Positions 1 to 64,000 of a stretch of DNA of 64,000 nt are shown piece by piece. The position numbers were made by a program, and so were the translations under genes. The stretch is taken from NCBI RefSeq assembly GCF_052425735.1, contig NC_135761.1, forward strand, positions 38,502,001-38,566,000. Reading direction: 5' to 3'. How positions within the stretch are numbered: the stretch's first letter is position 1; the number at the start of each line of letters is the position of its first letter. The notes under the pieces were generated by a model, which worked only from the letters and a program-made list of their open reading frames with translations, did no database searches and was not told the DNA's origin. The stretch comes from Oculina patagonica. Lineage: Eukaryota.

Positions 1-609
1 GCAACAGTTTCTTGCTATGCTCTAATTCCAGATTCGTATTAAAGTTGCACTTTAATATTCAATTGGATAAAACGTTTTCTGAATTCGTGCGTTGAAAAGT
101 AACATTTAATAAAAAAACCCTCAAGTTTTAATTGTAGGCGAAATGATATCTTATCATTATAGGTGCATGATTCTTATTTTATTGCGGAAGGTAAACTGGG
201 AAATATGTTTAATTCGCTGGTCAAAGCCGTTTGATAAATGTCATCTTATTTTGTTTGCTATGGCCAAAACACGCCTCTGGAATACGATACCATTGCCCAT
301 TAGGAACAAGTTAAGTTGAGTACGTTTTAAGAAGGCAACTTTTGATTTTTTTAAAGACACATCCAAAAATTTAGATCATTTTACCATTTAGTTAATTCCT
401 TTGATATAAATTTCGATATTTTAGTGTAATTTTTACCTACTTTTTATATTACAGTAACTTAATTTTAAAATTTAAGATTCTTAGATTTTTAACATGATCT
501 TAGTTCTTTATATTAGAAAGCAACTGGTTTTTCAGTTTTTTACTGTTATGTGTTTTCCCTCGTTAAATAAAGTTGATTATACTTATTATTTTCGTTGCTG
601 TTTCCAAAA

Positions 610-1242
610 CAAGGAGTTTTTACGGGATGAGGTTGTTAACTCAAGCCCAACCCCCATACCTGGAGGGCCGTGGGTCTGACTTTAGTCTGGACCCTACTCC
701 TTGACCCTTCTGGCTAAGGAGGCCCTACCAGGGGTGCAAACACCCCGCCGGCATAGTTCTTGGAGTCATTGACGCACAAACCACTCAGCCACGTCAAGGC
801 AACAGTCCCAGTGAGTGGTTTATGGCTGCAAATGCTGGCGAATGACTGAACATGACCTGTCAAAACTAGCGTCCTTCAACACAACTAGCCTCAGGAAGAT
901 TCTGAGAATTTTCTGAAAATCTATAACGACCAGCTCCTGAAGCAAACCAAGCAGGAGGATATTCGCACAATTGTCACCAGGAGAAGATGGAGATAGATTG
1001 GACATGTGCTTCGAAAGGACAATAACAACATAGCTAAGACTGCAATGCGCTGGACACCTGAAGGCAAACGCAGAAGAGGGCGTCCATAAACAACTTGGCG
1101 CAGAACGGTAGAAACGGAGTCAAGGGAGCTCAATTACAGCTAGAGCACCATTGAAAAACTGGCTAGAGATAGGCAGGGTTAGAGAAACTTCGTTGCTGCC
1201 CTATGTGCCACACAGGCATGATGGGCAGTAAGTAAGTAAGTA
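610..1242 (+). mobile_element. RTE-clade LINE remnant: inverted 5' UTR (610-820, minus) joined to the 3' end of the RT ORF and a (GTAA)n tail (821-1242, plus)
   Basis: The plus strand reads, through stops and frameshifts, ...RRRWR*IGHVLRK...[22 protein letters not shown]..., a typical RTE C-terminus, and ends in gtaagtaagtaagtaa. The reverse complement of 610-820 resembles RTE/BovB 5' UTRs (...gggggttgggcttgagttaacaacctcatcccgtaaaaa). Confidence 0.8.
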
Positions 1243-1313
1243 ATTATTATTAATATTATTATAGAACAACTTAGGAATCACGTTTCGCACATGAATTTGT
1301 CATATTTTATTTT

Positions 1314-2861
1314 ACTCTGGCCAATGGTTGTATAATATGTAGTAGCGAGTGTCAATCATGGTCAGTGGGTGACACGGGCTTGCCTTTATAGCCCACGATA
1401 TATTATTAGAATTAATCTTTCTTAGCTAGCAAAGCTGCCTTTGTAATTTTTGTTATCAATCTTCAAAATGCCTCCCAAAACGAAAATTTCAAAAAAGTTC
1501 AACAAATCCTCTTCCTCCGAGAGGACATCCCTGATGATCTAAGACATCCTGGTCGAGAACCAGATTACAACAAAGCACGTATTTGAGCACATCGCAAAGC
1601 AGGACCTGGCCAACATGGGCTTAGTTGTCCGCCAGAAAATCCTACTTCGGCAAGTCATCTCTCTCCTACGAAAAGAGTCATCTCCCCCCTCCGACACTCC
1701 CAAAGCCGACCTTGGTGGAAGTGGCAATGATATCTTGCCTGGATTCAATTTGGCAGGGGAGATTTCTAAGCTGGAAGAAGAATTTGAAGCCCCCTTTTTT
1801 GTCAGCACAAACTGACGCAGGCTTCTGGGTAGCAATGCTAATCGGGTTCTACACTTTTTTGGAAAAAAAAAACAGCTAAAGACTTTTGATCCCGCCAAGA
1901 ATTTGTGTAGCAACGACATCATTGTCCGACCATGGTGTTTGGTTATCTGCGTCCCTTGGTCAAAAACTATTCAATTTTGAGAGCATCAGTTGCTCATTCC
2001 CATTCTGCGGCTCTCAAAGGGTCACCCTCTTTGCCCCGTGCAAGCATACGAACGTCATATTTTAGAATTCCCTGTCACCCACACTTTGCCTGCATTCCAG
2101 AAATGGTCACGTCACTCCAATTACACACTCAGCCTTCACCGATAAATTGCGCAAGGTTCTCAGTCATGCAGGCTTCCCAGCGAACAAATTCTCAGGCCAC
2201 AGTTTTCACCATGGTGGAGCTACCTACGCCTTCCATTGCGGTGCTCCTGTGAAACTTATCAGTCTCCAAGGGGACTGGTCCTCAGACCCCGTTTTGCTTT
2301 ATATCGCACAACCACTTGAGTGGAGGCTCTCGGTAGCGAAACTGATTGCCCGTAACATTGACTCTTCTTAACTTTTTATAACATTATTTTTATCATTTCT
2401 TCTTTCCCCTTTCCCGACCTCGTGTTTTCGGATTTTATCGTCTGGCGGTTCGGGCAAGCCACATGGTGTGGCTTGGCTTTTTCTGGCAAACAATAAAATC
2501 ATTTATCTGCTAATAGTTTCCGTTGTCCTTTGTATTAGTGTAAATCAGTCACAAATAAAGTATGTTAGGTATTGGACTCTGGCCAATGGTTGTATAATAC
2601 ACAGTAGGGAGTGTCAATCATTGTCAGTGCGTGACACAGGCTTGCCTTTATAGCCCACGATATATTATTATTATTCGAATTAGTCTTTCTTAGCTAGCAA
2701 AGCCACCTTTGTAATTTTGTTATCCCCACCTACCCACCCGTGAGCCGCATCAAGGGGGTAAGCCTTCTGTTTCACTCCCCCTTTGCTGCAGCTTGGCTTT
2801 TTCCGGCAAACAATAAAGTCATTTATTTGTTGTCCTTTGTATTAGTGTAAATCAGTACAAA
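1314..2861 (+). mobile_element. Internally deleted Ngaro/PAT-type (DIRS order) tyrosine-recombinase retroelement with split direct repeats A1-ORF-B1-A2-B2
   Basis: A1 1314-1457 matches A2 2576-2724, and B1 2471-2555 matches B2 2791-2861. The interior holds the YR C-terminus FSGHSFHHGGATYAF...LQGDWSSDPVLLYI. Confidence 0.85.
2147..2371 (+). pseudogene. Tyrosine recombinase C-terminal fragment of the Ngaro-type element
   Basis: Degenerate HSFRxGGAT box (HSFHHGGAT) and GDWxSD..Y motif. Confidence 0.8.
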
Positions 2862-3969
2862 GAATTAAGGTTATTTTCAAAAGCTATTGTTTTACTTGCA
2901 TCCACTGTTAATGCGAATAGGAAAAAAAATATGGTGGAAGACTATCTATTGCACTTTCTGCGATTTCATTTTTTGCTTGTTTAGTTTGGTCCTTAAAAGG
3001 AAACATATCTTTATATATTTCACATTTTCCACTGCATGTCGATAGTTTCACTTATTTTTTACTTATCTTGTGTTTTCTCCATTTTTCTTTTTACTTTTTC
3101 ATATTTTGCTTCGCCTTGTTGTCGTATACTTAAAGGTTTGTTTTTATTGATTTACGGTATGTTATCGTAATAAGTTTATTTTATACTATTTTTCAACATA
3201 GGGTGTTGCTAAATTACAAAGTGAGCGATAATTGCTTTACAACTTGAGATGATATTACAGCACATTTAATCATGAAGAGGAAAAACTAAGAACAAGTGAG
3301 GATGATTATATAAGCTCTCGCATTATCTTTAGGGCAATGCACAATGTATTTGGAGATTCCATTAAGACATCAAAAAGGAGACTTGAGAAAAAACCCCAAA
3401 AGGTATTCCTTAATCTCAAGTAATGAAATGGGCTTCTTACAAATCGCAAAAGGTTTCCACGGTGCTAAAAGATGATGGATGTAGTTGGCTATTTTGAAAA
3501 TCCTACGGCTTCCAAACCATTCCTCAATGCGTGGACAAATAAATGAGCAAGTCTAATTCATCGCTGGCCCTAGTGAAAAGTTTTCGATATATTTTTTTTC
3601 GGTTTTTAGCTTTCTTTAAACATTTTTTGTTTTAACTGTCCGGGTTTTTTGCATTTGCGTTTAGATATACAAAGTTATTATGGCCTTTTGCCGAAAAATC
3701 CACCATGCCATGAGAATGAAAATCTGGTAAGCTTATAATTATTGTATTTGTCTTTTCCATCTTGCTTCTTAAAAAATGGCGCGTGCTTTATAAGCCTTGC
3801 AAGACGAGGAAACATGATACCAAAAACATGTTAGTTTCATTATTAATTCCTCGTTTTGCCATGCTTCCATGCCATGCGGAAGTGAATTTTAGTTGATTCC
3901 TGTTAACATAGGCACGCAATGTGTGCAAGTGTTTTAAGGCCTCTAGAGATTAATAATAAGTAATAAAAT

Positions 3970-4240
3970 CTTTTATTTATACACGATTAACTGTTCTCTG
4001 ATTACATGCAGAAGAAATATTGTATTATTATTGAAATATACCAAGGGCAATGTGCACCTTTTTCCGTCTCACTGCAGGCAGAAATAAATAAAGCATTGGA
4101 AAAAGAAAATGAGGCCTTAACCATGTAAGCACTTGATGTGTTTAATTTATTCGTTAGTCTTTAATGGTCATACTGTATAGTTAGATTGTGCGCACTTACA
4201 TCACATCATTCTGCGCTTCAAGTTAAACACAGTTAGACAG
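3970..4240. repeat. Dispersed ~270-bp repeat, copy 1 (copy 2 at ~9839-10120); both copies run into GACA repeats
   Basis: Shared blocks include ttattgaaatataccaaggg, caggcagaaataaataa and aaagaaaatgaggccttaaccatgtaagcacttgatg. Confidence 0.8.
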
Positions 4241-4440
4241 ACAGACAGGTAGACAGATAGGCAGGCAGGGAGACAGACAGACTGATAGACAGACAGAGAG
4301 ACATATAGACAGACAGATAAAAAGACAGACTGATAGACAGACATGCAGAAAGGAAAACCAGTAGGCAGCCAGTAGGTCAGACAGACAAATAGTGGAAAAA
4401 CGGAGAGTCAAACAAACATACAGACAGACAGGTAAGCCAG
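4235..4440. repeat. Degenerate (GACA/GGCA/GATA)n microsatellite
   Basis: Visible tetranucleotide array. The ORFs called over it are low-complexity artefacts. Confidence 0.9.
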
Positions 4441-4482
4441 CAGGAAGATCCCACATGCAATCAAGAAGAAGCAGACGCCAGG

Positions 4483-5252
4483 ATGTTGTTTCATGCCAAA
4501 TACGCTGCAAATCCAGAAAAGACAATCGTCATCCAATCAGAAGACACACAGGCTTGTTTTATGCACAGCCCACTTTGTCAGCATCTCACCAAAGAACTGT
4601 GGTTTTGCACTGTTGTAAAAGATCGTCTGCGTTTTGTACCTATTCACGATGTTTGCCAGAACCTTGAAGACAGGGTCCTTGAAGCGTTACCTGCCATTCA
4701 TGCTCTTACTGGCTGTGACAGGAAAAGTTCAATCTCAGGGATTGGTAAGACAAAGGCATGAAGAGCAATGATCTGAAGCTCGGTACATTAGGAAAGCCTT
4801 AGTCTCCTGGGACAAGAACAAGAAGCAGACGAAGAGACACTCACGAAGTGCGAAGCATTCATTTGTGGCATCTATCCATCCTCAAAGAAGAGACCACAGA
4901 CTGCTGAAGAGCTTAGATACATCATGTTCTGTTAGAAAAGCAGAAGAATGAGGCACTTCAACCAACTTCTGATAGTCTGCGGCAACACATACACCGTGCC
5001 AACTCTTGATGCTCTCTTGATGGTATGAAGCAAATCCTGTCCCCAGTGGGACATGGATTGGTAATGGAAGATGGAGAGCTGCAGCCACTTCTGATGACGA
5101 AGGATCCCGCACCCAGCAGCCTTCTGGAGTTGCCAACTTGTGCATGCAAGAGGTCGGAATGTCGAACTAATTGTTCCTGTGCAACTGTCGGTCTTTCCTG
5201 CACAGAGGCTTGCACTTGCATGGCAGAGGAAATGTGTTGCAATCCACATTGA
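4483..5252 (+). pseudogene. Academ-type transposon protein remnant (XPG/H3TH-like nuclease plus C-terminal Cys-rich Zn finger)
   Basis: ALPAIHALTGCDRKSSISGIGKTKA(W), and DPAPSSLLELPTCACKRSECRTNCSCATVGLSCTEACTC...CCNP. Multiple stops. Confidence 0.75.
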
Positions 5253-5721
5253 ATACAGACGGAGAAAGATGATATCAGCGATTCAGACAGGGTTAATTGA
5301 AAAATAAAACTTGAATTAATCCAAGATACACTTATGCTTTTACTAACTTTTCCTAAATTGCTTTTACAGAGGGTTTCACAAAACTTCTGACAATCGGTTT
5401 CCGAAGTTCGCTACGAACTTCAGGATTTCATTACGTAGTTGTCAATCAAAGCGCAAACTTTGGAACGAAGTTGCCAAATTTCCCATCGAACTTTGTTGGG
5501 AATTTGCGAACTTCGAGACAGGTCAGACACGTTTGGCGCCATTATATTTTTGAAATTGTGATAATATGGCGGAAGATTTGTCGAATTGGATGGCATCCTT
5601 CAACTCACTGCCAACGCCAACGAATTTACGAGCAGACTTCAACTTAAATTACTGAGGTCTGATCAAGTCGATGTGATGTTTTCGAGTAAACTGGTTTTCC
5701 AACAGGGCTACCGACAAGTGC

Positions 5722-5893
5722 TATACAAGCACCACTTCAGAATTTAAGCGAATCTGTGGCTGAAATGATTAAAATTTTGCCAGTTGAGATAGAAAACAGA
5801 GAGCACGTATACAAGCACCACTTCAGAATTTAAGCGAATCTGTGGCTGAAATGATTAAAATTTTGCCAGTTGAGATAGAAAACAGAGAGCACG
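5722..5893. repeat. Perfect 86-bp tandem duplication
   Basis: 5722-5807 and 5808-5893 (tatacaagcaccac...agagagcacg). Confidence 0.95.
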
Positions 5894-6104
5894 CTGAAGT
5901 GTTTGATCGAACACTGCTTACTCTACATCCGTGACAATTACACAATTTGGACCTGGACAAAGACGTTATGACATCTCTAAGGAGAGGGCAGCAAACAGAA
6001 GTAAAAGGATGCAGACGGCCAAGAACGAAAGTGAAGAACATTCAGTGGATGACTTGGAAAAGAAAAGTGAAGATGAAGATGAGTTCGATGAAGAAGTTCA
6101 GACA

Positions 6105-6545
6105 GGCATGTACTAAAACCCGAAACAACGAAACGAAACCACCGAAACGAAACGACCGAAACGACCGAAACGAAACCGCCGAAACAACCGAAACGGCCGA
6201 AACGAGCGAAACGAGACGAAATCACCGAAACAAGCAAAACCCATTACAATTATTGAGAGCTAACCGTAAACAGGCTAACCGGAGTGCATAGTAGGCTAAC
6301 CTAAGTGAAACGTAGGCTAACCGGAGTGTGTAGTAGGCTAACAGGAGTGTATAGTAGGCTAAACGGGGTGTATAGTACGGTAAGTGGCGAAAATCTTGAA
6401 GTTTTGCTTGTTTCGGTGATTTCGTTTCGTTTCGCTCGTTTCGGCCGTTTCGGTTGTTTCGGCGGTTTCGTTTCGCTCGTTTTGGTGGTTTCGGTGGTTT
6501 CGTTTCGGTGGTTTCGTTTCGTTGTTTCGGGTTTTAGTATATGCC
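6105..6545. mobile_element. Mutator-like MITE/foldback element with long GAAAC-repeat TIRs and a 9-bp TSD
   Basis: Termini ggcatgtactaaaacccgaaac... and ...gtttcgggttttagtatatgcc. TSD gttcagaca at 6096-6104 and 6546-6554. Internal tandem repeats of the form aggctaaccggagtg. Confidence 0.92.
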
Positions 6546-9034
6546 GTTCAGACAGGTAATGAAGTTGATCCGAAAGGTAAATGCGATGAGGATCTGGGTG
6601 ATTGGTCAAAGAGTGAATATGGAGACCTTGAAGGCGTTTGGTCGAGTGGTGAAGAAGGAGTTGACTCAGGCAATGGAAAAGAGAAAGATCAATGGGGAGG
6701 CCAAGGAAGGATGAATGAGGAGCGACCATATCCCCGGGCCCACATCTGTGCTGGTATTATCGACATCTCTTCAAAAAGGTATGACACTTACACCAAGTTT
6801 TGTCAAATAATGGATTCTGTTGTTTGCAACGAGGAATCGTTTACATTTTACATTTTCCTCTGTGTGAATCGGGTAAGGTGAATTGCAATATAATAATGAA
6901 AAGCGAGGATTGTTATCTATTTTGAAAGAGTGGCGATGTAATTGTGTAAAATAAAATGTTTATTTCTATTCTTTTGCGGTTATTTTCGATTTGGGCACAT
7001 TTTTAGAGTAGTCAGGCAAAATGGTATAAGGAAATATAATTTCTCTGCTTTCTTCGGTATAGCATGCCATGCAAAGGTGAAAAAGTAACAAGATGCGCTG
7101 AGTCTTGGTGTCTTGCCAACATCATGTTCATAGCAGTTCAACACTCTTGTCATTTATTTCTTCTTTATTTTCAACATTCGAGATAAAATCATATTGGCTA
7201 GGGTCCCAAGGTGCAAGGTTATTGTATTATAACTTGGTTAGCTACGCGATCAGTTTCACATACAAGCAAATTATTTTGTTCATCAACATCTCTAGAAAAA
7301 AAAAGACCTTCCAATATTTGTTTTCGTTTTGCCTCTCATTTCTTGGAACTTTGTAACACTAATTGTAAAATTCATTAACTATTCATGAGGGTGCAAACCA
7401 ATCCCAGCACAGTATTCAATACAAATCAAACAATAGAATTAACTTTTGATACAAATCTCTACTGATTCTCATAACAATACTTTGCATTCAACTTATTGTT
7501 TTCATTTCACAAATAGAATAAAATATTCGCGTCCGATCTGTATTTTTCGCTCATATTTTATCTACTACATATAACGAATGATGCCGTGGTTAAAGAAGAG
7601 GAAAGCTGATTGCATTGAAGTAAGAAACCCTCTACAAAGTCAGGAATAAAAATAAATATGAAGTTCGGAATTCAACCCAACCTCGCTCATACCGTCTCTT
7701 TTTTTCCCTAAAAACTGTTATTTACTCAAGTTTACAACTGGTTGTCTGCAGGAAAGACTAACCATAAGTTTCTTTTTCTGAGAATGTCAATATCAGTCAC
7801 ATCGAGAAAACTCTTAACTAATACGTTGATTTCAGCTGGAGGTACACGCAGGTTGGAGAACGCAAGAGACAGTTGGAATAAGCACATAAGTAATTTACTT
7901 TGCCCTTTATTTAAATATCTCAATTCACTGACCATAAGCATAAAAAATAGTTAATGAGCCCACAATCTAATAGAATGACCCTTTTTTATAAAAACGCATT
8001 ACCTGATATGCTGATGTCAATTGACCATCACATGGATGCCAGTAACAAATAGGTGAGGGTTTATATATTTCTGAAGTGTGCGACAATGTACGTACGCCGT
8101 ACGGACAAACCCTCGAGCCGTGCTGCTAGCCATGATGACCATGAAAACCCAGGTTCATGGTTTTCCTATTTCTGTGGATTTTCTATGGATTTGAGGCTCC
8201 ACACTGTGGCCCGTTCGGCTGCTGTGGAGCTCCGCTAATTATTTTGTGTGCTCTTTTTAAACTGCCATCATTTAACAAGGTTTATGACATGGTAATTTGT
8301 TTGCGATTTCACTTCGTTGATGTCAGTAGACCATTATAAATACATGGAGACAATGCAAACTGTTAAAGGATATTTGATTTAATACTTTTACTTTATCAAA
8401 CTGATTCATCTTGTTGATGTATATAAGATCAAATAGCATGTCGTTACATCACCCCCAAACAGGTGGCATCGTGTATAAATCTACTAGACATCAAGTGAGG
8501 CCTGACGTCACAGCAATGTACATTCCGTATGAATATCTATCAACGTGCAATTGGTTGTTTCCCACCATCAATGGAACGCCATGGCCACTCGTTCCCAGAC
8601 ACTTTGTGAAATTGAAAAGATCAGATACATGTTGGCATATGAATTAATGGAAAAAAATAATTCCATTAAAGGGGAAGAAGTGTCTAATTATGATGTAAGG
8701 ATGCTTTTAGACGAGATGGAAGAAAACATACCCTGGAATATCCGTCTCCATATTTCCCAAAGTGGAGCCAACGGTTTAGCTTATTTGCAATCAAAAGTAT
8801 TATTCGCAGGAATGTGAAGGCAGCCAATTTTTTTATTTCTGGAGGATAGATGAACCTTGAGTGGATAATAAAAATTGGTAATTTTGGGGAGGCATTGTAT
8901 CACCACAAACTAACAACGTTAACCATCACTTCGTCACAGCCCTTGACAGAGAGGAACGCTAAAAAAGAAACTTCCCGTCATTTAGTTGTTGGCCTGCACC
9001 AAGCACTCGGTATTGTCTGATGTCTTGTACTTAA

Positions 9035-9212
9035 TTTCTTTTTCCTTTTTTTTGCGTAGTACTTTCTTACTCATTACGACCTTGTCAAGCAACTACCCCA
9101 CTCATTTAGTTTATTTCTATTCTGGTTATTTTTTTGCCTATTTTAGTTAATTTATATTCTGCTGTTATTTTTTCTCTATTTAATTTGGCAAAATAAATGG
9201 TTGTTGTCGTTG
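9035..9212 (+). repeat. Non-LTR retroelement 3' tail with (GTT)n end; second copy at ~61060-61253
   Basis: Both copies share tttagtttatttctattctg...tatttaatttggcaaaataaat...ggttgttgt. Confidence 0.7.
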
Positions 9213-10145
9213 TTCTATAACTTTGCGCTTTTCCTCTACAAACTGGTGTTTCCTCTGAAGTCTCATCCGTGGCACGGGTTATGTGACATTCCAGAGTTAA
9301 TCATTTCAACCACAGAGAAAGGTGTACGTCCTTCTTTAAACTTTTCCAAGGGACAATCTGACTCATTTGCAAACCTAATGCTGAAAAGGAACTACTTCTT
9401 AAAAAAACCGAGCATGACGGAAGTTTCTGAAACACTGAAAGAAATTCTAGCATCTTAGAGCAAAGAAATGGTAGCCGAATCTTCTCCAGTCGCTCCTATT
9501 TACCTTGCGAACAAAAACAAGGAGAACAGCGACAATGTTTTGGTCACACCATTATCGGTCCACACCAAAACAGAGTTGTAGAGGATGCCTCAGAATTGCT
9601 AGTTCAAGGTCTTGCTTTGAGTAAAAAGTAATGTTGACCGAGGAAAACGCTGCAGTGTTTTAGATGGAACTAATTCATGTTCCTTTTTATTGTGAACAAT
9701 ATAACTCATGTGAAAAACACTGTGGAAAGAATCATAACTACTCTCCCTGCTCAAATTAACACCTTGCGTGACCTAAACGAGCATTCCTCTGTGGACGAAG
9801 CCTATGAAATACTTTGTAAAAATCAATTAGTACAAAGCTTTTATTTATACCAATAAACTGTTATTTGATTAAATGCAGCCGAAATATTGTATCATTATTG
9901 AAATATACCAAGGGGAATGAGCACCTGTTTCGGTCCCTCCACAGGCAGAAATAAATAAGGCATTGAAAAAAGAAAATGAGGCCTTAACCATGTAAGCACT
10001 TGATGTATTTATTCGGTCATATAGTTATGTTTGGTCATACTGTGTAGTTAGATTATGTGCGCGCTTACATAACGTCATTCTGCGCTTTAAGTTAAACACA
10101 CAGTGAGACCGACAGACAGGCAGGCAATATACAGGCAAGCGAAAA

Positions 10146-10403
10146 TTGATCAAGAAAATGGACAAATCAGAGAGGAAATACCAGAAGTCAATGGAAACAT
10201 TCGCAAACAGTTTGTCATCAATGAGTGCAACACTAAACAGTGGGTTTGCCATGCTTGGAAATTTGTTACAGAATCCAAACCAGGCACAAGGAATTCAAGC
10301 TCCTCCTCGTTACATGCCACAAACTCAGGCCTTCCAGCAAGCAAGCAGTTTCATCCCTTTAGATATACATATGTACTTTGAAGGCAAAAACCCATACACA
10401 TAA
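10146..10403 (+). pseudogene. Possible C-terminal fragment of a transposon accessory protein (coiled coil plus Q/P-rich tail)
   Basis: KKMDKSERKYQKSMETFANSLSSMSATLNSGFAML. The resemblance to Myb/MADF accessory proteins is from memory only. Confidence 0.25.
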
Positions 10404-11974
10404 TTCTAACTGACTCTTTTCAGTAAGAGTTTAAGTTTGTTTCATTTTTTATTTATGATTTACGAACTGTGTTTCAAGACGCTTAAAGAATTGAGTTTTA
10501 AGGGACCATTTGTAATAGGGGGAGGGAGTAGGGTGGTTGGTGAAAATTTTAGTTTATCTTAATTTATTTCTGTTCCACCCTCATGCACCAATCAGTGTAA
10601 CCCCCTGCCCCCATCCCCAGCCCTGGGGATTAGGCACGGATTAGGCATTGTGGACCTACTGCCCCACATATCCACTATGCAGGGACATTTTAGACTGCCC
10701 ATTTTACTGCCCTTTGCCAGATCATATAGCTTTGCTGTATCATGATCATTATTTTGTTTCTAAATCACATCTGTAACACAAATGTGGGAAAACAAAATTA
10801 ATTTTATACTTCATGCAATTTGGGAGATAATAATACATGCACAGTATTATGTTATACGCAAACGATAAAAAACATCTAATGACTGAATTTTCTGAAATTG
10901 AGCCGGATTCAACTTTTTTGGTTGATTTTTAATTAGCTGGATTACCATGGTAATGCAACATGTTCTTACACAACACTCAAAAATTTCAAAAACAGTTTCT
11001 GACTTGTAAACTGTCAAACTTGAGCTCATCTTCTGTAATGGTTTGGGTGTGGGAGAAATATAATGTTACGTAATGTAATATTTCTCCCAATGTTTGGAGT
11101 ACATAACGATGTTTGGAGTTACGTACTCCAAAGATCGGAAAAGTGTGTTCTGCCACCTTAATGGAAGTTAGTTGCCTGATCACACGGGAAATCCTGAAAG
11201 TGACATGTGAATGAGTATTCAATTCATGCTGAAATACGATCTTCCAGTATTGCCAAGTGCAACTACTGACATGTACATACATCAAAAAATGTTTTGCTGT
11301 TTTATTTTTTTTTATTTTTATGAAAGCAAATATTTAGACAGCCTTGTATATCATTATGTAGCACCACTAGAGCTCAAACATACATTGATCGGAATTCTAA
11401 TTCATCCACATAAAAAGAATATTCACTCTGGATTTAAACATTTTTTACGTGAACATTTCAGTTGAAAGCAGTCAGTACCAAACCAATACACTTCAAGGTG
11501 ATCCATGAAGAATTTAAAGGTATAACATCTACCAAACAAGGGGGTCCAGGATTTTTCAAAGAGGGGTGGCTGTTGACAAATATTTTGAGGGTAGCAAAGG
11601 GAGTTTGCATGACATATGAAAATAGGGCAATTAGACCATGACGCATGAAAATAACTAGAAAAGACAGGTGATTTGTGAATTTTGCTATCTCAAGTATACA
11701 TGAGACGTGAGTTTGGATAATAAAAATTTGTGCGTAAAACGGGATGACGACAACCCCTTTACTACAAGTGCGAAGCAAGATCATTCATCAACTCCTTGGC
11801 AACTAACAAACACTTCAAGTCTAGACTGATCAGAGATATGAGGAAAGTCATCGAACTATTAGCAGATCCATGCTGCTGAAAGCAGTGACAGTCCACCTCG
11901 CGTGCCTGGCACAGCCTCGCTCTAAAGCATAATAAAATACCTCACCTTGTCACGCCTGGAAAAAGGAAAGGGGA

Positions 11975-12523
11975 ATATCGATGTGAAAAAACTGTCCTCA
12001 CTATAACGGTATGCGAATTTGTTCACATACAGTGGAAACAGCAGAGCAAAATGGAGAGCTGTTAGACTTCCTCGCCCTGTACCAATGCTCTAGCTTAAAG
12101 AGGGGAATAAACCTCTCTAAAACATCAACAACGGACATCCAGAAGCTACCAATAGAAGCGTGCGTAAAGTGTAAAGTGTGCGTACCCTCAAAATTATCCC
12201 GAACCCTTGCCCACTGCAAGACCGTTCATCTTAAAAGAGATGCACTCTCGCAACAAAAAAAAACAGAAACGATATGCAGTCCTCCATTCGATTACTGTGT
12301 CGCCCGAAAGGAACGGCTACCATTCTGGGTCCGTGCAACTGGCATGCTCCGCACTCCCTCTCGGGCAGCAGATCTACATTATCATCTCCACGTAGTGTGT
12401 ATCCAAAATCAGGAGCCTTTGTTCAATCCGCGCTCTCTCGATATACCCAGAGGTCTGGCTCTCTCTGATTGTCACAAAAACCACCTCGAACAAGAGTTTG
12501 GTTTAGATACAAGTGAACTTTAA
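11975..12523 (+). pseudogene. SWIM Zn-finger transposon protein C-terminal remnant (MULE-associated type)
   Basis: C..KNCPHYNGMRICSHT (SWIM CxC..CxH), followed by PPFDYCVARKER...LHYHLHVVC...HKNHLEQEFG. Confidence 0.55.
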
Positions 12524-12618
12524 TTTCATTTCACTGGATACTGAAAGGCCGAGGGGCTAAGCAACCTGTTTTCCCTCTGAGCCCCTTTCTTCTGTCACTG
12601 TTTGCGTTTCTTGTTTCT

Positions 12619-12996
12619 ATTGGCCGTTCCGAGGTTGCGCAAAATATAAACTCTTGAATTTTTTTTGATTTTGTTGAAACTCTTGAAAATAGTGGTTTTC
12701 ATCTTAGTTTCTTTCAAGGTCTTCAAGTAATGGGTCTTTGGCAGGATTTTACAGTTGTCGTAAAACGGATACAAATTTTAAGAGTTTATATGGTTTATTA
12801 TGGTTTTGAGGGACGCTGGCTAACAATTAGAGACGATTGTATGGATTTTGAACCATGTTTCAAGGTCCATAACTTTGTTTCTGTTCATGCTGAAAGCATT
12901 AAACTTTGTCAAATGACCAATCTCACCGTGATCTTTCATCGATTAAGTAAAATTTAAAACTCGCCCAGTCCCCTGCACAACATCGGAACGGCTAAT
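12619..12996. mobile_element. Non-autonomous TIR element (MITE)
   Basis: attggccgttccgaggttgcgca at the left end is an imperfect inverted repeat of tgcacaacatcggaacggctaat at the right end. Confidence 0.65.
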
Positions 12997-13089
12997 TGTT
13001 GAGTTTTTATTTGCACTCACCAGCGTTTGTTTAGTTCATAGTTGGCTGTCTCTGTTTTTTAACATCTGAATGCAACGGCTTACAGAATG

Positions 13090-13224
13090 TGTTGTAAACA
13101 GTTTCATATAATTTATGTAAATTTATTAATGTAGTCAAATTAGGCGATCACGTGGTTTATATATTGCACCATCTTGTAATATCGATTCGACGACGAATAA
13201 ACATGTCTTGTTGTGTTCACTAAA
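13090..13224 (+). repeat. 5' LTR (135 bp)
   Basis: tgttgtaaac...gttcactaaa, identical to 18951-19085. Contains aataaa. Confidence 0.97.
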
Positions 13225-13242
13225 TGGCGCCCAACGTGGGGC
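13225..13242 (+). promoter_or_regulatory. Primer-binding site complementary to the 3' end of tRNA-Lys(CUU)
   Basis: tggcgcccaacgtggggc directly after the 5' LTR, the classical Lys1,2 PBS. Confidence 0.9.
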
Positions 13243-13257
13243 AACTTTTCAATTGCA

Positions 13258-16200
13258 ATGCCTCCAAAAAAGACTAAATCGAAGAAAACACCCGACAAAC
13301 CAAGTACATCGAGTATGCAAGCGACTACATCGAATTTGGAACGACTGCGAGTTATCCGTGAAGGACACCGACGACAAGTATCGAAACTGGATGAAGAATT
13401 AACCAAAATATTGCAAGGCGAAGACAAGGATTACGAACGGCTCAGTGTTATGAGACAACTCTTGGATGGAAAACAAGAGTCGCTAATCGAAATGGACCAA
13501 GAAATATTATCTGTATGCGAGGTTACAACGATTGATAAAGAAATCGAAGAGTCAGAAGAAATTACTGCCTCAATTATTCGTCTGAAGTGCAAAATCGAGA
13601 ATGCGAGCAAGGTAAACATGCCAAGTCAGCAACACGTGGGATCACCTCAAACGACTGCACAGCCAGTGAATCAAAATGCAGTCCGTACGAGATTACCGAA
13701 GTTGTATCTTCCGAAGTTTAAAGGAGATGTAACCAAGTGGAATACCTTCTGGGATTCGTTTCAATCGGCGGTACATCGTAACGAAGGGATTTCCAACATC
13801 GACAAGTTCAACTACCTCAATTCTGTCCTTGAAGGGGCCGCCGCTCGAGCTATCCAGGGTCTTACCTTAACCGAAGCAAACTACGACGCAGCAATCAAAT
13901 TATTACAAGAACGTTTCGGGCGTCCCCAACAAATTATCAGCGCACATATGGATCAGCTTCTCAAGGTTTCGCCGTGTTCTAATGATCGCCCAGCCAGCCT
14001 TCGATACGTCTACGATCAAATTTGTGTTCATTCCCGCGGTTTGGCGTCGCTCGGCGTAACTTCGGATCAATACGGAAGCCTCTTAATTCCTGTCATTATG
14101 TCTAAGTTGCCACCTGAGATCCGATTGCAGATAGCCAGGAACTCTAAGGATTCTGTGTGGAAAATTGAGGAGTTGCTAAACGTGATAAAGGTTGAAGTCG
14201 AAGCGCGGGAAGCAAGCGAGATGACCATGGCGAAAACAAGCGAAGGCGGAAAATCTCAATCGCCCGGCCGTGATTCAAAATTTCGAAATCAAACGCCAAC
14301 TGCGAATTCACTCGTCTCTCAGCAAGGTGGGAGCTTCAAAATCAAATGTGCCTATTGTCGAAACGAGCATTATTCTGCATCATGCGGCGTGGTACGAGAT
14401 ACAGCTCAACGAAGAAGTATTTTGGAACGAGATAAACGATGCTTCAATTGTTTGCGTTTTGATCACGAAACGAAGGAGTGCACGAATCCAAAAAAATGTC
14501 GACACTGCCAACAGCGGCATCATCAGTCGATTTGTTCCACGCTTGACCAAGGAAAACCGAAAGAAGTTTCAGCCGAAGAAATGAAGACAACGACAACAGT
14601 GAGCAACAAGGCAAAGGGAACTGTGCTCTTGCAAACAGCTAAAGCCGTGGCTGTCAACGATTTCAATTCTAAAACCGCACGTGTCAGAATTCTTCTGGAC
14701 ACTGGAAGTCAACGCACCTACGTCACAAACCGATTGAAATCAAGGCTTAATCTGTCCCCTGTGAAGTCAGAAACATTGCATCTTAACACTTTTGGAGACG
14801 AAAGATACACAAAGCAACAATGTGATGTCGTCAGCTTGCGGTTACAAGGATCTCAAGGAGAAATCGAAATATCTGCGCTATGTTTCCCAAAGATTTGCTC
14901 GGCGGTGTCAGCTAAAGTTAACATTGACAATCACACACATCTACAAGGTCTCGAGCTTGCTGACATCAGCATCGCTGAAACAGGTCAACAGGACATAGAT
15001 GTGCTAATTGGATCCGATTATTACTTCGATATTGTGTCTGGGGATGTCATTCGTGGCAGCAGTGGTCCTGTAGCAGTTAGCAGCATGTTCGGATGGGTCT
15101 TGTCTGGTCCCACAAGTGCTGAAGAATCAAGAGAGAAGTTTACAACTACAAATCTCATCATAGAGAGACCAGAATTGATGACCATGAGCCCATGTGACAT
15201 TCATAGTGAGAACGATGAGTTATGTAACGCCTTGCAGAAATTCTGGGACACTGAATCGTTAGGAGTACGAGAGGAACCACCTGCCTCACAGTCAGATGGT
15301 AAAGAGTTCCTGGAGAGCATTCATTTCGATGAGATGGAAGGAAGATACGAAGTAGGTCTGCCGTGGAAAGAAAGTCTTGTTCCTGCTTCAAACGAGTACG
15401 AATTGTGTGTTACAAGATTGAGACAGCTGCACTCGCGACTGAAGAAAAACAAGGAACTGTTAAAAGATTATGACAATGTGATCAAGGATCAAATCAATTC
15501 AGGGATTATCGAAGCCGTACCAGAACTTGACGACGACCAAGCTCCAATGCATTTCTTACCTCATCATGGCGTAATTCGCTCAGACCGGGAAACTACGAAA
15601 TTGAGAGTTGTATTTGATGGTTCAGCCAAGTCCGACAAGTCAACTGCCTCCATTAACGAGTGTTTAGAGAAAGGACCAAACTTAGTGCCACACCTATTTG
15701 ATATTGTGGTTAAGTTTCGAGGTTATCCATTTGCTGTAGTAGCTGACATCGAAAAGGCCTTCCATCAGATTCAGATCAACCCAGAAGACAGAAAAATGCT
15801 GAGGTTTCTATGGTTCGATGATATCGAGAAAGATTGTCCGCAAATCAAGCAATTCCAGTTTCGAAGGCTTGTGTTTGGCTTAACTCCAAGTCCAGCTATC
15901 CTGGCAAGTACCATAAAGCACCATCTGTCTAAGTACGAAGAAAAAGAACCGGAAGTAACATCTTTGTTAAGTTCAAGCCTCTACGTTGATGATCTGGCAG
16001 GAGGAGTGTTTCGCGAAAATGAAACTGTGAACTTGTACGACAAAGCACAGGAAATCATGAAAGATGGAGGATTCTCACTGCGTAAGTGGAATTCTAACTG
16101 TCAGTCATTCCGCGAGAAAATCAAGCGGGACGAAGAAAGAAAAGGCCAGTCAGTTATGGAAGCCCCTGCCGAAGAAAGCGAAACTGCACAAAATCTCAAG

Positions 16201-18750
16201 AGAGAAGAGTCAGCCAGTGCCAAAGATGTTAAACCGGAAACCGAACAATTTGTGAAGATACTCGGGATTTATTGGGATGTGATCCGAGACGAATTTCATC
16301 ATGACCTCTCTGAGCTAATCGAGTATGCAGAAGCCCTTCCAGCTACCAAACGATCTGTACTGAAACTGTCAGCTAAAATCTTTGATCCTATTGGACTGTT
16401 AACTCCGTTTACAATCAGCATGAAGGTCCTCTTCCAATGTCTATGTGTCGAGAAAGTCAACTGGGATGAGAGCTTGGAAGGAGAGGCTTTGGCAAAGTGG
16501 AAAACGTTCATTAATGACCTAAATGCTCTGAAGAACATCCGAGTTCCCCGATGTTATGCCAATTATTCACCGACGCAGTCAACCGTATGCTCATATCAGA
16601 TCCATGGATTTTCAGATGCGTCGGAAAGAGCCTATGCAGCAGTCGTGTACCTGAGAACCGAATTCAGCAATGGTGAAACACAAGTCAACATCATGACATC
16701 CAAGACGAGAGTAGCCCCAATCAAACGTCAGTCAATTCCCAGGTTGGAACTGCTAGGAGCTTCATTGCTAGCCCAGCTAGTTCATTCAACGCAGCAAACG
16801 ATACAATCCGTTCTCCCCATTGAAGGAACATTTCTATGGACTGATTCATTCACCACGCTGTGTTGGATCAAAAATGCTAAAGCATGGAAACCTTACGTAC
16901 AACACCGGGTCAGCAAAATACGAGAACTATCTAACGAAGCCAACTGGAACTTCTGTCCCGGAGAGTTGAACCCGGCTGATCTCCCATCACGAGGATGTGG
17001 AGGAGAGCAATTAGCACAAAACCAGTCATGGTGGAATGGGCCCAAGTTTCTGAGGTTATCAAGAGATCATTGGCCCAAGTCGCCTCAAACAAGTGCATTG
17101 TCTAAGAACAAAGATGCCCTTCAAGAAGTCGTAAAGAACCCCGTAAGTGTCACGCATTCTCTGGTCACGACAGAGTCGAAAGACCATTCAGTCAATCTCA
17201 GTCAAGTTATTGACATTGAACGATACAGCAGTGTAACACGATTATTACGCGTGACAGCCTACGTATTACGGTTCATACGTAATGCTAAGAAGAGTGTATC
17301 AAACCGTGAAACTCCCAAATCACCGGAACAGTCATCGAGAAAGGAACTTAATGCTCAAGAGTTAAATCAAGCTGAAATGCTGTGGATCAAGACTGTACAG
17401 ACAGCCTCATTTGCCAAAGAACTCGAATTTCTGCAAAGCAAAAGAGGAACATTCCCACCTGTCTACGTCACGCAATTTAACTTGTTCCTTAACGACCAAC
17501 AAATCATCAGATGTAAGGGAAGAGTAAGCAATGCACCGCTCTCTGAAGAAAGCAAGAATCCAATCTTACTTCCATCTAAGCACCCACTTACTAATCTCAT
17601 CATCCAGGATGTGCATTCCAAGATTAAACACAGTGGCATCAGGGATACCTTAACCACTATTCGAGAGAGATTCTGGGTACCAAGAGGTCGAGAAGCTGTG
17701 AAGAGAATTCTACGAAAGTGTGTCACCTGTAGAAGGGTAGAAGGGGCTCCATATAGACCACCACCGACTCCAGATTTACCAATGGAACGAGTGTCTCTGG
17801 ACCCGCCGTTTGCCCATACAGGATTAGACTTCATAGGACCGCTGTACATACACAATGGAAAGTCTTCAAAGGAAAAGGGCTCCGACAAAGTGTACATTTG
17901 CTTATTCACTTGTGCATCCACAAGAGCGATTCATTTGGAACTGACACCTTCTTTGAGTGTCGAATCATTTCTCTTAGCCTTTCGGAGGTTCGTAAATCGC
18001 CAGGGATTACCAGTCACCCTCCTGTCGGACAACGCCAAGACCTTCAGATCCGCATCCAAAGATATAAGGAAGATCATACAATCAGACGAGGTTATGCGAT
18101 ACTTAACTGACAATCGCATCACATGGAACTTTATCATTGAGCGAGCCCCTTGGTGGGGGGGTTTCTGGGAACGCATGGTTAAAGTTGTGAAGCAACCCTT
18201 AAAGAAAACAGTGGGACGCACTACATTGAACTACGATGAGTTACAAACCATAATGGTGGAGATCCAGGCAATCGTAAATGCTCGACCGTTAACATATGTC
18301 TATGATGATGAAGAGTCCATTTCAACTCCACTTACGCCCTCCCATCTAATTACTGGCAGACGAATTACCTATGAACCCAATAACCAGCATTTCCAAGTTG
18401 TTAGTGTCAACCAAACCTTGACAAAGCGAGCTAAACATCACCAACGACTGCTACAGCAGTTTACCAAAAGGTGGCAACACGAGTATCTTTTGAGTCTACG
18501 AGAACGTGCTAATGAGAGATGCAAGAAACAAAACAAGGAGAGCCCAATCTCAGTAGGTGACATAGTAATCGTAAAGTCTGATCTAAAGAAAAGAACATTT
18601 TGGAAACTGGGAAAGATTCAAGAACTGCTACCAGGCAGAGATGGGCAGATTCGATCAGCCAAAGTCAAAGTTGCTGGCAAGGGAGAGCGAAAGCCACAAG
18701 TATTACGTAGAGTGATACAGGACCTAATTCCTGTTGAAGTTTCTGAGTGA
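13258..18750 (+). CDS. BEL/Pao Gag-Pol polyprotein (DUF1759 gag, triple CCHC, aspartic protease, RT, Pao RNase H, integrase)
   Basis: LPKLYLPKFKGD..W..FWD; CAYC..H..C / CFNC...H...C / CRHC..HH..C; LLDTGSQ; YVDD; FSDASERAYA; H..H...CVTC; GLDFIGP / SDNAKTF / GGFWERM. First ATG at 13258 (MPPKK). Confidence 0.97.
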   Translation: MPPKKTKSKKTPDKPSTSSMQATTSNLERLRVIREGHRRQVSKLDEELTKILQGEDKDYERLSVMRQLLDGKQESLIEMDQEILSVCEVTTIDKEIEESEEITASIIRLKCKIENASKVNMPSQQHVGSPQTTAQPVNQNAVRTRLPKLYLPKFKGDVTKWNTFWDSFQSAVHRNEGISNIDKFNYLNSVLEGAAARAIQGLTLTEANYDAAIKLLQERFGRPQQIISAHMDQLLKVSPCSNDRPASLRYVYDQICVHSRGLASLGVTSDQYGSLLIPVIMSKLPPEIRLQIARNSKDSVWKIEELLNVIKVEVEAREASEMTMAKTSEGGKSQSPGRDSKFRNQTPTANSLVSQQGGSFKIKCAYCRNEHYSASCGVVRDTAQRRSILERDKRCFNCLRFDHETKECTNPKKCRHCQQRHHQSICSTLDQGKPKEVSAEEMKTTTTVSNKAKGTVLLQTAKAVAVNDFNSKTARVRILLDTGSQRTYVTNRLKSRLNLSPVKSETLHLNTFGDERYTKQQCDVVSLRLQGSQGEIEISALCFPKICSAVSAKVNIDNHTHLQGLELADISIAETGQQDIDVLIGSDYYFDIVSGDVIRGSSGPVAVSSMFGWVLSGPTSAEESREKFTTTNLIIERPELMTMSPCDIHSENDELCNALQKFWDTESLGVREEPPASQSDGKEFLESIHFDEMEGRYEVGLPWKESLVPASNEYELCVTRLRQLHSRLKKNKELLKDYDNVIKDQINSGIIEAVPELDDDQAPMHFLPHHGVIRSDRETTKLRVVFDGSAKSDKSTASINECLEKGPNLVPHLFDIVVKFRGYPFAVVADIEKAFHQIQINPEDRKMLRFLWFDDIEKDCPQIKQFQFRRLVFGLTPSPAILASTIKHHLSKYEEKEPEVTSLLSSSLYVDDLAGGVFRENETVNLYDKAQEIMKDGGFSLRKWNSNCQSFREKIKRDEERKGQSVMEAPAEESETAQNLKREESASAKDVKPETEQFVKILGIYWDVIRDEFHHDLSELIEYAEALPATKRSVLKLSAKIFDPIGLLTPFTISMKVLFQCLCVEKVNWDESLEGEALAKWKTFINDLNALKNIRVPRCYANYSPTQSTVCSYQIHGFSDASERAYAAVVYLRTEFSNGETQVNIMTSKTRVAPIKRQSIPRLELLGASLLAQLVHSTQQTIQSVLPIEGTFLWTDSFTTLCWIKNAKAWKPYVQHRVSKIRELSNEANWNFCPGELNPADLPSRGCGGEQLAQNQSWWNGPKFLRLSRDHWPKSPQTSALSKNKDALQEVVKNPVSVTHSLVTTESKDHSVNLSQVIDIERYSSVTRLLRVTAYVLRFIRNAKKSVSNRETPKSPEQSSRKELNAQELNQAEMLWIKTVQTASFAKELEFLQSKRGTFPPVYVTQFNLFLNDQQIIRCKGRVSNAPLSEESKNPILLPSKHPLTNLIIQDVHSKIKHSGIRDTLTTIRERFWVPRGREAVKRILRKCVTCRRVEGAPYRPPPTPDLPMERVSLDPPFAHTGLDFIGPLYIHNGKSSKEKGSDKVYICLFTCASTRAIHLELTPSLSVESFLLAFRRFVNRQGLPVTLLSDNAKTFRSASKDIRKIIQSDEVMRYLTDNRITWNFIIERAPWWGGFWERMVKVVKQPLKKTVGRTTLNYDELQTIMVEIQAIVNARPLTYVYDDEESISTPLTPSHLITGRRITYEPNNQHFQVVSVNQTLTKRAKHHQRLLQQFTKRWQHEYLLSLRERANERCKKQNKESPISVGDIVIVKSDLKKRTFWKLGKIQELLPGRDGQIRSAKVKVAGKGERKPQVLRRVIQDLIPVEVSE

Positions 18751-18950
18751 ACATTGAGCTTAAAACATGCAATGGAATTGTTTCATTTCAAACATTTGTT
18801 TGCGAACATTGGAGTGAAAACATGCAATGAAATTGTGTCATTTCGAACAGTGAACGAAAAAGTTGTGACATTTATCGAACTGTGGACTTTTGAGATTTAG
18901 ACTGTTGAGTGAAACGTTTTATCACTAAGTCGTGATGCAACCCCGGGGAG

Positions 18951-19085
18951 TGTTGTAAACAGTTTCATATAATTTATGTAAATTTATTAATGTAGTCAAA
19001 TTAGGCGATCACGTGGTTTATATATTGCACCATCTTGTAATATCGATTCGACGACGAATAAACATGTCTTGTTGTGTTCACTAAA
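18951..19085 (+). repeat. 3' LTR (135 bp), preceded by a short polypurine tract (ggggag)
   Basis: Identical to the 5' LTR. Confidence 0.97.
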
Positions 19086-21319
19086 GAATGTTTTAAAAGA
19101 AATAGTTGCAAAAACGCTAACAGTATTGTTTTTTTTTTCACAAAGCTTTTTGTTTGTAAGATATGGCGTTTGACATATATTAACATTTTTTAGAACATGT
19201 AAGTTGTTTATGAAAGCGGTATTAAAAAATTACGCCAGGACTTTAATCATTTTTACATCTTATTGCAAACTTGTTATAATAATTGTTTTTAATGACACCA
19301 AATATTGAAAACAGATTTCTAAGCTCCAATATATACCCACTGAGTCGCTCAAAGGACAAATTTTTTCTGTGAACTTTCAAATTAATTTTCTCAAAATCTG
19401 ATAGGAACATGTCTTTGGTGTTATTCACAGATTAACATTAGTTAATTTAAGTCGATTTCCTAAGCATGGTGATAATAACGTGTGTATCAGGCTTTCTGGA
19501 AGGTGTTCCAGGTTTTCAAGTAGGTGTTTCGGGGTGTTCTGTTTTTTTTTTTTATACTGTTCCGGGTGTTCCAGCTGTCAAAAGTATCACGTTATCTTTC
19601 GTTGAAGCGATTTTTAGTGCAGAATGCACTATTGTGATGGTTGTTTGGGGTTGTCGTCTACTGAACCCCTAATGCGCTATAGCATAAACGTTTAATCACC
19701 AATTAATTAATTTATATCAATTAATTAATTATTTCTGTGAAGGAGGTAGGGGTGGGGGCACCTGACAACCCCCAGGTAAAACCTGGAGCATATCTACGTT
19801 ACTTTCATATGAAGATCTCAGGTATATATATTTTTTTAGGAAACCCTTTGCTCTCCTTGTGGTGCTATACTCTTTCTGGGACAACGTACTTTGCCCAACC
19901 GCATGCACAGTATACAATATAGTCTACATTTTTTTGGAACTCTCAAGAACACCGCTTGTATTGCGTGTTTGTGGTAGGATTCCTGCAGACTCTGTGGCAC
20001 CAAGTGAAAACCGCAAATTAATTAAATTAGATTTTGAGACTTTCGCAGCGCTTTCGTAATAAGGAAAACTTGCACAGGGATTTTTGGCTTGATACCCCTG
20101 ATAAACAGGAACAAATATCCTAGCTGTACTGCATTTTAAAAAACCTCTCTTAAGAGATGTTTTTTGATAAGATTTGTTCCTTACTTTTGAGAAACGTCTT
20201 TCGTGCAGTTTATGCAGTAAATTAACTAAATTAAAGTCAAATAATTGGCTTTATTATTGAAAGGAAGACAAATGCTATCAATGTTTGCCGTGAAACAAAA
20301 CAAAAATGAACAAAAGTATCACGCTACAGCATACTCAAAGAAAACAGAAGTACCTTGTTACAAATGAACAAAGGTGTTGTGTTACGTTTGCAAAGATTAG
20401 CCTAATAAAAACCTGGGAAGAAATACAGGTGTTTTAACGTCTAATTAAAAGTAAACTAAAGCAAAAAACACGAACATAAGACGTAATACTTTCAATTGTC
20501 GACTCCATTGCATTCTGCACTGTCCTTCGAGTCTCTGAGTTCTTTCACAATTTCATGGGCTCGACAGAAATGCAAGACTCGTTGTAAGGAAGGCTCGGCA
20601 GCAATTTTGGAGGCGATCTTTGTGGATTTGAACAAGGTTTGGGCGAATTTGAGTCGAAAGAATGCAACGATGTAGGACGATTTTGTGGTTCGTTTTGAAG
20701 GTAGGAGAAGAATTTTCGATTTTTCTTATCTTTACGTAGTTTTGATGCAGCTCGCATTAATTTTTACCTGTTCTAGTGTTGATAAACTTTCATTGTGCCA
20801 AGTGTCAGCATGGTAGACAAGCTAGTTTTTTGGTAGACTTTTCCAGAAGTCGAGGTACTAATTGTGTCCGAAACCGCCATTCCACAACATTCGAGAGTAA
20901 CATGATCGACTCATGCTGTTTTGACCAGTTGTCAATCATTTGCGGAGTGTAATGGTCTTCTGTAATTTTTGTTTTATTTCTACATGTTCTATAGGTTCCT
21001 ACCGGCATGGAGAAGCACCTTGAAAGACTTCAGGCTCTTTGCCGAATTTGTGGACAGAAAATTATGGATGACAAGCGAAAAGTAATAGCATTGGGGAGGG
21101 GGTGAATAGAACAAACTTTGTAAATTTGTATTTTTATATAGTTTTAATGTGTAAGTAGTTAACGGATATAATAATATTGTTATTTCTATTTTACTTATTT
21201 TATTTTTATTTTTTAATATATATTTCACTTGTTTCTCGAAGAAACTAGCTTCTCTTAGCAATATTAAATTCGAGGATAAATAAAGTTTTATTTTTTTTAT
21301 GTATGTTATGTTATCAAGC

Positions 21320-21570
21320 TAGCTACTGAAGTGAGTAAAATTTGGCAAGTGTCTGTTTTGGTTGATTCGCCTAATGTGCATCCAAATTTTGTTTGTGGGA
21401 AATGCCGTCTTATTTGTCGAAAGAGTGACTACCTTGAAAGGAAAATGAAAACTTCTACTGTTGCTACGACATGGTATCCCCACAGTGATAGTTGTACAGT
21501 TTGTCTAAAACCACAGAAAGCTGCAGGCAGGCCATCAAAACCCCAAAAAGCTAGGATGAGTATTTTTTTT
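21320..21570 (+). pseudogene. RAG1 N-terminal-like (Chapaev/RAG-like) Zn-binding domain fragment
   Basis: WQVSVLVDSPNVHPNFVCGKC...TWYPHSDSCTVC matches the pattern D..xHP..FC..C ... W.PH...C..C of the RAG1 non-core N-terminus. Confidence 0.65.
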
Positions 21571-23319
21571 TACAAATTGAGAGAACACGAAAGTGGATTG
21601 CTTGGGTGAATGTCTACCAGTATCAGAGGGAATGGCTCAAGGGGTAGCAGATATTATACAAGCTCGTTTACCAGACATCCAGGGCCATGAAAATATGGAA
21701 GTCAAGGTTTGCCAATAGCACTGTACTGTAAACTAGTATAATAATTATTCTATCATAGGTATTTTTGCATAAATGAAAACATTCTCCCAAATAGTGGAGT
21801 AGATTCCTTCAAACTATTCGCATAGCTTGACAATACCAGGAATTAATATTACTTTGGAAGACATCTTCACAAAAACAAGTTCTGAGCAACAACAAAGTCT
21901 ACAAAAGTTTCAAGTGTAGCACTTGTCAAGTACAGAACATTACAGAACATTACAATTGTTGACGCAAATAACAATTGTTATGGCAACATGTACCTGTTTA
22001 TATATATTCATATATTTATGTCAAAAAGAAATACGCAGTTGATTTCTGAGAGCAATACAATGACATTTTAAGGCCTTGCATGCAACAAACACTGATTCAA
22101 GCTGTTCCCTGTTTCTGGTTGTGAATTCTGCCAAGAGACACCTCCAAGGTTTAAGACCTGAAGAATTAAAAACAGTGGATTTTGCATAGAGGAGTGAATT
22201 TGTTCTGTATACTTTTAAAGTGAATGTCGAATAAAAGTATGGAACTGCAACATCTGAATGATAAACTGATGAAAAAGAGTGTTACCCTTTTGAACCCAAG
22301 CAAAAAATTATTCTAAGCTTTCAGTTTAAACTTCTTTATTAACATTATAACTTGCCTTTTCTTTAAGTCGATAGTGAGGCAAGCTTTAATGCTTCAAATT
22401 GAACTATGATAACAATGAATTTGGTGCAACATTAATATTGTGAAGATATAAAAACTTTTTGAAATAAACAACAAAATAGAGAGATTTCTGATTCGCAAAA
22501 ACCATTAAACTCATCTTCACTATAAATTATATTTACATTATTACACAAAGAAATTTCCAGGCCTCACAAATTATACTAAAATTTGTGTTAAGCTCGTCAC
22601 AAATCACTCCATAAGCGACAGATCGAAGAAACTTAACGTTTTTATTTATGGATAACTAGTTTAAATGGCGCAGAAGAAAAGGGTGAAAATACAGAGTAAA
22701 AATGCTTACCAACTTTATTTCCAAAGAGAGTGTAGCTAGCAATCGTCAAATCGTTTGTGGCGATCTTCAAGGAAAATGTAATCTTTGATTGATGATATGA
22801 TATGAAATGCGAAGAGAACCTTCTCTTTTGTCATAAATTAAAAAGATTTGTGTATATTTCGAGATATACGAATATAGATCCTTCGAAGCAACACATTGGA
22901 AAGCCCTCGCGATTTTCCCACTAGCAGCTAAATGCAGGAATTGCACCAACATTTATTTATTCTACGCTAAAGAGCTACAAAGAAAGTGCTGTTTTGTAGG
23001 AATGTACTTACTTACATTACATACAACCAATAGAAGCAATAAAGTTCACAACGAATACACTTTTCTTTTCTTCTTATCTGTGAAAACGCCATGAAAATGT
23101 GTCCGGTCCAGGATGGTCTGGGTCGGTGCAATTCCTGTGAATACCGCTGTGCAGACTAAATGCAGGAATCGCACTCGACTCTGATTGGCCATTGAAGAAT
23201 TTTATTAATAAAATTAAAATTTAGCGAGAATTGCCGCGCTTTTTTAGTATTCGCTTGAATTGAAATTGAAAGCAACATCCAACAGGCCTATGGTCTAAAA
23301 GACATATAGCGCCATCCAA

Positions 23320-24780
23320 ATGACCAGCAAAGTGTCCTGGCATGGATCCAAGAATGGCAAAGCACTCCAGAAACAAACCCCATTCTTTTGTACAAACCAC
23401 AAGGGGAAGAAAACAATTAACAACCCTATTCATCAGGTTGTAGTACAAAGTCCTACCCAAAAAAGAATGCTGCAACAATTTGGTTCGAAGGGGGTCTGTG
23501 TCGACTCAATCCATGGTACAACAGGATATGACTTCAACCTAACAACCCTAATGATAATTGACGAGTTTGGATCAGGATTTCCAGTTGCATGGTGCTTGTC
23601 AAACCACAAGGACACAACATTCATGACAGTGTTTTTCAACATGATTAAATTAAATTGTGGTCAAATAATGGCCAATTGGTTTATGAGTAACATAGCCAAT
23701 CAGTATTACAATGCTTGGGTGGGGGTCATGAACCACCATCCCAAAAAGTTGCTATGCACCTGGCATGTGGAGGGAAAACATCAGAGAAAAGGTGAAAGAT
23801 GCCGAAGTAGGAGCTGAGGTGTACAAGATGCTTCGCACAGTGTTTGAGGAGACTAGTGAAGCTACCTTCAGCGATCTCCATAACAAGATGCTAAGCCATC
23901 TTCAAGATGATGAGAAAACCGCATCGTTTCACAAGTACTTTCTATCAGATTGGGTACCAAGGGCACAAGAATGGGCTTTCTGCTATAGATGTGCACTTGG
24001 TATAAATACAACCATGTACGTGGAAGCCTTCCATCGCATGTTTAAACACAATTATTTAAAGGGCAAGTTCAACAAGTGTGTGGACACCTGCCTCCTTAAC
24101 CTAATCAAATTTATCCGCGACAAAACTTATGAACGAACAATCAAACTAACTAAGGGAAAACTAACAACACAAATCAAAGATATTCAACGTCGCCATCTGG
24201 CTGCTATCAAATTAAATGCAGAAAATATCAAAACAAAGGAACAGGGGGAGTGGGAAGTTACATCTAAACACAAAAAACGGGTGTACAAAGTACACAAAGT
24301 CAATGAAATATGTCCAGAAAGCCATTGCAGTCTGAGGTGTCACTCCTGTGAAAATACATGTCCTTACGTTTTTTCCTGTACATGCATCGACAGCCTCTTG
24401 CATGGTACAGTCTGTAAGCATTTCACAAGGTTTCGATGTTAAATGCAAAAATTGACAAGAGAGACGTGGAACTGTCATTTCCATCACCACTGGACCACGA
24501 AGTTCTGCGAGGTAAATCAAATGAACTATCAATGTTGGTCGAAGAAATCAAGCAAACCACATCACATTGTGACATGACTACTTCAAAAGCAAAAGTACAG
24601 ACAAAACTGTTGCAGTTAATAACAGATGTTGAGCATTGTACCGACAAGAAAGCACTATGTGAATTAGACAAGGGATTAACTGCAAAACAGTTCCTTGTCA
24701 AGTCAATGCTGAAGCAGCCAGCCCCAGAAAGAATAGCTCTTAAACAAAATGTACCTGCCAACAAGAACTTGGACAGATAG
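23320..24780 (+). pseudogene. MULE/Mutator transposase with SWIM finger, frameshifted
   Basis: GVCVDSIHGTTGYDFNLTTLMIIDEFGSGFPVAW...LLCTWHV, then WAFCYR...NTTMYVEAFHR, then CTCIDSLLHGTVCKH. Frameshifts near 23770 and 24420. Confidence 0.9.
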
Positions 24781-25215
24781 GGGCGGTTTTTCTACTCGAC
24801 TAAGAAGAAGAGAAAGAGGCAGAAAAAACTTAAGTATTCCAAACCTACACAAGAGGAAAATAATCGGGTTTTGACACTTTAGATAAGAGAGGACAGAAGA
24901 AGAAGAATCACTAAGGAACCCAAAGAAGGCATTGCTATTCGCTTTCGTGATCACAAAGTACATTGGAAGTTTAGGGATACAGCATTTTTTCAGGTTAATA
25001 CCCATGTGTATGCTATTTGTAAGTCATGTGGAACAAAACTATTGTGTATTAACATATGATGGAAACAGATGGTCTGCATTGATACGTGTTTAAAGTAGAC
25101 GAGATTGTAGCTAGGCCTTAGACAGGCTTTAACAATTTTTTACTTCTTTCTGTATAACAGGAAGTATATGACTGGGCAGGGGCATGGAAGCAATGCCTCG
25201 TCACTTCACCTGCAA

Positions 25216-25510
25216 ACTTAGCCACTCAGGTAAGGTCAAGCTTCCAAGGCTTAGCAGTATCAGCACAGGATGAATCTAATGAACCAGTTAGCCCACATGT
25301 TAGAACTGGTAACCAGACAAGTGGGCAGGTCTTCAACTTCAATGTCGTGTTGCTGGATTCTGGGAACGATTACATTCCCGGGGGAAATTTAAGGCAGCAG
25401 CTTTGAGACTCTGGCCATATAGTAGACTTGCAGTTGACTGGGGGGACTCGGGAGACAGGAGTTCTGAGAGCCCTCAATGATGCCTTCCCTGTCCTTAGTG
25501 GAGACAACAC
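25216..25510. repeat. Repeat block whose second copy is split into 28332-28513 and 41271-41377 around the Crypton
   Basis: The tagccactcagg...aaggcagcagc half recurs at ~28332, and the ttgagactctggcc...ggagacaaca half recurs at ~41271. Confidence 0.8.
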
Positions 25511-25597
25511 CAAGTAAGTCATAGATTTGATATAAAATGGATCAAAAATTTCAGTGCAGGCAACAAGTGGTTCAGGGCTGTAGGTACTCTGTATGGG

Positions 25598-25883
25598 CTA
25601 GCCCAACATCAAGGTAGCTCTGGCAATTGTATCCAAATTGATCAAGGCGTCTTGAACTCGCCATCTTTGAACCCAGATGCCACGTCTTCTCAGTGCACCT
25701 TGCATGTAGCGTTCCCCACAACGAGGCATAGACACCAGTTCCTCTTGAACAACCTGCTGTAATTCGACTTCCTGGATGGGGGGAATAGGTGAGAAATGAA
25801 GGCGGTATGTCAAGGTCAGTTGCCTGTCTATTTATGGTGGATCTTGACACTTTAAGCACGGAAGCAATGCTGAATGGTAGCAA
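25598..25883 (-). pseudogene. IS3-like/integrase-core transposase N-terminal HTH fragment
   Basis: IASVLKVSRSTINR...ELQQVVQEELVSMPRCGERYMQGALRRRGIWVQRWRVQDALINLD. Confidence 0.6.
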
Positions 25884-26420
25884 TGCTGGTCCAAGAAAAG
25901 TAACAGGAACACAAAAGCATTATTTGTTCCCTGGAGATTTCATAACTGGAACGACCAACGGCACCAGTATACCGAAGTGTCACGTGCTGGGTCAGGTCAG
26001 CATCAGTGAACCGCTATTGTTTTGTTCCTTAGAAGTTTGCCGAGTTTCCTAACCAGTCTTCCTCTACTAACTATGCTCCTGCCAATCTCTACCTTAGCCA
26101 ACATTTTTCGCGCGCTTAAGGTACATTGAATATTTTCTATAAGTTGTACGTTTAACTCTGTCTTACTTGGGTTCTAGCCTGGTTAGTTTGCTTTCAAGAT
26201 GGTAACAAACATCATTGAGTGCATTTGGAGCGGAAATCTGTCGATCGTACAAATCATTGGTGTTTTTTCGTTGCTAATTTTTCTGTTCACAAATAAGTCG
26301 CACAGACTTCCTTTGCTGTAACATAAATGCTTTGTTAAAAGGTGTAGTCAGCCATGGTTCAACCGTATTTCTCAATATCTTCGAACTTTCCACCCCAAAC
26401 GAATTGTTGATAAGACTTGT

Positions 26421-26510
26421 GTGACCTGGGATGCCATGGGTTCGATTCCCATCGGGGATTCAGAATTTTTCTTTGTCCTGTGCTCATGTCATGTTGAATA
26501 CTTCATCTTC
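26421..26510 (+). mobile_element. 5'-truncated tRNA-derived SINE with a 9-bp TSD
   Basis: B-box ggttcgattcc. Flanked by aagacttgt at 26412-26420 and 26511-26519. Confidence 0.75.
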
Positions 26511-28746
26511 AAGACTTGTTATTTTAAAATTTTAATTCAATTATGTGTTGTGTCATAATTGTCTCCTTTTTAACACCATAAGGAATTGGATCTCATGATC
26601 CGAGGGATCTCAGAAGGAAAATTGCAGAAGCCCGGTGCAGAAATTCAAGGGACCGTCTCTTACAACGAGCGAACGTTCCCTAAAGGTAAATTTATTTCAA
26701 AATGCAATCAAAAGTCTAAATAGAAATCACTTAAGTTTTCTACTTATATTTATACTTTCTTTCAGTAACCAAGATTAAGTGTTAAGTAAAGACGTTTCTC
26801 ACGAGATTAAACATTCTTCTCAAGAAAATTAAGGGACATGTCCTTTTTTGGGCCAATTATTTTCAAAATATCATTGAGCACCACCTTAAAACATCTGTGT
26901 TAAACATTTTTTTTTAAGCAGGCAGGTATTTATTAGGAAAGCAACAAAAGATTTATGCCAGGACTTTGTTAAACATCATATACTAGTACCTAGCAGTGAA
27001 ATGATGGCTGGGGGAGAGGGGGCATTAATTGAATTTCTTGAGCTTTTTGACATTTGCTTCCTTAAGTTTACTTCCAAAGTAATCATTTTCTTTTAAAATC
27101 CGTACATCTCCACTACAGGATTTGAAGAGTTCTTCTCACTTGCAACCATTAATTGCGTTTGTTTGTATTTTTAGCAGATGACACTGCCATAGAAGATCTA
27201 AGTGACAAATCAAAGTCCAGAAAAAGTGAGCTATTATCTTGTAGTAGCAGTGCAATTGCTTATCGAAGGTGGCTGAAACAAATCTAAATTCTTAGCGTTT
27301 TGGCTTTGCTTTAATTACAGGATTCCGATAGGCGGGTTTTTTAGCTTTAGCTAAAAAACAACTTTTGAGGTAAACTGATACTAATTAAGCCTCTCTTTTT
27401 TCTCCTGTAGTAAGATGTTTCAACTGCCGCGGAGAGGGGCATAAGGCCCGTAACTGCCCTTCTCCAAAAATAATAAGAAAAAATACCAAGAAGCCAAAGG
27501 AGCGAGTAGAAAGAATTGTCATAAATCACTACCATACGTATAAAGATAGGAGCTCGGCAAATTTTCATTGATCACGCGATTTTTTATTTCTTGTTTCCCT
27601 GTTTTATTTTTGTTTTTGAAGGAAAATAATTTGAAGCTGTCTTTTGCTTTCGAATGAAATTTTTTTGAAGTTGTCATGTCGCTTTTTATATTGGCTGAGC
27701 CTTTGTTGTTATTTGTAATTAAAACATCATTCTTAAACAATCGCGTGTTCTGTTTCTCGGTCACTAACCGGCATGTGGTGCTGTATGGGCTAAGTAACAG
27801 TATAAAGACTCCCTCTGCCCGCCCTTTTGCCTCCTACCCAGAGTCCCTACCAATGCTGGGGTCACGCTAACAGGAACTTTTTACCGTATTGTATTCTTTT
27901 TTAAGCCTCACCCACCCTATTGGAAACAAGTTTGTTCGATCTATTACCAAATCCTGGTCTAGAAAGACCTCACAGGGGTTTTCTAATCGAACAAAACTGT
28001 TAATTGGTTTCCAACAATAGAGAAATGTCTTGCTCGGCAAATTTTGGACAGATTTAAGAAAGATCAGGATTACAAAATGTTTCAAAACCTCAGACGGTGT
28101 ACACTTCTTTATCAAGAGCCTATCGTCCAAACTGAAGTGGCATTAACTGTCAAAATTCTTTATGTGCCATTGCATGTGATCACAGTGGAAGATACTCCTT
28201 GTGCATGTGATTGGTGTGAAAACGAGAAGAAGTATAAGCCCTTAGTGTTTAGATAAGCGTGAAATTTCAAGTTAGAATCCAGTTATTATTTTTCTTTTTT
28301 TTGTACTGCAGATAGTCATTTACCAGAAACGTAGCCACTCAGGGATGGGCAAGCTTCCAGGGCTTACCAGTATCAGCACAGGATGAATCTAATTAACCTG
28401 TTAGCCCACGTGCTAGAACTGGTAACCAGACAAGTAGGCAGGTCTTCAACTTCAATGTCGTGTTATTGGATTCCCGGAACCATTCCATCCCCAGGGGAAA
28501 TTTAAGGCAGCAGCCATGGAAGATCTGAGTGACAAATCAAAGTCCAGAAAAAGTGAGCTATTATCCTGTATTATAAAATGCTCCAGTTATTCCCAGCGCT
28601 ATGATTGGTCAATTTAAGTTCATTATAACTCCATAAAGCACTCTGCCTACGTCACGCACGTGCATTATAACTCAACATATGCACGCAAGCTACGTCATGG
28701 ATTTTTTTGCCGAGGAAAAAATTTGAGAACTAGCCTGTCCGCCATT

Positions 28747-29379
28747 ATGGCTGAACAATTTCCACGGTTTGAGATTGGGTTCGAATTCCTGAATACCAAA
28801 AAAAGTGACAGTGTTGAAGATTCCCCTAGTGAGGCACCTGTTGAAAAAAAGAAACGGTTTGCAGAACTAACTGAAGCGGAAAGAAACCGGCTTTTGGTGG
28901 AAACGCAAGAAAAAGCTAGGAAGAGCACGACAAATTGGGCTGTTAACGCTTTCAAAGGTAAAGAAACTCACAATAAATATAAGTTGAAGTGAACACGGAC
29001 TACAATATACATCCCAAACACTAAAACGTAAAACCGGTTTAATAAAGAAATAAAAAAATGACGAATAAAAGCATCTTACAGTTTTCCGTAAGAGAGTTTA
29101 CACCTGAGCTTGTTTACATTTTTGTCGACAGAAAAGCAACATTGCACTCGTTTATTCAATTAAATACATGTCTTCTGGCAGCTGTTGTGTATATCATTTC
29201 ACAGTCTTTTGAAATAATAATTAGTTAAAGACCGAGTTAAAACTATCTTTTTTTCTCAGAATGGAGTGCACAAAAAGTCCCTGTGCTGCCAAAACTAGAG
29301 GAGATGAGCGACGAACAACTTGACGACAGCTTGGCACAGTTTTATACAGAAGCACGAAGCAAAAAAGGAGAAGAGTACA
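28747..29379 (+). pseudogene. Crypton YR gene, 5' part (exon 28747-28957, intron 28958-29259, exon from 29260)
   Basis: MAEQFPRF...KRFAELTEAERNRLL...STTNWAVNAFK, then a GT..AG intron, then EWSAQK...LDDSLAQFYTEARSKKGEEY. Confidence 0.85.
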
Positions 29380-30343
29380 CTCACGTAAATTAAGGCATGG
29401 GTCATGACTAAAAAAATGCAAATTTTTAAACTGTTTATCCCTGCTTGGCAATGTAATAAAACAGTCTGTTCTGTTCCAGTAGTTTTGAAATGAAATGAAA
29501 CGTATGAAAAAGCGGTCATAAGTCTTAAATTTTGATTTGAATTATAGTGACTTTGCTACATTTCCAAGCGCAGAAATGAAGAAAATGCATTTCTTGGCAA
29601 GTTCTTCGCGTTAAAAACTTGCTGCAGTACACCTAAAGTGTTCCCATGTGGCCAAGTTTCTTCCTGCAAGGTTGTATACCGCCATTTTGAATTCATTATG
29701 CGGACCGCGTAATCGCCCCAGCATTTAGGTCTGGGTGCCAGCTTTTCTGTTGTCAAAGAGACGAACTGACCAATAGAATAAATGAATATGTAAAAGGCTT
29801 GGTTCCTTTTAATAAAATGGCGGACGAAGAAGCAAACTTCACGGCGATCTATGTACTTCTTTGCAAAATAATCAAAGGGTTGTTGACCGTTACTTTGTCA
29901 TGAAAAGATGTAGTTAAAACAATTATTTCTGCCACAAATAGAATCTTGTTAAAAAGGGGTATCTTCGTGTCTTCTAGATGTTTAAAGGTGAGAAATAAAT
30001 GCCTTCTTGATGTAAACAGGTTTGTTTTGTTTTTTTTGTTCCGAATTGTATTGCAAGCCATTGAGAGCCTTCTTTAGTTGTAATTTATGCCGGTTGGTGC
30101 TAGGCGCGTTATTTTGGCGCTAAAAACAAAATAAATTAAAACCATTGTCATGCTAATACAGCGAACAACAGCACTTCTGCAAAATAATCGTATGCACTTT
30201 ATAGAAAGATTGTAATTCTCCGAGGGTTTGCAAGAGGCTATTTCAAGTTAAGAGCGAGTTTAAGGTATATTAAGTATTATTTCAAGGAAATTATTCACAA
30301 AGCACTAATAACAAGAAAGCAAATTCAAGATTCGGCGCCTAAA

Positions 30344-33300
30344 ATGGCCTCCTACTTCGGATGTGGTTTTGCTCGAGTTGCAGCAAAATTAAGCTACCTG
30401 AAGCCCAATGGAAAGGTTGAGTATGATCAAGAACAGAGGTGCAGACAGTACTCGGGTATTTTTAAAGGAGAACACAAAAAACGCTTTGAAGTAGACCAAT
30501 ATTCGTTTAACAAGCGGTCCAAGAGTATTGTACTCCATTTTAAAAAATGGAAGACAGCCGAGAGGGAAAAATACATAGAGCACTTCAGTCCAAACAACTG
30601 GGAAAAGCTCACAGAACATGAAAAAAGGCAACATTGCCGTTCACAATGTAAAGCCTGTGATGTTCACCATTTCTCTATCCAATCTCTGTTTCCTTTGTGG
30701 GGAAACAAATCAAAGTCTGTTACAAATCAAAGTATTTACAAAAAAGTCAACAGCCGAGTCCTTAAAGAATCATCTGCTGTAAATGTGAAAGTAACAAAAA
30801 AGGCTATAAAAGCTGCCACAAAAGAAGTCTATGACAAAATTAACACTCCATTTGAAAAGACATTTGGCATAACTTTTGCTGTTGCTCAAACCAGTGTTCC
30901 TGAGCTAAATGTCCAGGTGAAAAAGTCGCATGCTGAGTTGAAACGAGAAAGGAGAAATAAATCCAGAGCTGACAAGAAGCACATCCAGAAGCAGTGGGCA
31001 ACAATGGATTGTGACACCATGCTTGGAACAAGGCAGACATACAGCCAACGTCAACAACAGCGGCTGTTACTTTCTTTTGAGACCAAACTTGATGCTGAGA
31101 ACAGGGCCAACAAAAGAGCACGCCTGGAAGAAGAAGGCCAGCGAAAAAAGAAAAGGCACTCTCCAAAGCCGGATCATCTTAACTTTGATAAGGATGGGCT
31201 CCTAGAAGAAGTAAATACAATGAAAGATGGAGAAATGGTTAGTAAACGTCAAGACAAATAATGTAGCCATACACCAAATACTCTATAATACATTGCTACT
31301 CCTCTTGAGTAACAATTCTCTAACTCCACTACATTTAATTCCTTTAAAATTAAAAAAAATCAACAAATGAATAATAAAATACAAATATTAAATTAACATA
31401 TACTGTACATTAGCTTCTCAATGTGTACCACTCCCAGACAACATAAACTGGTTGCTTAATTAACCAGTGATAAAACATAGCACTTATGTGAATAACATTT
31501 TCCTTTTCAGATTAATTTCTCTAATCTTGCTCGTAAATATGGCCTGATGGAAAAAAACAAAAAATGGAAATATGGTCGTCAAAGAGTTTCTAGAAAACAA
31601 GGGGGTGCAGTTGTCTAGATTTAACCACTTCAGAAGCGTTAAGCCAGCAGCCAGGAGAAAATTAAGACGAATGCAGGGTGGAGAGATTTCAGTCCCAGTC
31701 CAACAAACAAACAGTGAGATCAGAGAAACCTTAATGGTAAGTCAGGGAGAATTAAATAAAAAAATGAATGAATGGAAACGTTATTAAAATGTATTGATAC
31801 TTTCCTGTACAAATAAGTTGTAAACATACTAGGTAATATAAAATAAGCAAACAAAACAAGAAAGAATTTCAATCCTCACTAGAAAATATGGTACAGTAGC
31901 TGAAAAAATGCAAACTGATTTGTATATGCCTATCGATTTGTTATTTTTGTAGAGCAAAATTGAAAGTGGCGAGTACATTCTTGGTGAAATGATTGTTCCC
32001 CAAACAGTCAAGAAAGTCACCTTGACAAAAGAGGGAAAAATAAAGAAAGAAACATTTACAGTAACAGGCCGCAAGATTCCTCTTCTTGACATCAGAAAAA
32101 ATATGCTGAAAGAGCATGAGGAAATGGGTTTGATGCGAATAAGAAGTGATAGCGACTATGACTTCATGACAGAAGATGAAATCAGTTCCAGACTTAAGCA
32201 GTTGGGTGAGGATGAAGAGGAAGAAAGTGCATCCAATAGGAAAGAAAAACTGAAAGAAATTGAAAGAAAAAGGCACCTTATGGTCTGTAGTGACAATGCA
32301 ACTCTTCTAAATCATGGCCACATCCTACTCACAGTCAATGCTGTTTATGATGAGGCCCTTTACTTCACCAATGAAGAAATGAAAGGCATGGGTCAAGAGA
32401 ACGTTGATGTTGATGCTGGATGTGCAAGCTGCAGTGGAGATTCCAGAAAGTACAAACATCTTGCAGTTTCCCTCAACAGACCACACTTGAGCCTCCAAGA
32501 GCGCAAAAAGAAAGTTCTGCAAGGTCCTGCAGGTCGACAGAAAAGAAATGGTGGCATAAAACCCTTTAAAGACCTTCTTTTAGAGGAGCTGAAGAGGGAG
32601 TGCTCTGCCCGTGGACTACCTTGTGATGGTCAGAAGGATGAGCTGCAAGAGGTTCTCAAGGAAGAGCTTGTGGGATTCAACGAGTGCCTGTGATGATCTT
32701 CTTTGATCAATCAAAACATATGGCAGATCTTGGTTTAGGTAAGAATAGTGAATAGTGACCACATTATTTTCACAGGTGTGTATACACATGTATGTGTATA
32801 AATTAAATTACATGTAAGTTTCATGCAAGGCATATACAGACATTCTCATCAAACTAGGCAGGATCCTGAGAACAAAGATCAGCCTTTTATATACTTTAAG
32901 GAAAGAAGGACTATCAGAAATTTAAGTATTCATTTGTTAGTTGTTTTTTTTTTTTTCTTCACAAACTCTCAGCACAAATCATACACTGTCAACTATGAAC
33001 ACCTTGTTTTAATGAACACAAATGGTACATTTTCCCTGTTTTGTTTTGTGTGAAAAAAATTGACCAGGCTGGGTATAAAAATCATTGTTATCATCTTACA
33101 CAAAAATTAGTTTGACCTTACCACTCCTGCCGATTTTTTTTTACTCATGAGAGAAAAAAGTGAGAGAAACTAAGACTGTCAGCTAGACAGGGTGGTTAAA
33201 CACAATCTTATGCATTATATTTTAAACAGGAAATTATGAAGTCCTACCCACAGAGCCCCTCCATGACATAAAAGAACACATTGCCAATGTCCTGACAGAG

Positions 33301-35253
33301 TTGCCTTGTCACCTTGAAAAGGAAGAAAAGAAAGCACTTGAAGAAATCATAGAATATTCGTTGGGTGGAAAGGAGAAGAAAAGAGGTTGTGATTACAGAC
33401 TTGCAGCTGTTATAGTGGCTCAGTATTTAAGAGGTAAGAATCGTGTGCACACTGAGTCTCATAACATATAATACAGCTGTATTTACTTAATCCAGATCTG
33501 AAACATGAAATGGATGTTTCACTGAATTCCTACTTACATGTACATTACCCTGTTTATGAAACAACTGTTAACTCAATGTAACCTTGTTTATAATTACAAT
33601 GTAATAAGCTGTAATAGTAACAGTCTAATCATAACGCCAGTGTATTTAGAACTGTACAAGCAATATTTTAGCCTTGCAATGCTATTTAGCTATTCAAAAT
33701 TCACTGTTCTCTGCCTCTTCTTTGTAGGAAAAGTAAGACCTTTGGTACAGTTACTCCTGGATTCCCTGACAGAGCTAAGTAAACTTCTGTACATGCCAGC
33801 ACATTCAAGATGCCCCAAATTAGTTCTCCGCCTGCACAATCAAGCCTTCATACATGCCATGACCTGCAAGGAAATCTTTGGCGAGCCAAAAATTCTCACT
33901 GAGAGAAAATTTTATGGCAGATACTGGCATTCCCTTACTGCACATGCTGCGAAGCAAAGCAGAATTGTCTCTTTGAAGTCAACAAATACTGAAGAAGAAG
34001 AGAGACATTTTAATACACTTCAAGGTGTGACCAAGTTAACCAACAGGCGGCCAGGAGACATAATCACACCAAGTCTCATCCGCCTGCAGGCTGAGCAAAA
34101 GCTTGCAGAGAGCAAGCATGCAACCAGCAATCCAGTGAAAATGCAGGAATCAAAAATTTCCAAATACTACAATACCCTTCCACCACTCCCAAGCACAGTT
34201 ATTCCAAACCGATATATCATCAAACACCCGAAAGAATATCAGGCTCACCTGCAGGGTATCAGTGACTTTATTGCTTGTGGGGAAGGTGTATGGTGGCAGC
34301 AGATTTTGTCTGGAGTTGAATTCTTTGATGGTCCTAATGAAGCTAACAGCAGACCTCAGGGACCATTACTTCATCATTTCAGATCAAGCAACCTCCAGTT
34401 AGAGGAAGAGTACCTACAAGAGTGTTGGGATATGTGTCTAATTGATGAAAATATAACAATTCCTCACAGCATAATAAGAATCTACAACCAGAGGGGTGAC
34501 TGCACCAGAGTCACACGCACAAACTTCTTGTACAGATATGATGACAGTGATGAAGAACTAGGCAATGAAGTAGCTGAAGATGCTGAAACAGAATCTCTTG
34601 TAGTAGATGATGATGAAGATGCAGCAGAAGAGGTAACATTATTGGAAGAAGTTATCACTCCTGAGTTCAAAGATTTTTCTGGTGAGTACAGTGATGATGA
34701 AAATGATGAAGAAGAACTGCAACCTTTGTTCACATCACCATCTTTGTCTGCAGTAGCAAATAACAGTACATTAAAGAATTCTGAGCAAGACAAAAGTAGC
34801 ACTGATAATTCAAGTAGAAGACCAATTCAAAATTCAGCAACAAGCCAGCAAAGCAGAAAATCACTTTCAGATAACAGACCTAGCTCAGACAACTCACAAA
34901 GAAAAGAAATTCAAACAAAGCTGTGTAAAAATATAGCCAAAATAGTTGGCGAAACAGAAAATGTTTACAAATTGGACACTGCAAGACAAAACATGAAGCA
35001 ACATCCAACAAGCACCTTTCACACAAACAACTTCCAGAACCTTCTTGCACCAATGCAGACACAAATCCTGGCTCATCACACATCATTGAAGAAACAGCAC
35101 AAGGAATGGGAAAAGCAATACTTCCTTTAAAATGACTGCACTGAAGCGAGCTTAGAAGACCTTAAAACAGACAACGAGCAGTACTCAATATACAAAAAGT
35201 TAGTTTTGTGTGAAGAACTCTTCAAGCACTGGAAAATAACTGTCCATCTGTGA
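30344..35253 (+). pseudogene. Five-exon putative DDE transposase (RAG1/Transib/CMC-like core with SAP-like insertion and acidic tail), lightly decayed
   Basis: Exons 30344-31237, 31511-31736, 31953-32738, 33230-33433 and 33728-35253, all GT..AG and phase-compatible. Motifs: HCRSQCKAC, LMVCSDNATLLNHGH, GCASC, EELKRECSARGL..GQKDELQEVL, EPLHDIKEH, YWHSLTAH, NTEEEERHFN. Lesions: +1 frameshift near 31560, -1 frameshift near 32672, stop at 35128-35130, likely internal deletion near 32410. Confidence 0.75.
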
Positions 35254-35450
35254 TATCAGTGTGCGGTGTTGGTATGTTAGTTATAAAGCCAAGTAGTAAA
35301 TGCATCTCTTCATTATTCTTTCTTTAATAAGGCCTATGTACCCAAGATGCACATGAGAAAAACTGCTCAAGTTATGAAATCCAACAATTCAATTCTTCTG
35401 TTATAAATCATTCATCACTTTCCTTTCTTCTGTTATATGTAAATATATAC

Positions 35451-35763
35451 TAGTTATGCAACGCTTTCGAGTGGTATACTATGGAATATCCCACGAGTCA
35501 CTTGTATTTTCTCGGTATACACACGAGCCTTTAGGCGAGTGTGTATGCCAAGAAAATACAAGTGACAAGTGGGATATTCCATAGTATACCACGAGAAAGT
35601 GTTGTGTAACTATTTTATACCATGCCATAGAAAATACGCTTACTAAATTTCGTCAAGAATACAGTCGCAGCGCACTATGGGAAGGTTGGGTTGAATACCG
35701 TCAAATATACAACGGCTTTCCTGTATTCTGATTGGCTGCATTTTCTATGGCATGGTATAAAAT
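35451..35763. mobile_element. Double-hairpin palindromic non-autonomous element (Crypton-like MITE)
   Basis: Hairpin 1 at 35451-35612 (gtggtatactatggaatatcccac...gtgggatattccatagtataccac). Hairpin 2 at 35612-35763 (ttttataccatgccatagaaaat...attttctatggcatggtataaaa). Confidence 0.8.
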
Positions 35764-36357
35764 TACTTATAGGAAGTAAGTAAATAAAATGAACAGTTTA
35801 CTGCATGCTATTTACTCTAGCAGCCAGAAGAAAGAAAGAAGCATTTAGTAAAGCTTATATTCTCCTATAAATACCAGAAAGAAAAGGCCAAGTTAGTTAG
35901 GAGAACATTGAAGAAAATCAGTTTTGTTTCGAATTTGCATGCTTCGTGTATCCTTCTTACTCCCAGAGCAGAAACTGCTTTTCCGCTATTTTTACACAGA
36001 AAATCAGAACTTAAAGCCTACAAAGGCTTTAAATTATTGTTACTAACCTTACCTCAGTGAACTGAGTAAAAATAAACATATTTGTAAAGGCAAATGTTGA
36101 CAATCAAGCACTTTGTTTCTTCGTGTTTTCATTCGAAATCATTATAGTGACTGCCGGCTCTAGTAGTCGTTTCCACGGTTTCCACGTCCGTTTCCACAGA
36201 AACCAAAATTAAACCGCTGAAAAAGGCGATCGGCTCCCAAAGACGTTCTCTTTATTTGGCTTTCAAGACCTTATTTGGCACGAGATGCTTTTCCCGCCAA
36301 GACAAAAATTTGATGGTTGAAGGAGGGAAAGCTAAAATAATCAATATCAATTATAGC

Positions 36358-37582
36358 ATGGGTAAATTCAGAGATCATACTGTTGAGGAAATTCGTAGGC
36401 TTCGGAATGCGAGGCAGAAACGAAAGCGTCAACAAAGAACAGCACAAAGACTAGCCCTCGAACGAGCGCAGATTATGAAAGAGCGTGAACAGGAACGACG
36501 GATTGCTTCAGAACTACGAGAAACAGCGCGCAAATTTTGCAGAAAGTGGCGTGAAAAATGCCACGAAAATAATAAAATGAGACATCTCTTAGATCAATAT
36601 CGACTTCAGGTAAGGTTTTTAGCTTCTAGAGATATGCACCTTTCATACCAAAAATATTTCACCGAGTTGCAAATAGGTACCTGAATAACAGAAGTCACTG
36701 CACACACATCTACTTTAAAAACATATTTTAATGACAGTAAGCTTGCTTTGTAACATCAAGGCGTCCATCAATACATTTTAAAGTAATTGTTATTGTGTGA
36801 AACCTTTTTAACAGGGGCAAATCAATAAGCAAGGGGTTGCTGTGGAAAATAAAGTTAATAACATTAGTTTAAGAGAGCTTAGCACTAATGTTCAGCCATG
36901 CATCTCACTTGGAGAAGGTTCCTTTGGGAAGTGTTAATTGAAAAACTACAAGAGGATGGGTATTACTGTGGTCGAGAAACAAATGATCAATGGTTACATG
37001 CATGACATTATCAAAGAAGCACAAACAATGCAAGCTTTGGTGCACCCCAATATACCAACAATTCTTGATGTGCAAATTGAAGAAGAACCATATGCCATCA
37101 TCATGGAGTACTTAGGTGAGGCAAATTCCTCTTTCACAGTCCATGATCTCCTCAAAGAGACCAACAGCCTGGAGAAAAAGGACTGGGTCAAGATTTCTTA
37201 TAATGTTGCTGATGCCCTAAATCATGTACACAAAAAAGGTTTTCTTCATTGTGATTTGAAGGCTAATAATGTTGTTGTCTTCAAAAAGGAAGGGTTCTTG
37301 ATTGACTTCGGAAAAGCTTGTGCAATCACATCTCCACCAGCAAAAAAATACAAGTTCTCTTATCCCCATATTGCACCTGAAGTACTGAATGGTTCTCCGT
37401 GCAGTGTAAAAAGCGACATTTACTCGCTAGGAACAGTTCTGAAAAAAATTGGCTTGTCCCAGAATATTCAATGCATAACAGAGGTGGCCCAGACATGCCT
37501 AAATGACAGTCCAAAGCAGCGGCCAACACTAGTGGGAATACTAGCATCCCTTGTTTCACAAAATGATTTTCAATTAAATTAA
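36358..37582 (+). pseudogene. Two-exon Ser/Thr protein kinase (non-RD, HCD) with a basic coiled-coil N-terminus; transposon cargo; one in-frame stop
   Basis: Exon 1 36358-36609, intron to 36814, exon 2 from 36815. Motifs LGEGSFGKC, VVEK, IIKEA, HCDLKANN, DFG, IAPE, SDIYSLG. TAA at 36935-36937. Confidence 0.88.
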
Positions 37583-37914
37583 TACACTGCAGCTTTGTAA
37601 ACCAGCAAAACATTTTATTGACAATTATCAGAGTTGAAAACCCAAGTGTCACTCTCATTCCAGTGTAGAACTTTAGGTATTTTCTGAAAAACAAGATAGT
37701 ATTCAAGTTACCACAAAGAGCAATTACACGACTCTGATAATACCAATAGCAATGACAAACAATCTACTTCTATTGTTCTTTTTTAGGCAAAATGTGTAAT
37801 TCTTGTCAAATTATTCCACAATGTTTATTGCTTATCACACTATTTAACAATAATTTAGAAAAGAACTGATTTAGCTCCCAAATGGAAATTTAGTGCTTTC
37901 ATTGTTTAGAACTC

Positions 37915-38880
37915 TCCTCCCAATGATCACTTTCCTTTAATCTCACTACCTGCAGAAATATATGAAGACAGTCTGTGATAGAAAAAAAAAAAGATTTAAC
38001 ATTGAGTTAATGGCTTTAAGGTGGCTATGGTGGAGCTCTCCTGTTGTCAAGATGATTCGTCTTTTAACAACAGGCTGTCTGGATGTTTCGTCCTCTGGTA
38101 GTGTGCAAAACCTGCAGCCATTAATACATTTAGCTCATGACATGACATTTCCCATAAAAATCAATACAAAGTCTGCAGATCTTGAGAAAAAAGGAATTGA
38201 TAACCCCAAAAAGAGAAAATGTGTTGATAAATTATCGCCAAAAATATTCCTATTTGAAGTTATAAGACATTGAGTCCATATAGTCACAAATGGTAATTTT
38301 TTTTAAACGAATGACATCTTATAACTGAATAACAAGGTAGATCAGTTGTCAGCCAGTGAAACATTGATCAGCAGGAAGGGAATTTTTTAAGACATGACAG
38401 ATTAATATGGTGTTAGTGTGGTATTTTCTGAAAAATAAAAATTATATATATATATTAAGTCAATGGTAGTTCACTTCAAAACATGCAGAGTATGAATTTT
38501 CTTAGTGGAACCTTTGGAAGTTCTCAAAACCTTTCCCATTGATCACATTCCTTTAATCTCACAAACAGTAGATTTAGACATTTTTATTGAAAAAAAGAAG
38601 AAAAAAAGGCTTACTTCAAAAGACTGATTGCAAGGTGGCAAAGGTGGAGCTCTCCTGTTGTCAAGATGATTCGTCTTTTAACAACAGGCTGTCTGGATGT
38701 TTCGTCCTCTGGCAGTGTGCAAAACCTGCAGCCATTAATTTATTTGGCCCTCAAAATGATCTGCATGTTATGTTTCCCCCAAAGATCAATACAGAGTCTG
38801 AAGATATTGAGAATAAAGGAATTGGTCATAAAAAAAATGTGTTGATAAACTGTTATTAAAAATACTCTGTTATGAGACAT
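37915..38880. repeat. Imperfect local duplication (~615-bp spacing) inside the TIR element
   Basis: ggtggagctctcctgttgtcaagatgattcg...gcaaaacctgcagccattaat occurs at ~38029 and ~38643. Confidence 0.85.
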
Positions 38881-39758
38881 GTAGACAGAAGTCTACATCA
38901 CCAATATAGATCCAGTACAAAATTTGTCTAACGGATAACTAGGTAATGAGGACAACAGAATTGATCACCACAAAAATGGGGAAGCTGTGTTAATTAAGAA
39001 CAAATTTTAAATTTACATGTACTACTTTGGCCGTAAACAATCAATGAACTCTCGCAAAACAAGTTTCAAATCAGAAAATATAGAAATTAAATGAGCACAT
39101 CAATTGGAGTGTACAGCATAGAATGAAGAGTGTAATACATACACTGTAGTTGAATATATAGAGATATAATTGAGAGTAGGAAATACAGTATATCAGCTCT
39201 TGTAGTTATATGTGATAAATCAGCTTAGCCTTGCAGCCATTTCAAAAATAAAGAAAGATCAGAAAATTCTGTTTTGGTTTAAAAATTGTCCGAAGCTTAT
39301 TCGCCATCGCTTACATATGCTTTTATCGAGTAGATATCATCAGTTTATATATCGACTACCAAATAACTTTAAAAAGAAAGAGATAAGGAGTTTCAAACGC
39401 AAGCTGCCGAAGACTTTATAATTAAGCTTAATAGCTTTATACAAGGTTTATAGATCATATTTGAAAAATAACTTACCTTTATCACGTAACGCCATAACAG
39501 GGATTTCTACCAGTTAATCATCAAACGTAACAGATGCTCTTACTACATAACGCTTCTTATCCCTCCAGAATCGAATTCTGCATAAACAACGAACTGGATG
39601 AATTTGAAAAACATTGCTCGCATCGACCGCCATGTTTTTTCATTTTGATCTCGATCGGTCAACTCTCCCCAGGGTCTACTCGGCATAAAAATCCAAGATG
39701 GCGGCACCTTCGTAACCTGGCCAAAACAAAACTTGGCCCATGCCTTAATTTTCTTGAG

Positions 39759-40786
39759 CAGTAAATCGTCTCTAATTTCGTTCAGAAATGCAATAGAGAG
39801 GCATTTGAACAACCCACCTTACAAGAGAAGTTTGAAGCTGAATTCAGCTTCATTTTCAAGTTCCAACCGTATGCTGAACGCCAAAATCAAGAGCCTGAAA
39901 CTGCAAGGGAAGGAAAATGTGCAGCACAAAGAAGCCATCCCTATTGACGACTTGAAGAAATTGAAAGCTGGTCCTGTTTTGCGCCTTACAAATCCATGGT
40001 CTTTGCTGAGAAACGTGTGGTTTCATGTTGTCCTGTACTGGTGTAGGAGAGGTCGAGAGGGGCAGAGAAGTTTGAAGCCGACGAGTTTTGAATTTGCAGT
40101 GGATGAGCAAGGCAGGCGCTATGTCACTATGACCCACGACGAGACCAGCAAAAACCACCCTGGTGGACTTCAAGACCATTCCAGCTTCGAGAAGACGGCT
40201 CGTATGGACAAAACAGAGAGTTAGACCGACGGCTATCGAGCGCTGAGCTTGTACATCTCCAAGCTAAATCCGAAATGCGAAGCTCTTTTTCAGCAACCTC
40301 GGCGCGATTGGAAGGAATCCGCCACACACGACGTATAGTATGAATGGCGTCAACACCCTCGGAAACATGATGAAAGAAATCAGTACGGCAGCCAAGCTTT
40401 CCAAAGTTTACACAAACGACTGTGTTCGGGCGACAGCGATAACCTTGTGGTCAGAAGCCGGTTTGTCGGATCGACACATATGCCACATTTTGGGCCACAG
40501 AAACCCGAACAGTCTCCAGCATTATAATTCCCGCCCGTCGTCTACCCAGCTCAGAAAATGCAGTGATGTTTTGTCCAGTGCATTACAAGACGACAACCAG
40601 AAGTCTTCACGAAGTGATAATCCTGTTAGTGAGCTCCAAACAGCAGTGCCAGGCACAGTGGTGGAAACACACAACCGATTGTCCACCACTGCGATTCACA
40701 GCAAAATGCTTGGCGGCATGTTTAATTCTTGCACCGTCGGTTCGGTTCAAATTAATTTTTATCCGCCTGAACGCAAAAATCAGTGA
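39759..40786 (+). pseudogene. Crypton tyrosine recombinase (DUF3504-like), 3' part
   Basis: SKSSLISFRNAIERHL...WCRRGREGQRSLK...SKNHPGG...GVNTLGNMMKEIS...YTNDCVRAT...GHRNPNSLQHY. The R-K-(H)xxR-H-Y catalytic set is present, with H mutated to D. Stop at 40222 and a frameshift. Confidence 0.9.
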
Positions 40787-41031
40787 ACTGCTTCAGGTTT
40801 CTCAAGATTTTCAAGATTCTTGTAGCTTCAATAACTTCTTCAGAATCGTTTTTGACGTTAAAAAACGTTTGTTTCTTACCACAAAAGGAACCGTTTTACT
40901 TTTCATTCAGCATTTAAGCCAATAGAAAGACGCACGTACAATGCAAGGAGAAATTTGATGTCGATGAATTAAAATTCGAAATTGTTTTCTCATTTAAATG
41001 TCGTTATTAGAGTGTGGCCGTTTACATTTCA

Positions 41032-41229
41032 TAAAAGAAATAAAAAAAACTTGCTCCTCGTGCATTGTTGAGTTATATGAGCACTCGGGAATTTTAAGAA
41101 CACTCGAGAAGTGCGAGAAGCACTCGGCTGCGCCTCGTGCTTCTCTATGCACTTCTCTCGTGTTCTTAAATATTCCCGCGTGCTTATATAACTCAACAAT
41201 GCCATCGGGCGCATTTTTTATTTCTTTAG
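41032..41229. repeat. ~200-bp imperfect palindrome at the Crypton 3' end
   Basis: aaagaaataaaaaa...cattgttgagttata...[cggctgcgcc]...tataactcaacaatg...ttttttatttcttta. Confidence 0.9.
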
Positions 41230-41377
41230 TACTGTCCTGATGTATCTGAAAATATTTCTTTAGAAAATATTTGAGACTCTGGCCGTATAGTAGACTTGCA
41301 GTTGACTAGGGGGACTCAGGAGACAGGAGTTTTGACAGCCCTCAATGATGCCTTCCTTTTCCTTAGTGGAGACAACA

Positions 41378-41492
41378 AGGATGAGAATGGTGATCTTATT
41401 CCTAAATTGATGGGAAAAGATCCAGCTCCAGAAAGCCTTTTAGAACTGATTGTATGCTGGTGTAAGAAGGGATGCAACACAAGATGTGCTTC
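41378..41492 (+). pseudogene. Second short Academ-type Cys-rich C-terminal fragment
   Basis: DENGDLIPKLMGKDPAPESLLELIVCWCKKGCNTRC parallels the 5060-5250 peptide. Confidence 0.65.
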
Positions 41493-42416
41493 GAATCTAT
41501 ATTTACTTTTTCATTTTTTTTTCAATTCATTTTAATGTGGAAATGACATCATTATTGACACGAGATGTTCAGTTAAGTAAACACTTGGAACTTGGAATAC
41601 TATTGAGTGAATTCTTTTGAGGATACATGAAATGTGGGTGTGGGGGGGAATATGGGGGGTTAGGGGTGGAGGCACAAAGAGAGACCGTTAAAGCCCCCAG
41701 AAAAATTACACTCGGGCTTAGCTGGGCTTATTAGTGTTAAGACTCAATGTTAAGATTTGCTTTGCAAAAGCTCCAACAACTGCACTATGAAATCATTGAT
41801 CAAGCAAACAAGAAGACGTTTTAGTATAATTTTAGAGGTGATTATAAGAATTGAAGATTTATTGTGGGGTTGTTTGTTTTTTTTTTGAAAAATATTCCAA
41901 CTAATATTGGTAATTTGAGGGTGTGATAATTTGATATGAAACAAATCGTGTCAACTGCAAATAAACAGTTGAGTTGTGAAGCAATTCAGGCAGTTGCAAT
42001 TTAAGCCCACGACTTAACCTCTTTGTCCAAAATCCGACTTTTCCGCCTTATCTGAAGATTGGAAAGTTAGTATACAGCATAAATTGCCCAGATTCGGCAG
42101 TGATTTACCGCCATATTTAAAGATTGGAGAATAAGCAGCGCTTGCGGTTATGTAATGTAAATTCATTGCATTATCTATTTTCCGTTCTTCAGCTAGGAGC
42201 AGTAATGGAACCAATAAAAAACCCAGCCAGTTTTCCACCTTACTGTTCAACAAAAAAAAAACTTTGTTTATAACACTTAAAAAGTTGAACTGTCTATTGA
42301 TAACTATTTGTGTATGAAGAGCTACATGTTCATTGACTCTATTTTATGTAACTACGAATATTAACTACATAGCCGACAATTGAAAGAAGTTGGATCAGAG
42401 CGTTGAACACGCACGA

Positions 42417-42835
42417 TATACCTGCCAACTCTCAAGCCACTCTCACGTTTAGGCGTGAGTCTCACACCTGCAAGTTAAAAACGTTGATCTCACGTCAACT
42501 CACACTAACGAACCAATTTCTCATGCCTAGTTGAAACGACACACTTCCCAAAAATATGTTAACTCAAACCAATGTGAGGAAAGAAACTTCATGTAAAACG
42601 AGTAAGTGGCGAAACTTTCTCCCGAAATCTCAGAGTTTTGATAAGAAAAGCATTGGGAATGAGGTCGAGTTCTTAAACACGTCCACATAGTGAGATCCCG
42701 ATATGTTCGGAACATCTTCGGAATACTTTGGACCCCTTTGGAAAACTTCGGATATGGTCGTATCGTCTTCAGAATTCCTGGCACTCTCAGGATAAAAATC
42801 TCATGCCTTTGACCCTGAAAAAGTTGGCAGTTATA
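42417..42835. mobile_element. MITE with short TIRs
   Basis: tatacctgccaact at the left end and agttggcagttata at the right end. Imperfect flanking duplication gcacga/acacga. Confidence 0.55.
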
Positions 42836-43050
42836 ACACGATCCATAAAAGATGACCTTGAAAACAAAACATTTATTAATGCTGAGATAATAGAGATTTC
42901 TGTATGTTATTTCATGTTAAGATTAGAATATATTATAGAAAGACGTCAAAGCCTTATTAATTTTGTATCACTATGCAAATGCTCCGGCAACTGAACTATG
43001 AACTCGCTGATCAAGCAGATTCATAATACTATTTCAGAACAACTTTCTAT
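42775..43050. repeat. Local segmental duplication, copy 1 (copy 2 at ~46938-47330)
   Basis: cctggcactctcaggataaaaatctca...caactgaactatgaa is shared, and both copies continue into the LINE RT fragment. Confidence 0.85.
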
Positions 43051-43960
43051 GACTTGTGGAGTGCCACAAGGAAGAATTTTGGGACGTTGCTCTTTAGTAT
43101 CTACACTCATAATCTTCCTAGGATAAAGTATCATCTACCTAGCATTCCACGCCACAGTTCCCCCCAGTGCTAGGCAGATGATACTAAACTGATACTACAG
43201 GACCAGAGAAACGCAATTGCTAGATTAAATGAAGACTTATGCAGAATAAGTAACTGGACCTTTAGAAATCAACTTCTTATAAACCCTTGTAAAACAATGT
43301 TAATTATTTTTGGCAGGAGAGCGAGGGTCAACAAAGTAGAGGATTTTCGTCTAACTTTATTAGGAAAGGAAATTACACCAGCTGCCTGTGCTAAGGACCT
43401 GGGAGTCATTCTAGATACTGCTTGACACATAATGATCACATAGCTTCAACAGTGTCCAGCTGCATGGCGCGCCTGGGCCAGATAAACCGAGTTAAACATG
43501 CTTTTGACACAACCACCTTAACTATTTTAATAATGCCAAAGTCTAGCAAGCTATATTATTGTTGTAATGTTTTGTGCAACACATCAGAGCACAACCTGAG
43601 CAGGATTCAAGCCGTACAAAATTTTGCAGCACGTATCGTCAGCAATTCAAGGAAATATGAAAAAATTTCCCCAATCCTCAAGGATTTAAAATGGCTTCCT
43701 GCAAGACAGCAGTTGTATTATCCCCACGCAATAATGGCCTTTAAATGCATGACTGAGTGCGCACCAGACTCCTTATTTTCCATCACCAGAGCGTCACAAT
43801 GAGGAACTTCCAAATGCTAAATATTACTTTGTATAAAACAGTCACAGGACAAAACTTTCTATTTCAGGACAGTTAAACTCTGGAACTCATTGAACTCTAC
43901 TTTTAAGTTGAAACCAACACTAAAGGACTTCCAAATGTTGCCTTGAAGGGAGCTTAATTG
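43020..43960 (+). mobile_element. CR1/L2-type LINE RT 3' remnant
   Basis: GVPQG, LFSIY, (Y)ADDTKL, AKDLGVILD, QAVQNFAARIV...ISPILKDLKWLP. Heavily decayed. Confidence 0.85.
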
Positions 43961-44043
43961 CAAATATTTTTAGAGACCTAATTGTTTTACATTTGTTTTT
44001 GTTTTGTTATTTTTTCTTTATTAACCTTTATCTCTTTATTCTG

Positions 44044-44157
44044 ATGTATGTATGCATGCTATGCATGCATGCATGCATGCATACATACATACATAAATTA
44101 TTTAAAAAGGTTCCAAGCTTCAATAGTATTACATACATACATACATACATACATACA
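44044..44157. repeat. (CATA/CATG)n microsatellites
   Basis: Directly visible. Confidence 0.9.
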
Positions 44158-44229
44158 AGGAGTATCGAGAACTTTGAAGGCACAAAGTCTTCATTTACAA
44201 AACAACAAACAAAGAAGTCAGGTAGCTTA

Positions 44230-44885
44230 TATCTATACTTTTTCAGGTATGTATTCAAAAGTGCTGAGAGCAATTGGAGAACGTCTCACAAGGAGATTGG
44301 ACGAAATTAAGGCTATGGATACGGCGATCTCGAAAGCATTAAAAACGGACGAAGAGATAAGCGTAGAAACCGATCAAGCATTGACGTTCCAAGACGACAT
44401 CTATTATTGGATAGTAAAAATTAAAGAATTTGTCACAGACGAGTACCATCCGGTGAGTACGTTCCAAACCAAACCAACAGCTAGAGCTCACATCAACCTA
44501 CCAAAATACATATCCACCCCTTTGATGGAAACCCACTTGAATGGCTAACGTTTTGGGATAGTTATAGTAACGCGGTACACAACAATCAGGAAATGAACAA
44601 TATTGACAAAATGAACTATTTGAAAGGACTGATTACCTGCAACGCAGCGCGCCCGATTTGAGGCCTACCAATGACGTCATAAGACTATGAAAAAGCCATT
44701 GAAATACTGAAAGAACGTTTTGGAAGGAACCAAGTTCTAATCAATGCGCATATGGAATCACTTTCAAAAATCAGCGTTCCTTCAGCTGATGTGCAGCAAT
44801 TAAGAAAATTTTATGATAGCTGCGAGAGCAACATTGGTGCCTTACAAACACTAGGAGTCCAGACAGATACATATGGAAGCGTCAT
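44230..44885 (+). pseudogene. Degraded BEL/Pao gag (DUF1759) fragment from a different family than 13090-19085
   Basis: INLPK...FDGNPLEWLTFWDSYSNAVHNN..IDKMNYLKG...LKERFG...INAHMESL...LQTLGVQTDTYGS. Confidence 0.85.
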
Positions 44886-45239
44886 GAACATGTTCTTTTA
44901 CCCATCGCACTTTTACCCAAGAACCAGTTGTCGTGGATGGAAAAGAAAAATTGTTGGTGAAAAACTATAGGCATATTGTTGTCATTTGGCCAAAAGCTTA
45001 TGTTGACTCTTCAGGAAACACATGGGCTAATGAAACTGAAAGACTACGTGTGTTTGCTCAAAAGAAAAATGCCACAAGAAAAGATTCAAGTTGTCGACCT
45101 ACTGAATGAGTACATGTATTTGTAGTGTGGTTTTTGGTAGACCGATGATGAATTTTGTGGATCTAGGGAATATAACACGTATTTTTAAAGGAGCCTATGA
45201 CATCTAATTTTTATTTCTTATACACGTTTACTTTAAGTT

Positions 45240-45440
45240 CAGTTAAATAATCATGATATTTTTAAGTTTTACATCTTAACTTTTATAACTTCATTCTGTG
45301 CATGTATAGATATTTTAGCTCAATAGTTTAATTTTGTTAGGTATTTTTATATTTTATTTTTATATTTTAGCATAGTGATTGTAAAGCGCTATGAAAGATA
45401 AGCTAAATAGCGCTATATAAATGATAATTATTATTATTGA
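45240..45440 (+). mobile_element. LINE/SINE 3' tail with stem-loop and (TTA)n end
   Basis: ttgtaaagcgctatga...atagcgctatataaatgataattattattattg. Confidence 0.6.
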
Positions 45441-48400
45441 TGAATTTGAGGCTCGGAAAGTCCTATTCCAAGCATTTTGGTTCGCTGTGTGCTGCTGTAC
45501 ATGATGATGTTTTCTTGTATGTCGATATGACGGCCAAAGGTGATATTCTAAAAGTAAAGACAGATAACACTTGTAAGCTCCGTTTGTTTGAGCGACAGCG
45601 ACTTGGGCATGTTGCAAGGCGAGCAGAAATAGCTGAGTTACAATGGAACATAAAGTTTGCACTTTGCTCATAATTTGAGAAATTACAAGGAAATGAACTG
45701 CTTAGTAGACAAAGATCTTATTGCAACTGCAGAGGCAATCTTGGCAAAACATGTCACTGGTAACAGACTCTGGGGAGATTTCTGGGGAGCTGAATGTGCC
45801 CCTGTTAAACCTACTGGGCCGATTTAACTGATGCTGGACCAGATGTAGGGGTGTCTAACTATGAAGTTAGATTTAGAGATGCAGAACTTGCATCATAAAT
45901 TAACCTCTGCAGGGAAATAAGCCTATCCTGTTTTAATATACCCAGCCTGAAAAACATACCCTATCAGGCCACACGTCCCTGTTAAGCCCCTATAAGGTTG
46001 AGATGAGGAAATGTAGAGTTTTACTCTTACAGAGCACCACAGTAAACACCATCAGATGCCATTTCTTTATTTAGAGTTTTGAAGAAGTTGTCAGTGATCT
46101 CAAAAGCAATGGAAGGAAGGCCTTCAAAGTTATTGTTTTTTGTTTTTTAAGGAATGATTGTGCAGTGATTTATGAGTATTTTATCCAAATGCTTAAAAAT
46201 CAGAACTTGGTTAACACGTTTACAAACATAACTGATGACATTTCCAAAAAATCCATTCTCAGCCAATTTTGTAACAGACAGTAACACGGTAGTATTGCTA
46301 CAGTAGCTTTGGCATGGGAGTTAACTGCCCCGACGTGTCACAAGTAATTCACAATCACCATCAAATCTGTTAAGCATGCTCAGGAAGCTGAAGGTGGGAG
46401 GAGAGAGAAAGCTGGCCACGCCCAAAAGAGTTGGACTCTGCCCAAAGCAAAAAAAAAAATAAAGTTGAACGGATGTGACCATGAATTTCCACCCAAATTC
46501 GATTTCCAACCTGGAGGAGAGGCAGAGCCAGAGGGAAAACAGCCGAAGACGATCTACATGTGCACGCACATGTCACTTGAGATTATCCAAATAAGAAGAA
46601 TGGAAAAGGAGAGAAGAACCCGCCAGGAGTAAACAGGAAAAAAATGAGAAAGAAAAAAAAAGACAAAAATAGTCCAAGAGACTCACTGATCACAGCCGCA
46701 CACAATGTGAAAAGAGGAAAAAGAAAAAGAAGACAGAGAAGGAGACACGAAGAAGGAAGCCGCACCCGAGCACAAGAAAAAACAAGTAGGCCCAGCCACC
46801 CACGCACCACACCCAAGAAACGTCACCACGCCGCGCGCGAACACCCAAAAAATGCCAAAAGAGAGAAACCAAGAAACCCAGGAAGAAAAGGGGCATGAGT
46901 GGGACAGTTCGGAACGGCGGACCCGACCCGCTTGAGAAATCCTGGCACTCTCAGGATAAAAATCTCACGCCTTTGACCCAGAAAAAGTTGGCAGTTATAA
47001 AACGGTCCATAAAAGATTACCTTGAAAACAGAACATTTATTAAAGCTGAGACCATAGAGATTTCTGTATGTTATTTCATGTTAAGATTAGAATATATTAT
47101 AGAAAGACATCAAAGCCTTATTAATTTTGTATCAGTATGCAAATGCTCCAGCAACTGAACTATGAAATCGCTGATCAGGCAGATCAAAAACACGCTTTAT
47201 ATGTTAAGATTCATAATGCTATGTCAGACCAACTTCCTATGAAGCATTTTGGGACTGTTGCTCTCTAGTACTTACACTAATAATCTTCCAATTCTATGCC
47301 ACAGCTCCAGTGCTACGTAGATGATACTAACTAAACGGATACTAAATTTCATCCTATTTTTTTTAATTCACTCGCACTCGTGCTTTCAAAATCTTACAGA
47401 ATGACATCCATTGTATCAGAATGTAGATAAGCTTTTTCTGTTTAGCTAAGAACAATTTAAGCTACCACATAACAGTTTAAGCTTAAACTTAGGCAAAATG
47501 TTTGTTTGCAACAATCAGAGGTATTGTAAATAGTGGCTTGTTTATCGATTGGCCCTCAATGTGAGCTAGTTGTAGGTTTCAATTTTTTTTTAATTTTGAG
47601 TTCTTCGTATTGAAAGTAGTCGCTTGTACATTTCGATTTTAGCCTCTCCTGATATTATTTTTGGCCAAATGGAATTTTCCTGTGCTGGGTGCAGTTTTTT
47701 GGTGCAGGGGCCAGTTAAGTATGCCAAACAGCCGCCAATGCTTTGCAAAAATTTAAACATTCATGACGAGCAGTTTGGAAGATTGTTGTTCCACCTGTGG
47801 GTTTCAATTTATAGATAAGAAAAGGAAACGGAATACAACTGGGAATTTGCTAAAATATTTAAAACAGTTGTTAAACAAAATTTGAATGAAAAAATTGGCT
47901 TGCCTTGTGCAGTTTGTGATTATTGCAAATATCACATTGAAAAGGAGTGGAAAAGGTCCAGCAGTGGCTAACTACCAGTTGAAAATCAGCAATTTATGAA
48001 ACGAAAACACCCAGTGTCCCTTTTAATGTCAACAAAAGGCGATGAACAAACAACGTCTCACATCAACTGAAAAAGAAGGGGTAAAGACTTGTGTTTAGCA
48101 GCAACTGCCCAGAACCAATGTTGGAAAAAAAGGATGCAGTGAAGGAGAGTTTTCATGTAAATATCAAACAAGTTGCCAATTATACCATGTTTCCCAATGG
48201 TCTCGTTTCCAAGTGGCTTACCATCATCTCTTCGTCCTCCACATTTTTGTGTTTCTTTACTAGATCTAATAAAAGGACTGACGAATATAATGCAAATTTA
48301 AAGACGAGAGGATCCATCACCATGGCACTGGAAGGGGGTTCTCATGAAAAGCAAACTACGGCGTGGCGTGGCGCAGAGCTGATATGGTTGAGAACATGGC

Positions 48401-49492
48401 GCTTGGAGGTGTTTTAGTAATGCTTATTTATCTTTTGGCATCTTGTGCAGCCCAATAGAACTGCAGCAGGATTCAGTGCAAACTTCTGCTGGTTAAAAAA
48501 GATATGGCATCTGAATTTCTATCTAAGAATGGTACCGGTGTGAGGATGATCTACTTGAATTTGACGTTTGGTAAGGACAGCTACGATCCACTGAGCGCAC
48601 CAGACCTGAACTGGCTGAATCATTCATTGCCTTTTGTATGTGTCTAGCAAGGATCAACTTTCTGTTCTTATTTCACTTCAATGCATCAAGACCCTTAACA
48701 AATTGTAAAATTGCTCAAAAGTTTGTGGATAAAAAAACACAAACGTTTACAGTTCTTATTCAAGGTGGAAGATGACAATGACAGCAGTACTTCAGTGTCC
48801 ATCATTTCTGACTAAGGACAGAGCTGTCACCCCGAAGATGATCTTGCTCCTATGGCAGAAGGAGGTTACCAAAAGATGGTAGCAAATGATCAGACAGACG
48901 AGCCAACATTTGAGAAAGTGGTGAAGGAGCGTCAAGAGCTCTTGCAGAGATATTGTCGACATGAGGTAAAGCCTAACTTCCTCGAGATAAAAGACACATT
49001 TAAGTTGAGTTACTGAAGTCAAATGAAGAGAACGCCACTAGGGATGTTCAAGCCCTGTGCCAACTTTTTTCTGGGGAAGAGGCTTAAGATATGTTACAGA
49101 AAAAAAGCCATGAAATAGCAGCCAACACTGTTTTTTCCATCCTGGGGGCAATACAGATACTATTTGTGCCAGTACCTTACAAGCACGAGTGTAAATAAGA
49201 GCCCTGCATCTCATTTCAGCCCAGCGCGGGTTTGCGTTAGCGATCGCTTCGCGCCCAGTTTCTGTTACCTAATGTGTTGTAAAAGCAAATGTTCAAACTC
49301 CGTTTTTGCTGCTGTCTTTCAAGCTCAGGCATTTCTTTGACGCCTTTACACTTCTGCACCTATCAAGTCCCGAGTCTTTCACTATCTGGTAAAGTAGCAG
49401 CCATACTATCTGCTTTAGCCATTAACTGGCTTGTTTTTTCCTACCACATGTTTCCCAGTAAGTGACATATTTGCTTCATAAATCGCAAAATT

Positions 49493-50270
49493 CCTCCACG
49501 CAGCTCACACCAGTGCAGGAAAGGAACTGCAGGCAAGCTCTGGCTACTATCGAAGAACGGGAAGATGCCCTGCTCGAGTCCGCTTTGTTGAGTGTTGAAA
49601 GGGAGCAAAAAGAGAAGAGAAGACGACAAAAAATAATTAACATTAAAAGACTACGCGCTTACGAACAGACTCCGTGCTCAAATTAAAAAGCTCGAGAAAG
49701 AACTCAAAGAATTAATGTAAAAATTAATGTAGAAAATTGTATTTTTATTTTTTCTCATCCTGTAAGGAATTTTTATCTATTTCCCTTTCAATTTGTAAAA
49801 ATATTTGGTTAAAAATTTTTCTTAGTTCCATTCTGAGAGGTTTTTTAAAAGAGAAGTTGTAAAACTAAACACAAATTGTTTTTGCTTTTATTACACAATT
49901 AAAAAGTTAGAGTCTCTACAATTTTAAATTTCAAATGCATTTGTAACAATCAAAACATATAGATCTATTTTTCAGATATGTCCATTTTTAACCCAAGCTT
50001 TAAAAGCACCAATTTTTAACCTGTGCCTGAAAAGTTCCAAATGTGATTGTATTGCTTTCACGAAACAACTCTTTTTTCTGTACACAATAGCAGGAATTAA
50101 TTCTTCTTTTTTCTTACTAGTTACTGAGATCTTTCAGAGTTTGCATTCCCATCCTGAAATAGATAAATAAATAAAGAATAATTAAGCACAATATAAAATT
50201 AAGCACATTTCTAAAACCTTACTCTCTCGTTAAACTCCTATGTGGTTTTCTAATTTCTAAAGTTTTTATC
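49493..50270. repeat. Dispersed repeat with a short coiled-coil ORF; second copy at 61680-62052 plus 62900-63435
   Basis: ccacgcagctcacaccagtgcaggaaaggaactgcaggcaagct (QERNCRQALA.IEE) and the downstream AT-rich sequence are shared. Confidence 0.85.
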
Positions 50271-50282
50271 ACCATTTTTTAA

Positions 50283-50883
50283 AAACAAACACAAAATCTA
50301 ATTTCTAAGTTTTTATCACCAAACACAAAGTCTAAATTACCCCTTTTTTATTTTAATTTTTTTCTCTTCCCCTCAACACATTGTAAAGATTTTACAAACT
50401 TCAAACAAACACAAAGTCTAAATTACCCCTTTTCATTTTCATTTTTCTCTTCCCCTCAACACACTGTAAAGAATTAACAAACTCCTAACAAACTTCAAAC
50501 AAACACAAAGTCTAAATTACCCATTTTCATTTTTTCTCTTCCCCTCAACACACTGTAAATATTTTAACAAACTCCAAACAAACAAACACAAAGTCTAAAT
50601 TACCCCTTTTCATTTTCATTTTTTCTCTTCCCCTCAACACACTGTAAATATTTTAACAAACTCCAAACAAACAAACACAAAGTCTAAATTACCCCTTTTC
50701 ATTTTCATTTTTTCTCTTCCCCTCAACACACTGTAAAGAATTAACAAACTCCTAACAAACTTCAAACAAACACAAAGTCTAAATTACCCCTTTTCATTTT
50801 CATTTTTTTCTCTTCCCCTCAACACAATGTAAAGAATTAACAAACTCCAAACTCAACACACTGTAAAGAATTAACAAACTCCA
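50283..50883. repeat. Minisatellite, ~80-95-bp units, about 6-7 copies
   Basis: Unit aaacacaaagtctaaattacccc(t)n cattttc...tctcttcccctcaacacactgtaaa...aacaaactcc. Confidence 0.92.
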
Positions 50884-52189
50884 AGCTTTAGCCATTAACT
50901 GGCTTGTTTTTTTCCTACCACATGTTCCCCAGTTAAGTGTCATATTTGCCTCATAAATCAACATTTTTTTGCAGCGCTTTTTCCTTCGCTTAGTCACGAC
51001 CCCCTTTGCTACTCTTATGTAAGCTGGTGAAATGTACTCTGTGTGTTATGAGCAGAATAATGGTGAATGTTTGAATGATGAGATATTTTCATAACTTTTT
51101 GTCCAGTTATTAAGTGACCATTTTCGTTTTGATAATACTTCAGGTCAGAATGCAAATCAGAGAAGTGGTACTCATGAAAACAATGATGATAATGCAAATC
51201 AGGGAACAGATACCAGAACAAGAGGGAGATCAGATAATTATTATGGCAATGGTGAGTGTTTGAATGATTTAATATTTTTAAAACTTGTTGTCCAGTTATT
51301 AATAGCCTGATTACATGGCGAATTTCAGCCCATGGTGAAATTTTCTTGCTATTACATGGCGAATTTTGCCCGGGATGAACACGTTTAAAACTGAATAATT
51401 ATCATTGCCGTCATTTTCTTTTATTGAAAACCAGGACTGTGCATCCCTAAGCTCACTTTCAACCCAGATAGATTAAAATTGAAAATGCGATTTCATGAGG
51501 TTTTTTAGCCAATTTGCCTGGGCTGAGATTTTCAGTCTGGTTTTGGAAGCCAGTCTGGAAACCTCATACCATGGTTAATGATGATCTGATAAACAGGGAT
51601 GATGATCTGGTCAGTATCTAGTTTTGCTTAATTTCAAGCACTGCTTGTGGTGCTTTAAGCAAAATCAGAATACAGAGGTGATCATTCTGAGCAATTTTAA
51701 GGCAGCAGAACTGCAAGTTTATTTCTGGGAGCTTTGGCAACACTATTTCATTGACTGTGCAGAAACAAGCATTTTGTGCAAACGAGACCGATGAAAAAAA
51801 AATAAGAGACCATAACAAATCGCTCAATCAGTCAGGAGGAGACCAAACTGATAGAAACATCCATGATGGTGGTTATTTAAGAAGGTAACTACAAGAACTC
51901 AGCGCACAAGCTAATATGAACTATCTTATAAATGAACTTCAGAGACAAAGACAACAGAAAAAAATAAATCAGCAAAAAATTGAGAAATGCAAGGGGTCTT
52001 CTTGGTCATTGTGGTGGAGTGTCCCATAAGTTTCCAAGAAACGTTTGACACCTACGATGGATATCAGTCATTTTCCAACAGTAACAGTTCAAAATAACAG
52101 GCGATGGTGTTGGGAAAAAACAAAGGAGCCGAGCTGGCTTTCAAATGTAACGAGTCCCAAGTTTCCATATCCAAAACAATAGAACTTCT

Positions 52190-53046
52190 TGGTAATTGTG
52201 AAGAACAGCTCCCGCTAACCGACTGTCGGTCAACTGTCGGCCAACAGGTTACCAACAGACTACCGACAGGCCACCGACAGGTTACCGACAGTTTCCCAAA
52301 ACAGAAATTTTACTGTAAAACTGAGCAGTAAACACAGAAGTAAACCCGACACAGAAAGCGATTAAAACAGATAAGACTTATAAACATTGAATTTCATTGT
52401 ACTACGGTACTTACTACAAAACAAATCGTCTCCTCGCCAAGATTTTCTTTTATACAAACTTCAATCTCTTATAAATATATCACCTACGTAACTTTATGTC
52501 CATAAGGCAAGCAATGAAATCACGTTCGAAGATGATTTTATCCAAAAATCAGGCCAAAACAGTGGAAAAACTTCTCCACACACTCTCCACACACGCACTC
52601 ACTGAAGTCGCCCTAGAATCCTTTGCGACCCCTTCCGAGGGGGAATGAGACTAAGTTAACCAATCCAATATGGAGGACAGAAATGGAGTAGCTGTGTTCG
52701 CGTAAGTTCTCCGGTCGATTTCGGCAGCACAGAAGCTAGTTTTAGGCTGTGATGACCGAAACTCAGGAGTATATACCTTTCCTTTCAATTTCTCATAAAT
52801 TTTGGGGTCCGTTACGGAGGAAAAACATAAAGAAACAAAAAGGTTAGTGTTACCGTATAACCGACAACTTACCGACATCTTACCGACACCTTACCGACAC
52901 ATCACCGCCTGTCGGCCGGCTGTCGGCCGACAGTTGGCCGACATCATAGCCAAAACCTGTCGGCAGGTTGTCGGCCGACAGACGACCGACAGCCGGCCGA
53001 CAAACGGCCAACAGACGGCCGACAGACGGACGACAAACGGCCGGCC
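52190..53046. mobile_element. Truncated foldback/MITE with CCGAC/GTCGG repeat arrays
   Basis: Starts ggtaattgtgaagaacagctccc. CCGAC arrays at 52218-52292 and 52860-53045. Confidence 0.6.
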
Positions 53047-53072
53047 ATGTCTATGGCATAGATTTTTCTGCC

Positions 53073-54720
53073 GCTGAGAAGTTTACACATGAAGTTGAAG
53101 ACTGCCAACAAAAGGAGATATTGGCAATTAAGAATTTGACAAATCCATAAATATCAGACTTCTTTAGTTATTACTGCAGCATTGACGCAGGGGAGGACCC
53201 AAGTACTACCAACTTAAGGGAGGTGGTTAAAGCACTGGACTTGAAATCCGGAGGTCGCGGGTTCAAGTCCCGTTCTGACCTCTAGCTGGTGTTGTTTTTG
53301 GTAGCCCCGAATTCAACTCCTCGGCTACGCTTGTTAATAGCCACCTAGTCTGCCTCCTGCCAGTTGGGATTCTTAATCATGTTTCGTTCACTTACAATAT
53401 TTGTTTCAGAGTTAGTTTACATTGGCCCTGAAAGGCCCCATTCGGGGAGTGGTCAATTACATGCATAATTTTTTTTAACTGGCCTTTTGAATTGTTACCA
53501 CCATCCTGTTGTGGCATTCTTGCAGACCAGAAGCTATACAGTAAAATAAAGGAATACTGTCAATTACTTTGTGAACAGAAGCTTCAGTTTGTGAATGCAA
53601 GAATAGATAAGTTCGCTCGCTGTTCCATCAATGGCAGCATACATGTATTTTTAAATCGAGTTGACCATACCAGCAACATTATGGCATTTGGGGGGATAGA
53701 AAGTCATGCTAAGTTTTATGGATCTGTTTGTTTTTATTTTATAGTGCGGGTGCTGCTGCAACACTGGACCAAAATTTCAAATGAAAGAAACATGTTTGGC
53801 TTATATTAATTGGTTTCGCTTCTCTAATAAAGATCACACAAACCACAAATTGTCTGGGCTGCCTTTGGTTATCTCCAGTAGATACTAGTTAGGGGTCAGA
53901 CGGCTTGTGTGTAGAGTTGCATTGGCACCTTTTGGTAAAAGCATGCTTTTGGTTAATGATCTTCCACTTTAGTGGCAAACAGGAACTTCTTTCTCGTGTT
54001 TTTACATGAAAAAAGACGTTAATAACGCCCTCATACAACCAGTTTCATTATTGTAGCAATGTCTGGCACCAGTTCAGGGCACATAGTAGAGAGAAAATTG
54101 AACAGCTGAGAAGTTTACATGTGAAGTTGAAGACCGCCAACAAAAGCAGATAGTGGCAATTAAGACTTTGACAAATCCAAAAATATCAGACTTCTTAAGT
54201 TATTACTGCAGGATTGATGCAGGTGAGGACCCAAGTACTACCAACTGGCCTTTTGAATTGTTACCACCATCCTGTTGTGGCATTCTCGCAGACCAGAAGC
54301 TGTACAGCGAAATAAAGGACTACTGTCAATTACTTTGTGAAGAGAAGCTTCAGTTTGTGAATGCAAGAATAGATAAGTTCGCTTCCTGTTCCATCAATGG
54401 CAGCAGGTTAAATAAATGGAATTTACCGTTCCAGCGACATTATGGCATTTGGGGGAATAGAAGATTCACCGGGATTTGTTAAGTTTTATGGAACTGTTTG
54501 TTTTTATTTTTAAGTGTGGGTGCTGCTGCAATACTGGACCAAAACGTCAAATGAAAGAAACATGTTTGGCCTATATTAATTGGTTTTGCGTCTCTAATAA
54601 AGATCACCCAAACCACAAATTGTCTGGGCTGCCTTTGGTTATCTCCAGTAGATACAAGACGGGCCACTTGTTAGGAGTCAGACAGCTTGTGTGTATAGTT
54701 GCATTGGCACCTTTTTGGGG
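53073..54720 (+). repeat. Direct duplication of ~620 bp (53073-53935 including a SINE; 54104-54716) with decayed coding potential
   Basis: gctgagaagtttaca...gttgcattggcaccttt occurs twice. Both encode LPPSCCGILADQKLY...ARIDKFA.CSING. Confidence 0.88.
53215..53476 (+). mobile_element. tRNA-derived SINE
   Basis: A/B-box-like head gtggttaaagcactggacttgaaatccggaggtcgcgggttcaagtccc. TSD aact. Absent from the paralogous copy at ~54243. Confidence 0.88.
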
Positions 54721-56569
54721 GAGAGGCATGTGACAAGCAATGGCGTCGGATGCTTAGATTTTTACTCCGGCAAGGAGAAATGAAGAAATTAGTCATCTGG
54801 ACTTCAGACGACCGTTTTTGCTGAAAGTCTGCCACCAAAAGGATGTGTTATCAAAGAAGCTACCAAGAAAGTGAGCAAAGGCACCGTGAGGAAAACCGGA
54901 AACTAAGAGAAGAGCCAGATCCTTACAGAGAGAGTCTTTTAAAGCTACGTCACTGAAGAAACGCAAGGTGGAGGAAAATTATGGCGAGGATTCCAGTGAG
55001 ACTGATGATGAAGAGTCGGTACCATATGCAGACAGTTCTTCATCTGAGGATGTCAATACCGCTAAACCCACTGTTAAGCAAAATGAACGCCACCGCCACT
55101 GTTGTTAATTTGTATTCCTTTACAAAACAACTCATCTCTCTCACACGGACATGAGTACTTGCCCAAAGCAACATTTAAAAAATACAATTTAAATGACATC
55201 CTTACATTAATCTTTTGAATACCAGGTGAGTTACAACATATTTACAAGATACCGGTACCTTGCAAACTAACAAAGGTTACTTTACTGTTTCACTTTGTGC
55301 ATTTTACATATTCTATAGTGTTGAGTTACTTTTAAACAACTTATAAGAACTGACCTACTGAATTTTGTTTTTCAACTGTTAATTCTAAGAACAATAATAA
55401 ATTATTGTAACAATCCACTCTATATGAGTTCATCAATAAAAAAGTTGTTTCGTTAGCAGGTGGTAGTCTTATTCTTCTTTTTCCACTCTTTGAATGCCAT
55501 TTTTTATGCCCCTAGATAAACCGCCCCCAATATGATGCCCCTTGGATTTTAACATGCAGATAACTTACTTGTATTCTAAAACCTATCCTATGACAAATTT
55601 TAAGAACGAGACATATACTGCCAGCTTTCCTTGCCTAAATTGTTCTCTTGCATAAATATATTGTCTTCTTTATTGTAGGGGGGAGGAGAGGGGGCAGGTG
55701 TATTTTGTCTTAAAGGCATAATGCCAAAACATGTTGCCTCTTGCATAGATTTATTATCTCCTATCTGATGTCAAAGGCATACTGCTCTTTTAAGTAATCT
55801 TGCACTCACAATTTTTTAATAAATTCCTTCCATCTCCCTACAAAACTACAGCATCCACAAGCAGTTTTCGGCTGCCTGTTATATTTTTTGTTTTCTTTGT
55901 ATCTTCTTAGTGTGAAATATGTTTATACCTTTTTGCTACTTGTCCCAGGAAGGGCAATGTCAATTGGGGCTTTGCCCTGTTTCTGTCCCTTTTGCACGGT
56001 TTTTTGTTTCTTCTTTTTTTCTTGCTTTTAAATGTTAATTTGTAAGACAAAGAAAATAAACTAAAGAAGTAATGAGTAACTATGATTGTAGAAGCAAGGT
56101 TAACTCTGAGAATGTTGTTCACGTTATTGAAGAAATAGCCCCCCTCCCCAAAAAAACTTAGTGACACCTTGTGCCGTGCTGCTGCAAAATAATACGTTCT
56201 TCCATAATTCAACTTTTTTTGCCACAAACTGTGACTTAAGCAGACTATGGCGACTCATCGACCTGCTGCCTAAGAGGTCAACTAATAGTCGCCAACTTTT
56301 TAACAGGAGAATTAGGCCATAGTTTTAATTACACCATATAAATCGCTTTTAATAGTTTAAATAGATTTTAATGTAGTTATTAATATAGTTTTAAAATCTT
56401 CCAAGATATATATAAAGTTTTAAAATTGTGACAACAGTACACGTTCAAGTGTCATGGTTTTTAATTAACAATTCTTCTTCTTCTTCTTCTAGCCCACAAG
56501 GAGCTACTCCAGAAGCCGCAATATATTGGAGACTGCTGGCAGGATATAGTTTGCACCTGCCATCATTAT

Positions 56570-56765
56570 CAAATTTTGTAAGGTTTATCAGTGGGTCTGA
56601 GTTACATGTACATTTTAACGACTTTGTTGGCTTGGGCCGCCGACCAATTGCCTATACCTGTAATATTGTGTCGAAGCTATTCTCTATTTATCTATCGTTT
56701 CTTGAACTTAGGGAGGAGTTTAGTGCAATGCTTGCATCAGATTACTGGGAAGTGGACATAGGCTG
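56570..56765 (+). pseudogene. HECT-like C-terminal fragment
   Basis: FVRFISGS...RRPIAYTC...YLSFLELREEFSAML...WEVDI resembles the HECT C-lobe P.AHTC motif. Confidence 0.5.
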
Positions 56766-57469
56766 TTTGTCTCAAAGAAGGCCGTTAATGTTACATGTGT
56801 CAGTTCTGTGATAAGTTGTTTTAAAACAGACTAATTATCTCTTTTTATTATAGATTGTGTTTGCTGTTTTCTATTTAACAAATAGATTCCATTTTGCCGT
56901 GCATCTGTTCTGTTATAGATCACAGATGACGTAAAAATGTGGTAAGAACAAAAAAAGTGGCCCAAGAGCCGCTAGGTTATGCTTATTAATTTGAATTTTT
57001 AAGTTTTTGCTTCGCTTGCTGAGTTCAGTGGCAGGACGCCATTGAAGCAATATCAAAAGAGGCATTAAGTGAAGCTAATACAGCTATTATTCATTATTCA
57101 TGTGCAAGCTTTGTTTGTAAGTACAGTCTGTGTGTTTGAACGTTTTATTTTGTTGTTGTTGCGTTTGTTTGCAATTTTGTGCAATTTGCTTTGGGAGAAG
57201 TGGCAGGTCTGCCATCTTGACGTCGGGGCTTGTAAAGTCCACTTAAAACATCTTATGTTTTCTCTAAAATGTTTTGACCGATTGACCCAATATTAGGACG
57301 TTTTATTCCTAACATACGTTGAAATCTTTTAATGATAACAAACCATTTTGGTGGCTTTCAGATTACCCACATGGTTTAAAAGTTGAAAAACTTTATAGTT
57401 AATCCTGATGGCCAACTTCAATTGCAGGGGGAAAAGGTAACAGTAAATCATGTGATACCTGTTGCTAAA

Positions 57470-57950
57470 GGTCAAATGACAAAGTTGAACTGGAAACATA
57501 TCAAATTGACACCTTGAACAAAAATGAGTGTTGGAAGAGCCGTTACTGTTTGCTCCCATGATGTGGCACTTGACATACTTAAGGGTCCATTACCTCCTGA
57601 AAGAACAGTTGGAACCTGCACTTACCTCAAGCAATGCCACAAGTTATTTCAAATTTTTTAACGACAATTCAGAAGTTGACTGATATCTATAATGACATGG
57701 TTTGATAATTGGTATGGAGACGTTAAAGAAAGCAGTTCAAAAGTAACTAGTGGATTGAAGGAGCACTGGAAGAAATTCATTCTGCATATTATGTACAAAG
57801 ATCTTAAAAGCACGACTATGGCTTTTTTAGGTGTTGTACAGTATGTACAAATGAATCACCCAGAATTGCACATCATTTCTAAAACAATGTTTAAAGATGA
57901 TGTAGAAAACTATTTTTCTTTACAACGAGCAAGGGTATCATCAGTTGGTA
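57470..57950 (+). pseudogene. P-element/THAP9-like transposase C-terminal remnant
   Basis: KLNWKHIKLTP*TKMSVGRAV.VCSHDVA...FQIF..., WFDNW, ...DDVENYFSLQR. Confidence 0.75.
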
Positions 57951-60900
57951 AACCAACAACTTCGCATTTTTTATTAATCATCTGCGACTGAATTTCTTCT
58001 TAATTATGAAATGAAAGGCCTGCAAGGGAATTGTGTTTCCTATGATTTAGCATCTCTTGCAAACTTGGTTTCTCTCCCACTTTCAAAACACCAGCGAGTT
58101 TGGTGGCAGTTGACAAGAAGGGCAAACCAGCCCTCTCTCATGGCTGGTGTAATACGCAAGACGAATGGCTCATTTATCGGGACTACCTTACTGATATGAA
58201 AGGCCAGTAGTACCATATCAATTTATGTCCTAAGCAGTTAAGAAAAGATTGTAAGAAACCAATATGTCATTTTTCTAATATTACGCACGCATTGTAGTAT
58301 GGCGATAGAAAGCAAGTTGCCAGACCTCTGAGAGACAACATTTTGCAGTTGAAAATGGCGGAATGCTCTTTGTCGCTTTACAACTTACAACTTAAATACG
58401 TTTACCGAATCGAACTAACAGATGATTTAAGGAATAGAGACCTTAATCTGCCAAGCACCAAGAATGAACTATGCAAAAAGGTATTTTATGCACACAAGCT
58501 TAGGGTGCCAAAATGCATTAGTGCACAAGATGAAGCAAGAATCAAAAAACAATCTTGGAAACAAAAGTTAAATGTAGAAAATAGCCGATTCACCTTACCC
58601 TTCCCGGTTGACTTAAATGAAGGATCGCAGATGGGAAGTTCCACTTTCATACTACGGCCAACAAGGTCACGATGTCATTGTCATTTTAGTTTTGACATTA
58701 CCATTTGCAGCTCTGGCATATCACGTTTCCCAGTTTCTTAAAAATTTAGCAGCAATGAAAAATTTTAATTAACAGGAAGATTAAAAAAAACCGGAATGTT
58801 CCATTGTGGCAGGTATATTTTTAAGAAATGTTATCTTTTGATTGCAAGGGATGGCCTTTGCCACAGCATTCAACAAAGTATTTGCAAGGCAGCCCCACAC
58901 CTGAGAAGGCATCACTGTAGACTTCAGTGATGCAGAACCAAAGGCTTTAGAGAAGCCAAGGAGGAAAAAGCGAAAGGATGTTACAGAGAACAAGTCTAGA
59001 GGCCAATGATCCTCAAGGTCTGCATACAAGCAGAGTTAATATTTCAGTTGTGAAAATGCATTTCCATGCAATTTTTTAAACATGGAATGTACCTCAATTT
59101 AAAAAAAATCATTTTAAGTCTTAAACTTCAACTTCGCAAATGACTGTTTGAAACACTTAATTTCAATGAGTTGAAAACAATGAAAATAATAAGTTAAAAA
59201 AATTAATTGTCATACAATGTAGATGAATACACAGTGGAAATATCGTCAATAACCAAATTTAAGAAGAGCCCAACCGATCCGTTCCACAAAATATCCACTC
59301 TGTAAGTTGAACTTGAGCTGGTTGGCAAATTTAGGAATGAGATTGAGCGCTTGCTGGGACGGCTTTCCCTGAAGAAAACTTGCTGGGATTTTATAAAATA
59401 TCGATTGTACCTGGTGAAAAATCAACCGAAATCTTTTCGCTGGCAAAAAAGATTTTAATAATTGACTAACTTGATATACAAAGTAATTGTTAACTTTATT
59501 TCTATTGTTTTTGTCGCTGTATTCTGCTGTCACTGAAGAGGCAAAACAGATCTGTTTCCTTTTCTGTATGTAATACGAGCATGCAATCGATTTAGAGTCA
59601 GTTGAACAGCTCGCGTGGCCCAAAGCGAATGTGTGGAACGGCTATGTACAGCGTTTTATAGAATAACTACGCACAGGATAATCAGCTTGATCGATATAAT
59701 TCTTGGTGAGTATCGGGGGTCCATTTCCTCTGTCGATTAAGCAGCCTTGAGCAGTTTGAGCGGCGTTTGATGTAAATATCGTGTTCAATCTGTTCAATCT
59801 TTTCAGCTCGCCAGCACAATGGGATGTAAAAATATATGCAAGCAATTCAAGTCCATTCAAGGTCATTCAGGTGGTGTATTACGGTATATTTAAAAAAACT
59901 GCCTCAAATTGTAAGTACAGTGTGAAGGATATTTCCCGTAGCTCTGACTTGTAGGAGACATGAAAACACTTATATAATTTTGTTTCCCCCGTCTGAATGG
60001 AACAAACTGAACCGGAAATTGAAAGACACAATGTTTTCATAGATCTGAAATAGATATTAGCATACAGATTTCTATGGATCGCCGACAAGGAGGAAAATAG
60101 AACTGACCCTCGCTAAAATGTTTAGAAAATTTTACGATAAAAACTGTCCTTTTCGTATCACTGAATTCAATTTCAGGCACACATTTTAGCCATTTCTTCA
60201 AGCAATTGATGTTTCTTGTGATCACAGTGCAACGGCTATTTTTATCCTTTGTGGCACTGACTTCCGTTGCTCCTTTACAAGAGTTCGGGCAATCCTTTGC
60301 GAGCATTAAGGCAATCCTTTGCAAGCATTTGGGCAATCCTTTGCGAGCTATTTTGACCAAAATCGAGATTTTTTCTCGTACTTTTCACTGAATCCATACA
60401 TTTTACCTACCTACGCGGGGACTTCTAAGGTGCCTCCTAGAGGCCGGAACCCTGCGGGGCAATTAAGTATCCGAAGCACGAAATGTCCCCATTATCGGCT
60501 CGTCTATCAGACAGCTTGGGAGATGTTGCATTCGTTGAAAGACCACTTCAAGGATCTTGTTATGCGCCTGTTAGGAGATAAGGACCATTAGAAGGTCCTA
60601 GACATTGTGTGTAAAGTAGAGAATTAAATCGCAAGAAATCTCGGCCGGAGAGGGAGGATAGAGGTGCCCATGTGGCATGTTCCTTGCATCCTTTTAACAT
60701 ACAATGTTATTTTTGTAATAGGCAGGGTCTGATTAGCAGCAGCAAGATTGTCAAGCACTATGTTGTGATACTTAGTTTGATCACTTAAACAACAAAAAGT
60801 CTAACAAAAGCAGCTGCAACTGAGTTGCAAATTTAGTCAACCAGCATCCAATAGGCCAAATCCCCAGTGATGGTTCATATCTTTTAATAATAAGTTGCTG

Positions 60901-60971
60901 TGTAGCACTTTGTTCATGTACTTTGAAATGTTTTTTTTGTTAAAAAAAGTGCTAAAATGTTTTCTCTTTTA

Positions 60972-61007
60972 GCGATACGTTTCGGGAATAACCCCTTCAT
61001 CAGTCAC
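60972..61007 (-). ncRNA. Minimal type-I hammerhead ribozyme (Penelope-associated)
   Basis: Minus strand GUGA-CUGAUGA-A-GGG-GUUAUU-CCC-GAAAC-GUA-UCGC: conserved core, 3-bp stem II, palindromic ACGU stem III, 4-bp stem I. Confidence 0.65.
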
Positions 61008-61269
61008 AATGCATGGTACTTAATTACTTAGTACTTAGTACTTAATTACTTAGTACTTGTCTTATTTTACTTTTGTCTTCTTTTATGTACAACCTTGTCA
61101 AAGCAATTAAATTTTTTTTTTAACTACTCAGCTCGTTTAGTTTATTTCTATTCTGAGTAGTTTTTTCGCCTATTCTAGTTAATTTATATTATGCTGTAAT
61201 TTATCTTCTATTTAATTTGGCAAAATAAATATATGGTTGTTGTTGTTGTTGTTAAACCGTTGAGCGATT

Positions 61270-61423
61270 ATCAAAGGTTGATGTTAAGGGACGGTTTGAC
61301 TGCACTGCGGCTGGCATAGTCCGTGCGATCATGAACAGCAACACGGCAAGAAGACAGCGTGAGGAAAGAAGGCTGATTTTCAGGCTGGGAACACTTGCCC
61401 CAAGAGGCTTGAACGTGGACTTC
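61270..61423 (+). pseudogene. Penelope-like element GIY-YIG endonuclease C-terminal fragment
   Basis: RRQREERRLIFRLGTLAPRGLNVDF matches the typical R..RE...I..L.TL.P.GLN end. Confidence 0.75.
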
Positions 61424-62055
61424 GTGCGCACGACCTTTATATGGCATCTACGTCATATGTCGCGCGTTCATATCTTTTATCGCAATGACATGCTACTTGG
61501 AAGAGCATTGTGTACTGTTCTCGCAAGAACCACCTTACATACCTTATGAGTCCCTGACAGGGTATGCAAATGTTGTCACATTTCATGATTGTCTTGATTG
61601 TGAGCTCACTATGTTGGGTAAATAAGCTAGTTAGTATAAATATAGGAGATCCTGATACGAAAATACACTGATCAATTCATCCACGCAGCTCACACCAGTG
61701 CAGGAAAGGAACTGCAGGCAAGCTTTGGCTCTTATCGAAGAACATGATGATGCCCTGCTTGTGTCCGCTTCCATGAGCGTTAAAAGGGAAGAAGAAGAGA
61801 AGAGTAGACGGCGGAAGATAAGTAACATCAAAAGACTACAGGCGCTTTCGAATAGACTCCATGCACAAATTAAAAAGCTTAAGAGAGAAATTGAGAGAGA
61901 ACTCAAAGAATTAATGTAAAAATTGCATTCTTATTTTTTCATCCTGTAAGGAATTTTTATCTATTTCCCTTTCAATATGTAAAAATATTTTATTAAAATT
62001 TTTTCCTAATTCCATTCTGTAAAATGTTTTAAAAAAGAAGTTGTAAAATTAAATA

Positions 62056-62903
62056 ATATTCTCTCTAGGGGCTCCGCACAAAAAAGGCTTAGAATGCTGA
62101 TTACGTAACCCTAGCATACTATTTTTTGCAGTCTTTTAGGTGTTTCAAATGCTTCTTTTCGCGTTTCTTTGTTTTCGCTTCATCGCTGCGCCACACTTTA
62201 ATCCTCATGGCTGACCAAGTTCCTGTTGTTCCGGTTGATGTCCAACAGTTACAAGACGCTATAGCAGTTCCGCCAGCACAAGCTGGAGCTATGGCTTAAA
62301 AGTCCTTTGCGGATATTTCTTCTTTTAAGCCAGTTTTTCCATAAAGCTTTTTTCTCTGTAAATGCTTAAACTTTGTTCCAGATTAAAGACTTGTTAGCTT
62401 CTGTAAGTTTCTGGCCTATTTTTTAGTTTAGTTTGAGTTTTGAGTACGTTCAGAGTTTGTGGGATCATAGATTTTATATTCATATGGAGTTTCCAGGAGA
62501 CTCTCCGCTGTAAGGCTGAGTCTCCCATATCTTATCTTGTCTAAGGCATTCTTTGCGGACAGCCCCAGAGAGAATATATTACTATTCTCTCTAGGGGCTC
62601 TACACAAAAAAGCCTTAGAACGCTGATTACGTAACCCTAGCATACTGCGTTCAGTCTGTGGCAATCCATCACGTGTCTCATTAGTATGGGCTCTTATATC
62701 AGGCCTTTCCCTTGTCGCGATAGCTCATTCAGTCTTTTCGGTGTTTCGAATGCTTCTTTTCACGTCCCGCCCACCTCCCCGCAGCGACGAACCGGCACTC
62801 CACCAGGAGCTCCCCGCTCCTGACCGCCTTAGGCTGAGTCTCCCATATTTTATCTAGTCTAAGGCATTGTCTGAGGACAGCCCCGGAGAGAATATATTAC
62901 AAT
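62056..62903 (+). mobile_element. Second non-autonomous split-direct-repeat (DIRS/Ngaro-type) element
   Basis: A1 62056-62119 matches A2 62583-62647, and B1 62511-62582 matches B2 62830-62900. It interrupts the 61680-63435 repeat copy. Confidence 0.75.
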
Positions 62904-64000
62904 TATTTTTGCTTTTATTCAACAGTTCAAGAATTCAAGTCTCCACAATATTAAATTTCAAATGCATTTTTAACAGTCAAAACGTATTTATTTTCAGATG
63001 TGTCCATTTTAACCCGTGCTTGAAAAGTTCCAAATGTATTTGTATTGTCTTGTAATGTTTTAAAAAAGAAGTTGTAAAATTAAACACAAATTATTTTTGC
63101 TTTTATTCAACAGTTCAAGAATTTGAGTCTTACAATTTTAAATTTCAAATGCATTTTTAGCAGTCAAAACGTATTAATTTCCAGATGTGTCCATTTTAAC
63201 CCAAGCTTTAAAAGTTCCATTTTAACCCGTGCTTGAAAAGTACCAAATGTATTTGTATTGCCTTCACGAAGCCACTCTTTTTTCTGAACACAATAGCAGG
63301 ATTTATTTGTCCTTTTTCTTGCTAATTGCTGAGATCCTTCAGAGTTTACAATAAAGAAACATTAAGCACAATTCTAAAACCTTACTCTCCCTTTAAACTC
63401 CAATGAAGTTTTCAAATTTTTAAGTTTTATCACCTTTTCTTATACCAGCTGAACAATTTTTTTTGCATTTCAATACATTGTAAAGAAAAAACAAACAACG
63501 CTGTCATCTTTTGTTCCAATAAATTACAGCCATACCTTTTTGCCCTGATAGAAGTTCGGCTTATGTTCCTCTGGTTTGGCCGCCACCATTATGACAAATC
63601 AACCTCTAGTGTTCCTCTCAAGCATTCCTTACTTGCCAAAAATTGTTCATCTGCTACCCTTTGCACTTGAAAGTTCGATTGTGGCCCTCACGAAATATCC
63701 TGTTGAATACTTCCACTCTATTATTTGCGACCAAAATGCCCCTTACAGTACAGCCGATCAGATAACCAAAACCTCTCCTTCTATCTTTGCATCAAAGTAA
63801 AGGCAACAAAATTTCTGACAAATGTTTTTACATGCGAAAACCTACATTTTATCAAAAAAAAAAAACAGCTTAAGGGGGCAAAGCTGAAAGCAGCAGTACT
63901 GCAAGGAATTTCTCAAAATATACTAAGCCAACCGAATGCTTGTTTTTCCAAACAATCTACTGCTGGAGGAAAATGAGAATGGACTCTACTTTTTCTCTTT

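What the first reader, a model, noticed from the sequence alone, without database searches (positions are those of the whole stretch)
29380..39758. 10.4-kb kinase-carrying DNA transposon with a RAG1/Transib-like transposase, CTCA termini and a 2-bp TSD: candidate undescribed family
Seen: the boundaries are fixed to the base. The ~25-bp TIRs (ctcacgtaaattaaggcatgggtca / ctcaagaaaattaaggcatgggcca) are flanked by CA on each side, and removing the element plus one CA restores the Crypton reading frame EEY|SKSSL. Inside lie a 5-exon transposase-like gene, a 2-exon protein kinase gene in the same orientation, and a possible third minus-strand gene. Known: 2-bp TSDs occur in animal CMC (EnSpm/Mirage) elements, whereas Transib/RAG make 5-bp TSDs with CAC ends. 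Protein kinases are not a standard component of these superfamilies as far as I know. Inference: this is a multi-gene cut-and-paste system pairing a RAG-like transposase with its own kinase.
Basis: partly seen in the sequence, partly recalled or inferred. Interest (0 to 1): 0.92.

Follow-up and report, generated by a model that had tools for sequence, protein, structure and literature searches.

The report
Dead coral transposon carrying a kinase
This is a real but broken copy of a cut-and-paste DNA transposon from a coral genome, whose transposase has the same fold as the immune-system recombinase RAG1 and its plant and fungal transposon cousins, and whose lineage has carried its own protein kinase gene for a long time.

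Summary
25-bp inverted ends (29380-29404 / 39734-39758) bound a 10.4-kb insertion in a Crypton-like ORF. Uninterrupted Crypton contigs in public coral runs read ...GAGTACA|GTAAATCG, so one CA was duplicated. Four other copies have the same ends (5'-CTCAGGTAAATTAAGG); three are flanked by matching dinucleotides (CA, TA, AA) and one is discordant.

The transposase belongs to a Pfam-unannotated family found in corals, amphioxus, acorn worms and scallops. An AlphaFold model (pLDDT 91) matches RAG1 best among solved structures (Z 18). It matches predicted CACTA/EnSpm and Plavaka transposases equally well. I therefore place it as a distinct lineage of the CMC-Transib ("CMCT") clade, not specifically as Transib/RAG.

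The kinase is not a one-off. It follows the transposase in two deep cnidarian clades (about 45% identity), keeps every catalytic residue, and shows dN/dS near 0.2. A nested subclade and the two deuterostome relatives examined lack it, so it is accessory, not essential.

The window copy is dead. It has lost 71 codons including the second catalytic Asp. It also has transposase frameshifts and in-frame stops in both genes.

First readers noted similar elements elsewhere in this genome; I did not check those notes. I could not compare with Repbase or Dfam.

The parts
29378..29379 (.). left copy of the 2-bp target-site duplication (CA)
   Evidence: empty-site contigs hold a single CA
29380..29404 (+). 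left terminal inverted repeat, CTCACGTAAATTAAGGCATGGGTCA
30344..31237 (+). transposase exon 1 (N-terminal region, no Pfam domain); the donor site is inferred
   Evidence: 61-85% aa identity to exon 1 of L001, L002 and L006
31511..31736 (+). transposase exon 2; an extra A near 31551 in an A-run shifts the frame relative to contigs of runs X1 and X4
   Evidence: (table 4)
31953..32738 (+). transposase exon 3. Holds the first catalytic Asp motif (32280-32303, W-H-D changed to C-S-D) and the 213-bp in-frame deletion junction at 32410/32413, which removes the conserved GDxPAxQFEAGxQKGG block with the second catalytic Asp. Also holds CxxC (32421-32432), the SAP domain (about 32583-32651) and a 1-bp deletion after 32669.
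33230..33433 (+). transposase exon 4 with the EPLHDI motif (33253-33270)
   Evidence: (GT..AG joints in RNA-labelled run X6)
33728..35253 (+). transposase exon 5. Holds HSLTAH (33928-33945), the TEEEER catalytic Glu region (33988-34005) and an acidic/Ser-rich tail. An in-frame stop lies at 35128-35130, and homology to other copies runs on to 35253.
35444..35619 (.). palindromic insertion (two 87-nt arms) in the variable spacer between the two genes
36313..36676 (+). kinase exon 1: basic, coiled-coil-like leader
   Evidence: conserved in L003, L004, L007 and L014
36834..37582 (+). kinase exon 2: G-loop GEGSFGKC followed by an in-frame TAA (36935-36937), then VVEK (36968-82), HCDLKANN (37247-70), DFG (37304-12) and APE (37373-81)
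37918..39150 (.). two tandem units of about 615 bp (85-91% alike), also present downstream of the kinase in L004; no convincing gene
39734..39758 (-). right terminal inverted repeat (reverse complement CTCAAGAAAATTAAGGCATGGGCCA)
39759..39760 (.). right copy of the 2-bp target-site duplication (CA)

Best explanation
The stretch is a decayed copy of a cut-and-paste DNA transposon of a coral. Shown: it inserted into a Crypton-like element and duplicated 2 bp, and its 5'-CTCAGGTAAATTAAGG ends are conserved between element clades whose transposases are only about 45% identical. Its transposase is a DDE enzyme with an RNase-H core. It has a CxxC...HxxxxH module between the second Asp and the Glu, and a SAP domain inserted after CxxC. 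That places it in the CMC-Transib (CMCT) clade as a lineage with no Pfam model. The family occurs in cnidarians, amphioxus, acorn worms and a scallop. Structure matches suggest further bivalves. A cnidarian branch of the lineage acquired a second gene downstream on the same strand. It encodes a non-RD eukaryotic protein kinase with a basic coiled-coil leader. This gene has diverged in step with the transposase and is under purifying selection. It was later lost in one subclade. Inferred: the transposase binds the TIRs, cuts and reinserts with a 2-bp stagger. The kinase is a dispensable helper that raises the element's success. It probably phosphorylates the transposase or host factors of DNA repair, silencing or signalling. 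The window copy cannot make either protein and could only move by using enzyme from intact sister copies. Sister copies that keep the segment deleted here do exist in coral runs.
For: Boundaries and TSD. Other copies share the termini: L001, L002, L006 and L011. Family breadth and absence from Pfam. Motifs. Fold: model pLDDT 91.4. RAG1 Foldseek E 6e-10. VIA Z 18 for RAG1, 14.6 for BbRAGL, 14.3 for HzTransib and 10.4 for P element. Atlas TM to Transposase_21, Plavaka and RAG1 clusters is 0.52-0.58. Feature neighbours are the same families. Definition of the CMCT clade: PMC12730594. Kinase linkage: transposase sequence lies upstream on the same strand in 6 of 8 kinase loci. It is full-length in the window, L003 and L011, and partial in L007, L010 and L012. 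Tree: kinase-bearing copies sit in both cnidarian clades and kinase-less copies are nested. Catalytic residues are invariant in 13 kinases of 38-84% identity. dN/dS is 0.19-0.25 for the kinase and 0.05-0.12 for the transposase between lineages. Decay of this copy.
Against: No comparison with Repbase, Dfam or RepeatPeps was possible, so placement inside CMCT and 'unnamed lineage' rest on Pfam, PDB and structure libraries only. The ends are CTCA..TGAG, not the CA..TG usual in CMCT. No experiment or expression data bear on the kinase. Its role is inference. Kinase loss in L001, L002 and L006 rests on a fork with 81/80 support. One copy (L002) has discordant flanks TA/CA. Two kinase loci (L004, L014) show no transposase within 10 kb upstream. 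The RNA status of run X6 is a guess by the tool.
Confidence: 0.8

Rival explanations
1. The transposase is a true member or sister of the Transib/RAG1 lineage with a non-canonical TSD and ends. The kinase would take the place that RAG2-like partners hold in RAG-like transposons.
For: RAG1 chains are the top 43 PDB matches, and VIA Z is 18 over 431 residues spanning preR, RNH, ZnC2, ZnH2 and CTD. The spacing from the second Asp to CxxC and from HxxxxH to Glu is like RAG1; the RAG1 numbering is from my own knowledge. A 2026 preprint reports 3-bp and TA TSDs inside the Transib clade, so TSD length does not exclude it.
Against: No hit to RAG1 Pfam models or to RAG1, BbRAGL or HzTransib sequences with a family profile. 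CACTA/EnSpm and Plavaka models fit as well as RAG1. Most language-model neighbours carry Transposase_21. HzTransib scores lower than RAG1. The DxPA...CxxC motif is also typical of CMC (own knowledge). The kinase is absent from an apparently intact copy and from the deuterostome relatives, so it is not an obligate partner.
Confidence: 0.2
2. The kinase is a captured host gene carried as a passenger without benefit to the element.
For: DNA transposons do pick up host fragments. Kinase-less elements exist with intact ends. Within one assembly, two recent kinase copies differ neutrally (L007 against L004, dN/dS 2.2 at dS 0.015).
Against: The same kinase family, with its leader exon, sits in the same position and orientation in element clades only about 45% identical. 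Kinase and transposase identities fall together (84/74%, 51/45%, 46/47%). All catalytic residues are invariant. dN/dS is about 0.2 between lineages. The family is set apart from cellular kinases by a large score gap.
Confidence: 0.12
3. The kinase is required for transposition, as an obligate two-protein machine.
For: Conserved order, orientation and selection.
Against: L001 has all five transposase exons open, perfect CA/CA flanks and no kinase or other ORF in its 3' part. Amphioxus and acorn-worm loci have no kinase within 10 kb.
Confidence: 0.08

Closest known systems
[quoted passage not shown]
   Same: DDE transposase with C(2)C and H(4)H between the second Asp and the Glu. Short TSD within the clade's 2-5 bp range. 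The fold matches both RAG1 and Transposase_21/Plavaka models.
   Different: No sequence-level match to any Pfam model of these lineages. Ends are CTCA..TGAG and not CA..TG. A SAP domain is inserted after CxxC. It carries a protein kinase gene.
Transib transposons and RAG1 (including amphioxus ProtoRAG)
   Same: Best solved-structure match (Z 18). Same order and spacing of catalytic and zinc-binding residues.
   Different: 2-bp and not 5-bp TSD. No CAC heptamer-like ends. No RAG2-like partner. No detectable sequence similarity.
Mirage (CMC) and ESTA elements
   Same: 2-bp TSD. ESTA makes TA and its transposase hits RAG1 by HHpred, according to PMC12730594.
   Different: No hit to DUF1258 or Transposase_21 models, which accompany Mirage-like proteins in the Atlas clusters. 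ESTA is fungal and carries TET/JBP. Sequences could not be compared here.
DNA transposons with accessory enzymes: IS3EU elements of rust fungi with an alpha-kinase gene (PMC12730594), TET/JBP-carrying transposons, RAG2 in RAG-like transposons
   Same: A second, conserved enzyme gene carried inside the TIRs and inherited with the transposase.
   Different: Here the enzyme is a conventional eukaryotic protein kinase (non-RD, TKL/TK-like). It sits in another superfamily, in animals, on the same strand as the transposase.

Membership tests
CMCT clade (EnSpm/Mirage/Chapaev/Transib and kin) | [quoted passage not shown] | tested here: met
   Family alignments show GDxPA...YxCxxC, then HxxxxH, then ExxE. 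The definition comes from PMC12730594.
CMCT clade (EnSpm/Mirage/Chapaev/Transib and kin) | TSD of 2 to 5 bp | tested here: met
   2 bp: CA, CA, TA, AA in four copies, plus empty-site contigs.
CMCT clade (EnSpm/Mirage/Chapaev/Transib and kin) | 5'-CA..TG-3' termini (stated as 'in most cases') | tested here: not met
   Ends are CTCA..TGAG in all ten termini aligned.
CMCT clade (EnSpm/Mirage/Chapaev/Transib and kin) | transposase groups with the clade in a phylogeny or profile comparison | tested here: inconclusive
   Only structure and language-model neighbours could be tested. Both point to Transposase_21, Plavaka, DUF1258 and RAG1. No curated sequences were available.
Transib / RAG1-like | 5-bp TSD | tested here: not met
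   The TSD is 2 bp. A preprint reports exceptions inside Transib.
Transib / RAG1-like | CAC... heptamer-like TIR ends | tested here: not met
   Ends are CTCAGG.
Transib / RAG1-like | sequence similarity to the RAG1 or Transib core | tested here: not met
   No RAG1 Pfam hit up to E 10 in 14 members. The family profile finds no RAG1, BbRAGL or HzTransib chain in the PDB.
Transib / RAG1-like | RAG1-type fold (preR-RNH-ZnC2-ZnH2-CTD) | tested here: met
   Z 18, 431 residues, RAG1 498-1006. This is not exclusive, because CMC models fit equally well.
CMC-Mirage | 2-bp TSD | tested here: met
CMC-Mirage | similarity to Mirage transposases | tested here: inconclusive
   No DUF1258 or Transposase_21 hit. 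A DUF1258 cluster is a language-model neighbour at 0.88.
Eukaryotic protein kinase superfamily | Pkinase profile above threshold and the catalytic Lys, Glu, HxD, Asn, DFG and APE | tested here: met
   Pkinase 106.9 bits against a cut-off of 31.7. The residues are invariant in 13 family members. In the window copy the ORF is interrupted by TAA at 36935-37.

The most novel reading that the evidence does not exclude
The family is a superfamily-level branch between CMC and Transib/RAG1, unnamed and widespread in marine invertebrates. Its cnidarian members encode a kinase that controls transposition or disarms a host response. This would be the first conventional protein kinase known as a functional transposon gene in animals.
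Probability: 0.25. Interest if true: 0.8.

Novelty: new variant of a known kind. Interest (0 to 1): 0.62.

Why it matters
Accessory genes that stay with a DNA transposon over long times are rare. Each known case (RAG2, the Harbinger Myb-like protein, TET/JBP) has taught something about how transposition is controlled or how hosts are manipulated. A selected, element-borne protein kinase in animals would be a new case of this kind and can be tested at the bench. The transposase family also adds a well-modelled, SAP-bearing relative to the small group of enzymes that share RAG1's architecture. It is present in amphioxus and hemichordates, which bears on how that architecture diversified before V(D)J recombination arose.

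Tried and rejected
- Pfam scans of the window exons and of 14 full-length relatives gave no transposase family, even at E up to 10.
- phmmer and hmmsearch against PDB sequences hit only SAP domains.
- I looked for TIRs in L003 by inverted-repeat search and found none convincing.
- Comparing L011 with L012 did not delimit the element, because homology continues beyond it. The TIR motif search solved it for L011.
- The 'third minus-strand gene' is rejected. The only minus ORFs overlap the kinase antisense or the TIR, and the 3' region is a tandem duplication.
- Alternative boundary parses are rejected because the flanking dinucleotide changes between copies while CTCA..TGAG stays. These parses were CA as part of the element, or a CA..TG end two bases in.
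- Three literature searches found no description of this family or of a conventional kinase in a CMC/Transib-type element. The library lacks Repbase Reports.
- A bZIP reading of the kinase leader was considered by eye and dropped. Pfam gave nothing.
Full report

The two ends are as described. The left end is CTCACGTAAATTAAGGCATGGGTCA at 29380-29404. Its inverted partner lies at 39734-39758, 22 of 25 complementary. The 15-nt core occurs nowhere else in the window. CA precedes the left end and follows the right end. Deleting the element and one CA fuses the flanks into one 200-codon ORF that reads ...KKGEEYSKSSLISFRN.... The left flank has a weak QRICH1-domain hit. A downstream ORF of the host element carries an HR...Y recombinase-like tail. 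The host is therefore Crypton-like.

The strongest test came from public reads. Runs labelled coral metagenome, and the coded organisms A and B, hold the sequence. Three contigs of DNA run X3 follow the left flank to 29379 and continue with GTAAATCGTCTC. One contig of run X6 follows it to 29376 and then reads GCAGTAAATCGTCTC..., the same junction with a single substitution. These are uninterrupted Crypton copies with a single CA at the site. The boundaries are thus exact, and the insertion duplicated 2 bp.

**2. Other copies**

The last transposase exon has 70 close relatives in the protein collection. A full HMMER scan found 1549 relatives. I fetched fourteen loci in all; the ten cnidarian loci discussed here were reached through the transposase or the kinase.

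Four loci hold complete elements with the same termini:

| Locus | Coordinates | Size | Flanks |
|---|---|---|---|
| L001 | 4893-16532 | 11.6 kb | CA/CA |
| L002 | 5543-12597 | about 7 kb | TA/CA |
| L006 | 4609-12392 | 7.8 kb | TA/TA |
| L011 | 1312-14293 | 13 kb | AA/AA |

In the alignment of ten termini, C, T, A and G of CTCAGG and the ATTAAGG core are invariant, while the flanking dinucleotide changes. This shows a 2-bp TSD with variable sequence. All the duplicated dinucleotides end in A. L011 belongs to a clade whose transposase is only about 45% identical to the window's, so the ends are old.

**3. The transposase**

The gene has five exons. Introns 3 and 4 (32739-33229 and 33434-33727, both GT..AG) are seen as joints in contigs of run X6, which the tool guesses to be RNA. 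Introns 1 and 2 are inferred from homology and splice signals.

No Pfam model fits except a SAP domain. Full-length relatives of 900-1270 aa also lack any transposase model. Named relatives are 'uncharacterized' proteins of Branchiostoma lanceolatum, Argopecten irradians, Ptychodera flava and Actinostola. One Branchiostoma belcheri entry is mislabelled AP-5 zeta-1.

The family alignment shows these motifs in order:
- WxD on a strand.
- GDxPAxQFEAGxQKGGxYxCxxC.
- A SAP-like helix pair.
- YEVxPxEPLHDI.
- YYHSLTxH.
- NAExEERxF.

An AlphaFold model of the core of relative P0336 is confident (pLDDT 91.4, pTM 0.91). In the model, WxD lies on the first long strand of the RNase-H core and GD lies right after the fourth strand. 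These are the places of the two catalytic Asp residues. This reading is my own, made from the secondary-structure string.

**4. What the fold resembles**

Among solved structures the 43 best Foldseek matches are RAG1 chains (best E 6e-10). Next come amphioxus BbRAGL and Helicoverpa Transib, and Hermes follows only at E 0.03. Realignment gives the following Z-scores:

| Chain | Z |
|---|---|
| RAG1 (431 residues, RAG1 498-1006) | 18.0 |
| BbRAGL | 14.6 |
| HzTransib | 14.3 |
| P element transposase | 10.4 |

But no CACTA/Mirage/Chapaev-type transposase appeared among the solved-structure matches. Against predicted structures of the ESM Atlas, the model fits several families equally well:

| Cluster | TM |
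|---|---|
| Transposase_21/DUF4218 (CACTA/EnSpm) | 0.52-0.58 |
| Plavaka | 0.56 |
| RAG1 | 0.54 |

The language-model neighbours are the same set, mostly Transposase_21, with DUF1258, Plavaka and RAG1.

[quoted passage not shown] This family meets the motif and TSD criteria and departs in its ends.

A 2026 preprint reports 3-bp and TA TSDs within Transib. TSD length alone therefore cannot decide between CMC and Transib affinity. I place the family in CMCT as a separate lineage and leave its nearest neighbour open.

**5. The kinase**

The second gene has two exons, 36313-36676 and 36834-37582. It encodes a basic, coiled-coil-like leader and a kinase domain (Pkinase 1.5e-30). Its relatives form a distinct family of about 60 clusters at 38-84% identity. 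There is then a large gap to ordinary kinases. The nearest solved kinases are CTR1, ABL and STE20-type, at about 1e-17.

In 13 members the Lys of VVEK, the helix-C Glu, HCD (non-RD), Asn, DFG and APE are invariant.

Linkage was examined in eight kinase loci:
- Transposase sequence lies upstream on the same strand in six.
- The window, L003 and L011 have all five exons.
- L012 has exons 2-5, L007 has exon 5 and L010 has exons 1-2.
- L004 and L014 have the kinase with its leader and shared downstream sequence, but no transposase within 10 kb.

Identities fall together. The kinase/transposase pairs are 84/74% for L007, 51/45% for L011 and 46/47% for L003.

A tree of the exon-5 core puts kinase-bearing elements in both cnidarian clades. 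The kinase-less L001, L002 and L006 are nested beside the window's group (fork support 81/80). The amphioxus and acorn-worm loci have no kinase within 10 kb.

Between lineages dN/dS is 0.19-0.25 for the kinase and 0.05-0.12 for the transposase. Two recent copies from one assembly differ neutrally.

The simplest history is one acquisition in a cnidarian ancestor of the element, maintenance by selection, and later loss in one branch. L001 has all transposase exons open, a perfect TSD and no kinase or other ORF. The kinase is therefore not needed for the cut-and-paste reaction itself.

**6. State of the window copy**

This copy is dead.
- Relative to L001, L002 and L006, it lacks 213 bp (71 codons) at 32410/32413. 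That segment holds the GDxPA block with the second catalytic Asp.
- Contigs of three DNA runs carry the missing segment: '...TTTGAGGCTGGGGAACAGAAAGGTGGAC' lies before 32413. So copies that keep the segment deleted here exist in these corals.
- The WHD motif reads CSD.
- All four runs have an extra G after 32669. Without it the window's frame runs into stops, while the shifted frame reads GIQRVPVM...GLG and joins exon 4.
- An extra A near 31551 shifts exon 2 relative to contigs of two runs.
- A stop at 35128-30 truncates the last 41 codons.
- The kinase has TAA at 36935-37 directly after the glycine loop, where L007 and L004 have Phe.

**7. How it most likely works**

Shown: mobility by cut-and-paste with a 2-bp stagger, a DDE/zinc-module transposase, and a conserved, selected kinase gene.

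Inferred:
- The SAP insertion adds a DNA contact.
- The kinase acts on the transposase, whose tail is acidic and Ser-rich, or on host repair, silencing or signalling proteins. This would raise the element's transmission.

I put about 0.8 on the structural and evolutionary account. I put only about 0.3 on any particular kinase target.

**8. Novelty**

Transposon-borne kinases have a precedent: alpha-kinase genes in IS3EU elements of rust fungi (PMC12730594). I found no report of a conventional protein kinase in a CMC/Transib-type element or in an animal DNA transposon. Repbase, Dfam and Repbase Reports could not be searched. First readers of this scan noted similar 'RAG1/Transib-like transposase + kinase' elements on other pieces of the same genome. 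I did not check those notes. I rate it a new variant of a known kind.

Noticed in passing
window 35444-35619 and 35612-35763: A near-perfect palindrome (two 87-nt arms, 85%) lies next to a 24-nt perfect inverted repeat, in the spacer between transposase and kinase. The spacer does not align with the L007 copy. It looks like a small foldback or MITE insertion.
   Followed up: partly
window 37918-39150; L004 11039-12101: A tandem duplication of about 615 bp lies downstream of the kinase and is shared with another kinase-bearing copy. It may be subterminal repeat structure and not a gene.
   Followed up: partly
window 28300-29379 and 39761-41400: The host element is Crypton-like (weak QRICH1-domain hit, HR..Y tail). 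Uninterrupted copies appear in a run that the tool guesses to be RNA, so the Crypton may be transcribed.
   Followed up: partly
L005 9416-11518; L010 6584-10744: Internal-deletion derivatives. L005 joins the left subterminal region directly to exon 5. L010 keeps exons 1-2 and the kinase but lacks exons 3-5.
   Followed up: partly
P0092 (Branchiostoma belcheri KAI8516476.1) and AFDB entry A0A8B6E4I5: Members of this transposase family are named 'AP-5 complex subunit zeta-1' in public records. This is probably an annotation or gene-fusion error.
   Followed up: no
P0277: A kinase 44% identical to the element's kinase is filed under a Candidatus Aminicenantes MAG, on a 9.1-Mb contig. It stands alone between the element family and ordinary kinases. 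It may be a mis-binned eukaryotic sequence.
   Followed up: no
L011 1-1116: A DNA_pol_B_2 gene (Polinton/Maverick-type polymerase) ends about 200 bp from the left end of the 13-kb kinase-bearing element.
   Followed up: no

Follow-up and report, generated by a model that had tools for sequence, protein, structure and literature searches.

A window of 64,000 nucleotides from Oculina patagonica (assembly GCF_052425735.1, contig NC_135761.1) contains a group of scattered open reading frames at positions 30344-35253. They raise the question of whether this locus is the remnant of a spliced transposase with a RAG1-like order of zinc-binding and catalytic motifs, and, if so, what such an order says about its relatives.

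The element and its transposase gene

The segment 30344-35253 is decayed and very probably represents the transposase gene of a cut-and-paste DNA transposon of the autonomous type. This transposon spans 10.4 kb (29380-39758), with the gene inside it, and is delimited as follows.

29378..29379: target-site duplication, left copy, CA (CA is present at both element flanks)
29380..29404, + strand: left terminal inverted repeat, 5'-CTCACGTAAATTAAGGCATGGG..; 25-nt arms, 88% complementary to 39734-39758
35254..39733, + strand: rest of the element interior, with a palindrome, a coiled-coil ORF and a kinase ORF
39734..39758, - strand: right terminal inverted repeat, placed by its complementarity to the left arm and by terminus comparison with related elements
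39759..39760: target-site duplication, right copy, CA

The insertion site is a Crypton-like ORF, which is interrupted by the element and restored (..GEEY/SKSSLISFRNAIERHL..) once the element and one CA are removed in silico. The same terminus type delimits the related elements L001, L002 and L003, and across all of these and the window element the ends read 5'-CTCA(G/C/A)G..C(C/T)TGAG-3'. Three independent insertions each show a 2-bp target duplication: CA in the window, TA in L001 and CA in L003. Downstream of the gene, the interior carries a palindrome with 87-nt arms (35444-35619), an ORF for a basic coiled coil (36256-36684) and one for a protein kinase (36938-37582; Pfam Pkinase, E 1.5e-30). 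This part, 35254-39733, is absent from the related elements L001-L004. Four other contigs with related transposase genes were searched for a neighboring kinase and had none, and no RAG2-like ORF occurs inside the window element.

The transposase gene comprises five exons and four GT-AG introns, all on the + strand.

30344..31237: exon 1, transposase N-terminal region (donor atg/GTTAGT; homology to P0113)
31238-31510: intron 1, GTTAGT..CAG, ancestral-frame phase 0
31511..31736: exon 2, frame broken (alignment with L001 and L003)
31737-31952: intron 2, GTAAGT..TAG, ancestral-frame phase 0
31953..32738: exon 3, with the first Asp, the ZnC2 motif, SAP and the deletion site (protein and nucleotide alignments, Pfam, tblastn with P0113)
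32283-32294: VCSD, first catalytic Asp, in exon 3; WHD/WGD in relatives
32418-32432: GCASC, ZnC2 motif, in exon 3
32574-32669: SAP domain (Pfam PF02037), in exon 3
32739-33229: intron 3, GTAAGA..CAG, ancestral-frame phase 1
33230..33433: exon 4, invariant EP[L/M]HD followed by helices (homology to P0113 663-731; CAG before and GTAAGA after it, phase 1)
33253-33267: EPLHD, in exon 4
33434-33727: intron 4, GTAAGA..TAG, ancestral-frame phase 1
33728..35253: exon 5, with the ZnH2 motif, the catalytic-Glu motif, the C-terminal domain, an acidic tail and the natural stop at 35251-35253
33922-33945: YWHSLTAH, ZnH2 motif (HSLTAH within), in exon 5
33985-34011: NTEEEERHF, catalytic-Glu motif, in exon 5
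34240-34269: QAHL..ISDF, conserved C-terminal domain, in exon 5
34372-34389: HHFRSS, preceded by WW, conserved C-terminal domain, in exon 5

The original prediction assembled the gene from four ORFs and one exon outside the ORF list. The ORFs are present at 30344-31261 (305 aa), 31572-31787 (71 aa), 31989-32693 (234 aa) and 33538-35130 (530 aa), and the exon at 33230-33433 is real by its homology to P0113. The proposal that these pieces join through four phase-compatible GT-AG introns is correct for the introns, which have consensus sites, but mere concatenation of the listed ORFs fails: exon 2, from 31511 on, uses a different frame and has one extra A, exon 3 has a 1-nt deletion, and a premature TAA lies at 35128. 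The motifs follow one another in the predicted order, VCSD, GCASC, SAP, EPLHD, YWHSLTAH and NTEEEERHF, with the last Glu 19 residues beyond the second His. The presumed SAP-like helix pair in exon 3 scores 25.4 bits against PF02037, above the Pfam gathering cut-off of 23.9 (E 1.1e-5). Exon 1 aligns with the N-terminal part of P0113 from Branchiostoma (33% identity across 296 aa) and contains the conserved motifs CGF[AG]R and HFSxxxWxxL..CxxC; it has no Pfam match.

The window copy is dead, without a function of its own. It cannot produce the enzyme because 72 codons including the second Asp are lost, two frameshifts and a premature stop have arisen, and the first-Asp motif WHD has been altered to CSD. 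The loss of the second catalytic Asp near 32410, as anticipated, is due to a 216-bp in-frame deletion in exon 3 (~32405-32413), which removes β-strand 4 together with the Asp (FHGDGP); in nucleotide alignments, L001, L002 and L003 each have 216-219 additional bases at this site. Exon 2 has gained one A in the A-run 31551-31557, which is one A shorter in L001 and L003, and its reading frame shifts from INFSNLARKYGLMEK.. to ..NGNMVVKEFLENKG. A 1-nt deletion at 32669/32670 leaves the last 22 codons of exon 3 in another frame, and the TAA at 35128-35130, where relatives have CAA, GAC and AGC, ends the 530-aa ORF. The two 1-nt frameshifts and this stop had been missed by the original prediction, which had rightly regarded the copy as dead.

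Conservation and predicted fold of the family

A search with exon 5 retrieved 96 proteins (E down to 4.5e-214) and 1549 clusters at 50% identity. Single clusters comprise tens to hundreds of sequences, with a maximum of 217. The hosts are cnidarians, molluscs, a hemichordate and amphioxus, and the member genera include Branchiostoma, Argopecten, Nematostella, Ptychodera, Hydra, Hydractinia, Mytilus and Paramuricea. A profile search of a 5.8-billion-protein set returned 74 close family members only, none with a Pfam domain. Public genomes leave members unannotated or list them under the wrong name "AP-5 complex subunit zeta-1", and in some genomes members appear as ordinary LOC genes.

The D, CxxC, LH, HxxxxH and E residues singled out by the original prediction are nearly invariant. 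Among 242 homologues, the first Asp is conserved in 28/29 and the second in 43/43, the two Cys of CxxC in 44/45 and 46/46, and the Glu and His of EP[L/M]H in 76/76 and 79/79. The two His of HxxxxH are retained in 218/220 and 216/223, and the two Glu of E..E in 217/223 and 222/224. In 17 diverse members, W146, D148, D244, C262, C265, E379, P380, H382, H508, H513, E529 and E532 are invariant (residue numbers are those of P0148). The second Asp precedes CxxC by 18 residues, the HxxxxH pair sits 16-19 residues ahead of the Glu pair, and the second His is separated from the last Glu by 19 residues. The corresponding RAG1 spacings, 19 (second Asp to Cys) and 20 (His to Glu), are nearly identical, in agreement with the ranges aligned between the structures. 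Conversely, CxxC and [L/M]H are 117 residues apart in the family vs 65 in RAG1. The longer spacing is the SAP-bearing insertion, which accounts for ~52 extra residues.

The SAP Pfam model matches 5 of 23 aligned family rows (best E 2.5e-7), and among PDB sequences the family profile picks up the SAP structures 1zrj (E 0.08) and 2kvu (E 1.3). When Pfam was scanned with pieces of the window and, at E up to 10, with 19 homologues, SAP was the sole domain matched in the transposase gene and in these homologues; the models for Mirage (PF06869), EnSpm (PF02992), Chapaev (PF06918), Plavaka (PF18759) and RAG1 matched none of the 19. Similarly, exon 5 and the family profile, when compared with PDB chain sequences, matched SAP domains only, with no transposase and no RAG1/Transib chain.

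An AlphaFold2 model of the intact relative P0148 (residues 1-780; mean pLDDT 80, pTM 0.81) contains the RNase H-type core that had been proposed, with strands 140-148, 157-165 and 195-201, helix 206-223 and strand 233-243. D148 (WHD) lies at the end of strand 1 and D244 (GD.P) after strand 4, and E529/E532 open helix 529-544. Of the 44 best Foldseek matches in the PDB, 43 are RAG1 chains (best E 9e-9 over about 600 columns); BbRAGL is at rank 44, followed by HzTransib and the P element transposase. VIA-align places model residues 20-571 on RAG1 482-1004 (Z 16.4, 435 residues), with Z of 13.6 for BbRAGL, 13.3 for HzTransib, 9.6 for the P element and 6.2 for Hermes; the TM-scores are moderate (0.4-0.54). 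The CxxC and HxxxxH pairs of the family appear to occupy the positions of the RAG1 zinc ligands C727/C730/H937/H942, as judged by motif spacing and aligned ranges.

RAG1 as the best PDB match does not imply that it is the nearest relative, because no solved CMC structure is known for comparison; no CMC-type transposase structure was among the PDB matches found. In the ESM Atlas, comparisons of shape and of features lead to Transposase_21 (EnSpm), DUF1258 (Mirage), Plavaka and RAG1 clusters as neighbors. Alignments with the EnSpm and Plavaka clusters run through the C-terminal domain as far as residues 743-777, whereas the RAG1 row ends at 549. When folded alone, the C-terminal domain (P0148 545-712; pLDDT 80) had no meaningful match in the ESM Atlas and the PDB (TM ≤0.33, E ≥0.66).

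Probable placement within the CMCT clade

We consider it highly probable that the family belongs to the CMCT-clade DDE transposases (CACTA/EnSpm, Mirage, Chapaev, Transib/RAG1 and Plavaka), and the data support a distinct, unannotated, SAP-carrying lineage within this clade. The RAG1/Transib/CMC-like architecture of the original prediction is upheld: neither outcome that it named as refuting occurred, as an RNase H-like fold is predicted and the motif residues are conserved among homologues. The caveat is that this implies no special link to RAG1, since such a motif architecture has already been described as characteristic of the CMCT clade in its entirety (PMC12730594, after Yuan & Wessler 2011). 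The clade is further defined by a DDE triad on an RNase H-like fold and a 2-5 bp target-site duplication, with termini that are 5'-CA..TG-3' "in most cases" (PMC12730594). The family has the triad on such a fold (predicted, P0148), the Cys pair, the His pair and a 2-bp duplication, but its ends are CTCAGG..CCTGAG and not the typical CA..TG. By Pfam models on 19 members, no sequence-level tie to any named CMCT lineage was found.

The comparison with RAG1, BbRAGL (ProtoRAG) and HzTransib (4wwx, 6cg0, 6xnz, 6b40, 6pqn) reveals a common multi-domain fold, predicted for the family, that begins with the pre-RNase H region and extends as far as the core does, and the same order of D, D, CxxC, [L/M]H, HxxxxH and E. 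However, sequence identity is ~10%, without an HMM-level match to RAG1 domain models, and the family adds the SAP insertion between CxxC and [L/M]H and a ~130-residue C-terminal domain. Its duplication is 2 bp instead of 5 bp, its ends are CTCAGG instead of CACxxTG, its element lacks a RAG2-like partner, and its N-terminus matches neither the Pfam RAG1 N-terminal nor the RING model.

Target duplications of Mirage are 2 bp, as in the family. Those of CMC elements range from 2 to 4 bp (bioRxiv 10.64898/2026.08.26.747230). Mirage, which corresponds to DUF1258 (PF06869; PMC3985635), also shares the CMCT motif set, and its clusters are among the nearest ESM Atlas neighbors. In contrast to the family, whose hosts are cnidarians, molluscs and deuterostome invertebrates, Mirage occurs mainly in nematodes; the 19 members gave no PF06869 match at E up to 10, and a SAP insertion is not reported for Mirage in the literature searched. 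EnSpm/CACTA (Transposase_21, DUF4218) and Plavaka (PF18759, DUF6830) align over 470-530 residues in the ESM Atlas, past the catalytic Glu, and exon 5 gives weak feature-level leads to DUF4218 and DUF6830 clusters. Yet there is no Pfam match to either, the family ends are neither CACTA nor CAC, and the duplication is 2 bp vs 3 bp. Chapaev/Chapaev3 (DUF1280, Chapa zinc-finger N-terminus) belongs to the CMCT clade and resembles the family in its hosts, which include lancelet and sea anemone (PMC4411706). The N-terminus of the family, however, is not Cys-rich, and neither exon 1 nor full-length P0113, P0117 and P0159 matched PF06918 or a RAG1-type N-terminal zinc finger.

A true Transib/RAG-like lineage, directly related to the RAG1 ancestor and not a CMC-side branch, would be consistent with RAG1 and BbRAGL ranking above HzTransib among the PDB matches and with the presence of the family in amphioxus and a hemichordate. 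We regard this origin as unlikely. All three insertions have a 2-bp and not a 5-bp duplication, the termini lack the CAC heptamer, the element has no RAG2-like ORF, no Pfam RAG1 domain is matched, and the Atlas alignments reach 743-777 for EnSpm/Plavaka and only 549 for RAG1. Moreover, chain length (435 vs 380 aligned residues) can explain why RAG1 scores a higher Z than Transib. It is very improbable that the enzyme comes from a different insertion-domain DDE superfamily (P, hAT, Kolobok or MULE) and has Cys/His motifs that arose by convergence. The P element transposase and Hermes also align, but clearly below RAG1/Transib and over fewer residues, and the duplication is 2 bp vs 7-8 or 8 bp. 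The characteristic motif of hAT, P and MULE is C/DxxH, whereas the positions and spacings of CxxC and HxxxxH fit RAG1.

The several exons with consensus splice sites, and the annotation of members as ordinary LOC genes in some genomes, could also suggest a pseudogene of a domesticated, transposase-derived host gene. We give this reading of the locus very little credence, as the gene lies between 25-nt inverted repeats and a 2-bp duplication, and removal of the element restores a host ORF. In addition, the same termini occur on related copies at unrelated sites, clusters reach 217 members, and the examined copies carry independent lesions. A decayed transposon copy of a CMCT-clade family is the reading that we adopt.

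Possible mechanism and implications

In the intact enzyme, the SAP helix pair forms an insertion that separates CxxC from the invariant EP[L/M]H. We propose that such an enzyme binds the CTCAGG.. ends, perhaps aided by the SAP module and the N-terminal region, cleaves by a two-metal-ion reaction at the DDE site, and integrates with a 2-bp stagger. By analogy with RAG and Transib, the formation of a hairpin on the flanking DNA is plausible.

It is possible, though we lean against it, that the family represents an undescribed CMCT lineage at the superfamily or deep-family level, widespread in cnidarians, molluscs, hemichordates and amphioxus and defined by the SAP insertion in its zinc-binding insertion domain, the extra C-terminal domain, CTCAGG ends and 2-bp YA duplications, with a kinase gene captured by some copies in this coral. 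Because no Pfam model covers its members, gene counts in invertebrate genomes are inflated. If some intact copy is active, the family may provide a new transposon tool. The link between CMC and Transib/RAG1 has so far consisted of a few shared motifs. A large, conserved animal lineage with a confident AlphaFold model that aligns over ~435 residues with RAG1 offers a tractable point of comparison for how the V(D)J recombinase core arose and, if the lineage is indeed undescribed, would serve as an independent outgroup for reconstructing the origin of the RAG1/Transib core.

Gene structure and lesions

The eukaryotic DNA of the window is rich in A and T (GC 0.34-0.45), and all four ORFs of the original prediction of a spliced RAG1-like transposase appear in its ORF listing. 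Exon boundaries were set by three-frame translation and tblastn with the full-length amphioxus homologue P0113; lesions were called by aligning the window copy, at the nucleotide level, to L001, L002 and L003, three related copies taken from coral assemblies.

Exons of the transposase gene and disabling changes in the window copy
Exon 1, 30344-31237
Exon 2, 31511-31736
Exon 3, 31953-32738
Exon 4, 33230-33433
Exon 5, 33728-35253
Insertion of one A (+1), A-run 31551-31557, exon 2
In-frame deletion of 216 bp, about 32405-32413
1-nt deletion, 32669/32670
TAA stop, 35128 (CAA, GAC or AGC in relatives)

The four introns have consensus donors (GTTAGT, GTAAGT, GTAAGA and GTAAGA), acceptors with a pyrimidine tract and AG, and phases 0, 0, 1 and 1. 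The five-exon model is supported because only the exon blocks align with the related copies (73-82% identity), the introns remaining unaligned. The ORFs had been expected to join cleanly through these introns; the splice sites agree, but the frameshifts and premature stop in the alignment preclude clean joining.

The natural stop lies at 35251-35253, and the four disabling changes bear out the view that this copy is dead. The deletion proposed near 32410 was placed exactly right. The missing 72 codons, which in L001 run from ..EKPHVYILGRC.. to ..FHGDGP..GEQKGGN, include the invariant GD.P aspartate. The first-Asp motif, WHD or WGD in relatives, is CSD in the window copy.

Fold and conserved residues

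The AF2 model of residues 1-780 of P0148, an intact family member, was built on the family alignment A1 (mean pLDDT 80, pTM 0.81). In the model, strand 1 ends at D148, D244 comes after strand 4, and a helix starts at E529/E532, which is the arrangement of an RNase H-type core. The anticipated RNase H-like fold is thus seen, with RAG1 as the best PDB match. In a Foldseek search of the PDB, RAG1 chains took the first 43 ranks (best E 9e-9) and BbRAGL rank 44, followed by HzTransib and then the P element transposase.

VIA-align Z scores of the P0148 model
RAG1, 16.4 (435 residues; model 20-571 on RAG1 482-1004)
BbRAGL, 13.6
HzTransib, 13.3
P element transposase, 9.6
ISCth4, 8.2
Hermes, 6.2

The aligned ranges fit D148, D244, E532, C262-C265 and H508-H513 of P0148 to the RAG1 catalytic and zinc residues D600, D708, E962, C727-C730 and H937-H942, respectively. 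In contrast to RAG1, the family has about 52 extra residues between the Cys pair and [L/M]H. The SAP helices are located there, and SAP scores above the Pfam cut-off in the window, in keeping with the proposed SAP-like insertion.

Invariant columns of a 17-member alignment include W146, D148, D244, C262, C265, E379, P380, H382, H508, H513, E529 and E532 (P0148 numbering). The triad and zinc ligands are likewise conserved across 242 homologues, so the D, CxxC, LH, HxxxxH and E residues of the predicted motifs are family features.

Conservation of motif residues across 242 homologues
D1, 28/29
D2, 43/43
Two Cys, 44/45 and 46/46
His of [L/M]H, 79/79
HxxxxH, 218/220 and 216/223
Two Glu, 217/223 and 222/224

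A C-terminal domain (about residues 573-700 of P0148, corresponding to exon 5 around window 34240-34480) is also conserved, with the motifs QAHLERISDF, WW and HHFRSS and invariant W624, W625, D636 and W666. Folded alone, it matched no structure in the PDB or ESM Atlas. Beyond the catalytic domains the tail varies greatly, since the family member P0087 carries at about 440-650 a long tandem Ser/Thr/Pro-rich repeat (example unit PTHVSLTPCTSGTSAQT) where the window copy has its acidic tail.

The element and its surroundings

The transposase gene is enclosed by 25-nt inverted repeats (29380-29404 and 39734-39758; 88% complementary), and CA borders the element on either side. Removing the element together with one CA in silico leaves flanks that form one reading frame, ..GEEY followed by SKSSLISFRNAIERHL.. 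The element is therefore a transposon. Its terminus CTCAGGAAAATTAAGGCATGGG also delimits the related copies, which show 2-bp target duplications, TA in L001 and CA in L003.

The interrupted ORF (28660-29379 and 39759-40786) matches Pfam weakly: QRICH1 (E 0.017) and Phage_integrase in its C-terminal part (E 3e-4, under the cut-off), consistent with a Crypton-like host element. Downstream of this ORF, at 41062-41202, one inverted repeat is nested in another (outer arms of 34 nt, 91% complementary and separated by 73 nt; inner pair 22 nt, 91%); together they may be a small foldback element.

Segment 35254-39733 has no counterpart in the four related loci L001-L004.

Further ORFs between the inverted ends
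Basic coiled-coil ORF, 36256-36684
Protein-kinase ORF, 36938-37582 (Pfam Pkinase E 1.5e-30)

The kinase match covers only profile positions 31-190, so the start of the N-lobe is either absent or encoded by a separate exon. The transposase stop is closely followed by a near-perfect palindrome at 35444-35619, with 87-nt arms that are 85% complementary and have 2 nt between them; it resembles an inserted MITE or foldback element. Another inverted pair, perfect over 24 nt, occupies 35612-35635 and 35740-35763. In L004, at 15423-20943, RVT_1 and zf-RVT reverse-transcriptase ORFs and a 961-aa PIF1-helicase ORF adjoin the related transposase fragment; they belong to further mobile elements, the region being rich in repeats.

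Family and placement

The closest protein matches are from corals and other cnidarians. Exon 5 as sole query retrieved 96 proteins (E down to 4.5e-214), and an exhaustive search with it gave 1549 clusters at 50% identity (E <= 1e-3). Named members (Branchiostoma, Argopecten, Nematostella, Ptychodera, Hydra, Hydractinia, Mytilus and Paramuricea) are all labelled 'uncharacterized' or misnamed, and Crassostrea appears among AlphaFold DB neighbours. P0113 (Branchiostoma belcheri KAI8516476.1) and AFDB A0A8B6E4I5 bear the name 'AP-5 complex subunit zeta-1'; this seems to be a misannotation passed on between records, or else the result of a gene model that runs into an adjacent gene.

An intact enzyme would use two-metal DDE cleavage and integrate with a 2-bp stagger; its C2H2 zinc site would be structural, as in RAG1, and SAP would contact DNA. 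It might plausibly also form hairpins on the flanking DNA, as RAG and Transib do.

In the ESM Atlas, the neighbours found by shape and by language-model features fall in Transposase_21 (EnSpm), DUF1258 (Mirage; PMC3985635), Plavaka and RAG1 clusters. The EnSpm and Plavaka alignments span the C-terminal domain, whereas that to RAG1 ends at residue 549, which weakly suggests a place on the CMC side. Members contain no Pfam domain but SAP, no Pfam model of the named lineages detects the family, and the termini are not CA..TG. We therefore file the family as a distinct branch of the known CMCT clade (CACTA/EnSpm, Mirage, Chapaev, Transib/RAG1 and Plavaka); Repbase may already contain the family under an EnSpm or Mirage name. 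The original prediction thus stands almost wholly, including its RAG1/Transib/CMC-type architecture, and the family is an unannotated variant of a known transposase type.

Follow-up and report, generated by a model that had tools for sequence, protein, structure and literature searches.

A protein kinase gene as a probable accessory component of a cnidarian cut-and-paste transposon with a predicted RAG1-fold transposase

The window analyzed here is a 64,000-nucleotide stretch of the Oculina patagonica genome (contig NC_135761.1, forward strand), and the gene under study is a two-exon open reading frame on its forward strand whose exons, read directly from the sequence, encode an 84-residue basic leader and a compact protein kinase. 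Exon 1 (36358-36609) begins with the ATG at 36358, comprises 84 codons that include a KRKR cluster and the conserved motif FC.KWRE, and ends with CAG/GTAAGG at 36609/36610. A predicted phase-0 intron of 205 nt follows (36610-36814, GTAAGG...AACAG), the 3' end of which reads TTTTTAACAG at 36814. Exon 2 (36815-37582) stands in phase 0 relative to exon 1 and encodes a compact non-RD kinase domain of 255 codons, closed by a TAA stop at 37580-37582. Upstream of the start codon, DNA homology to the two nearest relatives of the gene begins at 36169 (locus L001) and 36178 (locus L002) with 81-83% identity, and the spacer 5' of 36169 aligns poorly with both; this conserved block on the forward strand (36169-36357) probably comprises the promoter of the kinase gene together with its 5' untranslated region.

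The window copy itself is a pseudogene, dead through one nonsense codon. An in-frame TAA at 36935-36937 (forward strand) falls three codons past the last glycine of the glycine loop, at a position where members of the family carry F, I, L, Y or V and where the window copy was entered as X in the family alignment. Exon 2 aligns without a gap across 255 of 255 codons with both L001 and L002, and this TAA, the sole in-frame stop, is therefore the only visible lesion, as a first-pass annotation of the sequence had stated. Four sequencing runs, guessed to be RNA, were also compared with the window in the form of contigs. Those contigs that are 99% like the window, found in three of the runs, carry another letter at 36936 and have no stop in the codon at 36935, so the lesion is private to the window copy or to the individual.

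The same annotation had described a complete compact kinase domain, and every catalytic motif of such a domain is present. Read directly on the forward strand, these comprise the GEGSFG glycine loop (36911-36928), the beta-3 lysine within VVEK (36977-36979), the helix C glutamate within KEAQ (37016-37018), the HCDLKANN catalytic loop (37247-37270), DFG (37304-37312), APE (37373-37381), DIYSLG (37415-37432) and the subdomain XI arginine within QRPT (37520-37522). The 214-residue piece that follows the TAA matches the Pfam profile Pkinase (PF00069) with an E value of 1.5e-30 (106.9 bits against a cut-off of 31.7 bits) and PK_Tyr_Ser-Thr (PF07714) with an E value of 1.3e-25. An AlphaFold (AF2) model of the nearest intact kinase relative adopts the kinase fold with a pLDDT of 89.7. 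The full set of motifs, the significant profile match and the kinase-fold model together place the protein in the eukaryotic protein kinase superfamily.

A search with the kinase piece recovered about 62 sequence clusters of 120-290 residues at E < 1e-29, after which the matches dropped sharply to generic kinases. Across these 62 clusters, and down to 39% identity, the catalytic motifs are conserved, with the glycine loop, VVEKQ, KEA..MQ, LHCDLK.NN, IDFGK, HIAPEVL, SD..SLG and RPT all kept. The assignment to the non-RD kinases, also made at first pass, extends from the window to the family at large: a cysteine precedes the catalytic aspartate (HCD) in 53 of the 54 sequences, among the 62 aligned, that cover the catalytic-loop position, the exception being P0054 with HRD. 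Sister families read HND or HTD in place of HCD. Since all catalytic residues are retained, intact copies very probably encode an active Ser/Thr (TKL-like) kinase that does not depend on an activation-loop arginine clamp.

Comparison of the family profile with solved structures ranks CTR1 first (E 3.8e-27), followed by ABL1 (4.5e-23), LIMK1 (1.6e-20), ZAK and RIPK1. The predicted structure matches ABL, Src and LIMK1 with TM scores of about 0.8 in Foldseek, tyrosine kinases ranking first, and contains three helices after APE instead of the usual four; against viral structures, Foldseek returned generic kinase matches. The best sequence matches among solved structures lie with the TKL kinases (CTR1/Raf-like, LIMK/TESK, ZAK, RIPK, IRAK), with which the element kinase shares the H.DLK..N loop of the Ser/Thr type and the subdomain XI pattern C....P..RP. 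Members of RIPK and IRAK are also non-RD. Identity to TKL kinases, however, is only about 20-30%, and the tyrosine kinases ABL and Src score equally well. The element kinase domain is also shorter, carries invariant motifs of its own (VVEKQ, GVQ and KKY...HIAPEVL), lacks LIM, death or SAM domains and, unlike the TKL kinases, resides in a transposon. From its HCDLKANN loop and its best solved match, CTR1, the family appears to be a TKL-like kinase of the Ser/Thr type without a specific home. Membership in LIMK/TESK was considered and rejected, as LIMK1 matches worse than CTR1 and ABL1 and LIM and PDZ domains are lacking. The name under which NCBI lists the Acropora millepora family member P0048, 'dual specificity testis-specific protein kinase 2-like', is an automatic 'TESK2-like' label that is not supported.

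The 84 residues of the leader include 27 K/R and 12 D/E, with a pI of 11.3, no proline and one glycine, a composition that fits a long basic helix. Pfam contains no family matching it at E 0.01, and only noise at E 1. A bZIP identity was rejected on this ground and because the basic run RN.R.KRKR lacks the AA..[CS]R pattern. The basic leader that the first reading had pointed out is conserved in eight lineages (the window, L001, L002, L003, L004, L007, L011 and L015), always 5' of the kinase, with the consensus M[GP][KR]F..T.EE[KI]R..RN.R.KRKR, then A..[FY][CY].KW[RK].

Several observations bear on whether the leader and the kinase form one protein. Of seven lineages examined, five have a phase-0 GTAAG donor directly after the conserved leader, whereas L007 and L011 yielded none, and the residues encoded past this donor are not conserved. 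A candidate phase-0 AG acceptor precedes VNNIS..EL in all seven. No conserved ATG precedes VNNIS in the kinase frame; P0001 seems to start with 'M', but the codon is a GTG in a frame called by a gene finder of the bacterial type. An exhaustive kinase profile search, which yielded 368 representatives at E < 1e-30, additionally recovered sister groups that are single open reading frames of 330-475 residues, each with a basic or coiled N-terminal part and a compact non-RD C-terminal kinase (P0285, P0287, P0296; P0246, P0247, P0251, P0255, P0259). For the nearest of these groups (P0255), a name search gave, besides four clusters lacking a name, only distant kinases of fish and sea urchins. On the strength of the conserved splice sites, the missing kinase ATG and the single-frame sister groups, we infer that splicing joins the leader to the kinase in a single protein of about 340 residues.

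It is improbable, though conceivable, that the two parts are separate products instead, the leader a small basic protein of about 84-140 residues and the kinase the product of a transcript that starts within the 'intron'. The 99%-like contigs of three runs cover positions 36746, 36764 or 36766 to 37683 and hence all begin 50-70 nt inside the intron, their depth is 4-25 over the kinase and 0-0.8 over the leader, the exon joint from 36609 to 36815 occurs in no contig of the four runs, and the leader frame stays open past the donor to give a 142-residue frame (36256-36684). Contigs, however, cannot show transcript starts. A kinase depth above that of both leader and transposase, as seen in three runs, could mean that deletion derivatives keep the kinase or that kinase modules persist on their own. 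The donor immediately behind the leader, the unconserved sequence beyond it and the kinase frame devoid of a conserved start all favor a single polypeptide, as do the single-frame relatives and a gene model of the octocoral Paramuricea clavata (P0198), in which parts of the transposase, the leader motif YC.KWRE and a kinase of the family are fused.

The kinase gene lies inside a 10.4-kb element (29380-39758) bounded by 25-nt terminal inverted repeats and a 2-bp target duplication. The left repeat (29380-29404, forward strand) reads CTCACGTAAATTAAGGCATGGGTCA and is preceded by CA at 29378-29379; the right repeat (39734-39758, reverse strand) reads CTCAAGAAAATTAAGGCATGGGCCA in reverse complement and is followed by CA at 39759-39760. 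The window contains exactly two copies of the 15-nt core of the repeat. A Crypton-type reading frame is split by the insertion, and removal of the element together with one CA joins ...GEEY to SKSSLISFRNAIERHL... in one frame. This interrupted frame belongs to a Crypton-type tyrosine recombinase element, the other half of which has a Phage_integrase match.

Upstream of the kinase and on the same strand lie transposase blocks A (30344-31261), B (31989-32693, with a SAP domain) and C (33538-35130), along with smaller matching blocks at 31560-31739 and 33232-33435. These blocks stand in different frames in the window copy, whose transposase is thus split over several frames whereas its kinase has a single stop. 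Within the spacer that separates transposase from kinase lies a palindromic MITE-like insertion (35440-35763), outside the kinase gene, that reaches contig depths of 1e4 to 1e5 in the four runs and has loose ends at 35440-35444 and 35761. Downstream of the kinase, an 88-nt motif with a hairpin (CCTGTTGT..ACAACAGG) occurs twice on the forward strand, at 38038-38125, inside a 614-bp direct repeat, and at 38652-38739. Searches with blastn-short also found it 3' of the kinase in L001 (twice), in L003 (once) and, in part, in L011 (twice). The 99%-like contigs jump from 37683 to 38615, so the number of 614-bp units varies between copies. A search of Rfam with 35300-39800 gave sub-threshold miRNA-like matches on the MITE only and left the 88-nt motif unmatched.

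The transposase has no usable sequence match in Pfam or the PDB. A model of the intact relative in L007 (4200-6428), built on 45 homologues with a pLDDT of 83.9, matches 43 RAG1 chains at E values from 2.9e-8 to 1.5e-5, followed by HzTransib at 1e-2. As modeled, the transposase of the element has a RAG1-like core fold. Named homologues occur in Paramuricea, Actinostola, Nematostella, Oculina patagonica and Hydractinia. Elements of the Transib and RAG-like kinds produce target duplications of 5 bp and carry CAC-type ends (CACNGTG-like in Transib), and CACTA elements produce duplications of 3 bp. The element described here shares the RAG1/Transib transposase fold with the former but has 2-bp duplications (CA, AA, TA, AA, AG, TA) and CTCAGG ends, and membership in the Transib superfamily proper was rejected for these reasons.

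We then compared the DNA around nine kinase relatives with the reading frames of the window. Seven further lineages, with kinases 39-85% identical to that of the window, show transposase, (leader) and kinase in this order on one strand. Blocks A, B and C, leader and kinase follow one another on one strand in L004 (51%), L007 (51%), L011 (47%) and L015 (43%); L002 (84%) has block C, leader and kinase, its contig ending there; L016 (44%) has blocks B/C and kinase; and L012 (39%) has block A and kinase. L004 and L005 are 99.5% identical including the right flank, and because this shared flank means that they are not independent they were counted once. The association spans stony corals, an octocoral gene model and several assemblies. 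Counting the window, a kinase behind transposase exons on the same strand is thus found in eight lineages.

The ends recur as well. The window terminus CTCA.G.A.ATTAAGG is common to L004, L007, L011, L012 and L015, and related ends of the form CTCAGGT..TTAAGG, with 2-bp duplications, bound these five relatives in different flanks: L004 at 1312 and 14293 (duplication AA), L007 at 319 and 13083 (TA), L011 at 974 and 12895 (AA), L012 at 5837 and 17873 (AG) and L015 at 3755 and 12105 (TA, with a perfect 25-nt terminal inverted repeat). These were located with a degenerate pattern, the exact core of the window repeat being absent from the other loci. L008, a second copy in the assembly of L007, supplies a second right end with a different flank. 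Ends were not found for L001, L003 and L016, nor on the left of L002. That the gene is transposon-borne, as first proposed, therefore holds in the window and in five diverged relatives, where it lies between terminal inverted repeats flanked by target duplications. With a transposase and copies in different flanks in addition, the element is a class II TIR DNA transposon.

The kinase module might in principle be an independent unit, either a nested element or a host gene near which the transposon lands. L001 (83%) and L003 (59%) carry the leader, the kinase and the downstream motif, yet within 9-10 kb of them we found neither transposase exons nor a recognizable pair of ends, so the module can persist apart from the transposase, be it in deletion derivatives that retain the kinase or on its own; and DNA homology between the window and L001 and L002 starts abruptly at 36169-36178. 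Such independence is nonetheless very unlikely. In eight lineages the module sits at the same place, in the same order and on the same strand with respect to transposase and right end, element ends enclose both genes in six of these, weak collinear similarity with L002 runs on across the spacer, and the kinase and transposase trees agree. The first-pass annotation had named boundaries of the kinase's own as an observation that would speak against its reading, and no inverted repeats, duplications or Helitron-like ends flank the module. A nested independent element was accordingly rejected, given the lack of separate ends, the fixed order in eight lineages and the agreeing trees. Kinase and basic leader exon together form a constant part of the element, located 3' of the transposase and 5' of the right subterminal repeats. 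The converse arrangement also exists: within 10 kb of the transposase copies of Nematostella (L013) and Hydractinia (L014) there is no kinase, so the kinase is dispensable for some branches of the transposase family. A transposase tree that includes these two copies is too weakly resolved to separate gain from loss.

Comparison of dN/dS among element copies, suggested at first pass, indicates that the kinase has been maintained. Between the window and L001 or L002, at a dS of 0.45, dN/dS is 0.19-0.20 for the kinase and 0.25-0.36 for the leader; between L004 and L007 the values are 0.20 and 0.23, respectively. Transposase block C gives 0.22 (window against L002). Purifying selection has thus acted on the kinase as strongly as on the transposase. 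For seven elements, a kinase tree and a tree of the transposase core both contain the groups (window, L002), (L005, L007) and (L011, L015, L016), and pairwise identities are of similar size for the two proteins. Taken together, a dN/dS near 0.2, agreeing trees and similar identities are as expected from one ancient acquisition followed by joint descent, not from repeated capture or a neutral passenger; kinase and transposase have been passed on together in lineages whose identity to the window copy is by now only 39-57%.

These data leave hardly any room for a recent capture, in which a piece of a host kinase gene would ride along in the element and drift neutrally. The stop codon of the window copy would suit such a fragment, as would the comparison of the L001 and L002 kinases, in which dN (0.031) exceeds dS (0.012); this last comparison involves very few changes, and an excess of dN between near-identical copies is expected from decay after insertion. 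Between lineages, dN/dS is about 0.2 and all catalytic residues are kept down to 39% identity, and the association with the transposase is old, extending from stony corals to the octocoral gene model. A near-identical host gene, of which the kinase would be a neutrally evolving fragment and which the first-pass annotation had set against its own reading, did not appear: a word search found no close host relative, and the best outside matches in the profile search are the similarly built sister groups and then generic kinases. A captured neutral host fragment was rejected on this combined evidence.

The gene studied here is, with good probability, the accessory kinase gene of a cnidarian cut-and-paste DNA transposon with a RAG1-fold transposase, acting on behalf of the element. 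In the mechanism that we propose, leader and kinase would be made as one fusion protein, the KRKR-rich helical leader would take the protein to the nucleus, onto nucleic acid or to a pairing partner, and the kinase would act in trans for the element. An activity that raises the spread of the element best explains selection on a gene that travels only with the transposon. As for the substrate, the transposase or the transposition complex, whose cutting or joining would be switched on or off by phosphorylation, has a chance that we put slightly below even. A precedent is the Mos1 transposase, which is phosphorylated and regulated by PKA (PMC3902898), a eukaryotic transposase switchable by phosphorylation as in the mechanism proposed here; in that case the kinase belongs to the host, whereas the element described here would bring its own. 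Phosphorylation of host repair, chromatin or silencing proteins seems clearly less probable.

In a stronger form of the first possibility, which we regard as rather unlikely, the kinase would be an obligatory partner of the RAG1-fold transposase, and cutting and joining would occur only after phosphorylation by the element's own enzyme. If so, the element would possess a self-contained, phosphorylation-gated transposition switch, and the kinase would take the part that RAG2 plays for RAG1, that of a regulatory second subunit, by catalysis rather than by binding.

A different role for the kinase would be that of a host-directed effector, which in the nucleus phosphorylates host silencing, chromatin, DNA-damage or innate immune signaling proteins; we doubt this reading, and likewise its corollary that the element would thereby escape repression or the cell would tolerate excision breaks. 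Innate immune signaling is enriched in non-RD kinases, IRAK and RIPK among them, and the near-invariant non-RD catalytic loop of the family (53 of 54 HCD), together with the appearance of RIPK1 and IRAK4 among its sequence and fold matches, would be in line with an effector of this kind. Modules that persist without a transposase (L001, L003) and kinase contigs deeper than transposase contigs in three runs would fit a product that serves many copies in trans. RIPK1 and IRAK4, however, match no better than ABL, CTR1 or LIMK1, so that no specific kinship to immune kinases is shown, and Pfam detects no death, TIR or CARD domain, the kinase being accompanied by the basic leader only.

Transposons with a second conserved gene are already known; what is new here is a conventional kinase in that place. 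CACTA/En-Spm elements (TnpA and TnpD), PIF/Harbinger elements (with a Myb-like partner) and RAG-like transposons (RAG1L and RAG2L) likewise combine a transposase with a conserved, co-selected accessory protein, and CACTA/En-Spm elements likewise carry all their genes on one strand. In the element described here no RAG2-like gene was seen, and the known partners in these three groups are DNA-binding or scaffold proteins, not phosphorylating enzymes. To the best of our knowledge, transposons rarely keep enzymes other than those that move DNA. The closest parallel lies in fungi, where IS3EU transposons, also of the cut-and-paste type, carry an alpha-kinase gene as the second conserved gene beside the transposase (PMC12730594). 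That kinase has an atypical fold and is unrelated in sequence, whereas the gene described here encodes a conventional eukaryotic protein kinase with a basic leader; moreover, the fungal elements have an IS3EU-type transposase in the opposite orientation to the kinase, in contrast to the RAG1-fold transposase found on the same strand in cnidarians. A full-text literature search turned up no account of an animal DNA transposon with a conventional protein kinase among its conserved genes, and such a gene is unusual for transposons.

Annotations that name element kinases as host kinases, as in 'TESK2-like', inflate and distort counts of the cnidarian kinome. Kept under selection in a RAG1-fold transposon across anthozoans, a conventional kinase would represent an accessory function new to animal DNA transposons, and its gene gives direct access to the control that such elements exert over themselves or their host. 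Since intact copies occur naturally, the role of the kinase is testable in a transposition assay with and without kinase activity.

Nearest to the kinase family is a sister group comprising P0246, P0247, P0251, P0255 and P0259, each encoded as one reading frame of 400-475 residues, in which an N-terminal domain (..FGKVVREAFP...R.RDGGGYIYR.L) and a coiled region are joined to the same type of compact kinase, reading HNDLK and IDLGK. Four very long proteins (P0243, P0244, P0249 and P0252, one of them from the oomycete Thraustotheca clavata), 1300-2900 residues in length and carrying 5-10 kinase domains in tandem, also have high scores against the family profile. Because these scores are sums over domains, the four are probably not close kin of the kinase family.

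In the window, the kinase transposon splits a Crypton-type tyrosine recombinase element into halves at 28660-29379 and 39761-40786. Removal of the insertion in silico restores the Crypton reading frame (...GEEY/SKSSLISFRNAIERHL..., the slash marking the junction); positions 40340-40783 match Phage_integrase weakly. The terminal 16-mer of the kinase transposon (CTCAAGAAAATTAAGG) also occurs as a solo copy on the + strand at 26819-26834; no inverted partner was found nearby, and this copy is probably a remnant of the end of a related element. Elsewhere in the window, an open reading frame of 1845 residues (13213-18750) resembles a retrotransposon polyprotein by eye, and a transposase-like gene at 23320-24442, matching ZSWIM1-3 RNaseH-like, is broken.

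At L004, a locus carrying a relative of the window kinase, the kinase transposon is flanked (1-1116 and 14266-20864) on one side by a gene for a family B DNA polymerase (DNA_pol_B_2) and on the other by a series of small genes, including one with a parvovirus-type phospholipase A2 domain. Here the kinase transposon looks to have inserted into a Polinton/Maverick-like or adintovirus-like element. The right flank is shared with a second such locus, L005 (16466-20864), at 99% identity. At L001, where no transposase lies near the kinase, the conserved kinase block is preceded, at a distance of ~500 nt, by a 3.4-kb element (5242-8662) whose inverted ends of roughly 700 nt are 92% complementary.

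Between transposase and kinase, the window copy carries a palindromic MITE-like insertion (35440-35763) with arms of 87 nt that are 85% complementary. It reaches depths of 1e4 to 1e5 in the contigs of four sequencing runs, with many internal joints, and its only matches in Rfam, to miRNA precursors, are below threshold.

Downstream of the kinase, 614-bp direct repeats contain an 88-nt motif with a hairpin, CCTGTTGT(19 nt)ACAACAGG, present in the window at 38038-38125 and 38652-38739. Contigs from three runs (X1-X3, possibly RNA) that agree with the window at 99% lack 931 nt behind the kinase (37683 to 38615); the number of 614-bp repeat units therefore varies between copies. The motif recurs at L001 (11107-11181 and 11900-11976) and at two further loci with related kinases, L003 (11459-11514) and, in part, L011 (11195-11214 and 11557-11579). 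A search of window positions 35300-39800 against Rfam gave no match to it. Identity between L003 and the window is 91% for the motif but only 59% for the kinase protein; the motif is thus better conserved than the coding sequence, and may be bound by the transposase or act as an RNA element.
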